Numbered from the stretch's first letter, positions 1-53,380 are shown. The stretch is DNA of 53,380 nucleotides from Sandaracinaceae bacterium (GCA_044220955.1 JBGAQA010000018.1:1-53380); one strand, 5' to 3'. Notes: generated by a model not told the origin, from the sequence alone. Made by a program: numbers and translations.

Positions 1-180
1 CTCGTCGCTTCGCTCCTCGCGAGGCACACCGCTCGTCGCGCGCGGCCGCCGGATCGTGCCCGAGGCCGTCGTCGATTTCGGGACAGCCCTCGAGTTCCCG
101 CGGCCCGATCCCGGCCGCTCGGGCGGCGCCGACGCGTTCTAATTGACTAGTTGTCTTTCATATGTCCATATCGCCGCTCG

Positions 181-726
181 ATGGGCGGGGCAGGACGGCA
201 CAAGAACCTCGATCGGTCGCTGGCGCTGCGCGCGTTCGCGGCGCTCGACGCGCGCCTCGCGGAGCCCGTCCGCCTCGTGCTCGGCGGGGGCACCGCGATG
301 ATCCTGGCGCACGGGCACCCGGTCTCGACGACCGACGCGGACGTGTTCCCGGTGCGCGGCACGCTGAACGACCTCGCGCCGCACGCCAGCGCCGTCGCCA
401 AGGAGCTGGACCTCGAGCCCGACTGGCTCAACCCCTGGTTCACCACGTTCACCCACGTGCTGCCCTCCGACTACGGCGCGCGGCTCGTTCGCGTGTACGA
501 GGGGCCGAAGCTCGCGGTGGACGCGCTGGGCGCCGAGGATCTCCTCGTGATGAAGTGCTTCGCGGGCCGCGACAAGGATCGCCCTCACCTCCTGCGTCTG
601 CTCAAGCAAGCGAAGGATCTCGATCTCGTCGACCGCCACCTGAGCGCCCTGGTCGAGAAGCGCATCCCCGGCGCGGAGAAGGCGGCGGACCTCTTCGACG
701 ACATGCGCGAGCGCGTGGGTCGATGA
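181..726 (+). CDS. DUF6036-like nucleotidyltransferase (AbiEii-related, putative toxin)
   Basis: LVLGGGTAM...STTDADVF (GG..A / T.D.D NTase motif), LEPDWLN, and C-terminal DLLVMKCFAGRDKD. ATG at 181 preferred over TTG at 151; 181 aa. Confidence 0.75.
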   Translation: MGGAGRHKNLDRSLALRAFAALDARLAEPVRLVLGGGTAMILAHGHPVSTTDADVFPVRGTLNDLAPHASAVAKELDLEPDWLNPWFTTFTHVLPSDYGARLVRVYEGPKLAVDALGAEDLLVMKCFAGRDKDRPHLLRLLKQAKDLDLVDRHLSALVEKRIPGAEKAADLFDDMRERVGR

Positions 727-1469
727 AGGCCGCGCGCCTCGAGCTCGTTCGCGTTCCCAGCGATGCCGATCTCGCCCGCGCCTACCACGAGCTCTCGGTC
801 CGGGGCGCGCCGCTCGTCGGCCGGGCCACACGCTGGCCCTATCACCCGGCCTCCGAGGAGGAGCTGCTCTGCCTGCTCGCCGAGATGAGCCGGCACGACG
901 CCCGCATCCTCGGCGCGCTGGTCGAGCTCTGCATGGAGCGCTGGCCTTCCCTCTCGCCCGTCGCGCTGCGAGCCGCCATGCGCCGCATGCGCTGCCCGCA
1001 GGCCCTCTGCGTCGTCATCGAGTTCGCGCGCGAGGCGGCGCCCGACAAGGAGCTCGGCCTCTGGGCACGACACGTGACCTCGGGATGGGGGCGCCTGGAC
1101 CCAGTGGAGCACTTCTTCGTCGACGACGTCCGGCCGGGCGAGCGGTCGGCGCCGCGCCGCATCGGCCGGTCCCTCGTGGCCTACTCGCGCTGGGGCTTCC
1201 TCGCCGTCGAGCGACCGACGCTCGATCCGCACAGGAAGATACGGCTCGGACGCTACGACGCGCGCAGCCGGCGGACGATCCTCGATGGGCTCGGATCGAG
1301 CCATCCGGACGGAGTCACGCTCGCCGACTATCTCGATGCGATCGATCACTCGGTCAGTCGTCAGCAGGCGATCGCCGACCTGCGCGCCGCGGGCAAGAAG
1401 CCGGATCGACGCGGGCCAGGGGCCACCTGGCGGGCAGCCGCCGCCCGACGCGCGGGCGCCGCCCGCTGA
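723..1469 (+). CDS. Hypothetical protein with probable C-terminal HTH (putative cognate antitoxin or regulator)
   Basis: ATGA overlap with the upstream stop; 248 aa (MKAARLELV...). C-terminal VTLADYLDAIDHSVSRQQAIADL...GPGATW resembles a winged HTH. Confidence 0.6.
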   Translation: MKAARLELVRVPSDADLARAYHELSVRGAPLVGRATRWPYHPASEEELLCLLAEMSRHDARILGALVELCMERWPSLSPVALRAAMRRMRCPQALCVVIEFAREAAPDKELGLWARHVTSGWGRLDPVEHFFVDDVRPGERSAPRRIGRSLVAYSRWGFLAVERPTLDPHRKIRLGRYDARSRRTILDGLGSSHPDGVTLADYLDAIDHSVSRQQAIADLRAAGKKPDRRGPGATWRAAAARRAGAAR

Positions 1470-1571
1470 GCTTCGGGCCCGCGACAGCGAGTGGCACCAT
1501 GGGCGGCGTGGACGGCTGGCCGCGAGACGCGGCGATCGCGCGCGTCGTGGACATCAGACGCCCGCTCGTTC

Positions 1572-1586
1572 GGCGTTGTCAACGCC
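1572..1586. promoter_or_regulatory. Palindrome GGCGTTG-T-CAACGCC, candidate operator upstream of the sugar ABC operon
   Basis: Perfect 7-bp inverted repeat about 45 bp before the malK-like start; TATGCT (-10-like) at 1611-1616. Confidence 0.3.
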
Positions 1587-1628
1587 CGACCGGACCGGCG
1601 CCGTTTCTCGTATGCTCGCGCCTCGCGC

Positions 1629-2678
1629 GTGCACCTCACCCTGCGAGGAATCGAGAAGAAGCTCGGCGGCCAGCCGATCCTGCGCGGCATCGACCTCTCG
1701 GTCGAGTCGGGCGAGCTGGTGGTGCTCGTCGGGCCGAGCGGGTGCGGCAAGAGCACGCTCTTGCGGACCATCGCCGGGCTCGAGCTGCCCGACGGGGGGA
1801 CCATCACGATGGACAAGCGCGACGTGACGCGGGCGCCGCCGCGCGAGCGCGACATCGGCATGGTCTTCCAGAGCTACGCGCTCTATCCGCACCTCACGGT
1901 GCGCGACAACCTCGCTTTCGGGCTGCGCCTGCGCAAGACGCCGAAGGACGTCATCGCCGAGCGCGTGCGCGAGGTGAGCGCCATGCTCGGGCTCGACAAG
2001 CTCCTCGATCGCATGCCGCGCGACCTCTCGGGCGGGCAGCGCCAGCGCGTGGCGATGGGGCGCGCGATCGCGCGGCGGCCGAGCGTGTTCCTCTTCGACG
2101 AGCCGCTCTCGAACCTCGACGCGGCGCTGCGGGCCGAGGTGCGCGTGGAGATCAAGCGGCTGCACGCGCGGCTCGCGGCGACGATGATCTACGTGACCCA
2201 CGACCAGGTCGAGGCGATGACGCTCGCCGATCGGCTCGTGGTGCTGCGCGCAGGCAAGGTCGAGCAGATCGGCGCCCCGCTCGAGGTGTACGAACGCCCC
2301 GCGTCGCGCTTCGTCGCGGGGTTCCTCGGCAGCCCGGCCATGAACTTCCTCGAGGTCGAAGTCGAGGGCGGTCGCGCGCGGAGCGAGGGGCTCGACGTGC
2401 TCGTCGGAGGCGCCGCGAAGGACGGAAGCGTCGTGCTGGGCGTGCGGCCGCAGGACGTGGCGCTCACGCACGAGGGCGACGCGGGCCTCTCGCTGCGCGT
2501 CGAGGTCGTGGAGGCGATGGGCTTCGAGGCGTACGTGCACGGCAAGGTGGGGCAGGCGCCCTTCGTCGCGCGGCTCTCGCCCGAGGAGCTCCCCGAGGCG
2601 CGCCTCGGCGGCGTGATCCGCATCGCGCCCAAGCAGGTGCACCTGTTCGATCGCGAGACGGGCGCGGCGCTCCGATGA
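1629..2678 (+). CDS. malK: Sugar ABC transporter ATP-binding subunit (MalK/UgpC type)
   Basis: Walker A GPSGCGKST, MVFQSYALYPH, LSGGQRQRVAMGRA, FLFDEPLSNLD, YVTHDQVEAM. GTG start at 1629. Confidence 0.93.
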   Translation: MHLTLRGIEKKLGGQPILRGIDLSVESGELVVLVGPSGCGKSTLLRTIAGLELPDGGTITMDKRDVTRAPPRERDIGMVFQSYALYPHLTVRDNLAFGLRLRKTPKDVIAERVREVSAMLGLDKLLDRMPRDLSGGQRQRVAMGRAIARRPSVFLFDEPLSNLDAALRAEVRVEIKRLHARLAATMIYVTHDQVEAMTLADRLVVLRAGKVEQIGAPLEVYERPASRFVAGFLGSPAMNFLEVEVEGGRARSEGLDVLVGGAAKDGSVVLGVRPQDVALTHEGDAGLSLRVEVVEAMGFEAYVHGKVGQAPFVARLSPEELPEARLGGVIRIAPKQVHLFDRETGAALR

Positions 2679-4834
2679 CGCGCCCCTCGCTCTCGCTCCT
2701 GCTCTCGCTCCTGCTCTCGCCCTCGCTCGCCCACGCGCAGACCGTCGTCGTCTGGCACGCGTACGGCGAGCACGAGACGGCAGGCCTCGCCGCGGCGGCG
2801 CACGCCTGGGAGGCGACGCATCCGGGCGTGCACGTCGATCTCGTGGCGAGCCCCTTCGGCGCGTACGCCAGCCGGCTGCGCACCGCGATCCCGAGCGGCC
2901 ACGGTCCCGATCTCTTCATCGACGCGCACAACCGGCTCTCCACCTACGTCGCCGAGCGCCTCGTCGAGCGCTTCGGCGAGCTCGACACCGGCGACTTCCC
3001 CTCGCCGGCGATCGAGGCGCTCCGCTACCAGGGCGCGCTCTGGGGCGCGCCGCTCTCGATGAAGTGCCTCGTGCTCTACGTCTGGCGGGGCGACGCGCAC
3101 GACGCGGACATCACGACGATCGAGCAGCTCGAGGCGCTCGCCGCGACCGCGCCCGCCGGCCGCTATCCGCTCGCGTGGGAGCTCGGCTCGACCTACGCGA
3201 CGGCCGGGCTCTTCCACGCGTACGGCGCCCGGATGATCGACGAGACGGGGGAGTTCGCCGCCGACGACGACGCTGGCGTGCGCGCGCTCGCGCACCTCGC
3301 GCGCCTCCAGCGAGAGGGCGTCGTCCCGCCGGAGGCGACGGGCAACCTCGTCCACGACCTGTTCCGCAGCCGGCGCGTGCGCGCAGCGGTCAGCGGTCCC
3401 TGGCTCGCGCCCGATCTCGAGCATCCCGGAGACTGGTACGTCGTGCCGCTGCCCGCGGTGGGCGCCGCGGGGGGCGCGCGCATGGAGCCCTACTCCACCA
3501 TCGAGGCGGCGATGGTCCCGACGCACGCGGCGCACGCCGAGCTCGCGCGGGACCTCGCTCGCTACCTGGCGGGACACGATGGATCCGTCGCGCGCGCGCG
3601 CGCGGGCGGGCACGTGGTCGCTTCCACCACCGCGTGGGAGGACCCCGCGCTCCGCTCGGACCCCGTCCTGTCCGCCTTCCACGAGGCCGCGCTCGCGGCG
3701 ACGCCGACGCCGACGCACCCGCACATGGATCTCGTGTTCGGCCCGGTCGATCGCGCGATCCAGAAGGTGCTGCGCGGCGACGCCACGCCCGAGATCGCGC
3801 TGGCCGAGGCCGCGCACCGCTTCGAGGACGAGACGCGGCCACCGCCCGCGCCGCGCGACCCGACGCTCGGCATCGTCCTCTCCTCGTCGATCCTCGTGCT
3901 GATGCTCGGCCTCGCGCTGGCGCGCCTCCGCGACCCCTCGATGCGCGCCGCGCTCGTGCGCTCGATGCCCGCCTACGCCTGGGTCACGCACGCGTTCCTC
4001 GCGGTGCTCGTGCTCGTCGTGGTGCCGCTGCTCGTCGGCGCCGCGACGTCGCTCTTCGCCGGGAACCCGGACCTGCACTACGTCGGCATCGCGAACTACG
4101 TCGACATCCTGACGAACCGCGGTGGCGACCTGCTCGGGCACGGCTCGTTCTGGGCCGTGCTCGCGGTGACCGTGCTCTGGACCGTGGTGAACGTGGCGTT
4201 CCACGTGGGGCTCGGCGTGGGGCTCGCGCTCCTGCTCTCGCGCCAGACGGTGAGGCTGCGCGGCCTCGTGCGCGTGCTGCTCGTCGTGCCCTGGGCGGTG
4301 CCGAGCTACGTCACCGCGCTCGCGTGGCGCGGGATGTTCCACCGGCAGCTCGGGGCCATCAACGCGATCCTCGCGCTCCTCGGCGTCGAGCCGGTGAGCT
4401 GGTTCTCGCACTTCTCGACGGCGTTCACCGCGAACGTGGCGACGAACGTCTGGCTGGGCTTCCCGTTCATGATGGTCGTCACGCTCGGCGCGCTCACGTC
4501 GATCCCCAAGGACCTCTACGAGGCCGCCGAGCTCGACGGCGCGACCGCGCTGCAGAAGCTGACGCGCATCACGCTGCCGATGCTCGCTCCGGCGCTCCTG
4601 CCCGCCGTCGCGATGGGCGCGGTGTGGACGTTCAACATGTTCAACGTGGTCTTCCTCGTGAGCGCCGGCGAGCCCGACGGGACGACCGAGATCCTGGTGT
4701 CGGAGGCGTACCGCTGGGCGTTCACCCGCGGCCACCAGATCGGCTACGCGGCGGCGTACTCGGTGCTGATCTTCGCGATCCTCGCGGGCCTGACCCGCAT
4801 GCTCCCGCGCGAGCGCACACGGGCGGCGGCCTGA
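2675..4834 (+). CDS. Fused solute-binding protein and permease (MalE-MalF-like)
   Basis: Signal peptide (SLAHA-Q), SBP_bac-type N-domain (VVVWHAY, GPDLFIDAH, SGPW), then TM helices with EAA loop IPKDLYEAAELDGA; 719 aa; ATGA overlap with malK. Confidence 0.9.
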   Translation: MTRPSLSLLLSLLLSPSLAHAQTVVVWHAYGEHETAGLAAAAHAWEATHPGVHVDLVASPFGAYASRLRTAIPSGHGPDLFIDAHNRLSTYVAERLVERFGELDTGDFPSPAIEALRYQGALWGAPLSMKCLVLYVWRGDAHDADITTIEQLEALAATAPAGRYPLAWELGSTYATAGLFHAYGARMIDETGEFAADDDAGVRALAHLARLQREGVVPPEATGNLVHDLFRSRRVRAAVSGPWLAPDLEHPGDWYVVPLPAVGAAGGARMEPYSTIEAAMVPTHAAHAELARDLARYLAGHDGSVARARAGGHVVASTTAWEDPALRSDPVLSAFHEAALAATPTPTHPHMDLVFGPVDRAIQKVLRGDATPEIALAEAAHRFEDETRPPPAPRDPTLGIVLSSSILVLMLGLALARLRDPSMRAALVRSMPAYAWVTHAFLAVLVLVVVPLLVGAATSLFAGNPDLHYVGIANYVDILTNRGGDLLGHGSFWAVLAVTVLWTVVNVAFHVGLGVGLALLLSRQTVRLRGLVRVLLVVPWAVPSYVTALAWRGMFHRQLGAINAILALLGVEPVSWFSHFSTAFTANVATNVWLGFPFMMVVTLGALTSIPKDLYEAAELDGATALQKLTRITLPMLAPALLPAVAMGAVWTFNMFNVVFLVSAGEPDGTTEILVSEAYRWAFTRGHQIGYAAAYSVLIFAILAGLTRMLPRERTRAAA

Positions 4835-5676
4835 TGCGGCGCGCGCTCACCGAGATCGCCGTGCACGCCGTCCTCGCGGCGGCCGTGATCTTCGCGCTCT
4901 ACCCCGTGCTCTGGGTGGTCGCGCTCGCGTTCTCGCCCGGGGTGACGCCGGAGGCCCGCGCGCTGCCGATCCCCGACGGCTTCTCGCTCGAGCACTTCGA
5001 GGCCGTGCTCGGCCGCACCACCGAGGACGGCCGCTGGGTCTTCGGCGCGCAGCTCTGGAGCTCGACGCTCGTCTCGATCGCCACGGCGCTCGTGGCGGTC
5101 GCGATCGCCACGCCCGCCGCCTACGGGCTCTCGCGCTTCGACTTCGTGGGCAAGCGCGCCTCGCTCGGCGCGATGCTCGCGACGCAGATGTTCCCCGGCG
5201 TGGCGGCGTCGGTCCCCTTGTACCTGCTGCTCGACGCGCTCGATCTGCTCGACACGCGCGGCGGCCTCGTCCTCGTGTACGCGACGACGGCGGTGCCCTT
5301 CGCGATCTTCCAGCTGCGCGGCGCGTTCGACGCGATCCCCAAGGAGCTCGAGGAGGCCGCGATGGTCGACGGCGCCACGCGCGCGGGCGCGTTCATGCGG
5401 GTCGTGCTGCCGGCAGCGCGGCCCGCGATCGCGGTGACCGCGCTCTTCGCGTTCATCCAGGCGTGGAACGAGTTCGTGCTCGCGGCGACGTTCCTGACGC
5501 GCGAGGAGCTCTACACGCTGCCGATCCTGCTCCAGAGCTACGCGAGCGAGCACGACGCAAACCTCGGCCACTTCGCCGCGGGCGCGATCCTCGTGTCGGT
5601 GCCCGTGATGGCGCTCTTCTACTTCCTCGAGCGCGAGCTCGTCACCGGGCTCACCGAGGGCGGCGTGAAGGGATGA
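4834..5676 (+). CDS. malG: Sugar ABC transporter permease (MalG type)
   Basis: AYGLSRFDF, QMFP, IPKELEEAAMVDGAT, AWNEF and C-terminal GLTEGGVKG; TGATG coupling. Confidence 0.9.
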   Translation: MRRALTEIAVHAVLAAAVIFALYPVLWVVALAFSPGVTPEARALPIPDGFSLEHFEAVLGRTTEDGRWVFGAQLWSSTLVSIATALVAVAIATPAAYGLSRFDFVGKRASLGAMLATQMFPGVAASVPLYLLLDALDLLDTRGGLVLVYATTAVPFAIFQLRGAFDAIPKELEEAAMVDGATRAGAFMRVVLPAARPAIAVTALFAFIQAWNEFVLAATFLTREELYTLPILLQSYASEHDANLGHFAAGAILVSVPVMALFYFLERELVTGLTEGGVKG

Positions 5677-5713
5677 CAGGAGTGCTCGCCACGGCGAGCC
5701 GACCCATCCCCTC

Positions 5714-6406
5714 TCAGAGCCCGCAGGTCTGATCCGCGCGACAGACGAGGCCGAACGGGCACGTCGGGGCGACGACCGGGTCGCAGGCCATCCAGCAGCG
5801 GCCGCCGACGCAGCTCTGGCCGCGGTCGTCGAACCCGGTCGGTGCCGACGTGCAGTCGCGCGCGGTCGTGCAGGTGTGCAGGCAGCCGGTGCCGAAGTCG
5901 CTCGAGAGGCGGCCGCAGACCGAGAGGGGCCCGCAGTCGGCGCTCGTCGAGCATCCCGTCTCGAAGTCGGACACGGCCGGGCAGCCGTCGCAGCCGTTCG
6001 TGGCGTCGAAGCAGAGCGCGACGCCGTCGCAGCGCCGGTACGCGCAGCCGAGGCCGGCCCCGCAGGTCGCGACGTCGCACGACTGGCACATGCCGACGAC
6101 GGGCGGGACCCAGGCGTCGGGCCGCCACGCGTCGGGCAGCACGTACGCGTCGCGGGGCGGGACGAACGCGTCGGGCGGCGGGCCCGCGTCGGGCGTCACG
6201 CAGTGGCCCGCCACGCAGGCGACGCCCGCGACGCACGCGAAGTTGCAGTCCCCGCAGTGGTTGCGATCGCTCTGCAGATCGAAGCACGAGCCGCCGCAGA
6301 GCGTGAAGTCGGCGCGGAGACAGCCGGTGCCGCTGGGCGAGGAACTGCACCCGAAGGCCAGCGACACGCAGGCGGCGAGCCAGGACACCAGGACGATGCG
6401 GTGCAT
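5714..6406 (-). CDS. Cys-rich lipoprotein (STIG1/MXAN_6577-like module)
   Basis: Lipobox LAFGC; CGGSCFDLQSDRNHCGDCNFAC motif; PDA linker repeats; further Cys-rich C-terminus. Confidence 0.75.
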   Translation of the reverse strand: MHRIVLVSWLAACVSLAFGCSSSPSGTGCLRADFTLCGGSCFDLQSDRNHCGDCNFACVAGVACVAGHCVTPDAGPPPDAFVPPRDAYVLPDAWRPDAWVPPVVGMCQSCDVATCGAGLGCAYRRCDGVALCFDATNGCDGCPAVSDFETGCSTSADCGPLSVCGRLSSDFGTGCLHTCTTARDCTSAPTGFDDRGQSCVGGRCWMACDPVVAPTCPFGLVCRADQTCGL

Positions 6407-6408
6407 GG

Positions 6409-7503
6409 TCAGAGCTCCAGGCGGACGGTCAGGCCGCCGATGTCGGCGAGGGGCGCCGAGGGGACGATCGCGAGCCGCGCGCCGCCGTCGAGCTCGAGCG
6501 CGCCGTGCGCGTCGAAGCGCAGGTGCTGTGCGTGGCCGAGCAACCCGGGCAAGAGCAGGGAGAAGCCGAGGATCTCGAAGACCTCGATGCTGATGGCCGC
6601 CGCCACGGCGCCGCCCTGCGCCTCGTAGCGGGCGTACGTCGTCGTGAACGTGCCGGATCCCTGGTTGACGTAGTAGTTCGGAATTTGGCAATCGTACGCG
6701 GCGCCGATCGTGATCAGTGGCCCCAGGATCGGCACGAACAACCAGCCGCCCGCCTGATCGCTACACGTGTGGTCCCTCGCATAGGTGTAGTGGTCGCCGG
6801 GCTCGGTTCTGGTCGTGGAGTTCTGGTCGGAGGTGGCGACGAAGATGGAGCCCATCACGATCCCTCCGGCCCAGCCGAGCGCGAAGAGCGTCGCGCCCGC
6901 GGAGACGAGCCCGTCGTCGGGGCCGTCCTCGTAGTGCGGGTTGCGCAGCCCGGCGGGGCCACCGCGAGGAGCGGGCGGCCACTCGGCGGGACCGGCGGGT
7001 ACGACCGGAGCGACGGCGCCGACCGCGGGCGTCAGCGGAACGACGCTCGCCCCGCCCGGCGCGGGCACCGGCGTGGGCGCGACGGTCCCTCCGCCGGTCA
7101 CCGGCGTGACTGGCCGTCCGGGAACCATCGGCGTGATGTGCGGGGCCACGGGCCCGGACGGTGGGGGCTGCGGCGGCGGCGCGCTCGGCGGCGGTGCGCT
7201 CGGCGGCGGTGCGGCCGGCTCGATCGGCCGGATGATGGGCCCGCCCGGCGTCGGCGCCGGCGCGACGCGCGCGCCCGTCGGCGCGCGGCACTCGTCGCCG
7301 TCCTCGACCAGGCCCGCCGGGCACGTGGGCGGCCCCTCGCAGCGCCCGAGATCGCGCGCCCAGCTCTGGCCCGGCCAGCAGCAGCGCCCTGCGGACGCAG
7401 TGCTGCGCACGCGGCCCTCGAGGCACGCCTCCTGCGCGAGCGCGACCGGGGTGCTCGCGAGCGCGAGCATCGCGAGCGCCGCCGATGCTGCGAGCCGGGT
7501 CAT
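6409..7503 (-). CDS. Secreted or membrane Pro-rich hypothetical protein
   Basis: Signal peptide (ALA-QE), N-terminal CCWPGQSW...C Cys motif, Pro-rich linker, hydrophobic C-terminal segments (WLFVPILGP). Confidence 0.7.
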   Translation of the reverse strand: MTRLAASAALAMLALASTPVALAQEACLEGRVRSTASAGRCCWPGQSWARDLGRCEGPPTCPAGLVEDGDECRAPTGARVAPAPTPGGPIIRPIEPAAPPPSAPPPSAPPPQPPPSGPVAPHITPMVPGRPVTPVTGGGTVAPTPVPAPGGASVVPLTPAVGAVAPVVPAGPAEWPPAPRGGPAGLRNPHYEDGPDDGLVSAGATLFALGWAGGIVMGSIFVATSDQNSTTRTEPGDHYTYARDHTCSDQAGGWLFVPILGPLITIGAAYDCQIPNYYVNQGSGTFTTTYARYEAQGGAVAAAISIEVFEILGFSLLLPGLLGHAQHLRFDAHGALELDGGARLAIVPSAPLADIGGLTVRLEL

Positions 7504-7901
7504 CGCGTCGCTCCTGCCGACGCGCCCGGCGCGAGCGGAGCCGTGATCCACACCGCGAATTCCTGGAACTCCGTGTAGAGCGAGCCCGACATGTGCATCC
7601 TGTCGCCCTCGCGGCGCACCGCCGTCGACTCGGCGGTGACCTGCACCCAGCCCGGCCGGTAGAACTGCACCACGAAGTTCGCGGTCTGGCCGCGGCTACC
7701 CGTCGTGTGCGCCTGCACCGCGAAGCGGCCGCTCGCGGGGCTCTCCTCGACGAGGTTGTAGCCGTGCGCGCGCGCCGTCTCGGTCGCGTGCTGGAACAGC
7801 TCCGCATCGGGCAGCGTCGAGGGCCCGCCCACGAAGGGTAGCGTCGTCGCTCCTCCGCAGCCCGCCACGAGCGCGAGCGACAAGGCCAAGACCACGCGCA
7901 T
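7500..7901 (-). CDS. Hypothetical lipoprotein
   Basis: Lipobox LVAGC; stop overlaps the next start. Confidence 0.7.
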   Translation of the reverse strand: MRVVLALSLALVAGCGGATTLPFVGGPSTLPDAELFQHATETARAHGYNLVEESPASGRFAVQAHTTGSRGQTANFVVQFYRPGWVQVTAESTAVRREGDRMHMSGSLYTEFQEFAVWITAPLAPGASAGATR

Positions 7902-7904
7902 GCC

Positions 7905-8495
7905 TCAGACTCCGTCGTCCGGGTGGATCGTGTGCGCCTCGAGGTGGCGCTCGTCGTAGTGCTCCATGCGGCGGTCGGCCTCTTCCACGAGATCCTCGTG
8001 GTCGTGCAGCTCGAGGCGCAGCGCCGGGATCTGCGACGGGTCGATCCCGACCTCCTGGCCCTGCATGTACTCGGCGAGCCGCTCCCAGCCCGGCATCGAG
8101 GGAGTGAGCTTCTCGTCGACGAAGCTCCACCCCATCGCGAGCGTCGCGTAGTAGGTGCGCCCTGCGACGACGTCGAGGTCGATCGCGTCCTGGAACACGC
8201 GGTCCCAGGTGATGTAGACGCGGTAGTGGCCCGGCGTCAGCGCCATCATGCAGTGCGACTGGTGCGGCACCTGGCAGATGGGAGTCCCGTCCGCGCTGAA
8301 CAGGAGCACGTTCGTCGTGTCACGCCCGCCGTGGAACACGACGAACACCGCCTGATCCGGCGGCGCCACGATCTGCTGCTGCGGCGTCGTCGCGTGGATC
8401 GTCATGTCCGGGATCGAGTGGCCGCAGCCCCCGATCATCGCCAGCCCCAGCGCGAGCGCGGCACGCCCCGTCATCTCGATGCCCAGTCGCGACAT
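7905..8495 (-). CDS. Hypothetical lipoprotein (DUF2846-like beta domain)
   Basis: Lipobox IGGC; PPDQAVFVVF...LTPGHYRV...LDVVAGRTYY pattern. Confidence 0.65.
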   Translation of the reverse strand: MSRLGIEMTGRAALALGLAMIGGCGHSIPDMTIHATTPQQQIVAPPDQAVFVVFHGGRDTTNVLLFSADGTPICQVPHQSHCMMALTPGHYRVYITWDRVFQDAIDLDVVAGRTYYATLAMGWSFVDEKLTPSMPGWERLAEYMQGQEVGIDPSQIPALRLELHDHEDLVEEADRRMEHYDERHLEAHTIHPDDGV

Positions 8496-8560
8496 GTTCC
8501 CTCCCCCGTTGGCCTACCTGGCGCGCATCATACACACCGCACGCCGCGCCGCACATGCGG

Positions 8561-9808
8561 TCACGGGCACCCGTTCATCGGCTCCCCGATTGCCCGCACC
8601 ACCGGATCCAGCAAGGGGCGAGCATCGCAGATGCTGCTCACCGCGAAGCCCACCCCGCGCGAGGCCATCCGGTCGGCGAGCGTCACCAGACGTCGCGCCG
8701 GCGTCGCGCTGATCGCGCCGCCCGACGCGCTGCAGGCTTCGTGCACGATCGACGTGGCCGGGTCCACGCGGACGGTCATCGCCGGATCGGCGAGGATCTG
8801 CCCGGGCGAGAGCCCGTCCGCCGCGACCGGCACGCCCGCGACGATCCCGATCACGAGCCGGCTCGGATCGATCCGCAGCGCCGCCAGCCCCGTCACGTAG
8901 CGATCGATGTCGGTGAGCGCGTCTGGGTACGACGTACATCGCAGCGCCAGCTCGGACGTATAGGTCGGCGATGCCGCATCGTAGAGCGAGAGGTCCGACG
9001 CAGAGCAGTCGTCCCGGTTCGCGACGAACACGATGGCGAGCCGCGATCCCGTGCGGACGAGCCCTTCGTTGGCATCCCCGGGGCCGCCATGGCCGGGGGT
9101 GCCGCCGGCGAACGTCGGCGGCGCGTAGCCTGGAGCGGTCCAGGGCTGTGCGCTCGCCGGAGAGAGAGCCTTCAGCGCGCTCTCGAGAGGCTGCGTGAAG
9201 CCGCACCCAGCGTGGCCGACCCTCGCGACGCACGCGAGGTCCTCGCCGAACGTGGTGGGATCATCCGCACCCGACGTGAACTCGTGAACCGCCGGGTAGG
9301 TGGCGCTGCAGCCCGCCACGGCGTCGCCCGCGGTGCGGAGCACGCCGTCGCCACTGGCGGAGCAGCCCGGGGCCGAGGATCCCACGGCGCCGAGGTCCGT
9401 CGTCACCACCCCGACGTGGATGCTTCGGAAGGGTGAGAACTCCCGGACGCCGTCGCCGTCCACGTCCCCGCTCGAGAGCTGCCGGACGAAGCGCGGGAGC
9501 TCGGCGGCGACCGTGAACTGCTCGTTCTGCGCGGACACCGAGTTGCCCACGACGAAGAGCACGTCGAGCTGGTCGACGCAGTCGGGATCGTGGCAGGTGC
9601 CCGCGACACAGCGCCCGCCCGGCCCGCAGACCGTGTCGCAGGTCCCGCAGTGGTCGGGGTCGCGTGCGAGGTCGAAGCACGCCCCGTCGCACACCGTCTG
9701 TGTCGTGTCGATGCACATCGTCGTCGACGTCGAGCCGTTGCAGGCGGGCGCGAGGCCGACGAGCCCCGACAGCAGGACCGCACACCCGAACCGGCCCCCG
9801 GCGCGCAC
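8561..9808 (-). CDS. Lipoprotein with Cys-rich module and myxobacterial VWA-like domain
   Basis: Lipobox LAPAC; CDGACFDLARDPDHCGTC; LDVLFVVGNSVS, IHVGVVTTDLG, GCGFTQPLES, LAIVFVANRDDCS, SSIC. Confidence 0.75.
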   Translation of the reverse strand: MRAGGRFGCAVLLSGLVGLAPACNGSTSTTMCIDTTQTVCDGACFDLARDPDHCGTCDTVCGPGGRCVAGTCHDPDCVDQLDVLFVVGNSVSAQNEQFTVAAELPRFVRQLSSGDVDGDGVREFSPFRSIHVGVVTTDLGAVGSSAPGCSASGDGVLRTAGDAVAGCSATYPAVHEFTSGADDPTTFGEDLACVARVGHAGCGFTQPLESALKALSPASAQPWTAPGYAPPTFAGGTPGHGGPGDANEGLVRTGSRLAIVFVANRDDCSASDLSLYDAASPTYTSELALRCTSYPDALTDIDRYVTGLAALRIDPSRLVIGIVAGVPVAADGLSPGQILADPAMTVRVDPATSIVHEACSASGGAISATPARRLVTLADRMASRGVGFAVSSICDARPLLDPVVRAIGEPMNGCP

Positions 9809-9811
9809 GGT

Positions 9812-10684
9812 TCAGCCGTTCGTCTGCCCGCGCGAGGCGAGCAGCACGCACGACTCGGCGGCGAGCCGTGCGACGAGGTACTTGTAGAAGGGCAGCACGT
9901 CCGCGCCCGCGGCGACCGCGCCGGCGGCCTTGTCGGCGATGCTCATCACCGTCGCCGCAGCCGGCAGGTGCGCGCGCGCGGAGCTGGCGATCTGGCTCAC
10001 GTAGGGCGTCACCTGCTGCACGGCGCCCTGGATCGGCGCGATGAGCGAGCCGACCATCGACTGTGCCGTGCTCGCGATCGCCCCGCCGCCCGGCAGCATG
10101 GAGATCTTGCCCGCGGCGGCGCCGCCGTGGCGCGAGAGGATCGTCGAGACGGCGTTGCCTCCGGCCGTGGCCAGGTTGTCCGCGAAGGGCAGGCCGACGT
10201 CGACGGCCGCGTAGTAGTACGCGAGCGCCTGTCCGGCGGGCGTCGTGTAGAAGGCGCTCGCCTTGTCCTGCGGCCCGCCCGGGAAGAGCTTGTAGATGAT
10301 GTACGAGATCCCGAGCAGCTTGAGCGCGGCGTCGACGCCCTGCTCGCTGTCGTTGTCGAGCGCCTTGGTGCCGCCGCCGAAGAACATCCCGAGCGCCGAC
10401 GTCACGCCCGAGTAGACGGCGATGCCGGTGTCGCCGGTGTCGATCATGCTCGCGGTGGACAGCGCGCTCGCGACGTTGTCGCTCCCGCCGAGCTTGAAGA
10501 CCATCGTGTGGGTCTGGTCCGGCAGCTGCGGGAAGAACGCCTGCGCGCACTCGCCGAGCGAGTGGTAGCTGGGCTGCTTGGGCGCGAAGGGCACCGCTCC
10601 GAAGACCGCGTTCGAGACGCGCACGGTGACCGCGCTGTCCGGGAACTCGGCGAGCACGGGATCGATGTGGTTCTTCATCTTCAT
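9812..10684 (-). CDS. Hypothetical protein, predicted helical
   Basis: Clean GC3-biased 290-aa frame (MKMKNHIDP...), AGGAG RBS and TATCCT -10-like hexamer upstream. Confidence 0.75.
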   Translation of the reverse strand: MKMKNHIDPVLAEFPDSAVTVRVSNAVFGAVPFAPKQPSYHSLGECAQAFFPQLPDQTHTMVFKLGGSDNVASALSTASMIDTGDTGIAVYSGVTSALGMFFGGGTKALDNDSEQGVDAALKLLGISYIIYKLFPGGPQDKASAFYTTPAGQALAYYYAAVDVGLPFADNLATAGGNAVSTILSRHGGAAAGKISMLPGGGAIASTAQSMVGSLIAPIQGAVQQVTPYVSQIASSARAHLPAAATVMSIADKAAGAVAAGADVLPFYKYLVARLAAESCVLLASRGQTNG

Positions 10685-10755
10685 GGCGGTGGGCTCCTGG
10701 CGCGGAGGATACGCACGCCGGGGCCGGGGCGTCACCCTGGGTCGGCGCGGCCCGG

Positions 10756-12180
10756 TCAGGGCGTCGTGACGAAGCACGCGTCCCAGGCGATCGCGCCGGC
10801 GGCGATCGCGATGCCGGTGCACTCCGCCGACTGCGTGTGCCACGCCCGCGAGCCGGCGCTGCCGGTGACGCTCAGATCGTAGATCCCGGCACCGAAGCCG
10901 GGCGTCCGCACGGCGTCGAACACGAGGCGCGTGGCGCACGGGACGGCGCCCCGCTGCTCCACCGTGAGGCCGCTGCCGCGCTCGACGAGCGAGTACCCCA
11001 TCGTGGTCACGCCCGCGCCGGCGCACGAAGCGCCCGCGCCCGTCGCCGGGCTCGCCCACTCGAGCGAGACCGCGAGCGTCGTCGGGAACGCAACGTCCAC
11101 GGAGGGAACCACGAAGCGCGCGCCCGCGGTGACCGCGAAGGGTGTCGCGCTCGGGCTCGCCCCCGCGACGGGCACACCCGACGTGTCGCGGAGCTCGACC
11201 GAGGCGAGGTAGGCGCCCGCGCGCACGAGCGCCGTGGTCCCCGAGTCGAACGCGCCGAGGTGACAGGGCGCCTGCGCGACGGCGACCCCGTGCGCGCGCG
11301 CGGCGTCGTCGGCCGCGTAGAGGACCAGCGCCGCCGTCCCCGCGGAGACGGCATCGCACACGTCGATCGAGGCGGCCTGGTGATCGAGCGTCCACGCGAA
11401 CGACAACGTCGCGTCGGTCCCGTGGGGATCGAACGTGCCCGAGGACTCGAAGTCGACGGGGACGTCGTCGTAGAGCGCCACGTGCGTGGGCCCGGCGGCG
11501 ACGTGCAGCATCGCCATCGCGCCCGAGAAGAGCACTGCCTGGTGTACGTCGAGCGCTTGCAGCTGCAGCACCACGTCGCCGGACGCCAGCACGGCCATGG
11601 GGCGGGTATCGACCAGGCCGGCGCTGCACGTCGCCGTCAGCGGCGCGAGCTCGATCGGGCGGGTGCCGTGGAACGCCACCACGCGCACGCGCGCGATGCC
11701 CAGCGCCGCGCACGAGACCGACGAGGGAGCCACGCCGTCGATCGTCCAGCGCGCCGAGACGCTCGCGTCGGAGCCGCTCGGATCGTAGCCCGACACGAAG
11801 TCGACGACCGGCACGACCGCGTGGCCTCCGGGGGTCGCGACGAGCGAGTAGCGGTTGCCCTGCGCGACGCGGGTCTCGCCGCGAAAGCCCTCCCACGCGA
11901 CGTCGTACGTGCCCGCGGCGAGGACCGGCGTGATCGTGTCGAGCCGGCCCGCCGTGCACGCCGCCTCGAGGGCCTCGATGTACTCGACGCCGCCGCTGCC
12001 CGCGTAGATCCCGAGCCGCACCGTGTCGATGCCGACCTCCGCGCAGCTCGCGGCGGTCGGCGGCGCGCCCTCGACCGTCCACGTCCCGGACACCGTCGCG
12101 TCCCCGCCCGCTGCGCCCCGGCGGCCGCACGCGCAGAGGACGAGGGCGACGACCAGGAACCACTTGCGCGTCGAGGTCAT
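10756..12180 (-). CDS. Lipoprotein with four tandem beta-rich repeat domains
   Basis: Lipobox LCAC; four units opening with W...C motifs (GTWTVEG..SC, ARWTIDG..SC, FAWTLDH..VC, LEWASP..SC). Confidence 0.75.
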   Translation of the reverse strand: MTSTRKWFLVVALVLCACGRRGAAGGDATVSGTWTVEGAPPTAASCAEVGIDTVRLGIYAGSGGVEYIEALEAACTAGRLDTITPVLAAGTYDVAWEGFRGETRVAQGNRYSLVATPGGHAVVPVVDFVSGYDPSGSDASVSARWTIDGVAPSSVSCAALGIARVRVVAFHGTRPIELAPLTATCSAGLVDTRPMAVLASGDVVLQLQALDVHQAVLFSGAMAMLHVAAGPTHVALYDDVPVDFESSGTFDPHGTDATLSFAWTLDHQAASIDVCDAVSAGTAALVLYAADDAARAHGVAVAQAPCHLGAFDSGTTALVRAGAYLASVELRDTSGVPVAGASPSATPFAVTAGARFVVPSVDVAFPTTLAVSLEWASPATGAGASCAGAGVTTMGYSLVERGSGLTVEQRGAVPCATRLVFDAVRTPGFGAGIYDLSVTGSAGSRAWHTQSAECTGIAIAAGAIAWDACFVTTP

Positions 12181-12199
12181 CCTCGATCGTAGCGCGCTC

Positions 12200-14566
12200 T
12201 CAGAGCCGAGGCAGCGTGCTCCCGAGCGGCTCGACGCGTCCCGTCTCGAGGTAGGCGTAGACGCCCCAGCTCTGCAGCACGCGGCGCGTGTAGCCGCGCG
12301 TCTCCGCGTAGGGGATCGACTCCACGAACTGGTCGAGCGGGACGTCGCCGTGCTCGCGCAGCCATCGATCGACCGCGCCCTGGCCGGCGTTGTAGGCGGC
12401 GGGGATCACCTCGGGCCCGGCCGCGTAGTGGTGGCTCAGCTCGCCGAGGTAGCGCGTGCCGAGGCGGACGTTGACGTCGGGGCGCACGAGCGCGGCGGCG
12501 TCGCTCGGCAGGCCGAGCGGGCGCGCGAGGCGCCGCGCCGTGGGCCGGATGAGCTGCATCAGGCCGTACGCGTGCGCGACCGAGACGGCGCCGGCCGAGA
12601 AGCTCGACTCCTCGCGGATGAGGCCGAACACGAGCGCGCTCGGGACGGCGGCCTCGCGCGCGCCGGCCTGCACCACCTCGGAGTAGCCTCGCGGGTACGC
12701 CAGCGCGAAGAGCGCGCGGCCCCGGTCGTCGAGCGGTGCGCCGAGCAGCCCACGGACCAGCGTCCCGCGCGTGCGCGAGATGGCGCGCTCGCTCGCGCCC
12801 GCGCGCGCGAGCAGGGCGACCACGAGCCAGCGACCCTCGTGATCGTCGCTCGTGCTCGAGAGGCCGAGCGCGTCGAGCTCGCGCTCGGCGAGCGAGACCT
12901 CGCCGGCGCGCAGGCACGCGAGCGCGCGCGCGAAGCCTGGCGTGTCGAGCTCGGGCCGGAGCGGGAACGTGAGCGGGACCTCCGCAGCCGAGGGGGAGGG
13001 CAGCGAGGTCCCCTGCTCGCGCAGCCGTCCGCGGGCGTGGCGGCCGTAGTACGAGAGCGGCCGGGCCCGGGCGATCGACTCGAACGCCGCGCGCGCATCG
13101 CTCTGCCGCCCGAGGTCGGCCAGGGTCCTCGCGCGCCAGTAGGCGATCCGCCCGCCGACGTCCTCGCGCGACTCGGCGGCGCCCTCCGCGAGAGCCGCTT
13201 CGAAGGCGACGAGCGCCGCGTCGAGCGCCCCGGCCTCGCGCTCGGTCCAGCCGAGCAAGAAGAGGGCGTCGGGCCGCATGTCGGCCTCGCTCGGTCCGTC
13301 GATCACGGCGCGGAGGTGAGCGCGGGCCGCGTCGAGGTCGCCCGACCGCAGCTCGACCGCCGCCGCCTCGTAGCGCGCGTCGTCGGCGAGCCGGTGGTCC
13401 GTCGCGCGCTCGGCGAGCGCGTCGTAGCGCGCGACGGCGAGGCCGTCCTGGCCGAGCGCGGAGTACGACTTCGCCGCGAAGTAGAGGGCCCAGGGCAGGA
13501 CCTCGGCGTCGTCGGCGCACTGGGCGATCGTGCGGTCGAGCTGCTCCGCGGCGACGGCGCGCTCGCGCGCCCGGTAGGCCGAGCGCCCCTCGCCGAGCAT
13601 CGCCGCGCAGCGCGCGGGGTCGGTGCGCGCCGCCGACTCGGCGATGGCGTGGTACGCGCGGCGCGCGTCGTCGTGTGCGTTCACCCGCGCGTACGCGTCT
13701 GCGCGTGCCAGCGCGTGCGTGGTCCCGATCTCCCGAAGCGCGCGACGACGGCGCGGCGCCAGGGTCAGGACGATCGCCGCGGCGCGCGCGTCCGCGTCCG
13801 CGCTGGACGCGGAGCCGGGGTGCAGGTCCGCGAGCGAGCGGAGCAGCTCGATCGCGCGCTCGCGATCCTCCTCGTCGTCCGCCGCGCCGAGCCGGGCGGC
13901 GAGCGCGAGGACGATCTGCGTGCGCTCGTCGTACGAGAGCGCCTCGACGTGCGAGAGCGCCGTCTCGAGCCGCTCGTCTTCGTCGGGCAGCCCCGCGGAC
14001 GCCAGCGCGAGGACGGCGCACGCCTCGGTCTGCCCGGGCCACGACGCCGTGCACGCCGGCTCCACGGTCTGACGCGCCAGGTCGAGATCGGTCGCGTGGC
14101 GAGCGAGCTCTACGCGGGCGAGCAGCGCGTGGGGGTGGTCTGCGTCGCCGATCGCGGTCCAGAGCGGCGTCGACGCGTCGATCGAGCCGGCGGCGGCGTA
14201 CGCGCGCGCCAGTCGGAACCGGAGGATCCCGGCGTCGTCGGGGGGCGCCGCGTCGATGGCGGCGCGCGCCTCGTCGAACCGGCCGTCCGCGATCGCCTCG
14301 TTCGCCGTCGCGAGCGTGGCGCCAGCCGCGGCGAGCCCAGGGTCGAAGCCGGGCGGCGTGGCCGCGGGCGCCGGAGCCGGCGGAGCGGGCGCGGGGTCGT
14401 CGGCGCGCGAGGGCGACGTCGGCTCGCAGGTCGCCGAGAGCGCGATGCAGAGCACCGCGAGCGCCCGCCGCGCTCGCCCGCCCGCCGATGTCGATTCCCG
14501 TTCGCCCACGCCTACCCCGTGCCGGTGTACGAGGCCCTGCCTCGCTCCCGCAAGTTCGTGGGACAA
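12200..14566 (-). CDS. TPR-repeat soluble lytic transglycosylase (Slt family); start uncertain
   Basis: C-terminal IREESSF, AYGLMQL, AYNAG, IPYAETRGY motifs; helical TPR-like N-region; possible lipobox LSATC. Confidence 0.88.
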   Translation of the reverse strand: MSHELAGARQGLVHRHGVGVGERESTSAGGRARRALAVLCIALSATCEPTSPSRADDPAPAPPAPAPAATPPGFDPGLAAAGATLATANEAIADGRFDEARAAIDAAPPDDAGILRFRLARAYAAAGSIDASTPLWTAIGDADHPHALLARVELARHATDLDLARQTVEPACTASWPGQTEACAVLALASAGLPDEDERLETALSHVEALSYDERTQIVLALAARLGAADDEEDRERAIELLRSLADLHPGSASSADADARAAAIVLTLAPRRRRALREIGTTHALARADAYARVNAHDDARRAYHAIAESAARTDPARCAAMLGEGRSAYRARERAVAAEQLDRTIAQCADDAEVLPWALYFAAKSYSALGQDGLAVARYDALAERATDHRLADDARYEAAAVELRSGDLDAARAHLRAVIDGPSEADMRPDALFLLGWTEREAGALDAALVAFEAALAEGAAESREDVGGRIAYWRARTLADLGRQSDARAAFESIARARPLSYYGRHARGRLREQGTSLPSPSAAEVPLTFPLRPELDTPGFARALACLRAGEVSLAERELDALGLSSTSDDHEGRWLVVALLARAGASERAISRTRGTLVRGLLGAPLDDRGRALFALAYPRGYSEVVQAGAREAAVPSALVFGLIREESSFSAGAVSVAHAYGLMQLIRPTARRLARPLGLPSDAAALVRPDVNVRLGTRYLGELSHHYAAGPEVIPAAYNAGQGAVDRWLREHGDVPLDQFVESIPYAETRGYTRRVLQSWGVYAYLETGRVEPLGSTLPRL

Positions 14567-14698
14567 CGAGCCAGCCCCGCGGGATAGTCCCGCCGTCGAT
14601 CTCGGGCGAATACAGCGTGAGCGGTCGACCCCGAGGAGGCTCGGGCGAGGCGCCCCCGGGCGCTTCGAGCCCGCGTGCCGCCGATGAATCCTGGCGAA

Positions 14699-15220
14699 CT
14701 ACTCGTGAGTGAAGGGGCCCGACCCCATGCAGGTCCCGAAGCCCGAGGCGAGCCGGTGATCGATGACGCGCGCCATCGTCGTGGACTCGAAGTAGACGTT
14801 CATCGGATTGCCCCGGCATGCGAGTCGCAGGAGGCAGGGAGGATGTGGGTCGTACTCGCCCAGCGAGACCTCGCAGGGATCGCCGGCGGTGTCGCACTCG
14901 CAGCCCGTCACGGTCCCATCGGCCCCCACCGTGAAGGCGACGGGGTGGTACTCGAGGTCGATGCTCGACATCGCCGTGCAATCGGGGCCGGAGTACGTGA
15001 ACGGACCGATGACCCACCGACCGGGGCTCCGGGCGGGGCAGGCGTATGCATCGTCGGTCGGCCCGCCATCGTCGTAGGCCGCGTCCTCAGCCAGGAACGC
15101 GTCGTTGGCGGGCGCGCTCGCGTCCTGCCCCGCTGGCGCGGACGGACAGCCTGCGAGGGTCGCCGCGAGCGCCAGCGCCAACATCCGGTGGCTCGGGGCC
15201 ATCGTTCCCACGAACCTCAT
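14699..15220 (-). CDS. Cys-containing hypothetical lipoprotein
   Basis: Lipobox LAGC; ATGA overlap with the upstream gene's stop at 15217-15220. Confidence 0.6.
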   Translation of the reverse strand: MRFVGTMAPSHRMLALALAATLAGCPSAPAGQDASAPANDAFLAEDAAYDDGGPTDDAYACPARSPGRWVIGPFTYSGPDCTAMSSIDLEYHPVAFTVGADGTVTGCECDTAGDPCEVSLGEYDPHPPCLLRLACRGNPMNVYFESTTMARVIDHRLASGFGTCMGSGPFTHE

Positions 15221-15543
15221 ATCCCGCCACCCATGCCGCCGGAGGCGATGCACTGATTCGTGGCCTCGTGCTCGGTGGAGCAGGTGGTGCCGCTACACGC
15301 GGCCGTGGCCTGGCACTCGAGCTCCGCGTTGTAGGTCGCCTGGCATCCCGCGAGGGTGTTGGCGAGCTCCGCGTTGAACGCGCTGACGCAGTCCGCCGGG
15401 CGGGCAGGCTCTCCGCAGGTCTCGATGGCATGACGGCAATATCGGCCGACCGCGGTGTTCGGATAGCCGTACGGGCTCGAGCATCCGGAAGCGAGCGCGA
15501 TCGCGAACGAAGCGGCGACGATCCTGCAACGCGATGGGGACAT
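15217..15543 (-). CDS. Small Cys-rich lipoprotein
   Basis: Lipobox ASGC; eight further Cys in about 85 aa. Confidence 0.65.
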   Translation of the reverse strand: MSPSRCRIVAASFAIALASGCSSPYGYPNTAVGRYCRHAIETCGEPARPADCVSAFNAELANTLAGCQATYNAELECQATAACSGTTCSTEHEATNQCIASGGMGGGI

Positions 15544-15662
15544 GCGCCGAGGTTTACCCGTCGTGACCGACCCGACCATGGAGCACTTGCCGACACTCGC
15601 GGCCTCTGCGCTCGCAGGAGGGACTGCCCGGGACGAGTGCGGGGCGCGCCGTGGTGCGGGCG

Positions 15663-15938
15663 TCAGCGCGGGCGGGCCAGCAACTCGCGGCGCGAGCGCA
15701 CCCCCAGCTTGCGAAAGATGCTGTGCACCTGCTTGGTGATCGTGCTGCGGGTGACCCGGCGGCGCTCCGCGATCGCGCGGTCCACGAGCCCCTCCTCGAG
15801 CAAGAGCGCGATCTCGCGCTCCGCGGCGGTGAGGGCCCGCCGGCCGTCGTGCGGCCCCAACACGTGCTCGAACACGACGTGCCGGACGCCGCCGATCTCG
15901 ATCTCGTAGGCACGCAGGCCCCGCGGCGGATCAGCCAC
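15663..15938 (-). CDS. Small stand-alone LuxR-type HTH regulator
   Basis: LTAAEREIALLLEEGL...IAERRRVTRSTITKQVHSIFRKLGVRSRRELL; GTG start overlaps the upstream gene end. Confidence 0.85.
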   Translation of the reverse strand: MADPPRGLRAYEIEIGGVRHVVFEHVLGPHDGRRALTAAEREIALLLEEGLVDRAIAERRRVTRSTITKQVHSIFRKLGVRSRRELLARPR

Positions 15939-17112
15939 GGTCGCCCTCGGCGTCGAGCGCCGCCCCATCGAGCGCCGCGCGCGCGCGGCGCACGAGCTCT
16001 CGCACGTCGGGAGCGCCGAGCTTCCTCATGGAGCGTTGCAGGTGCGTCGCGACCGTCGATGTCGTGACCCCCAGCCTGTAGGCGATCTCCTTGTTGGTCT
16101 GGCCCAGCGCCAGCTCGCCGAGCACCTGCCGCTCGCGCGCACTCAGCTTCTCGCACGCGACCACCGTGGCGCTCCGGTTGTCCCGCGCCACGAGGATCCT
16201 TCGCCCATCGGACTCGAAGCGCTCGACGAGCGTCCAGCGCCCGGCGTGCAGCGCTCGCCAGTACGCGAGGGGATCGCGCACCTCGCCCTGCCGCGCTCGG
16301 ACCACGGAGCGGGCCGCGTCGCGCAGCGCGGCGAGCCCTGGGGCGGAGGTCGCCGCCCCCTCCGCGTGCAGCACGCGACCGTCCGGGGCGAGGATCGCCT
16401 CGGAACCGGAGGTGATCGAGCGCCGGGCGCCCAGCCTGCGGCGCATGCGTGCAGCGGCCGCGAGATGGCCCGAGAGTCGCCTCAGCTTCCTTCGGTGGAC
16501 CTTGGCCATCGGGCTCGCCGCTGGGGCCCGGCGATTTCCGATGAGCGCGATCCCGTGGCCGCTCGGGTCGAGGCTCACCAGGTTCAAGGATTCCGGGTAG
16601 AACAGCCGGCTCGGCGACCGGGCGCTCCGCTCGCGTGCGAGCGCGTGCTGGTAGCCCTCGTCCTCCATGCGGCCCAGCAGCTCGGCGAAGCTCTCGATCT
16701 GCGCCGCCACGGCCGCGAAGAGCTCCGTCGTGTGAGAGACCGGCCCGAAGCGGAGCATCGCGCGCTGCGCCTCGGCCGGTGTCTGCTCGATGAGCTCGTC
16801 CCACCAGTGCGCCCGCCAGCAGGCCTGCCACGCGGGCTCACCGCCGACCAGCACCGGATCGCGGAACGGGGTGCTGGCAAGTAGATCCACGTGGAAGCCG
16901 TGCACGCCGAGCCCCGCGTCGAGCAGAGGTGCAGCGGCTTGCGTGACATTCCTGAGCCAGGTCCCGTCATCGGCGTCGGTGTCGTACGCCGCATCGAGGA
17001 TCCCCAGGACGGGGCCGTCGTTGTCGTGCATCACCGCTGACTTGACGCGTGGCGGGGCGAGGCGACTGATCGATGTCACTTCGCCGGGCGCGACCTGGGC
17101 CCGGTCGTTCAT
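15931..17112 (-). CDS. LuxR-family regulator with large N-terminal sensory region
   Basis: C-terminal LSARERQVL...GQTNKEIAYRLGVTTSTVATHL...KLG; start at 17112 or 17031. Confidence 0.85.
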   Translation of the reverse strand: MNDRAQVAPGEVTSISRLAPPRVKSAVMHDNDGPVLGILDAAYDTDADDGTWLRNVTQAAAPLLDAGLGVHGFHVDLLASTPFRDPVLVGGEPAWQACWRAHWWDELIEQTPAEAQRAMLRFGPVSHTTELFAAVAAQIESFAELLGRMEDEGYQHALARERSARSPSRLFYPESLNLVSLDPSGHGIALIGNRRAPAASPMAKVHRRKLRRLSGHLAAAARMRRRLGARRSITSGSEAILAPDGRVLHAEGAATSAPGLAALRDAARSVVRARQGEVRDPLAYWRALHAGRWTLVERFESDGRRILVARDNRSATVVACEKLSARERQVLGELALGQTNKEIAYRLGVTTSTVATHLQRSMRKLGAPDVRELVRRARAALDGAALDAEGDRG

Positions 17113-17203
17113 GGAGCATCGGGCGAGCGCCTCGCTCTGGCCCCGGTCCGTCAGCAGCACCAGCCTGACGCCTACGTCCGCGCGTGGACGCAAAGCCCGG
17201 GGC

Positions 17204-17641
17204 TCAGCGGACGAGATCGTCGGCCTCGTCGTCCTCGTCGCGCTGCCGATCCGCGCGCGCGTCGGCCTCGGCCCGCTCGATACGCCCCGCGACCAGGCGA
17301 CGCTCGCCGTGCGCCTCGCCGAGCGCGGCCCGTGCCGCCTCCTCTGCCTGGCCCGCGCGTGCGCGCGCCGCCGACGCTGCGTCGAGTCCGAGCCGTGCGG
17401 CTCGAACTCGCTCGCGTAGCCGTGCTCGCCGCGCCTCACCCAGCGCGCGCTCGGCCGCCGTCATGACCGGCTCGTCGACTGCCGCGGCGAGCGCCCTCTC
17501 GGCCTCCCGCACGCGCTCGCTCGCCTCGGCCAGCGCATCCTCGGCCCGCGCACGGGTGGCCTGCGCCTCGCCGAGCGCTCGCGCCCGCTGCTCCTGGCGC
17601 GCGTTGGCCACCGTGGCGAGCGCGCGCAGTCCGTCCGTCAC
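17204..17641 (-). CDS. Coiled-coil protein, FliJ/SctO-like
   Basis: 145 aa, Ala/Arg/Glu heptad-rich throughout, acidic end RQRDEDDEADD. Family assignment by pattern only. Confidence 0.5.
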   Translation of the reverse strand: MTDGLRALATVANARQEQRARALGEAQATRARAEDALAEASERVREAERALAAAVDEPVMTAAERALGEARRARLRERVRAARLGLDAASAARARAGQAEEAARAALGEAHGERRLVAGRIERAEADARADRQRDEDDEADDLVR

Positions 17642-17651
17642 GGGCGCGCGC

Positions 17652-19280
17652 TCACGGGACCGTGCGCGTGCCGGTCAGCGTGCCCGACACCGCGTCGACC
17701 GACCCGAGCAGGGAGCCGTCGAGCGTGACGAGCTGGCCGCGGATGGTGCCGTCGAGCCGATCGACGAGGGCGTCGCCGTCGTCGTCACGGGCGGCCACGT
17801 GCGCGGCCATCGCGATGTGATCGATGTCGTGGTCGACGAGAACGGCGCCGGCCGCGACGATGCTCGTGAGCTCGCCGAGGGCCGCGCTGCACGCGGAGGC
17901 GCGGCACGAGGCGTCGCACGCCGCCAGCGCTGCGGCGCCATCGGTCGTCGCCGCGAAGGACTCGAGCGAGTCGCAGGCGTTCTCGAGCACCACGGGGAGC
18001 CCCGCGACGTGCGCGCGGTCGCCCGCGACGGCGTCGGCCCACGCGAGGGCGAGCGCGCCGGCCTGCGCGTCGATCGGCCCCGTGAACGTGAACGTCGCGT
18101 CGAGCCCCACCGCCGGCATGATCGAGCGGACGATCGGCGCCGCCCGGTTGAGCGAGACGGTGCCGCTCCGGCCGTCGCTGCACCGCAGCGCCTGGGTCGC
18201 CATCGACCCCGTGCCCGAGGCGCCGAGGCTGAACGCGAGGACGACGGTCGGTGCGTCGAGCGCGGCGCCGGCCTCGTCGAGCAGCGCGGCGACGACCTCG
18301 CTCGGCGCGGTCCCGTCGGCGGAGAGCTGCGCCCCGAGCGCTCGGTCGAGCGACGCGCTGCTGCGCAGCATGTGCAACGCGGACGCGTCCGAGGTCGCGC
18401 CCGAGCGCACGAGCTCGGCCTCGATCGCGTTGAACAAGAGCGCCGGGTCTCCGCCGCTCGCTCCGACCGTCGCGCGGAGCGACTCGGCCCAGGCGTGCAC
18501 GCGGCCCTCCAGCGTACCGCTCGCCGAGAGGGTGACCTCGACCGCGTAGCCGCCCTCGAGCCCGAGGGGCACCTCCACGAGCGGGACGTCGACCCGCGTC
18601 GTCGTGTCGGGCGCTGGCATGACGCCCTCGACGCAGCCATCGGCCTCGACCGCGAGGTCGCCGTTCGCGCGCACGAGCACGGCGTACGCGAGCGTGGTCG
18701 GGAGCGCCGCGATCGTCACGTCCTCGGCCCGCGTGCGGACGGTCCGCCCGCCGCTCGTGGGCGGGGTGGAGATCAGCGCCGCGCACGTCGTCGCCGGGAC
18801 GACGTCGATGATCCGGTGCGTGACCGGGCGCGTGCCGACGTAGGGTGCGTGGATCAGCAGCGTGCCGAAGCTCGTCCCGACGCCCACGTCGACGTAGACG
18901 GGCGCCGCGGCCTCGCGCGCCGAGAGCCGCACGTGGAAGCTGGACGCCTCGCTCCCCGCGACGAGCGAGGCGTGCGCGAGGCCGCTCGCGTCGGTGCTGA
19001 CCGTGAGCGCCCCGAGCGTCGAGTCGAGCGCGGTGCCCTCGATCGCCGCGGCGATCACCACGCCCGCGCGCGGGGAGCCGGCTGCATCGAGGAAGCGGAC
19101 GTCGATCACCTCGGTCTGACCCGGTCGCAGGGTGAGCGAGGGCGCGGACAGGAGGGTGAGCGTTCCCGTGGGCGTCGCCGCGTCGGGCGTCCCGGAGTCG
19201 AGCGCCACGTAGCGCGGCCCCGAGCAAGCGATCGCGAGCGCTCCGAGGAGCGTCGCCATCGTGACCAAGCGAAGGAACAT
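17652..19280 (-). CDS. Lipoprotein with N-terminal Big_1/invasin-type Ig-like domain
   Basis: Lipobox AIAC; VRFLDAAGSP...TVSTDASGLAHASL Ig motif. Confidence 0.7.
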   Translation of the reverse strand: MFLRLVTMATLLGALAIACSGPRYVALDSGTPDAATPTGTLTLLSAPSLTLRPGQTEVIDVRFLDAAGSPRAGVVIAAAIEGTALDSTLGALTVSTDASGLAHASLVAGSEASSFHVRLSAREAAAPVYVDVGVGTSFGTLLIHAPYVGTRPVTHRIIDVVPATTCAALISTPPTSGGRTVRTRAEDVTIAALPTTLAYAVLVRANGDLAVEADGCVEGVMPAPDTTTRVDVPLVEVPLGLEGGYAVEVTLSASGTLEGRVHAWAESLRATVGASGGDPALLFNAIEAELVRSGATSDASALHMLRSSASLDRALGAQLSADGTAPSEVVAALLDEAGAALDAPTVVLAFSLGASGTGSMATQALRCSDGRSGTVSLNRAAPIVRSIMPAVGLDATFTFTGPIDAQAGALALAWADAVAGDRAHVAGLPVVLENACDSLESFAATTDGAAALAACDASCRASACSAALGELTSIVAAGAVLVDHDIDHIAMAAHVAARDDDGDALVDRLDGTIRGQLVTLDGSLLGSVDAVSGTLTGTRTVP

Positions 19281-19344
19281 ATGCCTCAGAGCATACCGTC
19301 CCCGCGCGCGCGCGGCATCCTTCCCCTGGCCTTCGGGGCGGGGG

Positions 19345-21177
19345 CTACTCGCACTCCCCCGTCATGAAGTTGCATGTAGGTGTCGACGGCAGGTTCTCCG
19401 CGCAGAACGAGTTTCCGCCGTAGAAATTGCAGCGCGGCGCGCAGATGCTGAAGCTCGAGACCCAGCAGACCTGATCGAGCGAGCCGACCGTCGGGCAGAA
19501 GGAGTTGTCGAAGCAGCGGCACGTGAACTCGTCGATGTTCCCGTCCCCCGTGTCGTCGACGCCGTTGCAGCACTCCCCCATCGGGCCGAAGGGACGGCAG
19601 TCGGGGTCGGCGCAGTCGGTGCGTCCGTCTCCGTCGTCGTCGCGCCCGTTGGTGCACATGGCCACGCCGAGCTCGTTCGTGGTCGGCCCGCCACCGTCGA
19701 GGAAGCCTGCGTCGATCGGCGGCGTGCCCGCGTCGGAGCATCCGGGCCGGCCCCGGCAGTCGCGGTCGGCGCAGTCGATGCGCATGTCGCAGTCGTCGTC
19801 GATGCCGTCGGAGCAGCGCCGCTCGAAGGGTGACGTCGGCACGCACACCGGGCCGCAGGACGGGTCCGTCATGACACAGAAGGGATCCATGCAGTCGGCG
19901 GGTCCGTTGCAGTCGTCGTCGATCCCGTTGTGGCAGTCCTCCGGGAACGAGCAGACGCCGCACATCGGGCCGGCGCAGTCGGGGTCCGTGCAGTCGAACA
20001 ACCCGTCGCAGTCGTCGTCCATCCCGTCGAAGCAGGCGAACTCCCGGTCGGAGCGGGGGATGCAGCCGCCGCATCCCGGCGTGCTGCCGCACACCGGGTC
20101 GCGGCAGTCGACCAGGCCGTTGCAGTCGTCGTCCCGACCGTTGAAGCAGTCGAACTCGAAGGGGCCGCAGGGGCCGCACTCGGGCCGGCCGGCGCACTGC
20201 GGATCGACGCAGTCGGTCAGGCCGTTGCAGTCGTCGTCGCGGCCGTCGCTGCAGGCGAACTCGAACGGTGCGACCGGCACGCACGTGCCACAGCCGGGGC
20301 TCATCGCGCAGAACGGATCGCCGCAGTCGGTCAGGCCGTTGCAGTCGTTGTCCGCGCCGTCGCCGCAGATCTCGGACGTCGTCGTCGAGGTGCAGCCGCG
20401 TCCGGTGACGCAGAAGTCGACCGTGCACGGGTTGCCGTCCTCGCAGAAGAGCGGGGAGCCGCCGACGCAGCGACCGTCGGCCGTGCAGAACTCGCTGCCG
20501 TTGCAGGGGTCGCCGTCGTCGCAGCCGCCCGTCGAGTCGCAGGGGCGCGTCTGGCAGCCGGCCATGACGTCGCAGATCTGCCCGAGCGGGCACTCGGCGG
20601 AGTTCGCCGAGTGCGTGCAGCCGAAGCCCTCGACGCAGAAGTCGTCGGTGCACGAGACGCCGTCGCCGCAGAACATCGGCGTGCCCGAGAAGCACGTGCC
20701 GCTGCCGGGATCGCAGCGCTCGACGCCGTTGCACGCCTGCCGGTCGTCGCACTCGAAGTCGCTGCTGCAGCGCATGGTGTTCGGGACGCAGCCGCTGAAC
20801 GGATCGCAGCGCAGGCCCGGCGGGCACAGCGAGTCGTCGGGGCGCGAGACGCAGCCGGCGCCCTCGACGCACTGGTCGCTGGTGCACGAGATGCCGTCCT
20901 GGCAGTCGAGCGGCGGCCCCGACTGGCACCGGCCGCCGACGCAGGCCTCGACTCCGTCGCAGAGCCGTCCGTCGTCGCACTGGAAGTCGCTCGTGCACGA
21001 GCCGGCGTCCATCGGAGGCGGGGGCCCCATGTCGCGCCCGAACGCGTCGGGGCGGGTCCCGGCGTCGCCCGCGTCGGCGTGGATCTCGAGCGCGGTGCGG
21101 ACGCCGCAGCCCGCGACGGACGCCGTCAGAACGCCCAGGCAGGAGGTGAAGAGAAAGAAGTGCGTGAAGCTGCGCAT
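19345..21177 (-). CDS. Cys/Asp-rich repeat lipoprotein (MopE-like putative metal-binding repeats)
   Basis: Lipobox VAGC; N-terminal C.DG..C repeats; seven DDDCxGxxDCxDxxC-type units plus one partial; 610 aa. Confidence 0.85.
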   Translation of the reverse strand: MRSFTHFFLFTSCLGVLTASVAGCGVRTALEIHADAGDAGTRPDAFGRDMGPPPPMDAGSCTSDFQCDDGRLCDGVEACVGGRCQSGPPLDCQDGISCTSDQCVEGAGCVSRPDDSLCPPGLRCDPFSGCVPNTMRCSSDFECDDRQACNGVERCDPGSGTCFSGTPMFCGDGVSCTDDFCVEGFGCTHSANSAECPLGQICDVMAGCQTRPCDSTGGCDDGDPCNGSEFCTADGRCVGGSPLFCEDGNPCTVDFCVTGRGCTSTTTSEICGDGADNDCNGLTDCGDPFCAMSPGCGTCVPVAPFEFACSDGRDDDCNGLTDCVDPQCAGRPECGPCGPFEFDCFNGRDDDCNGLVDCRDPVCGSTPGCGGCIPRSDREFACFDGMDDDCDGLFDCTDPDCAGPMCGVCSFPEDCHNGIDDDCNGPADCMDPFCVMTDPSCGPVCVPTSPFERRCSDGIDDDCDMRIDCADRDCRGRPGCSDAGTPPIDAGFLDGGGPTTNELGVAMCTNGRDDDGDGRTDCADPDCRPFGPMGECCNGVDDTGDGNIDEFTCRCFDNSFCPTVGSLDQVCWVSSFSICAPRCNFYGGNSFCAENLPSTPTCNFMTGECE

Positions 21178-21248
21178 GTCGGCCCCTGAGAGGCCTAGCG
21201 TACCCCGGTCGCGCTCCCGGCGCGAAGATCGGCCCGGGCGGCGCGGAT

Positions 21249-22039
21249 TCAGCCGCCCCCGTCGCCCTTGCCCGAAGGCTCGACGTAGGTCAGCGCCGCC
21301 CGCACGTAGTCGCGGTTCATCCGAGCGATGAAGGCGACGCTGATCTTCTTGGGGCAGGCCGCCTCGCACTCGTAGTGGTTCGAGCAGCCGCCGAAGCCCA
21401 GATCCTCGTGCTTCTTGACCATCTCGAGGACGCGGCCGTCGCGCTCGGCCTGGCCCTGCGGGAGCAGGCCCAGGTGGCTGATCTTGGCCGACATGAAGAG
21501 GCTCGCGCTGGCGTTCGGGCACGCGGCGACGCACGCCCCGCACCCGATGCACGCCGCGGCGTCCATCGCCTCGTCGGCGACGCCCTTGGGGATCGGGTGG
21601 ACGTTCGCGTCGACGGCCGACCCGGCGCGCGCCGTGATGAAGCCACCTGCCTGGATGATCTCGTCGAAGCCGCTGCGGTCGACGGCGAGGTCGCGGATGA
21701 CGGGGAACGCCTCGGCGCGGAAGGGCTCGACCCACACCTCTTCTCCGGAGTGGAAGTGGCGCATGTGGAGCTGGCAGGCCGTCGTCGCCTTCTGGGGCCC
21801 GTGCGGGCGGCCGTTGATCATCATCCCGCACATGCCGCAGATGCCCTCGCGGCAGTCGTGGTCGAACACGATCGGTGACTTGCCCGCCTCGACGAGCCGC
21901 TCGTTGACGACGTCGAGGAATTCGAGGAACGACGCGTGCGTCGAGATGTCCTTGGCGTAGGTCGAGTAGTCCTCGAAGCGCCCGGCGTCCTTCGGACCGT
22001 CCTGGCGCCACACGTGCAGCTTGAGATCGATGGTGTCGC

Positions 22040-22043
<4 letters not shown>
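21249..22043 (-). CDS. sdhB: Succinate dehydrogenase/fumarate reductase iron-sulfur subunit
   Basis: [37 protein letters not shown] clusters. Confidence 0.95.
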
Positions 22044-23986
<1,943 letters not shown>

Positions 23987-23988
23987 CG

Positions 23989-24681
23989 TCACTGGACCTC
24001 CGCGCCGACGACGCGCGCGAGCACGAGGAGCGGGATCGCCACGTTGCCGGTTCCCACGAACGCCGCGAAGAACGCGCTGCCGCGCTTGATGGAGGGCTGG
24101 TAGCGCGGGTGCGCGAACCCGATGCTCTGGAAGAGCGCCTGCCCGCCGTGGAAGAGGTGCAGGCAGAGCATCGCGTTGGCCGCCATGTAGATCGCGGTGA
24201 TCCACCAGACTCGGAAGCCGTGCACCACGTTCGCGTACACGTGGCCGTCCTGGAACTCGTAGCCCGGGACGACCGACGCACCGCCGGTGAGGTGCGCGAG
24301 GTGGAACACGACGTACGCGGCGAGCAGCGGCCCGGTCAGCATCATCGTCGTGCGCCCGAGCGTCTGCAGCGAGCTCATCGGCGCCGCCTCTTCGAACTTG
24401 CGGTACGGCACGCGGCGGGCCGCGCGCGCCCGCCGCGCGACGTCGAAGGTGAGCACGACGTGCGTGACGAGCGAGACCAGCATGACGGCGCGCATCGCCC
24501 AGAGCAGCTCGGGGATCGCGTGGAGCAGCCGGCCGTAGTCGTCGAGGGCCTCCTGGCCGAGGAAGAGGAGGAGGTTGCCGGCGAGGTGCGCGATCACGAA
24601 TCCGAACAGGATGGCGCCCGTCACTCCGACGATCGCCTTCTTCCCGACGGTCGTGTCGACCAGGGTCAGAGCCTTCTGCAT
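23989..24681 (-). CDS. sdhC: Succinate dehydrogenase cytochrome b subunit (single anchor)
   Basis: TTVGKK...GVTG, HLAGN, five TM helices with His ligands (THV, FHL, HLFHG); first gene of sdhCAB. Confidence 0.92.
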
Positions 24682-24763
24682 GGAAGCGCGCGAGCCTTAC
24701 ACCCGCGAAGGCGACGGATCAAAGGCCAAGCGGCCCGATTCCACCGGGCCCGCGCCCTGCCCG

Positions 24764-26083
24764 CTACGCGCCGAGCTCGGTGAGGCAGGCGTCGAAGATC
24801 TCGAGCCCCCGATCGACGTCGTAGGCGGTGAGCACGAGCGGCGGCGCGACGCGGATCACCGACTTGCCGCACCCGAGCAAGAGCAGGCCCTTCGTGAACG
24901 CGAGCTGCTCGAGCTTGCCCATGAGCTCGCCGGCCGGCTCCTTGGTCTTGCGGTCGGCGACGAGCTCGACCCCGATGAAGAGGCCCTTGCCCCGGACATC
25001 GCCGATGCACGGGTGCTTGGCCTCTAGCTTCTCGAAGCCCGCCATCAGGCGGGCGCCCATCTCGACCGCGTTGGCCGTGAGGCCGCCTCGCAAGAGGCCG
25101 ATGGTCGCGAGCGCGGAGGCGCACGCCACGGGGTTGCCGCCGTAGGTGGAGCCGTGCGAGCCGCGTGGCCACGTCATCACCGACTCCTTGGCGACGATCG
25201 CGCCGATCGGCAGCCCCGCGCCGATGCCCTTGGCGGACACGAAGATGTCGGGAACGACGCCGAAGTGCTCCGACGCCCACATCTTGCCCGTGCGCCCGGC
25301 CCCCGTCTGGACCTCGTCGAACACGAGCATGATGCCGTGCTGATCGCAGAACGTCCGCCAGAACTGGACGAACTCCTTCGCCGGGACGACGTAGCCGCCC
25401 TCGCCCTGGAAGGGCTCCATCACGATGGCCGCGATCTCCTCGGGCGCGACGAGCGTCTCGAAGAGGTTCTTCGCGGCGGCGAGGCACTCCTCGACGGTGT
25501 TGCGATACGGGTTGTGGAAGGGCAGGTGGTACACGCCCGGCATGAGGGGGCCGAAGCCGGCGCGGTACTTCACCTTCGAGGTCGAGAGGCTGATGCCCGC
25601 GTAGGAGCGCCCGTGGAACGCGCTCTGGAACGAGATGATGCCGTGGCGGTGCGTGTGGTAGCGCGCGAGCTTCACCGCGCCCTCGATCGCCTCGGTGCCC
25701 GAGTTCGAGAGGAACGTGCGCCACTTCCCCCCACCGGGCGCGGACTTCGCGAGCGCCTCGCAGAGGTCGGAGAACCCCTCGTAGTAGAAGTCCGTCCCGC
25801 AGATGTGGAGGAACTTCGCGGCGGCGTCCTGCACGGCCTTCGTGACGACGGGGTGCTGGTAGCCGGTCGACGAGACGGCGATGCCCGCCATCCAGTCGAT
25901 GTAGCGATTGCCGTCGACGTCCTCGACCATCGCGCCCTGGCCGCCCGCGATCGCGAGCGGGTACTCCTTGATGTAGGAGGGAGAGGCGTACTCCTTGTCC
26001 TTGGCGATGATCGCCTGGGCCTTCGGGCCGGGGGGCGCGGTGAGGATGCGCGGATACTCTGCCTTCGTGTCGGGCACGGTCAC
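24764..26083 (-). CDS. Class III PLP aminotransferase (GABA/ornithine aminotransferase family)
   Basis: DVDGNRYID, NSGTEAIE, AFHGRS, EPFQGEGG, FDEVQTG, SAKG, HGSTYGGNP; GTGA overlap. Confidence 0.92.
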   Translation of the reverse strand: MTVPDTKAEYPRILTAPPGPKAQAIIAKDKEYASPSYIKEYPLAIAGGQGAMVEDVDGNRYIDWMAGIAVSSTGYQHPVVTKAVQDAAAKFLHICGTDFYYEGFSDLCEALAKSAPGGGKWRTFLSNSGTEAIEGAVKLARYHTHRHGIISFQSAFHGRSYAGISLSTSKVKYRAGFGPLMPGVYHLPFHNPYRNTVEECLAAAKNLFETLVAPEEIAAIVMEPFQGEGGYVVPAKEFVQFWRTFCDQHGIMLVFDEVQTGAGRTGKMWASEHFGVVPDIFVSAKGIGAGLPIGAIVAKESVMTWPRGSHGSTYGGNPVACASALATIGLLRGGLTANAVEMGARLMAGFEKLEAKHPCIGDVRGKGLFIGVELVADRKTKEPAGELMGKLEQLAFTKGLLLLGCGKSVIRVAPPLVLTAYDVDRGLEIFDACLTELGA

Positions 26084-27645
26084 TCCATGATGGTGCGGGA
26101 CTGCTCGCGCAGGAACTGCTGGACGTAGTAGGGCCCGCAGCCGCCCTTGCCGGTCGAGCCCGAGCCCTTCCAGCCGCAGAACGACTGCACGCCGGGCCAC
26201 GCGCCGGTCGTGGCGCCCGAGGGACGGTTCGCGTAGCAGACGCCGGACTCGACCTCGTCGAAGAAGCGCTCGATCTCGTCCTTCTTGGCGGTGAAGATGC
26301 CCGCCGTCAGGCCGTACTCGGCCTTGTTCGACTCGGCGATGGCCTGATCCATCGAGCGGACCTTGCCGACCGAGAGGAAGGGGACGAAGAGCTCGCGGAA
26401 GAAGAGCTCGTGATCGAGCGGGAGCGCGGCGATGGTCGGGGCGACGAAGTGTCCGCGATCGAACACGCCGCCCGCGAGGCGCGCGCCGCCGAGGACGATC
26501 TCGCCGCCCTTCTTGGCCGACTCGACCGCGCCCTCGAACGTCTTGACCGCGCGCGCGTTGACGACGGGGCCGAAGTACACGTCCTTCTCCGAAGGGTCCC
26601 CGCACTTGATGGCGCGCGTCTTGTCGACGAGCTTGGTGAGGAACGCGTCGTACACGGCCTCGTGCACGTACACGCGCGAGCACGCCGAGCACTTCTGGCC
26701 CTGCAGGCCGAAGGCCGACTTCATCACGCCGCTCGCCGCGTCCTCGAGGTTCGCGGTCTCCGAGACGTAGGTCGGGTTCTTCCCGCCGAGCTCCATCAGC
26801 GCCGGCTTCGGGTAGGCCGAGGAGAACTCCTTGACCATCCGCATGCCGACCTCCTTCGAGCCGGTGAACACGATCCCGTCGACGGCGGGGTTCTTCCAGA
26901 GCGCGTCGCCGATCGCGGCGCCGGTGCCCGTGACGAAGTGGAACGCGCCCGCGGGCACGCCCGCGTCGCGGTAGCACTCGTAGAGCATGAGCCCCGTCCA
27001 GGGCGCGTCCTGAGCCGGCTTGTAGACGACCGCGTTGCCGGCGAGCAGCGCCGCGGCGGACATGCCCGTCGAGAGCGCCATCGGGAAGTTGAAGGGCGCG
27101 ATGCAGACGAACACGCCGTAGGGGCGGAGCACCGAGCGCGTGTTCTCGTTCGGGAGGAGCTTGCCGAGCGGCTTCACGAAGCCGTTCGCGTCGACGACCT
27201 GCTGCGCGTAGTAGTCGATGAGGTCCGCCGACTCCTCGGCGTCGCCCATCGCCTCCATGCGGCTCTTGCCGACCTCGAGGCTCATCACGGCACCGATCTC
27301 GTACTTGCGCTCACGGATGATCGTGGCCGCCTTGCGCAGCGTCTCGACGCGCGACTGCCACGAGCGAGCGGCCCACTCCTTCTGGGCCAGCCTCGCGGCG
27401 CGGCAGGCCTGATCCACGTGATCGGCCGTGGCGGAGGCGAAGCGACCGAGCAGCGCGCCGTCGATCGGCGAGAAGTCCGAGAGCGGCTCCGACCTCGACT
27501 CGACGGCCTGGCCCGAGATCCACAGCGGGTGCGTGCGACCTGCCTTGCCTCGCACCGACGCGAGCGCCGCGTCGAAGTCCGCGTGGAACTGCGTGAGATC
27601 CATGTTCACGGACGTGTACGTGATCTTGAACGGAGCGCTGGACAT
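26080..27645 (-). CDS. Aldehyde dehydrogenase, P5C dehydrogenase (RocA/PruA)-like
   Basis: IAPFNFP, FTGSKEVG, ELGGKN, GQKCSACSR, ELFVP, YGLTAG; GGAG RBS. Confidence 0.9.
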   Translation of the reverse strand: MSSAPFKITYTSVNMDLTQFHADFDAALASVRGKAGRTHPLWISGQAVESRSEPLSDFSPIDGALLGRFASATADHVDQACRAARLAQKEWAARSWQSRVETLRKAATIIRERKYEIGAVMSLEVGKSRMEAMGDAEESADLIDYYAQQVVDANGFVKPLGKLLPNENTRSVLRPYGVFVCIAPFNFPMALSTGMSAAALLAGNAVVYKPAQDAPWTGLMLYECYRDAGVPAGAFHFVTGTGAAIGDALWKNPAVDGIVFTGSKEVGMRMVKEFSSAYPKPALMELGGKNPTYVSETANLEDAASGVMKSAFGLQGQKCSACSRVYVHEAVYDAFLTKLVDKTRAIKCGDPSEKDVYFGPVVNARAVKTFEGAVESAKKGGEIVLGGARLAGGVFDRGHFVAPTIAALPLDHELFFRELFVPFLSVGKVRSMDQAIAESNKAEYGLTAGIFTAKKDEIERFFDEVESGVCYANRPSGATTGAWPGVQSFCGWKGSGSTGKGGCGPYYVQQFLREQSRTIME

Positions 27646-27739
27646 GGGGTCTCTCCGGTGTCGGCGAAGGGGGCGCGAAGATAGCGGACGGCCCCCACCC
27701 ACGCACGGGCCACGCCGCGCGGTCGCGAGGGGCCGGCTC

Positions 27740-29263
27740 CTAGGGTCGGCCCGCGAGGATCGCGCGCGCCGTGCGGAGGCCGAACGTGTAGATGGGTAGC
27801 TGCGGCGGCGTGCCTGTGCTCGTCGGGAAGACCGAGCCGTCGGCGATCCAGAGGCCGGCGAGGTGGTGGTGAGCGCCGCGCTCGTCGGTCACCGACGTCC
27901 GCGGGTCGGTGCCCATCGGCATCGAGCCCATCGGGTGCACCGCGGTGAGCGGGACGTCGTGGGGCAGCATGCGCTCGCTCGTGAAGGCCTCGAGCTCGTG
28001 CTCGGTCCGCGCCGTGAACGGCGGAATGCCCGGGATGCGCACCTCGCGCGCGCCCGCGGCGAGCAGGATGCGGCCGGCGGCACGCGCCCCCAGCGCGAGC
28101 GTCTCTCGGTCCGCCGGGACGGGCCGATACGCGATCCGCGAGCGCTCGCCGTCCCAGTAGACGCGCCCCTCGGTCTCGTCGTGCGCCATCGCCGCGATGA
28201 CCGCCATGCGCGGGTAGTCGCGCATCGCGCGCATGAGGCGCGGACCGAACCCGGGCATCATCGCCGCCGTGCCCGCGGGGTGCGCGAAGCTCGGTACGAG
28301 CCAGACGCGGCTGCGCGAGCCGCGCGAGAGATCGAGGTGCTCGGTGCACTCGTAGCTCTGCGGGATCCCGCGCCACGCCTCGATCCGCTCGTCGAAGAGG
28401 CCCGCGACCGCGACTCCGGGGTGCAGGTGCAGGCCGACGCCCGCGCGACCGAAGGGATCCGGCACGTCGCTGCGGAGCGCGAGGGCGGGCGATCCGATCG
28501 CGCTGCCGGCCAGCACCACGACCGGCGCGCGGGCCGAGAGCGTCCCACGTGCCACGCCGGCGGCGTCCAAGAGCGTCGCCTCCACGCCGAGGGCGCGCGC
28601 GCCGTCGTGCACGACGCGGGTCACCCGCGCGTCGGAGACGATCGTCGCTCCCGCCTCGCTCGCCCGCGGGAGCACGACGCGCCGCGCGTTGAGCTTGGCG
28701 TCGTACGCGCAGCCGAGCTCGCAGAACCCGCTCCCGACGCAGCGCTCGTCGCGGTTGTGCGAGAGCATCCCGCCCCGCCACCCGAGCGCCTCCACTCCGC
28801 GGCGCATCACCGCGTTGTGGGCGCTCAGGCGCTCGGGGCCGATCGGGCGCACGCCGATCAGCCTCTCGACCTCCGCGAAGAGCGCGTCGAGCGCCGCGTC
28901 GGTCAGCGACGAGAGCCCGAGATCCTCCCGCCAGTGGTGGACGATCTCGGGCGCCAGGCGCTTGACGAGGTTCGTGTTGTGCACCGTGGAGCCGCCGAGC
29001 CCCTTGCCCGAGAGGACGAGCAGCGCGAGGTCGTCGGTGCGCTGCCCGCCCATCTCGCGGAAGAGCGCGGGGATCATGTGCTCCTCGCGCTGGTCGAAGT
29101 CGGCGGGCCGGTGGTCTCGACCTTCCTCGAGCACGAGTACCGAGCGACCGGCCGACGCGAGCGCGAGCGCGCAGGTCGATCCGCCGGCGCCGCTGCCGAC
29201 GACGATGGCGTCGACGTCGAATTCGGCAGGGCTCGCCAGATCGGCCCCGGCGAGGAACGTCAC
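27740..29263 (-). CDS. GMC-family FAD oxidoreductase (long-chain alcohol oxidase-like)
   Basis: VVGSGAGG, LGGSTVHN, C..SGFCELGC, AVHPMGS, IADGSVFPTS; GTGA overlap. Confidence 0.9.
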   Translation of the reverse strand: MTFLAGADLASPAEFDVDAIVVGSGAGGSTCALALASAGRSVLVLEEGRDHRPADFDQREEHMIPALFREMGGQRTDDLALLVLSGKGLGGSTVHNTNLVKRLAPEIVHHWREDLGLSSLTDAALDALFAEVERLIGVRPIGPERLSAHNAVMRRGVEALGWRGGMLSHNRDERCVGSGFCELGCAYDAKLNARRVVLPRASEAGATIVSDARVTRVVHDGARALGVEATLLDAAGVARGTLSARAPVVVLAGSAIGSPALALRSDVPDPFGRAGVGLHLHPGVAVAGLFDERIEAWRGIPQSYECTEHLDLSRGSRSRVWLVPSFAHPAGTAAMMPGFGPRLMRAMRDYPRMAVIAAMAHDETEGRVYWDGERSRIAYRPVPADRETLALGARAAGRILLAAGAREVRIPGIPPFTARTEHELEAFTSERMLPHDVPLTAVHPMGSMPMGTDPRTSVTDERGAHHHLAGLWIADGSVFPTSTGTPPQLPIYTFGLRTARAILAGRP

Positions 29264-29859
29264 GACCCACCTCCGGCGCGCGGGCGCCGCGCGGCAGGGC
29301 CCCATCCCTCGCCTGGGCGTGCGACGAGCGGACCGTCGTAGCCGATCGCGTCCCACGTGCGAGGATCACTGAAGTACGAGAGGGCGCAGAGGGACTTGAG
29401 CGCGACGAACGCACCGCGCAAGAGCGGGGTCGCGCTGCTCTCCATCGACTCCAGCACGAGATCCTGCTCCTCGCCGCTGGCCCGGCTGAAGCGGGAGAGC
29501 ACTCCGGCCGAGAGCGGCAGCACGTGCTCGAGCGCGTGCACCAGCCGCAGCAGGTCTCGCCGGTTCGCGGCGTCCATCCCCGCCACGAAGTGATCGATCG
29601 CGCAGCCGATCTCGAGCTGCTCGGGCGCCGGTAGATCGTCCGCGTCGCGCCGCAAGATCCGGGACGCCGCCGCCGAGACGACGAGGTACTCCTTGGCGCT
29701 CAGGGCCTCGAGGCGCGCGAGCACCGCGTCGGGGAGCGCGTAGCCGCTCGTCTGGTAGGCGAGCGTCCCGCCCACGCCGAGCAGGAGCGCGCCTCCGAGC
29801 CCGAGCCGCACGAAGCGCCGCCGCGTGATCGTCGGACGCTCGCCGGACCGCGGCCGCAT
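29260..29859 (-). CDS. Tat-signal partner subunit (gluconate 2-dehydrogenase subunit 3-like)
   Basis: TRRRFVRLG twin-arginine signal; C-terminal YFSDPRTWDAIGYDGP. Confidence 0.85.
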   Translation of the reverse strand: MRPRSGERPTITRRRFVRLGLGGALLLGVGGTLAYQTSGYALPDAVLARLEALSAKEYLVVSAAASRILRRDADDLPAPEQLEIGCAIDHFVAGMDAANRRDLLRLVHALEHVLPLSAGVLSRFSRASGEEQDLVLESMESSATPLLRGAFVALKSLCALSYFSDPRTWDAIGYDGPLVARPGEGWGPAARRPRAGGGS

Positions 29860-29892
29860 GGAGCATCGTTCCCGGAGCGGGCTCACGGCTGA

Positions 29893-29906
29893 TTGTGCCA
29901 GATCAA
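29893..29906. promoter_or_regulatory. FNR/CRP-family box TTGTG-CCAG-ATCAA
   Basis: 8/10 match to TTGAT-N4-ATCAA, extended by GA..TC flanks; lies in the divergent gap before the GNAT-bcr cluster. Confidence 0.6.
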
Positions 29907-29958
29907 TCGGCGCCATCGTATGTGATGGAAGGACCAGCCCCGTGCGTAGGGGTACCCC

Positions 29959-30918
29959 ATGATCGGACCGGAGGCTCCACGGGTTTCGGGCGCGGGCGCC
30001 CGCGAGGTCTCGATCCGACCGCTCCTGGAGTCGGACCTCGACGCGCTGGTCGCCCTCGATGCCCGCACGACGGGTGTCCGGCGCCTGGCCTACTTCGAGC
30101 GCCGTCGCGCGGCCGCGATTCGCGCGCCGCGCGAGCACATGCAGCTCGCGGCGACCTCCGAGGGCAGGGTGGTGGGCTGGGTGCTGGCCCGCCTGGCCGG
30201 TGGCCAGTATGGCCGCACGGAGGTGCGACTCGTGCTGGAGTCCCTCGGGGTGGACCCTGGGATCCAGCGCGCCGGGATCGGCGCTCGGCTCCTCGCCCGC
30301 CTGGACGAGCTCGCGAGCGCGCGCGGAATCGGGTCGATCGTCACGCAGGTCGACTGGCGCAACCACTCGATGCTGCACTTCCTCGACCGGGCGGGGTTCC
30401 GGATCGCATGCACCCACGTGCTCGCCCGGGGCGTGGACCGCGTGGGCCCGGAGGACGCCGAGCCGCCGCCGAACGTCTGCCGCGCGCTGCGCCACGACGA
30501 TCTCGAGAGCCTGGTGCGAATCGACGCGGCCCTCACCGGCACGCCGCGGCCGGAGTACTTCCGACGACAGGTCGAGGAGGCGCTGCACGAGTCGGCCATC
30601 GCGGTGTCGCTCGTCGCAGAGGCCGATGGCCTGCCGGTCGCGTTCGCCATGGCGCGCGTGGATCTCGGGGACTACGGGCGCATCGCCAGCGTCGCCTCGC
30701 TCGACACGCTCGGCGTCGTCCCCGGCTTCGCGCGCCGGGGCTACGGCCGGGCGCTGCTCACGCAGATGATCGACAACCTCTCCGCGCTCCGCATCGACCG
30801 CCTCGAGACCGAGGCGGCGCGCGACGACTTCGACCTGCTGCGATTCTTCTACCGCGCGGGCTTCCAGCCCTCGTCGCGGATTCCCTTCGAGCGGAGCACT
30901 GCGCCCGGCAAGAGATGA
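29959..30918 (+). CDS. Tandem GNAT acetyltransferase
   Basis: Two homologous halves, each with motif A (VDPGIQRAGIG; VVPGFARRGYG). Confidence 0.88.
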   Translation: MIGPEAPRVSGAGAREVSIRPLLESDLDALVALDARTTGVRRLAYFERRRAAAIRAPREHMQLAATSEGRVVGWVLARLAGGQYGRTEVRLVLESLGVDPGIQRAGIGARLLARLDELASARGIGSIVTQVDWRNHSMLHFLDRAGFRIACTHVLARGVDRVGPEDAEPPPNVCRALRHDDLESLVRIDAALTGTPRPEYFRRQVEEALHESAIAVSLVAEADGLPVAFAMARVDLGDYGRIASVASLDTLGVVPGFARRGYGRALLTQMIDNLSALRIDRLETEAARDDFDLLRFFYRAGFQPSSRIPFERSTAPGKR

Positions 30919-31016
30919 TCGAGCGCATGTCGGCGAGAGGGCCCGCACGGTGAGCGTGGGGGAGACCGAGGGCGTGCGTAGGGACGAACGGGACGTGTAG
31001 CCCCGAGAGGTCGGAG

Positions 31017-32108
31017 ATGACTGCGGACGTGGAGCTCACCTGCTGGCAGGCCGTGAAGGCGAGAGAGCCGATGGCGATCGCGCGGCGCACGGTCTCGCCC
31101 GCGGCGCTGGCCCCGCACGACGTCCTGGTCCGGGTGGCCGGCTGCGGCGTCTGCCACACCGACCTCGGCTTCCTCTACGACGGCGTGCGGACCGGGAAGC
31201 CGTTTCCGCTCACGCTCGGTCACGAGATCGCCGGGCGGGTCGTGGCCGCCGGCAGCGACAACACCCACCTCGTCGGCCGCGCCGTCGTCGTCCCTGCCGT
31301 CATCCCTTGCGGGGAGTGCAGGCTGTGTCTCAAGGGACGCGGGTCGATCTGCCGCGCGCAGCTCTTCCCCGGCTCGGACATCGACGGCGGCTTCGCGTCG
31401 CACGTCGTCGTGCCGGCGCGCGGCCTCTGTCCGGTCGACGAGGCGCAGCTCGCGAGCGCGGGCCTCGATCTGTCCGAGCTCTCCGTCCTCGCCGACGCCA
31501 TCTCCACGCCCTACCAGGCCATCGTGCGGGCGGGCGTGACCCAGGGCGACGTCGCCATCTTCGTCGGCGCGGGCGGCGTCGGGGGCTTCGGCGTCCAGAT
31601 CGCGCGCGCCCTCGGTGCGCACGTCGTCGCGATCGACGTCGACGAGCAGCGGCTCGCGCGGGCGGCGCAGCACGGCGCGGCGTTCACCCTCGTGTCGAAG
31701 GACAAGGACGCGGCCGAGATCCGGAAGCTCGTCCAGGCACACGTGAAGGACGTCGGCGGCAACCCCTACGAGTGGAAGATCTTCGAGACCTCGGGGCATC
31801 CTGCCGGACAGCTGCTGGCGTACACGCTGCTGACCTTCGGCGCGACCCTCTCGGTCGTCGGCTACTCGCTCGAGAAGGTCCAGCTGCGCCTGGCCAACCT
31901 GATGGCGTTCGACGCGACGGCGCAGGGCAACTGGGGCTGTCTCCCCGAGCACTACCCCGCTGCGCTCGCCCTCGTGCTCGCCGGCAAGGTCGCGCTGCGG
32001 CCCTTCGTCGAGCGACGCCCCATGAGCCGGATCAACGAGACGTTCCGCGAGCTCCACGAGGGCGCGCTCCGTCGGCGCCCCGTGCTCGAGCCCGACTTCG
32101 AGAGGTGA
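31017..32108 (+). CDS. had: 6-hydroxycyclohex-1-ene-1-carbonyl-CoA dehydrogenase
   Basis: Zn-MDR motifs GCGVCHTDLG, LGHEIAG, PCGECRLC; LANLMAFDATAQGNWGC; operon context. Confidence 0.9.
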   Translation: MTADVELTCWQAVKAREPMAIARRTVSPAALAPHDVLVRVAGCGVCHTDLGFLYDGVRTGKPFPLTLGHEIAGRVVAAGSDNTHLVGRAVVVPAVIPCGECRLCLKGRGSICRAQLFPGSDIDGGFASHVVVPARGLCPVDEAQLASAGLDLSELSVLADAISTPYQAIVRAGVTQGDVAIFVGAGGVGGFGVQIARALGAHVVAIDVDEQRLARAAQHGAAFTLVSKDKDAAEIRKLVQAHVKDVGGNPYEWKIFETSGHPAGQLLAYTLLTFGATLSVVGYSLEKVQLRLANLMAFDATAQGNWGCLPEHYPAALALVLAGKVALRPFVERRPMSRINETFRELHEGALRRRPVLEPDFER

Positions 32109-32113
32109 ACACG

Positions 32114-33217
32114 ATGCTCCACGACCACGATCTGACGCCGCCCCGCAGCCCCGCCGACCGTCCTCGGGTGCTCTACGAGCTCAAGCCCGTGCGAACGCCC
32201 GCGGGAGCCGTCGCCGAGGGCCTCTTCGCGGCGTGGATCACGCTGGACAACCCGGCCCAGTACAACTCGTACACGACCGAGATGGTCAAGGACGTGATCC
32301 TCGGCATGCGTCGCGCGAGCAACGCTCGGGACGTGGTCGCCGTCGTCTTCACGGGGGCGGGCGATCGCGCCTTCTGCACCGGCGGCAACACCAAGGAGTA
32401 CGCCGAGTACTACGCGGGCCGGCCGGGCGAGTACGCGCAGTACATGCGCCTCTTCAACGACATGGTGTCGAGCATCCTCAGCTGCGACAAGCCGGTGATC
32501 TGCCGCGTGAACGGCATGCGCATCGGGGGCGGGCAGGAGATCGGGATGGCCTGCGACTTCAGCGTCGCGAGCGACCTGGCCTCGTTCGGGCAGGCCGGTC
32601 CGAAGCACGGCTCGGCGCCGATCGGTGGCGCGACCGACTTCCTGCCGGTGCTCGTCGGGGCCGAGCGCGCGATGGCGAGCTGCACGCTCTGCGTCCCGTG
32701 GTCCGCGTACAAGGCCGTCCACGCCGGGATGATCACCGACGCCGTCGCGGTGCTCGAGCTCGAGGGGCGCTTCGTCCCCAACCCGCTGGTGATCACCGAC
32801 CGCTTCCTCGAGGGCGGCCGGATCGTCTACGGAGAGCCCAAGACGGGCGACGAGCTGAAGGCGGGCAAGGCGATGCTCTCGCGCGGGAAGATCGATCTCG
32901 CCCCGCTCGACGCGGCCGTCGATCGGATGGTCACCCAGATCCTGATGACGTTCCCGAATTGCATGCAGCAGACGGTGGAGTCGATCCGGCGTCACAAGCT
33001 CGCGCACTGGGACCGCAACAAGGAGGCGAGCCGGGCGTGGCTCGCGCTCAACATGCTCTCGGAGGCCCACGCCGGGTTCCGCGCCTTCAACGAGGGAACC
33101 AAGGACGACCGCGAGGCGGACTTCGTGCTCCTGCGCCAGAGGCTCGCGCGCGCCGAGCCCTGGACGGCCGAGCTGATCGACGCGCTCCAGCCGAAATCGA
33201 GCAAGGCCGCCCGATGA
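32114..33217 (+). CDS. oah: 6-oxocyclohex-1-ene-1-carbonyl-CoA hydrolase (BamA/BzdY)
   Basis: WITLDNPAQYNSYTT, FCTGGNTKEYAEYY, RVNGMRIGGGQEIGMACD, GPKHGSAPIGGATDFL. Confidence 0.95.
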   Translation: MLHDHDLTPPRSPADRPRVLYELKPVRTPAGAVAEGLFAAWITLDNPAQYNSYTTEMVKDVILGMRRASNARDVVAVVFTGAGDRAFCTGGNTKEYAEYYAGRPGEYAQYMRLFNDMVSSILSCDKPVICRVNGMRIGGGQEIGMACDFSVASDLASFGQAGPKHGSAPIGGATDFLPVLVGAERAMASCTLCVPWSAYKAVHAGMITDAVAVLELEGRFVPNPLVITDRFLEGGRIVYGEPKTGDELKAGKAMLSRGKIDLAPLDAAVDRMVTQILMTFPNCMQQTVESIRRHKLAHWDRNKEASRAWLALNMLSEAHAGFRAFNEGTKDDREADFVLLRQRLARAEPWTAELIDALQPKSSKAAR

Positions 33218-33987
33218 GCGTGGAGGCGCCGCCGCTCCGCGCGACCCTGACGACGGAAGGACGCGTCCTTCATCTCCTGCTCGACGCGCCGAAGGGCAAC
33301 GTGCTCGACGCGCGCATGATCGCCGCCCTCTCGGCCGCGCTCGAGGCACACGGGTCCTCCCCCGCGCTCCGCGCCCTCGTGTTCGAGGGCGCCGGCCCGA
33401 ACTTCTGCTTCGGCGCGAGCGTGGCGGAGCACACCCGGGCCAAGGCCAAGGACATGCTCGCACAGCTGCACGGGCTCTTCCGGCAGCTCGCGCGCCTCGC
33501 CGTGCCCACGGTCGCGGTCGTGCGGGGCGCATGCCTCGGCGGCGGTCTCGAGCTCGCCGCCTGGTGCACGTGGGTGTTCGCATCGCCGGAGGCGACCTTC
33601 GGTCAGCCCGAGATCAAGCTCGCGGTCTTTCCGCCGATGGCCTCGCTCGTCCTGCCGTGGAGGCTGGGCGGAGGACGCGCCCTGGATCTCTGCGTCTCGG
33701 GGCGCAGCGTGTCCGCGCTGGAGGCCCGGGCGCTGGGTCTGGTCCACGACGTCTACGGGGCGCCGGACGACGCCGCGCGCGCCTTCGTCAGCGAGCACCT
33801 GCTGCCGCGCAGCGGGCCCTCGCTGCGCTTCGCCGAGCGGGCCGCCCGCGCGGGGCTCGTCGAGCTGCTCGATGCGCGCCTGCCGCAGCTCGAGAGGCTC
33901 TACCTGGAGGAGCTGATGGCTACGCCGGACGCCAACGAAGGCATCGCAGCCTTCCTCGAGCGGCGCGCACCGCGCTGGGAGTCGTGA
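33214..33987 (+). CDS. dch: Cyclohexa-1,5-diene-1-carbonyl-CoA hydratase
   Basis: Crotonase fold: PKGNVLD, FCFGASVAEH, CLGGGLE, GQPEIKLAVFPP, LERLYLEELM; ATGA overlap. Confidence 0.9.
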   Translation: MSVEAPPLRATLTTEGRVLHLLLDAPKGNVLDARMIAALSAALEAHGSSPALRALVFEGAGPNFCFGASVAEHTRAKAKDMLAQLHGLFRQLARLAVPTVAVVRGACLGGGLELAAWCTWVFASPEATFGQPEIKLAVFPPMASLVLPWRLGGGRALDLCVSGRSVSALEARALGLVHDVYGAPDDAARAFVSEHLLPRSGPSLRFAERAARAGLVELLDARLPQLERLYLEELMATPDANEGIAAFLERRAPRWES

Positions 33988-35186
33988 TGGAAACCGGAGG
34001 CTCGAACGACCCCGCCTCGAGCGAGCTGAGCGCGCTCGTCGAGCGCGCCGAGGCTCTCTATCGTGATCTCGATCTCGCGTCGGTGAAGGCCTGGCGGGAG
34101 CGGAACGGCGGGGCGAAGGCCATCGGCTTCATGCCGATCTACGTGCCGCGCGAGCTGATCGACGCGGCCGGGATGCTCCCGGTGGGGATCATGGGCGGGC
34201 GCGGTCAGGTGGAGATCATCCGCGGCGACGCGTGGTTCCAGTCCTACATCTGCCAGCTGCCGCGGAGCACGATCGAGCTCGCGCTGACGGGCCGCCTCGA
34301 CGTGCTCGACGGCATGCTCTTCCCGTCCATCTGCGACGTCATCCGGAACCTGTCCGGGATGTGGAAGGTGAAGTTCCCGGACAAGTACGTCCGCTATTTC
34401 GACGTCCCGCAGAACTACGATCCCCGGGTCGGCGGCCGCTTCTACGAGCAGGAGCTGAAGCACCTCTACGCCGATCTGCGCCGCCTCTCGGGGACGACGC
34501 TCGATCCGGACGAGGCGCTCGAGCGATCGATCCTGCGCTACGACGAGAACCGTCGCGCGATCACCGAGCTGCTCGCGCTCCGCTCGGCCGAGCCGTGGAA
34601 GGTGCCGACCTGGGAGGTCTACCTGATCCTCTTCGCGGGCAACGTCCTGCCCGTCGAGGAGCACACCGCGCTCGTTCGCGCCTATCACGCGGCCGCGCGC
34701 GCGAGCGAGCGGCCTCGCCGCGACAACGCTCGCGTCGTCGTCTCCGGCGCGTTCTGCGAGCAGCCGCCGCTCGAGCTGATCCGGACGCTCGAGCTCGCCG
34801 GCTGCTACGTCGTCGCGGACGACATGGCGCTCGGGCGGCGCTGGCCGACCGAGGACGTCGGGGTCGGCGGGGCGCCGATCGCGAGGCTGGCCAAGGCCTT
34901 CCTCGAGCACAGCCCCTCGACCGCCGCGCGCTACGAGCCGGTGGGCGATCGAGGGCAGCCGCTCGTTCAGCTGGTGAAGCGCAACCGCGCCGAGGGCGTC
35001 GTGCTCGCCGCGCCCAGCTTCTGCGATCCAGCGCTGCTCGAGCAGCCCATCCTGCAGGACACGCTCGATCACGCGCGCGTGCCCTGGACCGCGTTCAAGT
35101 ACGCCGAGAGCCTCGGCCAGTTCCAGGTCATCCGCGAGCAGGCGGGGACGTTCGCCGATTCGATCAAGCTGTGGAGCGAGCCATGA
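33987..35186 (+). CDS. bcrC: Class I benzoyl-CoA reductase subunit C
   Basis: MPIYVPRELI, IIRGDAWFQSYIC, FPSICDVIRNLSGMW, PSFCDPALL, QAGTFADSIKLW. Confidence 0.93.
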   Translation: METGGSNDPASSELSALVERAEALYRDLDLASVKAWRERNGGAKAIGFMPIYVPRELIDAAGMLPVGIMGGRGQVEIIRGDAWFQSYICQLPRSTIELALTGRLDVLDGMLFPSICDVIRNLSGMWKVKFPDKYVRYFDVPQNYDPRVGGRFYEQELKHLYADLRRLSGTTLDPDEALERSILRYDENRRAITELLALRSAEPWKVPTWEVYLILFAGNVLPVEEHTALVRAYHAAARASERPRRDNARVVVSGAFCEQPPLELIRTLELAGCYVVADDMALGRRWPTEDVGVGGAPIARLAKAFLEHSPSTAARYEPVGDRGQPLVQLVKRNRAEGVVLAAPSFCDPALLEQPILQDTLDHARVPWTAFKYAESLGQFQVIREQAGTFADSIKLWSEP

Positions 35187-36523
35187 GCGACACCGAGGTC
35201 AAGGACGCCTCCATGCTCCAGCAGAAGGAGATGATCGCGGGGCACTTCCGCGCGCTCTCCCGCGCGAAGGAGGATGGGCGCAAGGTCGTCTACACGTTCG
35301 TCCCCGGCAACCTCACCGAGCTCATGCACGCGTTCGACGTGCTGCCGCTCTACCCCGAGATCAACGCGCTGCAGTCCGGGATGAGGAAGAAGTCGGGCGC
35401 CTACATCGCGGAGGCCGAGCGCCTCGGGCACTCCGAGGACGTCTGCGCGTACGTGAAGAGCGACATCGGGATGCTGCGCGCCGGCAACGTCGGCCCGACC
35501 GGCGAGAAGCTCCCTCCACCCGACCTGCTCCTGCTCTCTTACACGGGCTGCTTCACTTTCATGAAGTGGTTCGAGCTGCTCAAGCGCGAGTACGACTGCC
35601 CCGTCGCGATGCTCCACGTCCCCTACCAGGGCGACGGCGAATTCACGCCCGAGATGCGCGCGTACGTCGTCGACCAGCTCCGCACCGAGGTGATCCCGAA
35701 GCTCGAGCAGATCACGGGCAAGAAGCTGGACGAGGCCAAGCTCGAGGAGGCGCTCGCCAAGTCCCGGGTCGCCGAGGACGACCTCGTCTGGGTGCTCGAG
35801 TCGGCCAAGAACCGGCCCTCTCCGATCGACGCCTACTTCGGCGGTGTCTACTACATCGGGCCGATCTTCACGGCCTTCCGCGGGACGGACCTCGCCGTCG
35901 ACTACTACCGCACGCTCCGCTCCGAGGTGCAGGCGCGCCTCGACCTCGGCCTCGGGCCGATCACGCCGGACGGCCCGCTGAAGCAGGAGCGCTACCGGCT
36001 CGTGGTCGAAGGACCGCCGAGCTGGCCGGCCTTCCAGGAGTTCTGGAAGATGTTCTCCGGCGATGGAGCGGTGGTCGTCGCGAGCTCGTACACGAAGGTC
36101 GGCGGCTTCTACGATCAGGGCTTCCGCCACGATCCGCGGAGGCCTCTCGAGACGCTCGCCGACTACTGCGCGGGCTGTTACACGAACCTGAACCTCCCCT
36201 CGCGCATCGAGATCCTGTCGAAGTACGTGCGCGACTACCAGGCCGACGGTCTGCTCATCAACTCGGTCAAGAGCTGCAACAGCTTCTCGGCCGGGCAGCT
36301 CATGATCCTGCGCGAGGTCGAGGAGCGGACCGGCGTCCCGGGCGGGTTCATCGAGACGGACCTCGTCGACCCCCGCTACTTCTCGGCGGCGAACGTGAAG
36401 AACCGGCTCGAGAGCTACTTCCAGATGATCGAGCAGAAGCGACGCAACCCCACGGCAGCACGCTCGGCGCCCGCCGTGATCGGGAGCGACGCATCGCGCC
36501 GGCGCCTCGAGGTGCTCACGTGA
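35183..36523 (+). CDS. bcrB: Class I benzoyl-CoA reductase subunit B
   Basis: YTFVPGNLTEL, GHSEDVC, YTGCFTFMKWFE, KSCNSFSAGQ, ETDLVDPRYFS. Confidence 0.93.
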   Translation: MSDTEVKDASMLQQKEMIAGHFRALSRAKEDGRKVVYTFVPGNLTELMHAFDVLPLYPEINALQSGMRKKSGAYIAEAERLGHSEDVCAYVKSDIGMLRAGNVGPTGEKLPPPDLLLLSYTGCFTFMKWFELLKREYDCPVAMLHVPYQGDGEFTPEMRAYVVDQLRTEVIPKLEQITGKKLDEAKLEEALAKSRVAEDDLVWVLESAKNRPSPIDAYFGGVYYIGPIFTAFRGTDLAVDYYRTLRSEVQARLDLGLGPITPDGPLKQERYRLVVEGPPSWPAFQEFWKMFSGDGAVVVASSYTKVGGFYDQGFRHDPRRPLETLADYCAGCYTNLNLPSRIEILSKYVRDYQADGLLINSVKSCNSFSAGQLMILREVEERTGVPGGFIETDLVDPRYFSAANVKNRLESYFQMIEQKRRNPTAARSAPAVIGSDASRRRLEVLT

Positions 36524-37824
36524 GGGCGTTCGTCGGCATCGATCTCGGATCCACCACGACCAAGGCCGTGATGCTCGACGACGCGGGCGGCGTCCTCGGC
36601 CGCGGCATCACCAACAGCCGGAGCGACTACCACCTCGCCGCCGACCTCGCGCGCGAGGAGGCGCACATCGACGCGCGCTTCACGCTGCTCGACCGCGCGC
36701 TCGAGGCGGCGGGCGAGACGGGCGAGGAGGCCGTCGTGTTCCGCAAGCGGCTGCTCCACCGCTTCCGCAAGGTGCAACGCCTCGCGCAGCTCGCCTCGCT
36801 GCGCGAGAAGTCCATGGCCGAGGCGCGCGGCGAGCGGCTGCGCCACCACGGCGAGGATCTGGCGCGCCGCGTCGGCGAGATCTTCGAGGAGATCGACCGA
36901 TCGTGGCGCAAGCCCCGCCTCACGGTCGGTCCGAGCTCCGACTTCTTCCGGGATCAGGCCGCGGCCGACTACGGCAAGCTCGCCGAGCGCGTCGCCGACA
37001 AGAAGATCCCCTTCGACGTGCTGATGAGCGTCTTCGACAAGGTCATCATCGTCGTCGAGAACGAGCGCCTCGACCTGACGTTCGAGGGGAACATCCGCGC
37101 GGCGCTCGCGGAGTGCATCGCCGCGGAGGCGCCCGAGCGCCGCGCGCGCTACGAGGCGGCCGTGCTCGGCGCGGCCGAGATGCCGCTGGCCATCGCGCGG
37201 ACGATCGGCACCGGCTACGGGCGCCAGACGCTGCCCTTCGCCAAGGAGGACATCCGCTCGGAGATCCTCTGTCACGGGCTCGGCGCCCACATCGCGTTCC
37301 CGAAGACGACGACCGTGCTCGACATCGGCGGCCAGGACACCAAGGCCATCCAGGTCGACGAGGCCGGCATCGTCACCAGCTTCCAGATGAACGATCGTTG
37401 CGCCGCGGGCTGCGGGCGCTACCTCGGCTACATCGCCGACGAGATGAACATGGGCGTACACGAGCTCGGCCCGCTCGCGCTGCAGTCGACGCGCCACGTG
37501 AAGATCAACAGCACGTGCACGGTCTTCGCGGGCGCCGAGCTGCGCGACCGCCTCATGATGGGGCAGAAGCGAGAGGACATCCTGGCCGGTCTGCACCGCG
37601 CGATCATCCTCAGGGCCATGGCCCTGCTCGCGCGCTCGGGCGGGATCTTCGACGAGTTCACGTTCACCGGAGGCGTCGCGAACAACGCGGCGGCCGTGCT
37701 GGCGCTGCGGCAGCTGGTCGAAGAGAACTACGGCGCCCGCACGCTCAACATCTCGCCGAGCTCGATCTACACGGGCGCTCATGGTGCGGCGCTCTTCGCG
37801 GTGCGTGCAGGAGGCGAGGCATGA
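36520..37824 (+). CDS. bcrA: Class I benzoyl-CoA reductase subunit A (ASKHA ATPase)
   Basis: GIDLGSTTTK, long insert, GTGYGR, SEILCHG, DIGGQDTK, MNDRCAAGCGRYL, STCTVF; 434 aa, consistent with the Thauera/Rhodopseudomonas type. Confidence 0.94.
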   Translation: MRAFVGIDLGSTTTKAVMLDDAGGVLGRGITNSRSDYHLAADLAREEAHIDARFTLLDRALEAAGETGEEAVVFRKRLLHRFRKVQRLAQLASLREKSMAEARGERLRHHGEDLARRVGEIFEEIDRSWRKPRLTVGPSSDFFRDQAAADYGKLAERVADKKIPFDVLMSVFDKVIIVVENERLDLTFEGNIRAALAECIAAEAPERRARYEAAVLGAAEMPLAIARTIGTGYGRQTLPFAKEDIRSEILCHGLGAHIAFPKTTTVLDIGGQDTKAIQVDEAGIVTSFQMNDRCAAGCGRYLGYIADEMNMGVHELGPLALQSTRHVKINSTCTVFAGAELRDRLMMGQKREDILAGLHRAIILRAMALLARSGGIFDEFTFTGGVANNAAAVLALRQLVEENYGARTLNISPSSIYTGAHGAALFAVRAGGEA

Positions 37825-38711
37825 CGGGGACGGTCGTCACGGTGGGGATCGACGTCGGCTCGAGCACCGTCAAGGTCGCGGTGGTCGAGAGCCCGGCCGG
37901 GAGCGGCCGGGAGCGCGCGGGCGCGCGGGTCCTGGCCAAGGCGCTCGAGCGGACGCGACGGCGCGATCAGCAGCAGATCGTGGCGGCGACGCGCGCGGCG
38001 GCGATGGAGGAGGCGGGCGTGGACCGGCGCGCGCTCGCGTACGTGGCGACGACGGGGGACGGCGAGACCGTCGACGATACGACGGGGCACTTCTACGGGA
38101 TGACGGCGCACGCCCGTGGGGCGCTCTTCCTCGATCCCACGGCGCGCGCGGCCATCGACGTGGGCTCGCTCCACGCGCGCGCGATCCGCTTCGACGAGCG
38201 CGCGAAGGTGCTCGACTACCGGATGACGAGCCAGTGCGCCTCGGGCACCGGGCAGTTCCTGGAGAACATCGCTCGCTACCTCGGCGTGACGCTCGACGAG
38301 GTCGGGCCGCTCTCGCTGAAGGGCACGACGCCCGAGAAGGTGTCGGGGATCTGCGCGGTGCTCGCCGAGACCGACGTCATCAACATGGTCTCGCGCGGCA
38401 TCTCCACGGCCAACATCCTGCGAGGCATCCACGACTCCATGGCGGCGGGCTTCTCGAAGCTCCTGCGGAACGCACGGGCGGAGGGGATCGTGGTGGTGAC
38501 GGGCGGGCTCTCGGCCGACATCGGCCTGCTGAGCGCGCTGCGCGCGTCGATGGACAAGCCCGCGACCAAGAAGGACGTGGCGCCACTCAAGGACGTGGAG
38601 ATCCGCCCGCACGTCGACGGGGTCTACGCGGGCGCGATCGGAGCGGCGCTCTGGGGCGCCTACCGAGCGGAGCGGCTGGCCGAGGCTCCGCTCACGGCGT
38701 CACCTCCATGA
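37821..38711 (+). CDS. bcrD: Class I benzoyl-CoA reductase subunit D (ASKHA ATPase)
   Basis: GIDVGSSTVK, ATTGDGE, HFYGMTAHARGA, MTSQCASGTGQFLENIARYL, SGICAVLAETDVINMVSRG. Confidence 0.93.
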   Translation: MTGTVVTVGIDVGSSTVKVAVVESPAGSGRERAGARVLAKALERTRRRDQQQIVAATRAAAMEEAGVDRRALAYVATTGDGETVDDTTGHFYGMTAHARGALFLDPTARAAIDVGSLHARAIRFDERAKVLDYRMTSQCASGTGQFLENIARYLGVTLDEVGPLSLKGTTPEKVSGICAVLAETDVINMVSRGISTANILRGIHDSMAAGFSKLLRNARAEGIVVVTGGLSADIGLLSALRASMDKPATKKDVAPLKDVEIRPHVDGVYAGAIGAALWGAYRAERLAEAPLTASPP

Positions 38712-39879
38712 AGCCGAGCGCGCCGCGACGGAAGTAGGGCGTCTCGTGGTCGACCAGCATGTCGAGCTCGGGCAGGAGGACGTAATCGCCCGGCACGTTG
38801 ACGACGAGGTTCGTCCGATCGATCCGGACGACCGCGCTCCCGGCGGACGGGATCAAGACCGTCTGTAGCGAGTGCGCGGGAGGCGAGAGCAGATCTCCGT
38901 CGACCCACACGTCGTCGAAGACCGCCCCGATGATGTGGAACGTCGGGACGTGGACGCCACCCGCCCCGTGGTAGATGACGTAGCTGCGAGCGGCGCTGCC
39001 GAGCAGCGGATGATCGACGAGCGCGCTGACGCGGCCGTTGTAGGTCACGACGTCGGGGAACGCGCGCGAGTACTGGCCGAGCTGGTCGAAGCCACCCTGG
39101 GCGTCGAGGTACACGTCCTGCTCGAACACGTAGTGCTCCGAGACGCCGTCAGCGAGCATCTGGTTGAAGGGAGCGCCTTCGTCGAGGTTGCCGTCGGCGT
39201 CGCCCGGCAGCACCAGGATCAGCCCCGACATGCCGCCGTTCATGTGCTCGGCGATGCCGCCGGGCGTGCCGTCCTCGGCGCAGTGGTAGACGAACAGGCC
39301 CGGGTGCGTCGGCCGGATGGTCATGCGGACCGTCTGCCCGGGCTCGGCCATGAGCATCGCGGCGCCGCCGCGCGCGCCGACCACGGCGTGGAAGTCGATG
39401 GAGTGCGGCTCCGCGCTCTCGGCCGGGTTCTCGAGGACGATCTCGAGCGACCGGTTCTGGACGACCTTCAGGAAGGGCCCGGGGACCCGCGCCGTCCAGT
39501 AGCCAGCCGGGATCGAGGGGTCGTCGGTCGTCGCGGCGTAGGCCATGAATTCCATCGGCACGTCCGCCGCGCCCGACCACCTCGGTGGATCCAGCGAGGG
39601 ATCGCGCGGGGCGACGAACGATCGGATCTCGCGCGTCGTGAAGGTCACCGTCGCGCCGTCCGCGAGGGGAAGGGCGGGGACCTCGTTCGGGTCTCGGGCG
39701 ATGTCGTAGTCGGCCGAGTGCGTGGTGCTCCACTCGTCGCCGCCGACGAGCGGCGACACGATGGGATAGAGGTAGCTCGGGGGCCGCGCCTCGGAGGCCG
39801 GCGCGGGCGCGGCCGTGCACGCCGCCAGAGCGACGCCGACGGCGATCCGCGGAACGAGGTTGATTCTCATACGCATCAT
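38692..39879 (-). CDS. nirK: Copper-containing nitrite reductase, lipoprotein (AniA-like); start at 39879 or 39870
   Basis: Lipobox LAAC; PHSIDFH, YHC...EHMNGGM, TFHIIG and LVDH...GALG supply type-1 and type-2 Cu ligands plus catalytic Asp/His. Confidence 0.82.
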   Translation of the reverse strand: MMRMRINLVPRIAVGVALAACTAAPAPASEARPPSYLYPIVSPLVGGDEWSTTHSADYDIARDPNEVPALPLADGATVTFTTREIRSFVAPRDPSLDPPRWSGAADVPMEFMAYAATTDDPSIPAGYWTARVPGPFLKVVQNRSLEIVLENPAESAEPHSIDFHAVVGARGGAAMLMAEPGQTVRMTIRPTHPGLFVYHCAEDGTPGGIAEHMNGGMSGLILVLPGDADGNLDEGAPFNQMLADGVSEHYVFEQDVYLDAQGGFDQLGQYSRAFPDVVTYNGRVSALVDHPLLGSAARSYVIYHGAGGVHVPTFHIIGAVFDDVWVDGDLLSPPAHSLQTVLIPSAGSAVVRIDRTNLVVNVPGDYVLLPELDMLVDHETPYFRRGALGFMEVTP

Positions 39880-39905
39880 GCTGCCTGGCCCGACGTGGCG
39901 ACGGC

Positions 39906-39919
39906 TTGATCGCGAGCAA
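39906..39919. promoter_or_regulatory. FNR/DNR/NnrR-type box TTGAT-CGCG-AGCAA upstream of nirK
   Basis: 9/10 match to TTGAT-N4-ATCAA, centred 42.5 bp upstream of the ATG at 39870. Confidence 0.7.
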
Positions 39920-39977
39920 TCGCGCCTCGACGGGGTCGCTCCCACGGCTCTCGGCCGGATGGGATGGGCTCTGCGCC

Positions 39978-40260
39978 ATGGTCTCGCGCTGGGCGCTCGG
40001 CGCGCTCTTGCTCCAGCTGGCGCTGGCCGCCTGGGCCGGTGAGCGCTTCCCGATCTCGCTGGGTGTCGGTCGCGGCGCTGATCTCGGGGGCCGGCACGCT
40101 CGGAGAGGTCCAGCGCGGCCCGCACGCGCTCGGTGCCGCGTGGGTCGCGCTCGGGTCGATCGCGTACGTCGTGTCGATCGTGCTCTGGGCTGCTGGGCGG
40201 GCTCTCGGCGTTCGCGCTGCTGGCCCGGCTCGTTCGGAGGACGCTCCTCTTCCCTACGGC
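39978..40260 (+). pseudogene. Possible frameshifted remnant of a membrane protein gene
   Basis: TM-like MVSRWALGALLLQLALAAWAG in one frame continues as WVSVAALISGAG...WVALGSIAYVVSIVLWAAG in the +1 frame near 40060; no clean stop. Confidence 0.35.
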
Positions 40261-40396
40261 AATGCCCGCCCTTGGCAGGGGGGCTGGACGCCCAGCGGCG
40301 GCGCCCGCATCCTCCCGCCCCGAGGCAGCACCCGTGCAGGATCGATCTCCCCCGAGCCCCGAAGCCGATGCCGCGCGCGCCCGCGCGGAGCGGCGC

Positions 40397-41215
40397 ATGC
40401 AGTCCGACGAGGAGCTCGGCCTCGAGTTCTTCGACGACTACTACGCCTACGCCCCCGCCGCCCTGGCGCTGCGCGAGTGCGTGCGCCTCGCCGCGATGCG
40501 CGGTGTCGAGCTGCCCGAGCCGATCCTCGACGTCGGCTGCGGCGACGGGATCTTCGCGCGCCTCTGCTACCCGCACCGGCAGGTCTGGGGCATCGACATC
40601 AACCCGAACGAGATCCGCCGCGCGCAGAGCACGTCGACGTACTCGACGCTCATCTGCGGGAGCATCACGAGCTCCGACCTGCCGGCCGGCTACTTCAAGA
40701 GCGCGATCGCCAACTGCAGCCTCGAGCACGTGCCGGACATCGCGGCCGCATTTCGCACCATCTCGAACGCGCTGGCGCCGGGCGCGCCGTTCGTCCTCAT
40801 CGTCCCGACCCCCGACTGGACGCACGAGCTCGTCGTGCCGCGGATGCTCGAGCGCGCTGGCCTCGCGGGTGCCGCACGCTCGTACCGGGACGGACTCGAT
40901 CGCCTGTTCCACCACGTGCACCTGTACGACGAGCAGCGCTGGACCGAGCTGCTCGACGCCGCGGGCATGAGCGTCGATCGCGTCGAGCCGATCGTGTCGA
41001 GCGGCGTCACGAGCGCGTTCGATCTCCTGCTCTACCCGAGCGTGGCGGGCTGGATCACCAAGCAGCTCACGGGGCACTGGACGCTGCTGCCTCCCGTCCG
41101 GCGAGCGCTCTCCGCGCCTGCCAAGCAAGCCACCCGCGCGATCTCGGCGATGTTCCGCCGCAGCCCGGACGCCATGCGAGCGGGCGAGATCGTCGTCCAC
41201 GCGCGCAAGCGCTGA
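40397..41215 (+). CDS. Class I SAM-dependent methyltransferase
   Basis: ILDVGCGDG, WGIDIN, ANCSLEHVPD, LAPGAPFVLIVP. Confidence 0.88.
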   Translation: MQSDEELGLEFFDDYYAYAPAALALRECVRLAAMRGVELPEPILDVGCGDGIFARLCYPHRQVWGIDINPNEIRRAQSTSTYSTLICGSITSSDLPAGYFKSAIANCSLEHVPDIAAAFRTISNALAPGAPFVLIVPTPDWTHELVVPRMLERAGLAGAARSYRDGLDRLFHHVHLYDEQRWTELLDAAGMSVDRVEPIVSSGVTSAFDLLLYPSVAGWITKQLTGHWTLLPPVRRALSAPAKQATRAISAMFRRSPDAMRAGEIVVHARKR

Positions 41216-41222
41216 GTGCGCC

Positions 41223-41888
41223 GTGACCGAGGCCGTCTACTTCTCGAACCACGCCCGCAAGGACCGCTTTCCGTGGTCGATCTACCACCGGCCGCTCCTC
41301 ACGGGCTTTCGCCAGGTGCTCGCCACGGCGCCTGCCGGGGCGCGGGTGCTGATCGTCGGGTGCGGGCTCGAGCCCGTCGTGCCCGGCGTCTCGGGCGTCA
41401 CCTTCTTCGGCTGCGACCTCGATTCCAACGCCGTCGCCGAGTCGCGGCGCCTCTTCCCCGAGATGGCGGATCGCCTCGCGACGTGCCCGTCGCAGGTGGC
41501 GCTGCCGAGCGAGGGCGCGTTCGCGGGTGACTTCGACGTCGTGCTCGCCAAGGAGGTCATCGAGCATCTCCCGGAGCCGGAGCCCTGGGCTCGGATGCTG
41601 GCGCGGCGCGTCCGCGTGGGCGGCTCGCTGGTCCTGTCGACGCCGAACTACGGGCTCGACTCGTCGCTCGGCGTGCTCGAGCGCACGGTGCTCGAGTGGG
41701 TCGCGCGTCGCGACGGCTACTCGCGGGCGCACATCCATCCCTCGAAGTTCGATCGCGCGCGCCTTCGCGCCCTCGACGTCGGACCGGGGATGCAGCTCGA
41801 GCGCATCGAGGTGCCCTGGACGCGCTGGACGCTGCTCGGGCACTGGCGGCGGACGGCGCCGGTGACGAGAGAGCAGGGCACCCGCTGA
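41223..41888 (+). CDS. Class I SAM-dependent methyltransferase
   Basis: VLIVGCG, FGCDLD, FDVVLAKEVIEHL, GGSLVLSTPN. Confidence 0.85.
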   Translation: MTEAVYFSNHARKDRFPWSIYHRPLLTGFRQVLATAPAGARVLIVGCGLEPVVPGVSGVTFFGCDLDSNAVAESRRLFPEMADRLATCPSQVALPSEGAFAGDFDVVLAKEVIEHLPEPEPWARMLARRVRVGGSLVLSTPNYGLDSSLGVLERTVLEWVARRDGYSRAHIHPSKFDRARLRALDVGPGMQLERIEVPWTRWTLLGHWRRTAPVTREQGTR

Positions 41889-41913
41889 CGCGGATGCAGT
41901 AGAGTCCCGCGCG

Positions 41914-44646
41914 ATGCTGCCGCGCCTCGTGAGGGCTCGCGCCTGGATCGTCGCGCTGGGCGTCATCGTCGCGCTGACGTACCTCGCGCAGTCTCGCCCC
42001 GCGTCCGAGGCGCCGCTGCTCTTGGCGATGGCGGCGCTCGCGACGGTCCTGCCGCGGCGGACGCGTCTGCGCCTGCCGCTCGTCGGGGAGATCGGCCGTC
42101 ACCGCGAGGCGTTCACGGCCGGGATCATCGCGCTGCTCGGCCTCCTGACGTTCGGTCCCATCGTGCGGGCGGGGGAGGCTGGCTACCACTGCGACTGGAG
42201 CCAGAACATCGCGGTGGTCGAGGAGATCGTGCAGGAGTGGTCCCACGGCCGCCCCACTCCCGCGGTGTTCCTGGGCATCGCCGCGGGCGATCCCACGCCC
42301 GACCTCTACCCGACGCTCCCGCACCAGCTCGCGGCGGTGATCGCGTACCTGATGGGCGGCGCTTCCCACGCGCACATGGTCACGATGGTGATCGTGCTCG
42401 TCGCGTGGATCGCGGCGGCCGTCGGCGTGACGCGCCTCGCGCTCTGCTTCTCGGCATGGCCGGTCGCGCTGCTCGCGGGCCTCGCGTGCCTCTTCGACAG
42501 CACCGAGATGTTCCAGTGGAGCCTCTCCGGGACCTGGTACTGGGGTCTCTTCCCTTCGACGTGCGCGATCGGCGTGCTGGTGAACGGCCTCCCCTCGCTC
42601 GCGCGCATGCTCGAGGCCCCGCCGACCCGCGGGCAGATGGTGACGGCCTGGGCTCTGATCGGGCTCGGGGCGATGACGCACCCGATCGCGCTGCTCATGT
42701 CGATCGTGATCTTCGGCTCCGCCGTGCTCGGGACCGCGTTCGCCCGCCGTGAGCGGCGCCTGCGCTGGGCGAGCGTGGCGCTCCACGTCGGGATCGCGCT
42801 CGGCCTCGCCGCGTTCGCTTGGCTTCCGGCGACGACGCGCCTGATGCTCTACGCCGTCCACTACGGCAACCCGCAGATCCCCGTGTGGCTCGCCCTCGAG
42901 CGCTGCGTCACGGGGCTCTTTCCCCAGACCTCGTTCGCGACGCTGATGGGCTTCAGCGTCTTCACGCTCCTGTCGGGGCGCCGCGGCGCGGCCTGGGCCT
43001 GGCTCGCGGCCTGGATCGCGCTCTCGCTCTACATGGAGCCGCTCTTCCTCGACCTGGGCCTCGCTCCGACCCCCTCGTCGGCACGCATCCAGTGCTTCCG
43101 CACGACGAGCGTGGCGATGCCTCTTCTCTACGCGGCGTCCGGCGCACTGTTCTCGGCGCCCGCGGCCGTCCCGCACGGACGCTACGGCAAGGTCACCCGC
43201 TTCGTGCCCGCGCTCGCGTTCCTCGCCGCGATCGGCTGGCTCGGTAGTGCGCCCTTCGAGACGGGAGCGAGCTGGGCGCGCTCGCACGCGGAGACCGGCC
43301 TGCGGCTCGTGTCCGAGGTGCGCATCACGAACCGTCCGGCCTTCGAGGAGATGCTCTCGTGGTTCCGGGAGCAAGCGGCGGCCCTGCCGCCCGGCCAGTA
43401 CGCGCGCGTCGCCTACGAGTGCGGGGGCGATCCGATCAACGAGGTGCTCCGGATCCACCCGGAGAGCGGTCTGCCCGTCACGACCCACGGCCGCTTCGTG
43501 CCGATCTTCCTCGCTCGGGAGCAGTTCCATGCGACGACGCCGGACAACCTCCAGCGATGGGCGGTGCGCTGGTCGATCGGCGCCGATCAGGTGGAGCCGC
43601 GCGGCGACCCGGCGACGGAGCGACGCTTCGGGATCCTGCGCGTCCGCGAGGTGCCGTCCTGGGACGGCCAGCTCGTCCACGTCGTGCGCGGCGAGGGCAC
43701 GGCGCGCCTGGCGGAGATCGACGACGCGCACCTGGCGATCGACGTCGAAGCGGCGGCGCCGGTGCTGGTCGAGATGGGCATTCCTTACTATCCGCGCTGG
43801 CGCGGCGAGCACGAGGGCTCTGCCATCACGCCCTGCGGGGAGCCCGTCGACGCTGCGGCGCCCACCGAGGAGCGCGTGCTCGCGGCGTGGCTGCCGCCGG
43901 GCCGCACGGTGCTCACGCCGGACGGTCCGCTTCCCTCCGACCGGGCGGGCTGGCCCCTCACGCTGCTCGGTCTGGTCCTCGCGGCCGTGATCTGGCCCAG
44001 GCGCTCACCCCTCGCCCTCGACGCGCGTCTCGCTCCGGTGCGCGCCGCGGCTCGGGCCTTCGTCGTACGTCACTCGGGCGCGGCCGTGCTCGCGACGGCG
44101 TGCGTCGTGGCCGTGGTCCTGCCGGCGCGGCAGGGCGCGTTCGGCGGAACGGCCCGCTCGCTCCGCTTCGGCGGCATGTTCGCCCCGGCGCAGATCGACG
44201 TGGTCACGCCCGAGGGGCGGGTGCCGTGCGAGGCGCGCGATCTGCTCGGCCACGACGTGCGCTGCCCGGGGGGAGTCCGCGCGCTCCTCGTGGTCACGCA
44301 CAACGTGTACGACGCCGCGGTGGGCTGGCCGGTCCCGCTGCCCGGCGTGCTCATCAACTCGGGCGGCACCTTCGAGCTCGTGTTCCACGCCTCAGGCACC
44401 TGGTCTCCGGGGGAGCACCGCCTGTTCTGCGGCGGCGGGTGCCGGCGCGTCGGCATCGTCATCGACGGCGTCGAGCGCTCGTTCGACGCCCAGCAGACGC
44501 GCGTCTTCGAGCTCGATCACACCGAGGAGGGTCTGGACGTGCACGTGTACGGCGTGTCGGGCGAGACGCCGATCTCGATCGTGCGCTCCGACGCCGTCGA
44601 CGTCGATCGCCACCACGACGTCCCGGTCTGCGGCGAGTCGCCCTGA
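41914..44646 (+). CDS. Large polytopic membrane protein (GT-C/YfhO-like)
   Basis: More than ten TM segments; DW..N and AGDPTPDLYPTLPH early loop; PYYPRW motif in a soluble domain before the last TMs. Confidence 0.65.
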   Translation: MLPRLVRARAWIVALGVIVALTYLAQSRPASEAPLLLAMAALATVLPRRTRLRLPLVGEIGRHREAFTAGIIALLGLLTFGPIVRAGEAGYHCDWSQNIAVVEEIVQEWSHGRPTPAVFLGIAAGDPTPDLYPTLPHQLAAVIAYLMGGASHAHMVTMVIVLVAWIAAAVGVTRLALCFSAWPVALLAGLACLFDSTEMFQWSLSGTWYWGLFPSTCAIGVLVNGLPSLARMLEAPPTRGQMVTAWALIGLGAMTHPIALLMSIVIFGSAVLGTAFARRERRLRWASVALHVGIALGLAAFAWLPATTRLMLYAVHYGNPQIPVWLALERCVTGLFPQTSFATLMGFSVFTLLSGRRGAAWAWLAAWIALSLYMEPLFLDLGLAPTPSSARIQCFRTTSVAMPLLYAASGALFSAPAAVPHGRYGKVTRFVPALAFLAAIGWLGSAPFETGASWARSHAETGLRLVSEVRITNRPAFEEMLSWFREQAAALPPGQYARVAYECGGDPINEVLRIHPESGLPVTTHGRFVPIFLAREQFHATTPDNLQRWAVRWSIGADQVEPRGDPATERRFGILRVREVPSWDGQLVHVVRGEGTARLAEIDDAHLAIDVEAAAPVLVEMGIPYYPRWRGEHEGSAITPCGEPVDAAAPTEERVLAAWLPPGRTVLTPDGPLPSDRAGWPLTLLGLVLAAVIWPRRSPLALDARLAPVRAAARAFVVRHSGAAVLATACVVAVVLPARQGAFGGTARSLRFGGMFAPAQIDVVTPEGRVPCEARDLLGHDVRCPGGVRALLVVTHNVYDAAVGWPVPLPGVLINSGGTFELVFHASGTWSPGEHRLFCGGGCRRVGIVIDGVERSFDAQQTRVFELDHTEEGLDVHVYGVSGETPISIVRSDAVDVDRHHDVPVCGESP

Positions 44647-44693
44647 CGTCGAGCGCGTCGTGCTGCGGCGGCGTGTGCGAGACTGCGCGCTCC

Positions 44694-45194
44694 ATGTCCT
44701 CCGATCCGGCCATCCCGCTCGATCCCCCGCTCGATGGGCACCTCTTCGGTCCCGGCCAGCCCTGCTTCGGCTGCGGGCCGGACCACCCTTACGGCTTCCG
44801 CTTGAGGTTCGTCCGGGAGGGCGACGAGATCGTCACGCGCTTCACGCCGGGCGAGCGCTACCAGGGGCCGCCGGGGATCATGCACGGGGGGCTCGTCTCC
44901 ACGCTCGCGGACGAGGTCGCCGCGTGGGCCGTCATCGGGATCTCGGGCAAGTTCGGCTTCACGGCGACCTTCGACGCGAAGCTGCACCACCCGGTCCGCA
45001 TCGGCGTGCCCGTCGAGGGCCGCAGCGTCGTGATCAAGGACATGCGGCGCATCGTCGACGTCGGCGTGCGCATCGTTCAGGACGGAAAGGACGCCATGAG
45101 TGGCACGTTCCGCTTCGTCGTGCTCGACAAGGGCGGCGCGCAGCGGATGCTCGGCGGGCCCATTCCGAAGAGCTGGGAGCGCTACTGCCGCTGA
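44694..45194 (+). CDS. PaaI-family hotdog thioesterase
   Basis: CFGCG..HPYG, YQGPPGIMHGGLVSTLADE. Confidence 0.88.
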   Translation: MSSDPAIPLDPPLDGHLFGPGQPCFGCGPDHPYGFRLRFVREGDEIVTRFTPGERYQGPPGIMHGGLVSTLADEVAAWAVIGISGKFGFTATFDAKLHHPVRIGVPVEGRSVVIKDMRRIVDVGVRIVQDGKDAMSGTFRFVVLDKGGAQRMLGGPIPKSWERYCR

Positions 45195-45241
45195 CGAGCC
45201 GTTGACACGGCGTGCGTCTGGCCCCATCCAATCCAGCTGAC

Positions 45242-45499
45242 ATGGTCGAGCCCAGCATCCTCGAGCAGCTCATCCGCACCAAGATCGACGGCGTCACCCA
45301 CGTGGCGATCGAGGATCTGACCGGCACCAAGGACCACTTCCAGGCGGTCGTGGTGAGCCCCGCGTTCGCCACGCTCAGCCGCGTGGAGCAGCACCAGGCC
45401 GTGTACCGCGCGCTCGGCGAGCTCATGGCGGGCCCCGTGCACGCGCTCACGCTCCAGACCTACACGCCCGAGAAGTGGGCGACCCAAGGCAAGAAGTAG
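45242..45499 (+). CDS. bolA: BolA/IbaG family protein
   Basis: DHFQAVVVSPAF..LSRVEQHQAVY...VHALTLQTYTP. Confidence 0.92.
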   Translation: MVEPSILEQLIRTKIDGVTHVAIEDLTGTKDHFQAVVVSPAFATLSRVEQHQAVYRALGELMAGPVHALTLQTYTPEKWATQGKK

Positions 45500-45523
45500 C
45501 ACCGAGACGCAGAGGAGACTCTC

Positions 45524-45856
45524 ATGGACGATCAGCTCAGGCAGCGCCTCCAGGGATTGGTCGAGGGCCACAAGATCGTGCTCTTCATGAAGGGCACGAA
45601 GTCCTTCCCGCAGTGCGGCTTCTCGGCGACGGTCGTCGAGGTGCTCAAGCGGCTCGATGCGCAGTTCGAGACGGTGAACATCCTCGCGGACGCCGACGTC
45701 CGGCAGGGGATGAAGGAGTACTCGAACTGGCCGACGTTCCCGCAGCTCTACGTCGAGGGCCGCTTCGTCGGCGGCTGCGACATCGTGCGCGACATGTTCA
45801 CGGCCGGCGAGCTCAAGCCGATCGTCGACAGGGCCCTGGGCCGGCCGAGCGCCTGA
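45524..45856 (+). CDS. grxD: Monothiol glutaredoxin (Grx4)
   Basis: LFMKG...[27 protein letters not shown]. Confidence 0.95.
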
Positions 45857-45977
45857 GGGCGGGCGGCGCGCGCGCTGGAAGCCCGATCCCCGACGGCGTA
45901 GCGAGCGAGCGCCCGTTCGTGGCATCCTCGCAGCGCGTGGCGCGGGGAAGACCGGCACGCGTGGGAGAAGGGCCAAC

Positions 45978-46337
45978 ATGCGCATCTCGTCGTTCGGGTT
46001 CCTGTTCGCCGTCGTGGTGATGCTCGCGTCCGTTTCGGGCTGCAAGCCGCTCTCGCGGGACACCTACGAGAACTGCTACGCGTCTGCCGACTGCAACGCG
46101 GTCTCGGACAGCTGCGTTCTCGTGATGAGCAGCGGGTCGGACCGCTTCTGCAGCCGCCCCTGCGTCACCGGCAGCGACTGCCCGCGCTCGCGCGACGGGG
46201 ACGCCTTCGGCGTGTGCCTGCCCGTCGCGTCGGGCGACACGTTCTGCTACTCGCACTGCTCGTTCGACTCGGACTGCCCGGTGGGCTGGATCTGCAACCC
46301 CGGCACCGTCCGGGGCGCCGCCTGCACGCCGCGGTGA
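45978..46337 (+). CDS. Small Cys-rich lipoprotein
   Basis: Lipobox VSGC; three C....DC units. Confidence 0.75.
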   Translation: MRISSFGFLFAVVVMLASVSGCKPLSRDTYENCYASADCNAVSDSCVLVMSSGSDRFCSRPCVTGSDCPRSRDGDAFGVCLPVASGDTFCYSHCSFDSDCPVGWICNPGTVRGAACTPR

Positions 46338-46412
46338 GCGATCCGGCGGCTGCGTGAGACGCGTCCGGCTCCGCCGGCGCGTCGAGGGGGCCACCCGGGG
46401 GCCCTCGAGCGT

Positions 46413-48314
46413 TCAGCGCTTCGAGGCGCGCGGCTCGTCCACGTGGACGACGCCGCTGCGATCGACGGCCTGCTCGACCGCCTCGAAGCCGACGAGGTGC
46501 TGCGTCTGCTTGATCCCCTTGAGGTGTGCGTCGAAGGTCCGCTCCGGCAGGCCCTCGAACACCGGTCGGAGCAGCGGCGAGCGGGCGTTCTCCTCGGTGA
46601 GCACCACCTCGCTCGCGGCGGCCTGGGCCTGGAGGCGCGCGGTGACGTTGACGGTCGTGCCGAAGTAGTCGAGCCGCTCGTTCGCGCGGACCATCAAGGA
46701 GGGCCCCGCGTGGATGCCGATCTTCACGCCCAGGCCCATCGGCTGGTACTTCGCGTCGTGCCCGCGGATCATCCCGAGCGCCGCGCGCGCTGCGTCGTCG
46801 AGCGTCGCGAAGCTCGCCATCACGGCGTCGCCCATCGTCTTGACGATGGCGCCGCCGTGGCGCGCGATCTCCGCCTCGCAGATCCGGAAGTGGTCCTCGA
46901 CGATCGCGAACGCCCTCGCGTCGCCGACCTTCTCGTAGAGCGCCGTCGAGCCCGTGAGGTCGCTGAAGAGCAGGGCGACGTGCCCGACCTTGAGCTCCAC
47001 GCCGGCCGCGGGCGCCTCGGTCGAGAACAGGTTGGCGAACTCCGGCATCGACGCGATGGCCGTGCCGAGGACGGCGTCGGCAGACCAGGCGCCGCGCTCG
47101 AAGAGCAGCGCGATCTCCTCCTTCGACTCGTTGGCGACGACCACCTCCGTCCTTCCGCTCGTCGTCCCGGCGTGCGTGACGGCGATGTGCTCGTCGCCGA
47201 CGGTGATCGTGAGCGTGGCGGGGCGATCGTCGAGCTGGGCGTCGGCGGTCCGGCGCGTCCAGAGGGTGCGCAGGTGAAGCGCGCCCGCGGGGATCTCCAT
47301 CGCGTGCGTCGCCTTCGCTCCGGCGTCGAGCCGCAGCTGCGCGAGCACGTGCGGTAGGAACGCGGGGCTCGACGCGCAATAGAGCGACGCCGACACGCGG
47401 CGCACGGCCTCGCTCACAGGGAAGACCGCCTCGACGTGCTGGGCGAAGTCGACCTCGTAGTCGATCTCGCACGCGCCGCAGTGCGACTTCTGCCCGAGGT
47501 CGCCGAGGGTGTCGATCACGCTCGCGCCCACGCGGCACACGGGGCAGTTGATCTGCCAGGAGAGGTCGGTGAGCCCGACCTCCGTCGCGTACAGGAACGC
47601 GCGCAAGACATCCCGGCGATCCACGCCCCACGTGCGCGCGAGCTCGAAGGGCCGGATGGAGGCGACCTCTTCGTCGGGCCGATCGCGCAGGAACGTGACG
47701 ACGCGCTCGACCAGCGCTGGCGTGACGGGCCTCTCGCGCATCCGCCCGGCGCGTGCCTCGAGCTGCTCGAGATCGGAGGGCGTGCGGGGGCCGGACGCGG
47801 CCTCCTCGTAGCCGCCCGCGAGCAGCCGCCGCGCCTGCACCACGGCCGGCTCGTCGAGCGAAGCGCTCGCGCCCTTCACGCCCCCCTCGAGCACGGCCGC
47901 GATGCCGCCGAGGTAGCGCCCGAGCGCGCTGCCGAATTTCGCCTTCTGCATCTGACCGACGAGCCAGCCGGACTCCACGTACGCGTACGCCTTCACGCGC
48001 GTGGCGCCGCCCGGCTCGTCCCCGAGGGTCACGCGGAAGCCGCCCGCCTCGAGCGGCCCCTTCCGGAAGCGGCGCAGGCCCTCGACCATCTCGCCCTCGA
48101 CCCACTGGTAGGGCGGCTCGATCCACTCGAGCTCGAGGCCGAGCTCCTTGGCCTTCGCGAGGCGGAGGTTGCGCTTTCCGTCCTTGAGCCACGAGTACTT
48201 CGCGGGCGCGAGCCCGGCCGCGCGATCCCAGCGGTTGGTGTCGGAGACCACGGCCCACACGAGCGAGCGCGGCGCCTGGATGACTCGCTCGAGCTGGGCC
48301 GCGTAGGTCGCCAT
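46413..48314 (-). CDS. Class III adenylate cyclase with N-terminal SRPBCC-like and DUF5939-like domains
   Basis: LLFSDLTGST, VKTMGDAVMA, DYFGTTVNVTARL; middle WQINCPVC...HCGAC; N-terminal LVWAVVSDTNRWDR. Confidence 0.88.
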   Translation of the reverse strand: MATYAAQLERVIQAPRSLVWAVVSDTNRWDRAAGLAPAKYSWLKDGKRNLRLAKAKELGLELEWIEPPYQWVEGEMVEGLRRFRKGPLEAGGFRVTLGDEPGGATRVKAYAYVESGWLVGQMQKAKFGSALGRYLGGIAAVLEGGVKGASASLDEPAVVQARRLLAGGYEEAASGPRTPSDLEQLEARAGRMRERPVTPALVERVVTFLRDRPDEEVASIRPFELARTWGVDRRDVLRAFLYATEVGLTDLSWQINCPVCRVGASVIDTLGDLGQKSHCGACEIDYEVDFAQHVEAVFPVSEAVRRVSASLYCASSPAFLPHVLAQLRLDAGAKATHAMEIPAGALHLRTLWTRRTADAQLDDRPATLTITVGDEHIAVTHAGTTSGRTEVVVANESKEEIALLFERGAWSADAVLGTAIASMPEFANLFSTEAPAAGVELKVGHVALLFSDLTGSTALYEKVGDARAFAIVEDHFRICEAEIARHGGAIVKTMGDAVMASFATLDDAARAALGMIRGHDAKYQPMGLGVKIGIHAGPSLMVRANERLDYFGTTVNVTARLQAQAAASEVVLTEENARSPLLRPVFEGLPERTFDAHLKGIKQTQHLVGFEAVEQAVDRSGVVHVDEPRASKR

Positions 48315-48358
48315 GAAGCGAGTCAGAGCGTGCCACAGTTGGAGGGCGCGTCGCGATC

Positions 48359-49750
48359 TCAGACCGGCGCGCCGCAGCTCGGGCACCTCCCGAGCTCCGT
48401 CGGGAACGCCGCGTGGCAGTACCGGCACTCGCGGGCGCCGACTCCCTCGGCGATGCGCTGCAGCTCGGGGTAGAGCTTCTCGAGCTCGTAGCTGCTCATC
48501 CGGTCGTCGTCCGCGGCGGGCGACCAGATGACCTCCAGCGCGACGATCGGGTCGGTGGCGCCGGGCGCGATGCGCGCGATGGCCGACTCGAGCGCCGCCG
48601 CGTCGAAGCGCGCGGGCGGCGGGACGATCGGCGCCTTGCCCGCGACGACCACGGTGACGACGACGAGGCCGGCGCCCTCGTCCTCGCGTGCCCGGTACTC
48701 GGGCGTGGCCCGAACGGCGTCGTTTCGCACGAGCTCCGCGCGGTAGCGGGCGCGGGCATCGTTCGCGCGGGCCTGGAACCAGGCGCGCGGATCTCCGGTC
48801 GAGAGCTCCCAGCTCGCGTAGCGCGCGGCGTGCGCGCTCGCGGCCAAGAGCGACGCCGTCGCGCGCGCACCCGACGCGAGGCCCGGCCGCGTGCGCAGGT
48901 CGAAGCGGGTCGCCAGCGCCGCGAGCTCGGCCTGCAGCTGCGCACGCACGGTCCAGTCGAACGCGATCGAGAGCCGCATCGCGGGCCCGGCCGGACCGCG
49001 TTCGGACGCGCGCGGCGGCGCCCCGGCGGAGGTCGCTGGCGGGCCCGGGACCGGGACGAAGGCGGAGGTCCGCGACGAAGGGCGCAAGAGGCGCGTGATC
49101 ACGAGCGCGAGCGCGAGCAGCACCATCGCCGTGGGCGCGCCGCAGACGAAGCCGTCGAGCACGCTCGGTGGCCCCACGACCGGCAGCGACGCCGGCGCGA
49201 TCGTCGCGGGCTCGCGCGGGGCCCAGCCGTCGTCGACGGGAGCGGGCGGTGCGAGCGGCGCCTCCAGAGGCAGCACGCGCGGCGATGCGACGCGCGGGAA
49301 CGCGGGCGTGGCGGGCCACGGTAGGTCGGCGACCCGGAGCGAGGGCGGGAGCGCGAGGCGACGCGCGCGCTCGGCGGCGCGGCGCGCCTCTTCCGCCAGG
49401 CGTGCCCGCTCCGCGGCCTGACGTGCCTCCTCCTCGGCGCGACGCGCCTCCTCCTCGGCGCGACGCGCTTCCTCGGCCCGGCGTTCGGCCTCTTGCCTGT
49501 CGCGCTCCGCCTGCGCCTGGCGCTCCGCCCAGTCGTCCTGTGGCGCGGCTCCGCCACCGGTGAAGCCGCCGCCGCCGCCGTAGTCGATGCTCCCGCCACC
49601 CCCGCCCGAGGGCTCGTCGTCCCAGGCCGAGCCTCCGAAGCTGCCGCCCGACTCCTGCGCTCCGCAGGGCGTCGTGACGATTGCGAGCGCGAGCGCGAGC
49701 ACGAGGCCGAGCGGGGAGCGGAGCACGTCTGCGAAGATACCGCGTCGCAT
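48359..49750 (-). CDS. DUF1517-domain membrane protein with C-terminal zinc ribbon
   Basis: SGGSFGGS after a signal peptide; LEVIWSP....DRMSSYELEKLYPEL; CRYC...CPSCGAP. Confidence 0.78.
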   Translation of the reverse strand: MRRGIFADVLRSPLGLVLALALAIVTTPCGAQESGGSFGGSAWDDEPSGGGGGSIDYGGGGGFTGGGAAPQDDWAERQAQAERDRQEAERRAEEARRAEEEARRAEEEARQAAERARLAEEARRAAERARRLALPPSLRVADLPWPATPAFPRVASPRVLPLEAPLAPPAPVDDGWAPREPATIAPASLPVVGPPSVLDGFVCGAPTAMVLLALALVITRLLRPSSRTSAFVPVPGPPATSAGAPPRASERGPAGPAMRLSIAFDWTVRAQLQAELAALATRFDLRTRPGLASGARATASLLAASAHAARYASWELSTGDPRAWFQARANDARARYRAELVRNDAVRATPEYRAREDEGAGLVVVTVVVAGKAPIVPPPARFDAAALESAIARIAPGATDPIVALEVIWSPAADDDRMSSYELEKLYPELQRIAEGVGARECRYCHAAFPTELGRCPSCGAPV

Positions 49751-49773
49751 CGGCTCGGTGATACGGTCCGCGC
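49751..49773. promoter_or_regulatory. Candidate bidirectional leaderless promoter
   Basis: 23-bp divergent gap; + strand TG-a-TACGGT 6 nt before GTG 49774; - strand TATCAC 7 nt before ATG 49750. Confidence 0.45.
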
Positions 49774-51291
49774 GTGGCCCGTGGGCTCGTGCTCCTCGTC
49801 GCGATCGCCGCCAGCGCCGCCGTGGCGGTGGGCTTCGCGTACCTCGCGCGCGATCGCGCGTACACGCAACCGCAGGACGTGCTCGAGGGCGCGCTCGCGG
49901 CCGAGATCGCGCTCGCGACCGATCAGGGGCTCGTCGCCGCGCCGGAGCGGGTCGTTCGCGAGAGCAGCGTGAGCCTGTCGCTCACCGTCGAGGCCGGCGA
50001 GTGCATCGCGCTGGTGGCCGCGAGCGAGGGCGTCACCCCCCTCCAGGTGTCGCTCCACGTCGGCACGCTCGGCCCCGTCGAGGACGGCGACCTCGTGCAC
50101 GTCGCCGCCTGCGCGAGCGAGGCGGGGCCCGCGTCGCTGCAGATCGTGCGCTTCGGACCGGCCCCCTTCGAGATCGAGCAGACGATCCGCTACACCGTGC
50201 TGCGCGGCCACGTCCGCGATCCGCGCTCGTATGCCCGCCTGTCGATCGGCGAGGCGCAACGCGCCGCCTTCGACGCGCTCGCCGTTCGCGCGCGCATGTC
50301 GCTCCACACCTCGGGGGGCCGCACCATCGGCGGCGAGTGGAGCGCAGACGGGGAGCACGCGGTTCTGCTTCCTGCATCGCGCGCCACGTGGGCGGGACTG
50401 CGTGCGCTCGCGGGTCGCCTCGGCGCCGTCCCGGCCGTGTCGCCGGAGCAGGCGGCGTCCGATCCTTTCGCCGCTGCCAGCGACACGCCCGTGCCCGCGC
50501 GCGTGTTCACGCCGGACGGACAGCGGCGCGTGATCGCGGTGATCGACGCGGGCGCGCTCGGGGCTGGCTGCGTGGAGATCCTGCTCGCGCGCCTCGAGGC
50601 GCCGACGCGGGCGGCGACGGTGACGCGCGTCAGCGTGCCCGACCTCGCGACGGTCACGCTCCCGGTGAGCGACCCGGCGCTCACGATCGACGCGATCTGC
50701 CCTGCCCGTGGCCTGTTCGCGTACACGGTGCCGGAGGGCGAGGTCGGCAGCGTCGTCGTGGTCGCAGCGCGCTCGGACGCCGAGAGCGCCGTGGCGCCCG
50801 AGCCCTCGCACTTCGGCGACGCCGTGGGCGGGCGCCATCCCTCGACGGGCCTCGTGGTGCTGCCCGTCGCGCTGGTCGCGTGGTCGCGCGCCGCGTGTGC
50901 GACCGGAGAGGTCGAGGCGTGCCTCGCGCTCGCCGCCCTCGCGCACGACCGGATCGAGGGTGCGGGGACGGTCCGCGATGCGCTCGAGCCGCTCTGCGAC
51001 CGGAGCGGCGGCGCCGCGTGCGACGTGCTCGCGGGCGCGATCACGGACGACGCGCCGCGCGAGGCGGATTCCTTCGAGCGGCGGGCGTGCGCGACGGGCG
51101 CCGCCGACGCGTGCATGCGCCGCGGGGCGCGCTACCTGGAGGCCGCGCGCGACCTCGCCCAGGCGCTACGGACGTTCCGCTTCGGCTGCGCGCACGGCTG
51201 CGCCGACTGCTGCACGGCCGCGAGCACCATGCGCGAGTGGCAGCTCGCGCCGCCCGACGCGCCCGCCGAGGAGCCCGCCGAGCCCGGCTGA
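49774..51291 (+). CDS. Membrane-anchored hypothetical protein with C-terminal Sel1/Hcp-like Cys repeats
   Basis: N-terminal TM helix; repeated AC..G...AC units near the C-terminus. Confidence 0.65.
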   Translation: MARGLVLLVAIAASAAVAVGFAYLARDRAYTQPQDVLEGALAAEIALATDQGLVAAPERVVRESSVSLSLTVEAGECIALVAASEGVTPLQVSLHVGTLGPVEDGDLVHVAACASEAGPASLQIVRFGPAPFEIEQTIRYTVLRGHVRDPRSYARLSIGEAQRAAFDALAVRARMSLHTSGGRTIGGEWSADGEHAVLLPASRATWAGLRALAGRLGAVPAVSPEQAASDPFAAASDTPVPARVFTPDGQRRVIAVIDAGALGAGCVEILLARLEAPTRAATVTRVSVPDLATVTLPVSDPALTIDAICPARGLFAYTVPEGEVGSVVVVAARSDAESAVAPEPSHFGDAVGGRHPSTGLVVLPVALVAWSRAACATGEVEACLALAALAHDRIEGAGTVRDALEPLCDRSGGAACDVLAGAITDDAPREADSFERRACATGAADACMRRGARYLEAARDLAQALRTFRFGCAHGCADCCTAASTMREWQLAPPDAPAEEPAEPG

Positions 51292-51327
51292 CGCTCCACG
51301 CGTCTTCACGCTATCGTCGCGCCAACG

Positions 51328-52095
51328 GTGGCGGAGCCGACGCTCGATCGTATCCGGCCGACGGCGCTCGGCGAGCTCGCGAAGTGGCAGCTGCACTTCG
51401 AGCGGGCGCTCGTCGCCTCGGGGCTCGACGCGGCCGCGACCGCCGCCGTCATCGAGGGCGTCCGCGCGCGGCTTCCTGTCCTCCTCTCGTCGGCGCCCGA
51501 TCCCGGGCTCGCTGCACCCCACATGCGCGCGTTCTCGGTGTCGGGCGTGATCTACGTCGCGATGTACCTCGAGCTCGCGTCCCGCGGGCAGAGCGCAGCG
51601 GCCGCCTGGGCGATCTGCGAGGCTGCGACGCGGGCACGCTTCGCGGCGATGAAGGGGCTCGAGAAGCGCCTGGCCACCGACGGTATGTTCGGCTGGCCCA
51701 TGCGCGCGCTCTCGCGCTGGCTCTCGAAGCGCTCGCACGCGGCGCCGGTTGGAGGCTGGGTGTTCTCGTTCGTCGAGGGCGAGCCGGGCGTGTTCGACTA
51801 CGGCGTGGACTACGAGCGCTGCGCGATCCGCGAGATGGCCATCGCGAACGGCGCGGGCGACTTCGCGCCCTACATCTGCCTGGCGGACGTCCCCGGGAGC
51901 GAAGAGTTCGGCTGGGGCCTCGCGCGGACCGAGACGCTCGCGCAGGGCGGCAGGCGCTGCGACTTCCGGTTCAAGAAGGGCGCCGAGACGAGTGTGAAGG
52001 TGCGCCTCCCGGTCGCGTATCCTGGGCCGCAGCCACATCCCGGGGTCACTCCACACCCCCCTAACATCCCGGAACGAAAGCGTTCGGGCGGGTGA
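51328..52095 (+). CDS. L-2-amino-thiazoline-4-carboxylic acid hydrolase family protein
   Basis: YGVDYERC...ICLAD...LARTETLAQGGRRCDFRF. Confidence 0.8.
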   Translation: MAEPTLDRIRPTALGELAKWQLHFERALVASGLDAAATAAVIEGVRARLPVLLSSAPDPGLAAPHMRAFSVSGVIYVAMYLELASRGQSAAAAWAICEAATRARFAAMKGLEKRLATDGMFGWPMRALSRWLSKRSHAAPVGGWVFSFVEGEPGVFDYGVDYERCAIREMAIANGAGDFAPYICLADVPGSEEFGWGLARTETLAQGGRRCDFRFKKGAETSVKVRLPVAYPGPQPHPGVTPHPPNIPERKRSGG

Positions 52096-52205
52096 GTGCG
52101 CGTTTCGTCGGATCGCTCGCAGAAACCGGAACGTCCCGCGAATCGCGCACCTAGCCGCAGGTCCGCAATGATCTCGGCCACTTGCGACCCCGTGGAGTGA
52201 CCCCG
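52041..52205. mobile_element. MITE-like 165-bp element with 14-bp perfect terminal inverted repeats
   Basis: CGGGGTCACTCCAC (52041-52054) and GTGGAGTGACCCCG (52192-52205) are exact reverse complements; no transposase or target duplication seen. Confidence 0.5.
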
Positions 52206-52238
52206 TGGAGATCAGAGCACCCGTGGAGATCAGAGCAC
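52203..52238. repeat. 18-bp tandem duplication CCGTGGAGATCAGAGCAC x2
   Basis: Copies at 52203-52220 and 52221-52238; the second spans the stop codon of the amidase gene. Confidence 0.85.
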
Positions 52239-53042
52239 GCGATGCTTCAGGCTGGGTAGGCTCGCGCGCACGCGCGCGACCACGCTCGGGTCGATCCACG
52301 CAGAGGCGAAGCCCTCGCCCTCGCCGCACTCCGCGAGCACGACGCCCCAGGGGTCGGAGATCAGGGCGTGCCCGTAGCTGCGGCGCTCGCCGTGGTGGTG
52401 CCCGGTCTGCGCGGCGGCGAGCACGTACGACTGCGACTCGATCGCGCGGGCGCGCAGCAGCACGTGCCAGTGATCCTTGCCCGTCGTGAGCGTGAACGCG
52501 GCGGGGATGGCCATCGCGATGGCGCCGCGATCGACGAGCGCCCGGTAGAGCTCGGGGAAGCGCACGTCGTAGCAGACGCTCAAGCCCAGCACGCCGAACG
52601 CCGTGTCGGTCGCGACCACCTCGCGGCCGGGCTCGACCGTCGCGGACTCCTCGAGCTTCGTTCCGTCCGGGAGGTCGACGTCGAAGAGGTGGATCTTCCG
52701 GTACACGGCGCGCACGCCTCCGCCCGCATCGAGGTGCACGCACGCGTTCTTCGACCTCTCGGGGCTCGCGCCGCGCTCGTAGAAGCCGCCGAGCACGAGC
52801 TCCGCGCCGGTCCTCTTCGCGAGCGCCTGCATGCGCGCGAGGATCGGGCCGCCCTCGGGGAGCGGCTCGGCGATCGCCAGCTTGCCCTTCTCGGGACCGA
52901 GATACGCGAAGCACTCGGGCACGACGATCACCTTCGCTCCGTCGGCGGCAGCCTCGACGACGATGCGCTCGACGCTCGCGAGGTTCTTCTCCACGTCGGG
53001 GCCCGACGTCATCTGCAGGACCGCGACCTTCGTCTTCGTCAT
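52230..53042 (-). CDS. Carbon-nitrogen hydrolase (Nit1/deaminated glutathione amidase-like)
   Basis: VVPECF (E), YRKIHLFDV (K), SVCYDVRFPE (C), PAAFTLTTGKDHW, RAIESQ, SYGHA. Confidence 0.92.
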   Translation of the reverse strand: MTKTKVAVLQMTSGPDVEKNLASVERIVVEAAADGAKVIVVPECFAYLGPEKGKLAIAEPLPEGGPILARMQALAKRTGAELVLGGFYERGASPERSKNACVHLDAGGGVRAVYRKIHLFDVDLPDGTKLEESATVEPGREVVATDTAFGVLGLSVCYDVRFPELYRALVDRGAIAMAIPAAFTLTTGKDHWHVLLRARAIESQSYVLAAAQTGHHHGERRSYGHALISDPWGVVLAECGEGEGFASAWIDPSVVARVRASLPSLKHRVL

Positions 53043-53070
53043 CGTCCGCTTCCCTCGCTCCGGCGCCCGC

Positions 53071-53346
53071 TCACGACGAGCCGTGCCCCGAGACCCACCC
53101 GAGCTGCATCGTCTGCACGATCGTGTCGCCGCCGTCGCGATAGATCGACACCGAGACGCCGTTCCCGTCGGGCGCCGTGGCGGTGAAGCGGTGCGCCTCG
53201 CCGTCGCCCGCGGGCGCGTCCGCGAGCGTCCAGTGCTCCGCCGTGAGCGCGTCGCGATAGGCCCGGACGGTCGTGTCGACGTCGCGCTGTGGGTACGCGA
53301 CCAGCGCGACGCGCACGGGGCCCATCGCCGGTGGCGCGCGCCGCAC
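53071..53346 (-). CDS. Hypothetical protein, probably 5'-truncated at the window end
   Basis: Plausible alpha/beta C-terminal domain (YRDALTAEHW...VSVSIY); 5' end runs into a low-complexity poly-C end. Confidence 0.5.
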   Translation of the reverse strand: MRRAPPAMGPVRVALVAYPQRDVDTTVRAYRDALTAEHWTLADAPAGDGEAHRFTATAPDGNGVSVSIYRDGGDTIVQTMQLGWVSGHGSS

Positions 53347-53380
53347 CCCCCCCGGGGCGGGCCGGGAGCCCCCCCCCCCC

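What the first reader, a model, noticed from the sequence alone, without database searches (positions are those of the whole stretch)
29893..39919. Compact anoxic module: benzoyl-CoA dearomatisation operon convergent with nirK and bracketed by two FNR-type boxes, in a myxobacterium-like genome
Seen: GNAT-had-oah-dch-bcrCBAD on +, with oah through bcrD coupled by overlapping stop/start codons; nirK on - with its 3' end overlapping bcrD; and a near-consensus TTGAT-N4-ATCAA box at each outer end. Known: class I BCR with Dch/Had/Oah is the O2-sensitive ring-reduction route of facultative anaerobes such as Thauera, Aromatoleum/Azoarcus and Magnetospirillum, and FNR-family proteins (AcpR, AadR) activate such operons. 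Inference: an apparently Polyangia-type host, a group usually regarded as aerobic predators or scavengers, carries aromatic electron-donor and nitrite-acceptor genes as one co-regulated unit. It could serve anoxic use of benzoate or of prey-derived Phe/Tyr carbon. I know of no described bcr-nirK unit in Myxococcota, but could not search.
Basis: partly seen in the sequence, partly recalled or inferred. Interest (0 to 1): 0.85.

Follow-up and report, generated by a model that had tools for sequence, protein, structure and literature searches.

The report
Myxobacterial oxygen-free benzene-ring breakdown operon
An uncultured myxobacterium carries an intact gene set that likely breaks benzene rings without oxygen; its key gene sits in about one in seven myxobacterial genomes searched, but the neighbouring nitrite-reductase-like gene lies beside it in no other genome checked, so that pairing is likely a local arrangement rather than a conserved unit.

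Summary
The genes, overlaps and boxes are as described. GNAT-had-oah-dch-bcrCBAD is an intact Thauera-type class I benzoyl-CoA reductase operon, native to a Polyangia genome and not chimeric. That genome also encodes benzoate-CoA ligase, ferredoxin with 2-oxoacid oxidoreductase, Box genes and a denitrification chain.

The bcr-nirK 'unit' is not conserved. No nirK lies near bcr in 54 of 54 same-order loci or 88 of 88 wider loci. In all 13 other genomes holding both genes they lie apart. This nirK is a rare, divergent second copy; the canonical nirK sits elsewhere with norCB.

Both boxes belong to a genome-wide TTGATC-N5-CAA class (14 sites, 0-2 in shuffles). FNR-like boxes precede 17 of 49 relatives' bcr operons against 5 of 181 controls. 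A shared anoxia regulon is therefore likely, but not a dedicated module.

bcrB occurs in 54 of 401 order-level and 56 of 401 phylum-level genomes. The scan already found this cassette in other non-proteobacterial genomes. Verdict: a known pathway in an under-reported host group.

The parts
29893..29906 (.). Crp/Fnr-family box (TTG-N8-CAA; class TTGATC-N5-CAA), 59 bp from the GNAT start and 41 bp from the divergent gene
   Evidence: function inferred
29959..30918 (+). Tandem two-domain GNAT acetyltransferase; its halves correspond to the separate GNAT genes of proteobacterial bcr clusters (BadL-like family; orthology not shown)
   Evidence: Pfam PF00583, two stretches; GNAT in 25 of 54 order loci and 52 of 88 loci; halves compared
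31017..32108 (+). [quoted passage not shown]
   Evidence: TIGR03201 488.9 bits, cut-off 338.65
32114..33217 (+). oah, 6-oxocyclohex-1-ene-1-carbonyl-CoA hydrolase
   Evidence: TIGR03200 581.5 bits, cut-off 464.45
33214..33987 (+). dch, cyclohexa-1,5-diene-1-carbonyl-CoA hydratase
   Evidence: best family TIGR03189 253.9 bits, below cut-off 292.5; conserved position
33987..35186 (+). bcrC
   Evidence: TIGR02263 522.4 bits, cut-off 421.15; invariant Cys89, 116, 257, 346
35183..36523 (+). bcrB
   Evidence: TIGR02260 707.7 bits, cut-off 486.55; invariant Cys88, 123, 365
36520..37824 (+). bcrA (long alpha-type ATPase subunit, 434 aa)
   Evidence: best family TIGR02259 531.9 bits, below cut-off 578, full-length match
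37821..38711 (+). bcrD
   Evidence: TIGR02261 318.5 bits, cut-off 312.85
38692..39879 (-). Divergent copper nitrite reductase-like protein (second nirK copy) with a predicted lipoprotein signal (LAAC); 3' end overlaps bcrD by 20 bp
   Evidence: TIGR02376 152.6 bits, below cut-off 296.3; Cu ligands and catalytic Asp/His kept; CuNiR fold
39906..39919 (-). Crp/Fnr-family box (same TTGATC-N5-CAA class), centre about 33 bp upstream of the nirK-like start
   Evidence: function inferred

Best explanation
This is an intact Thauera-type class I benzoyl-CoA reductase operon, native to a Polyangia myxobacterium, that likely lets the cell dearomatise and open benzoyl-CoA without oxygen while it likely respires nitrate or nitrite, and the nirK-like gene beside it is a divergent second copy that likely shares the same Crp/Fnr anoxia signal without forming a conserved unit. 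Inferred mechanism: benzoate-CoA ligase (C279) and an Hcr-like molybdoenzyme (C9) would supply benzoyl-CoA. A 2-oxoacid:ferredoxin oxidoreductase and a 2[4Fe-4S] ferredoxin (C77) would feed BcrAD, which would use ATP to pass electrons to BcrBC and make the cyclic dienoyl-CoA. Dch, Had and Oah would give 3-hydroxypimelyl-CoA for beta-oxidation. Electrons would go to NapA-like, NirK, cNor/qNor and NosZ enzymes encoded elsewhere. With oxygen, BoxB/BoxC would take the same benzoyl-CoA. Shown: genes, family scores, cysteines, synteny, tree position and motif enrichment. Inferred: activity, substrate, regulator identity and induction.
For: Family scores and conserved Cys. Host markers: RpoA named hits are Deltaproteobacteria 91-92% and Sandaracinaceae/Polyangiaceae/Myxococcota 85%. 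Both flanks match same-genus genomes. The bcrD-nirK junction is bridged by contigs of runs from three studies (X2 38375-40059, X4 38382-39476, X19 38464-38805). Codon use is typical: CAI percentiles 6-67 and tetranucleotide distance at the 84th percentile. BcrB+C sit in an 11-row clade (SH-aLRT 99) of same-order and Myxococcota rows, apart from the 8 proteobacterial rows. Supporting genes over cut-off: benzoate-CoA ligase, OAFO alpha/beta and YfhL-type ferredoxin, canonical NirK, TAT-type NosZ and cbb3 oxidase, BoxB and BoxC. bcrB prevalence is 54 of 401 and 56 of 401. No nirK lies near bcr in 54 of 54 (47 have >=1.3 kb after bcrD) or 88 of 88 loci. Boxes: 14 intergenic TTGATC-N5-CAA sites against 0-2 in 10 shuffles; boxes before 17 of 49 bcr operons against 5 of 181 control upstream regions. 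Eight near-identical contigs of one sludge RNA library cover had, oah, dch, bcrB, the bcrB/bcrA joint and the bcrD end (not shown transcribed).
Against: BcrA, Dch, the nirK-like protein, NapA (855.6 against 904) and the three Hcr-like subunits score below curated cut-offs. No sigma-70 promoter was found near either box. No protein matched an FNR model over cut-off; the Cys-rich Crp-HTH protein at C234 had no NCBIfam hit at 1e-8. The closest relative operon (L011) has no box in 350 nt upstream, and 32 of 49 operons lack one. The left box could serve the divergent GMC genes. The TTGATC-N5-CAA pattern was chosen after seeing the sites. 40 of 54 bcr genomes had no nirK hit (nirS, nrfA and narG were not searched there), so nitrite is not shown to be the general acceptor. 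No pad-type phenylacetate route was recognised among the 5 PF00384 hits. The MAG is 87.9% complete. There is no activity or growth data.
Confidence: 0.78

Rival explanations
1. bcr and the divergent nirK form a selected, co-regulated donor-acceptor module, perhaps recently assembled and moving as one block.
For: Both carry the same motif class, while the canonical nir/nor/nos genes carry another. Both are missing from 5 of 5 congeners. The junction recurs in contigs from three studies, one with about 2% differences. Genomes with bcrB hold nirK slightly more often: 14 of 54 against 51 of 347, Fisher p=0.047, with kin not independent.
Against: Adjacency was found in 0 of 54 and 0 of 88 loci, and 13 of 13 other genomes with both genes have them on different contigs or more than 2.7 Mb apart. 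The sister operon L011 (89% BcrB) has unrelated genes after bcrD. The 4 metagenome loci of the divergent nirK clade show no bcr, though 3 are short. Convergent genes cannot share a transcript. At least 12 other sites share the motif.
Confidence: 0.12
2. The enzymes act on a substituted or amino-acid-derived aroyl-CoA (for example from prey Phe/Tyr through an Hcr-like/chain-elongation route) more than on free benzoate, or serve fermentation or redox balance and not denitrifying growth.
For: Hcr-like large subunits and IPMS-like genes lie beside bcr in 11 and 10 of 54 order loci and together at C9 in this genome. A benzoate-CoA ligase homolog lies near bcr in only 1 of 54 loci. An unchecked scan note (e1-8527090) proposes such a route. 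40 of 54 bcr genomes had no nirK hit.
Against: This genome has a benzoate-CoA ligase over cut-off and Box genes. BcrB is far closer to the BCR type than to MbdO (707.7 bits for TIGR02260; phmmer 208.9 bits to MbdO). This rival largely complements the best explanation.
Confidence: 0.3
3. The region is a chimera, a binning contaminant or a recent import from a Thauera/Azoarcus/Magnetospirillum-like degrader.
For: Absent from 5 of 5 congeners and present in only 3 of 31 family members. A stray bcrB fragment of another type lies on a 1153-bp contig.
Against: Both flanks match congeners, the composition is host-like, the junction is bridged in other studies, and the tree places it among same-order sequences away from Proteobacteria.
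Confidence: 0.03

Closest known systems
Thauera aromatica had-oah-dch-bcrCBAD-fdx cluster (class I BCR, BCR type); likewise Magnetospirillum and Rhodopseudomonas BadDEFG
   Same: Same four subunits and ring-opening enzymes, matched to the TIGR models. The same gene order occurs in many alphaproteobacterial loci. Electron supply by 2-oxoglutarate:ferredoxin oxidoreductase and ferredoxin is described for T. aromatica (PMC2984482, passages), and homologs are in this genome.
   Different: No ferredoxin in the operon (0 of 47 order loci against 23 of 65 named loci). The two GNAT genes are fused and placed first. The sequences form a separate Polyangia clade, and the host is a myxobacterium.
Non-proteobacterial class I BCR cassettes in MAGs (Krumholzibacteriota, PMC10936416; Acidobacteriota, Zixibacteria, Desulfobacterota, PMC11704145 and PMC13170169; passages)
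   Same: Same cassette in uncultured lineages, inferred from genomes only. One search adds Planctomycetota, Gemmatimonadota and Eisenbacteria records at 70-76% BcrB identity.
   Different: The passages read do not name Polyangia as bcrABCD carriers. PMC11704145 lists 2 Myxococcota MAGs as aromatic mineralisers; the one supplement row seen is class B64-G9.
Copper nitrite reductases NirK/AniA (PDB 6the, 2dv6, 1kbv)
   Same: Two-cupredoxin fold (TM 0.63/0.81 to 6the), type-1 and type-2 Cu ligands and catalytic Asp/His, and a predicted lipoprotein signal as in AniA (the AniA signal is recalled).
   Different: Only 33-40% identical to canonical NirK and below the family cut-off. It belongs to a small clade of about 35 protein clusters at 40% identity or more, found in 2 of 401 order genomes (the second is the unpublished G318).
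CRP/FNR-family sites: FNR/DNR TTGAT-N4-ATCAA, NnrR TTGcg-N4-cgCAA, delta-proteobacterial HcpR TTGAC-N4-GTCAA (PMC1274295, passages); R. palustris AadR/BadM/BadL control (PMC6191541, passages)
   Same: TTG-N8-CAA core; a GNAT gene beside the reductase genes.
   Different: The window's boxes are hybrids with one FNR-like half, and no regulator gene is adjacent. No Rrf2/BadM or TetR gene lies in this locus, whereas a TetR gene lies in 25 of 54 order loci.

Membership tests
Class I benzoyl-CoA reductase, BCR (Thauera) type | Four subunits C, B, A, D in one operon | tested here: met
Class I benzoyl-CoA reductase, BCR (Thauera) type | Subunits B, C, D over curated BCR-type cut-offs and far above Bzd/Mbd types | tested here: met
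   B 707.7/486.55, C 522.4/421.15, D 318.5/312.85; BzdO 71.7, BzdN 88.8; MbdO 208.9 bits by phmmer
Class I benzoyl-CoA reductase, BCR (Thauera) type | Subunit A over the TIGR02259 cut-off | tested here: inconclusive
   531.9 against 578, full-length match and best family
Class I benzoyl-CoA reductase, BCR (Thauera) type | Fe-S cysteines (three each in B and C, two each in A and D; ligand roles recalled) | tested here: met
   BcrB C88/C123/C365 and BcrC C89/C116/C346 are invariant in 123 aligned rows; BcrA C294/C333 and BcrD C139/C178 are present
Class I benzoyl-CoA reductase, BCR (Thauera) type | ATP-dependent reduction of benzoyl-CoA to the 1,5-dienoyl-CoA | not testable with these tools
   needs an enzyme assay
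Thauera-type benzoyl-CoA cluster | Dch, Had and Oah genes linked to bcr | tested here: met
   had and oah over cut-off; dch best family but 253.9 against 292.5
Thauera-type benzoyl-CoA cluster | Ferredoxin gene right after bcrD | tested here: not met
   none in the window and 0 of 47 order loci; ferredoxin lies beside the OAFO genes on C77
Copper nitrite reductase (NirK) | Type-1 Cu (H159, C200, H212, M217), type-2 Cu (H164, H199, H378), catalytic D162 and H315 (roles recalled) | tested here: met
   all invariant in alignment A1
Copper nitrite reductase (NirK) | TIGR02376 cut-off | tested here: not met
   152.6 against 296.3; hence filed as NirK-like, a divergent clade
Copper nitrite reductase (NirK) | CuNiR two-domain fold | tested here: met
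   model mean pLDDT 77, with residues 366-387 under 50; all listed Foldseek hits are CuNiRs
Copper nitrite reductase (NirK) | Nitrite-to-NO activity as a trimer | not testable with these tools
   needs an assay
FNR regulon | TTG-N8-CAA sites upstream, above chance | tested here: met
FNR regulon | An O2-sensing [4Fe-4S] FNR in the genome that binds them | tested here: inconclusive
   three Crp-HTH proteins examined (C222, C278, C234); one has a Cys-rich N-terminus; none passes an FNR model cut-off
FNR regulon | Box centred near -41.5 of a sigma-70 promoter (recalled) | tested here: inconclusive
   no sigma-70 consensus found; transcription starts unknown
BadL/BadM system of R. palustris | GNAT next to an Rrf2 repressor | tested here: not met
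   no Rrf2 gene in the locus; 26% to the GNAT beside the Rrf2-like gene of L059 and 32-39% to the two further GNAT hits there
Proposed bcr-nirK module | Adjacency conserved in independent lineages | tested here: not met
   0 of 54, 0 of 88, and 13 of 13 genomes with both genes apart

The most novel reading that the evidence does not exclude
Myxococcota are an overlooked major group of anaerobic aromatic-ring degraders. About one in seven genomes carries class I benzoyl-CoA reductase in its own lineages, swapped between families and wired to Crp/Fnr anoxia control, so sludge and soil 'predators' burn the aromatic rings of prey protein and benzoate while denitrifying. This strain has also recruited an undescribed clade of lipoprotein nitrite reductases into the same anoxia regulon.
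Probability: 0.4. Interest if true: 0.65.

Novelty: new member of a known kind. Interest (0 to 1): 0.36.

Why it matters
The enzymes and gene order are textbook, so the locus alone is ordinary, and the proposed donor-acceptor module does not hold up. What is useful is the breadth: bcrB passed the curated cut-off in about 14% of the Polyangiales-level and phylum-level genomes sampled. If these genes are active, myxobacteria in activated sludge, soil and sediment belong on the list of anoxic aromatic degraders, and primer sets and isotope-probing studies aimed at Thauera/Azoarcus would miss them. The organism occurs in activated sludge of several studies, so this can be tested by nitrate plus 13C-benzoate enrichment. 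The divergent NirK clade also matters for nirK surveys, because it falls below the standard model cut-off.

Tried and rejected
(1) Conserved bcr-nirK synteny: searched from the bcr side, from the nirK side (no bcrA-D hit in 80 of 80 metagenome loci, only 4 of them in the divergent clade) and by genome. Rejected.

(2) Chimera, contaminant or proteobacterial import: rejected.

(3) Simple vertical descent within the family: holding the four family-f1 sequences together is rejected, p-AU 1.4e-6 (quick LG+G4 tree; the group was named after an earlier FastTree had been seen). Transfer within the order or loss of old paralogs is more likely.

(4) A clean insertion site: congeners have other genes after sdhC and before the methyltransferase cluster, so the area is rearranged. 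No island ends were defined and no repeat search was run.

(5) Sigma-70 promoters: 0 found. The 2 terminator-like sites equal chance, and neither is at the bcrD-nirK junction. A sigma-54 reading of the boxes was checked by eye against a recalled consensus and did not fit.

(6) Expression: the RNA run X19 had no cover on most of the nirK-like gene, the GNAT or the flanks (14 of 30 bins covered), and only 2 records on a 20-kb control stretch (stricter 97% likeness). The run was found with the bcr stretch and contigs carry no strand or level, so neither the cover nor the gaps show regulation.

(7) Host rank through named loci: the tool gives no kinship for them, so the family stays unresolved.

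(8) Literature: no report of bcrCBAD in Polyangia or of a bcr-nirK unit appeared in the listings of searches (0 papers), 47, 64, 72 and 82, or in the passages read from them; one search was uninformative. PMC8580003 is not held.

(9) boxA, nirS, nrfA, narG-specific models and pad genes were not searched by their own models. The glutaryl-CoA dehydrogenase candidate (C235) rests on one recalled motif, and a second recalled motif was absent.
Full report
OBSERVATION. The window is the first 53 kb of contig C99 (92 kb) of G000, a MAG of 7.5 Mb in 301 contigs, 72.5% GC, 87.9% complete and 2.7% contaminated. The eight + strand genes and the convergent - strand gene are at the coordinates listed under parts. 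oah to bcrD overlap by 1-4 bp, and bcrD and the nirK-like gene overlap by 20 bp. NCBIfam puts had, oah, bcrC, bcrB and bcrD over their cut-offs. dch (253.9/292.5) and bcrA (531.9/578) are below cut-off, but those families are their best hits. The nirK-like protein scores 152.6/296.3. The boxes have 2 (left) and 1 (right) mismatches; the window holds 5 matches at <=2 mismatches against 1.86 expected.

HOST AND ASSEMBLY. Named RpoA relatives are 'Deltaproteobacteria bacterium' at 91-92% and Sandaracinaceae, Polyangiaceae, Myxococcales and Myxococcota records at 85% (most of the 120 rows are unnamed). The two closest named BcrB loci are Polyangiaceae and Polyangiales MAGs at 81%. I take the host as Polyangia, with the family unresolved. 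Window 12000-24680 matches 4 of 5 congeners in long blocks at 69-89% DNA identity, and 40316-44630 matches one at 80%. The stretch between, including bcr and the nirK-like gene, was not found in 5 of 5 (81-97% complete). Codon and tetranucleotide use are host-like. Contigs from runs of three studies bridge the bcrD-nirK joint, one with 35 differences in 1.7 kb, so a second strain. The three DNA runs laid are activated-sludge metagenomes of three studies; the best holder, possibly the source, was left out.

THE OPERON IS COMMON IN THE GROUP. TIGR02260 passes its cut-off in 54 of 401 order-level genomes (counts include G000; 0 of 5 congeners, 3 of 31 in the family) and in 56 of 401 phylum-level genomes at >=85% completeness (17 of 26 in one family). 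The control genomes gave 0 of 14. I fetched 54 loci from 53 genomes: 52 of the 53 others over cut-off (G180 was left out because its contig is about 1.5 kb), plus G379, with two loci from G300. bcrB and bcrC are in 54, bcrA in 53, bcrD and dch in 51, had in 48 and oah in 44; some loci end at contig edges. estimates about 1900 stretches matching its patterns across the species collection, in many phyla. In a 37-row BcrB+C tree (rows chosen by me from the 123-row tree), the window is sister to a same-family locus (SH-aLRT 100), inside an 11-row clade (99) of same-order and Myxococcota rows, apart from the 8 proteobacterial rows (100). Same-order rows fall in at least three clades, and family monophyly is rejected (p-AU 1.4e-6). 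Transfer within the order or old paralogy is inferred.

THE nirK LINK IS LOCAL. With three NirK queries at E<=1e-6, 0 of 54 order loci had a hit (47 have >=1.3 kb after bcrD). With two queries, 0 of 88 loci had a hit (this set overlaps the first and has some redundancy). Of 54 bcr genomes, 14 have a nirK hit; in all 13 besides G000 it is on another contig or more than 2.7 Mb away. G000's canonical nirK (369 bits, over cut-off) lies on C222 with a RIC gene, a Crp/Fnr gene and norCBQD-like genes. The window's copy is 40% identical to it and belongs to a clade of about 35 clusters, found in 2 of 401 order genomes (the second, G318, is unpublished, and only this count and the counts rest on it). 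All copper ligands and the catalytic Asp/His are kept, and the model matches CuNiR structures. It therefore works like a NirK by every sequence test except the cut-off. Four metagenome loci of this clade show no bcr (three are under 5 kb). Other anoxia genes recur loosely beside bcr in relatives: Crp/Fnr in 6, hemerythrin in 4, norCB in 1, Hcr-like in 11 and TetR in 25 of 54.

REGULATION. G000 shows two motif classes in intergenic DNA. TTGATC-N5-CAA has 14 sites against 0-2 in 10 shuffles and includes both window boxes; its other sites precede radical SAM genes, a CoA-activase gene, a COX15-like gene and others. TGATC-N2-GATCA has 7 sites against 0-1 and precedes nosZ, ric, norC and an Fe-S assembly gene. 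Both patterns were defined after inspection. In relatives, 17 of 49 bcr operons have a box within 350 nt upstream, against 5 of 181 other upstream regions in the same loci and 34 of 3259 in G000 (kin are not independent, but the 17 fall in several clades). PMC1274295 (passages) gives TTG-N8-CAA consensuses for FNR/DNR, NnrR and HcpR, so the box alone does not name the regulator. Inference: bcr and the nirK-like gene are separate members of an anoxia regulon, while the main denitrification genes answer to an NO-type regulator. Against this: no box before the closest relative's operon, no promoter found, and the left box is shared with a divergent gene.

REST OF THE PATHWAY. Over cut-off: benzoate-CoA ligase; OAFO alpha and beta, YfhL-type ferredoxin, NosZ, NosD and cbb3 oxidase; BoxB and BoxC. 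Below cut-off but with a high-scoring match: NapA, and HcrA and HcrB (the HcrC-like subunit scores slightly better on another model). Four heme-copper family genes were found; I read them from context as aa3, cbb3, cNor and qNor. PMC2984482 (passages) describes the ferredoxin/2-oxoglutarate oxidoreductase supply in T. aromatica and notes that such ferredoxins also occur in myxobacteria and in non-degraders, so their presence is necessary rather than diagnostic. The mechanism is given under Best explanation; every catalytic and regulatory step is inferred.

WHAT IS KNOWN. Passages read: PMC10936416 (bcrABCD in 12 of 40 Krumholzibacteriota MAGs); PMC11704145 (class I BCR in Acidobacteriota, Zixibacteria and Desulfobacterota; 2 Myxococcota MAGs listed as aromatic mineralisers, one supplement row seen); bioRxiv 10.64898/2026.07.10.737566 (benzoate and toluene degradation genes in Polyangiaceae, Haliangiaceae, Anaeromyxobacteraceae and Houyiibacteriaceae, 'often coupled with anaerobic respiration'; 'bcr' 0 times in the main text); PMC11821767 (denitrification genes in sludge Myxococcota; 'benzo' 0); PMC6191541 (BadL). 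Passages of PMC10803450, PMC13170169, PMC11742803, PMC11484514, PMC10576062 and bioRxiv 10.1101/2025.11.25.690425 do not report bcrCBAD in Polyangia. Other papers were seen only as search listings. Preprint supplements are closed and may already list bcr in these families, and most subscription papers are not held. Earlier scan notes found the same cassette on other DNA and called it ordinary; none of the 8 shown there describes a myxobacterial host or a nirK link, and the word search found nothing.

VERDICT. A real, intact, native operon; a new member of a known kind. The module claim is not supported. The residual interest lies in the breadth across Myxococcota, the two-motif regulatory split and the divergent NirK clade. 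Interest 0.36.

Noticed in passing
G000:C173:238-1053 (L010): About 66-80 residues of a second bcrB, 79-85% identical to the N-terminus of another Polyangiales clade's BcrB, on a locus of 1153 bp, after which the frame diverges: a remnant, misassembly or contaminant.
   Followed up: partly
G000:C9:2634-8309 (L283) and L016, L176, L197: hcrCAB-like molybdoenzyme genes with an IPMS/homocitrate-synthase-like gene and a MocA-like gene; the same set lies beside bcr in 10-11 of 54 order loci.
   Followed up: partly
G000:C77:9793-21192 (L284): Ferredoxin, hemerythrin, 2-oxoacid:ferredoxin oxidoreductase alpha/beta, rubrerythrin and a nuo-like run in one cluster; possibly a ferredoxin-linked complex I.
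   Followed up: partly
G000:C247:6407-7816 and C294:20636-22258: boxB and boxC are both over cut-off but on separate contigs; boxB stands without box neighbours.
   Followed up: no
G000:C222:177712-183216 (L125): napA/napD-like genes divergent from a cytochrome c, a ferredoxin and an NrfD/DsrP-like gene (DsrP model over cut-off): an unusual quinol link for Nap.
   Followed up: no
G000:C155:37042-44802 (L286): A TAT-type (clade I) nosZ cluster in a myxobacterium, where clade II would be expected (expectation recalled).
   Followed up: no
phylum sample, family f38: bcrB over cut-off in 17 of 26 genomes of one unnamed family.
   Followed up: no
window 24764-29859: Class III aminotransferase, aldehyde dehydrogenase, GMC oxidoreductase and gluconate-2-DH-subunit-3-like genes, not found in 5 congeners apart from short weak matches, transcribed away from the left box.
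   Followed up: partly
L017, L201, L202: had/oah or bcrB hits are split across frames in these loci (possible sequencing frameshifts or decay).
   Followed up: no
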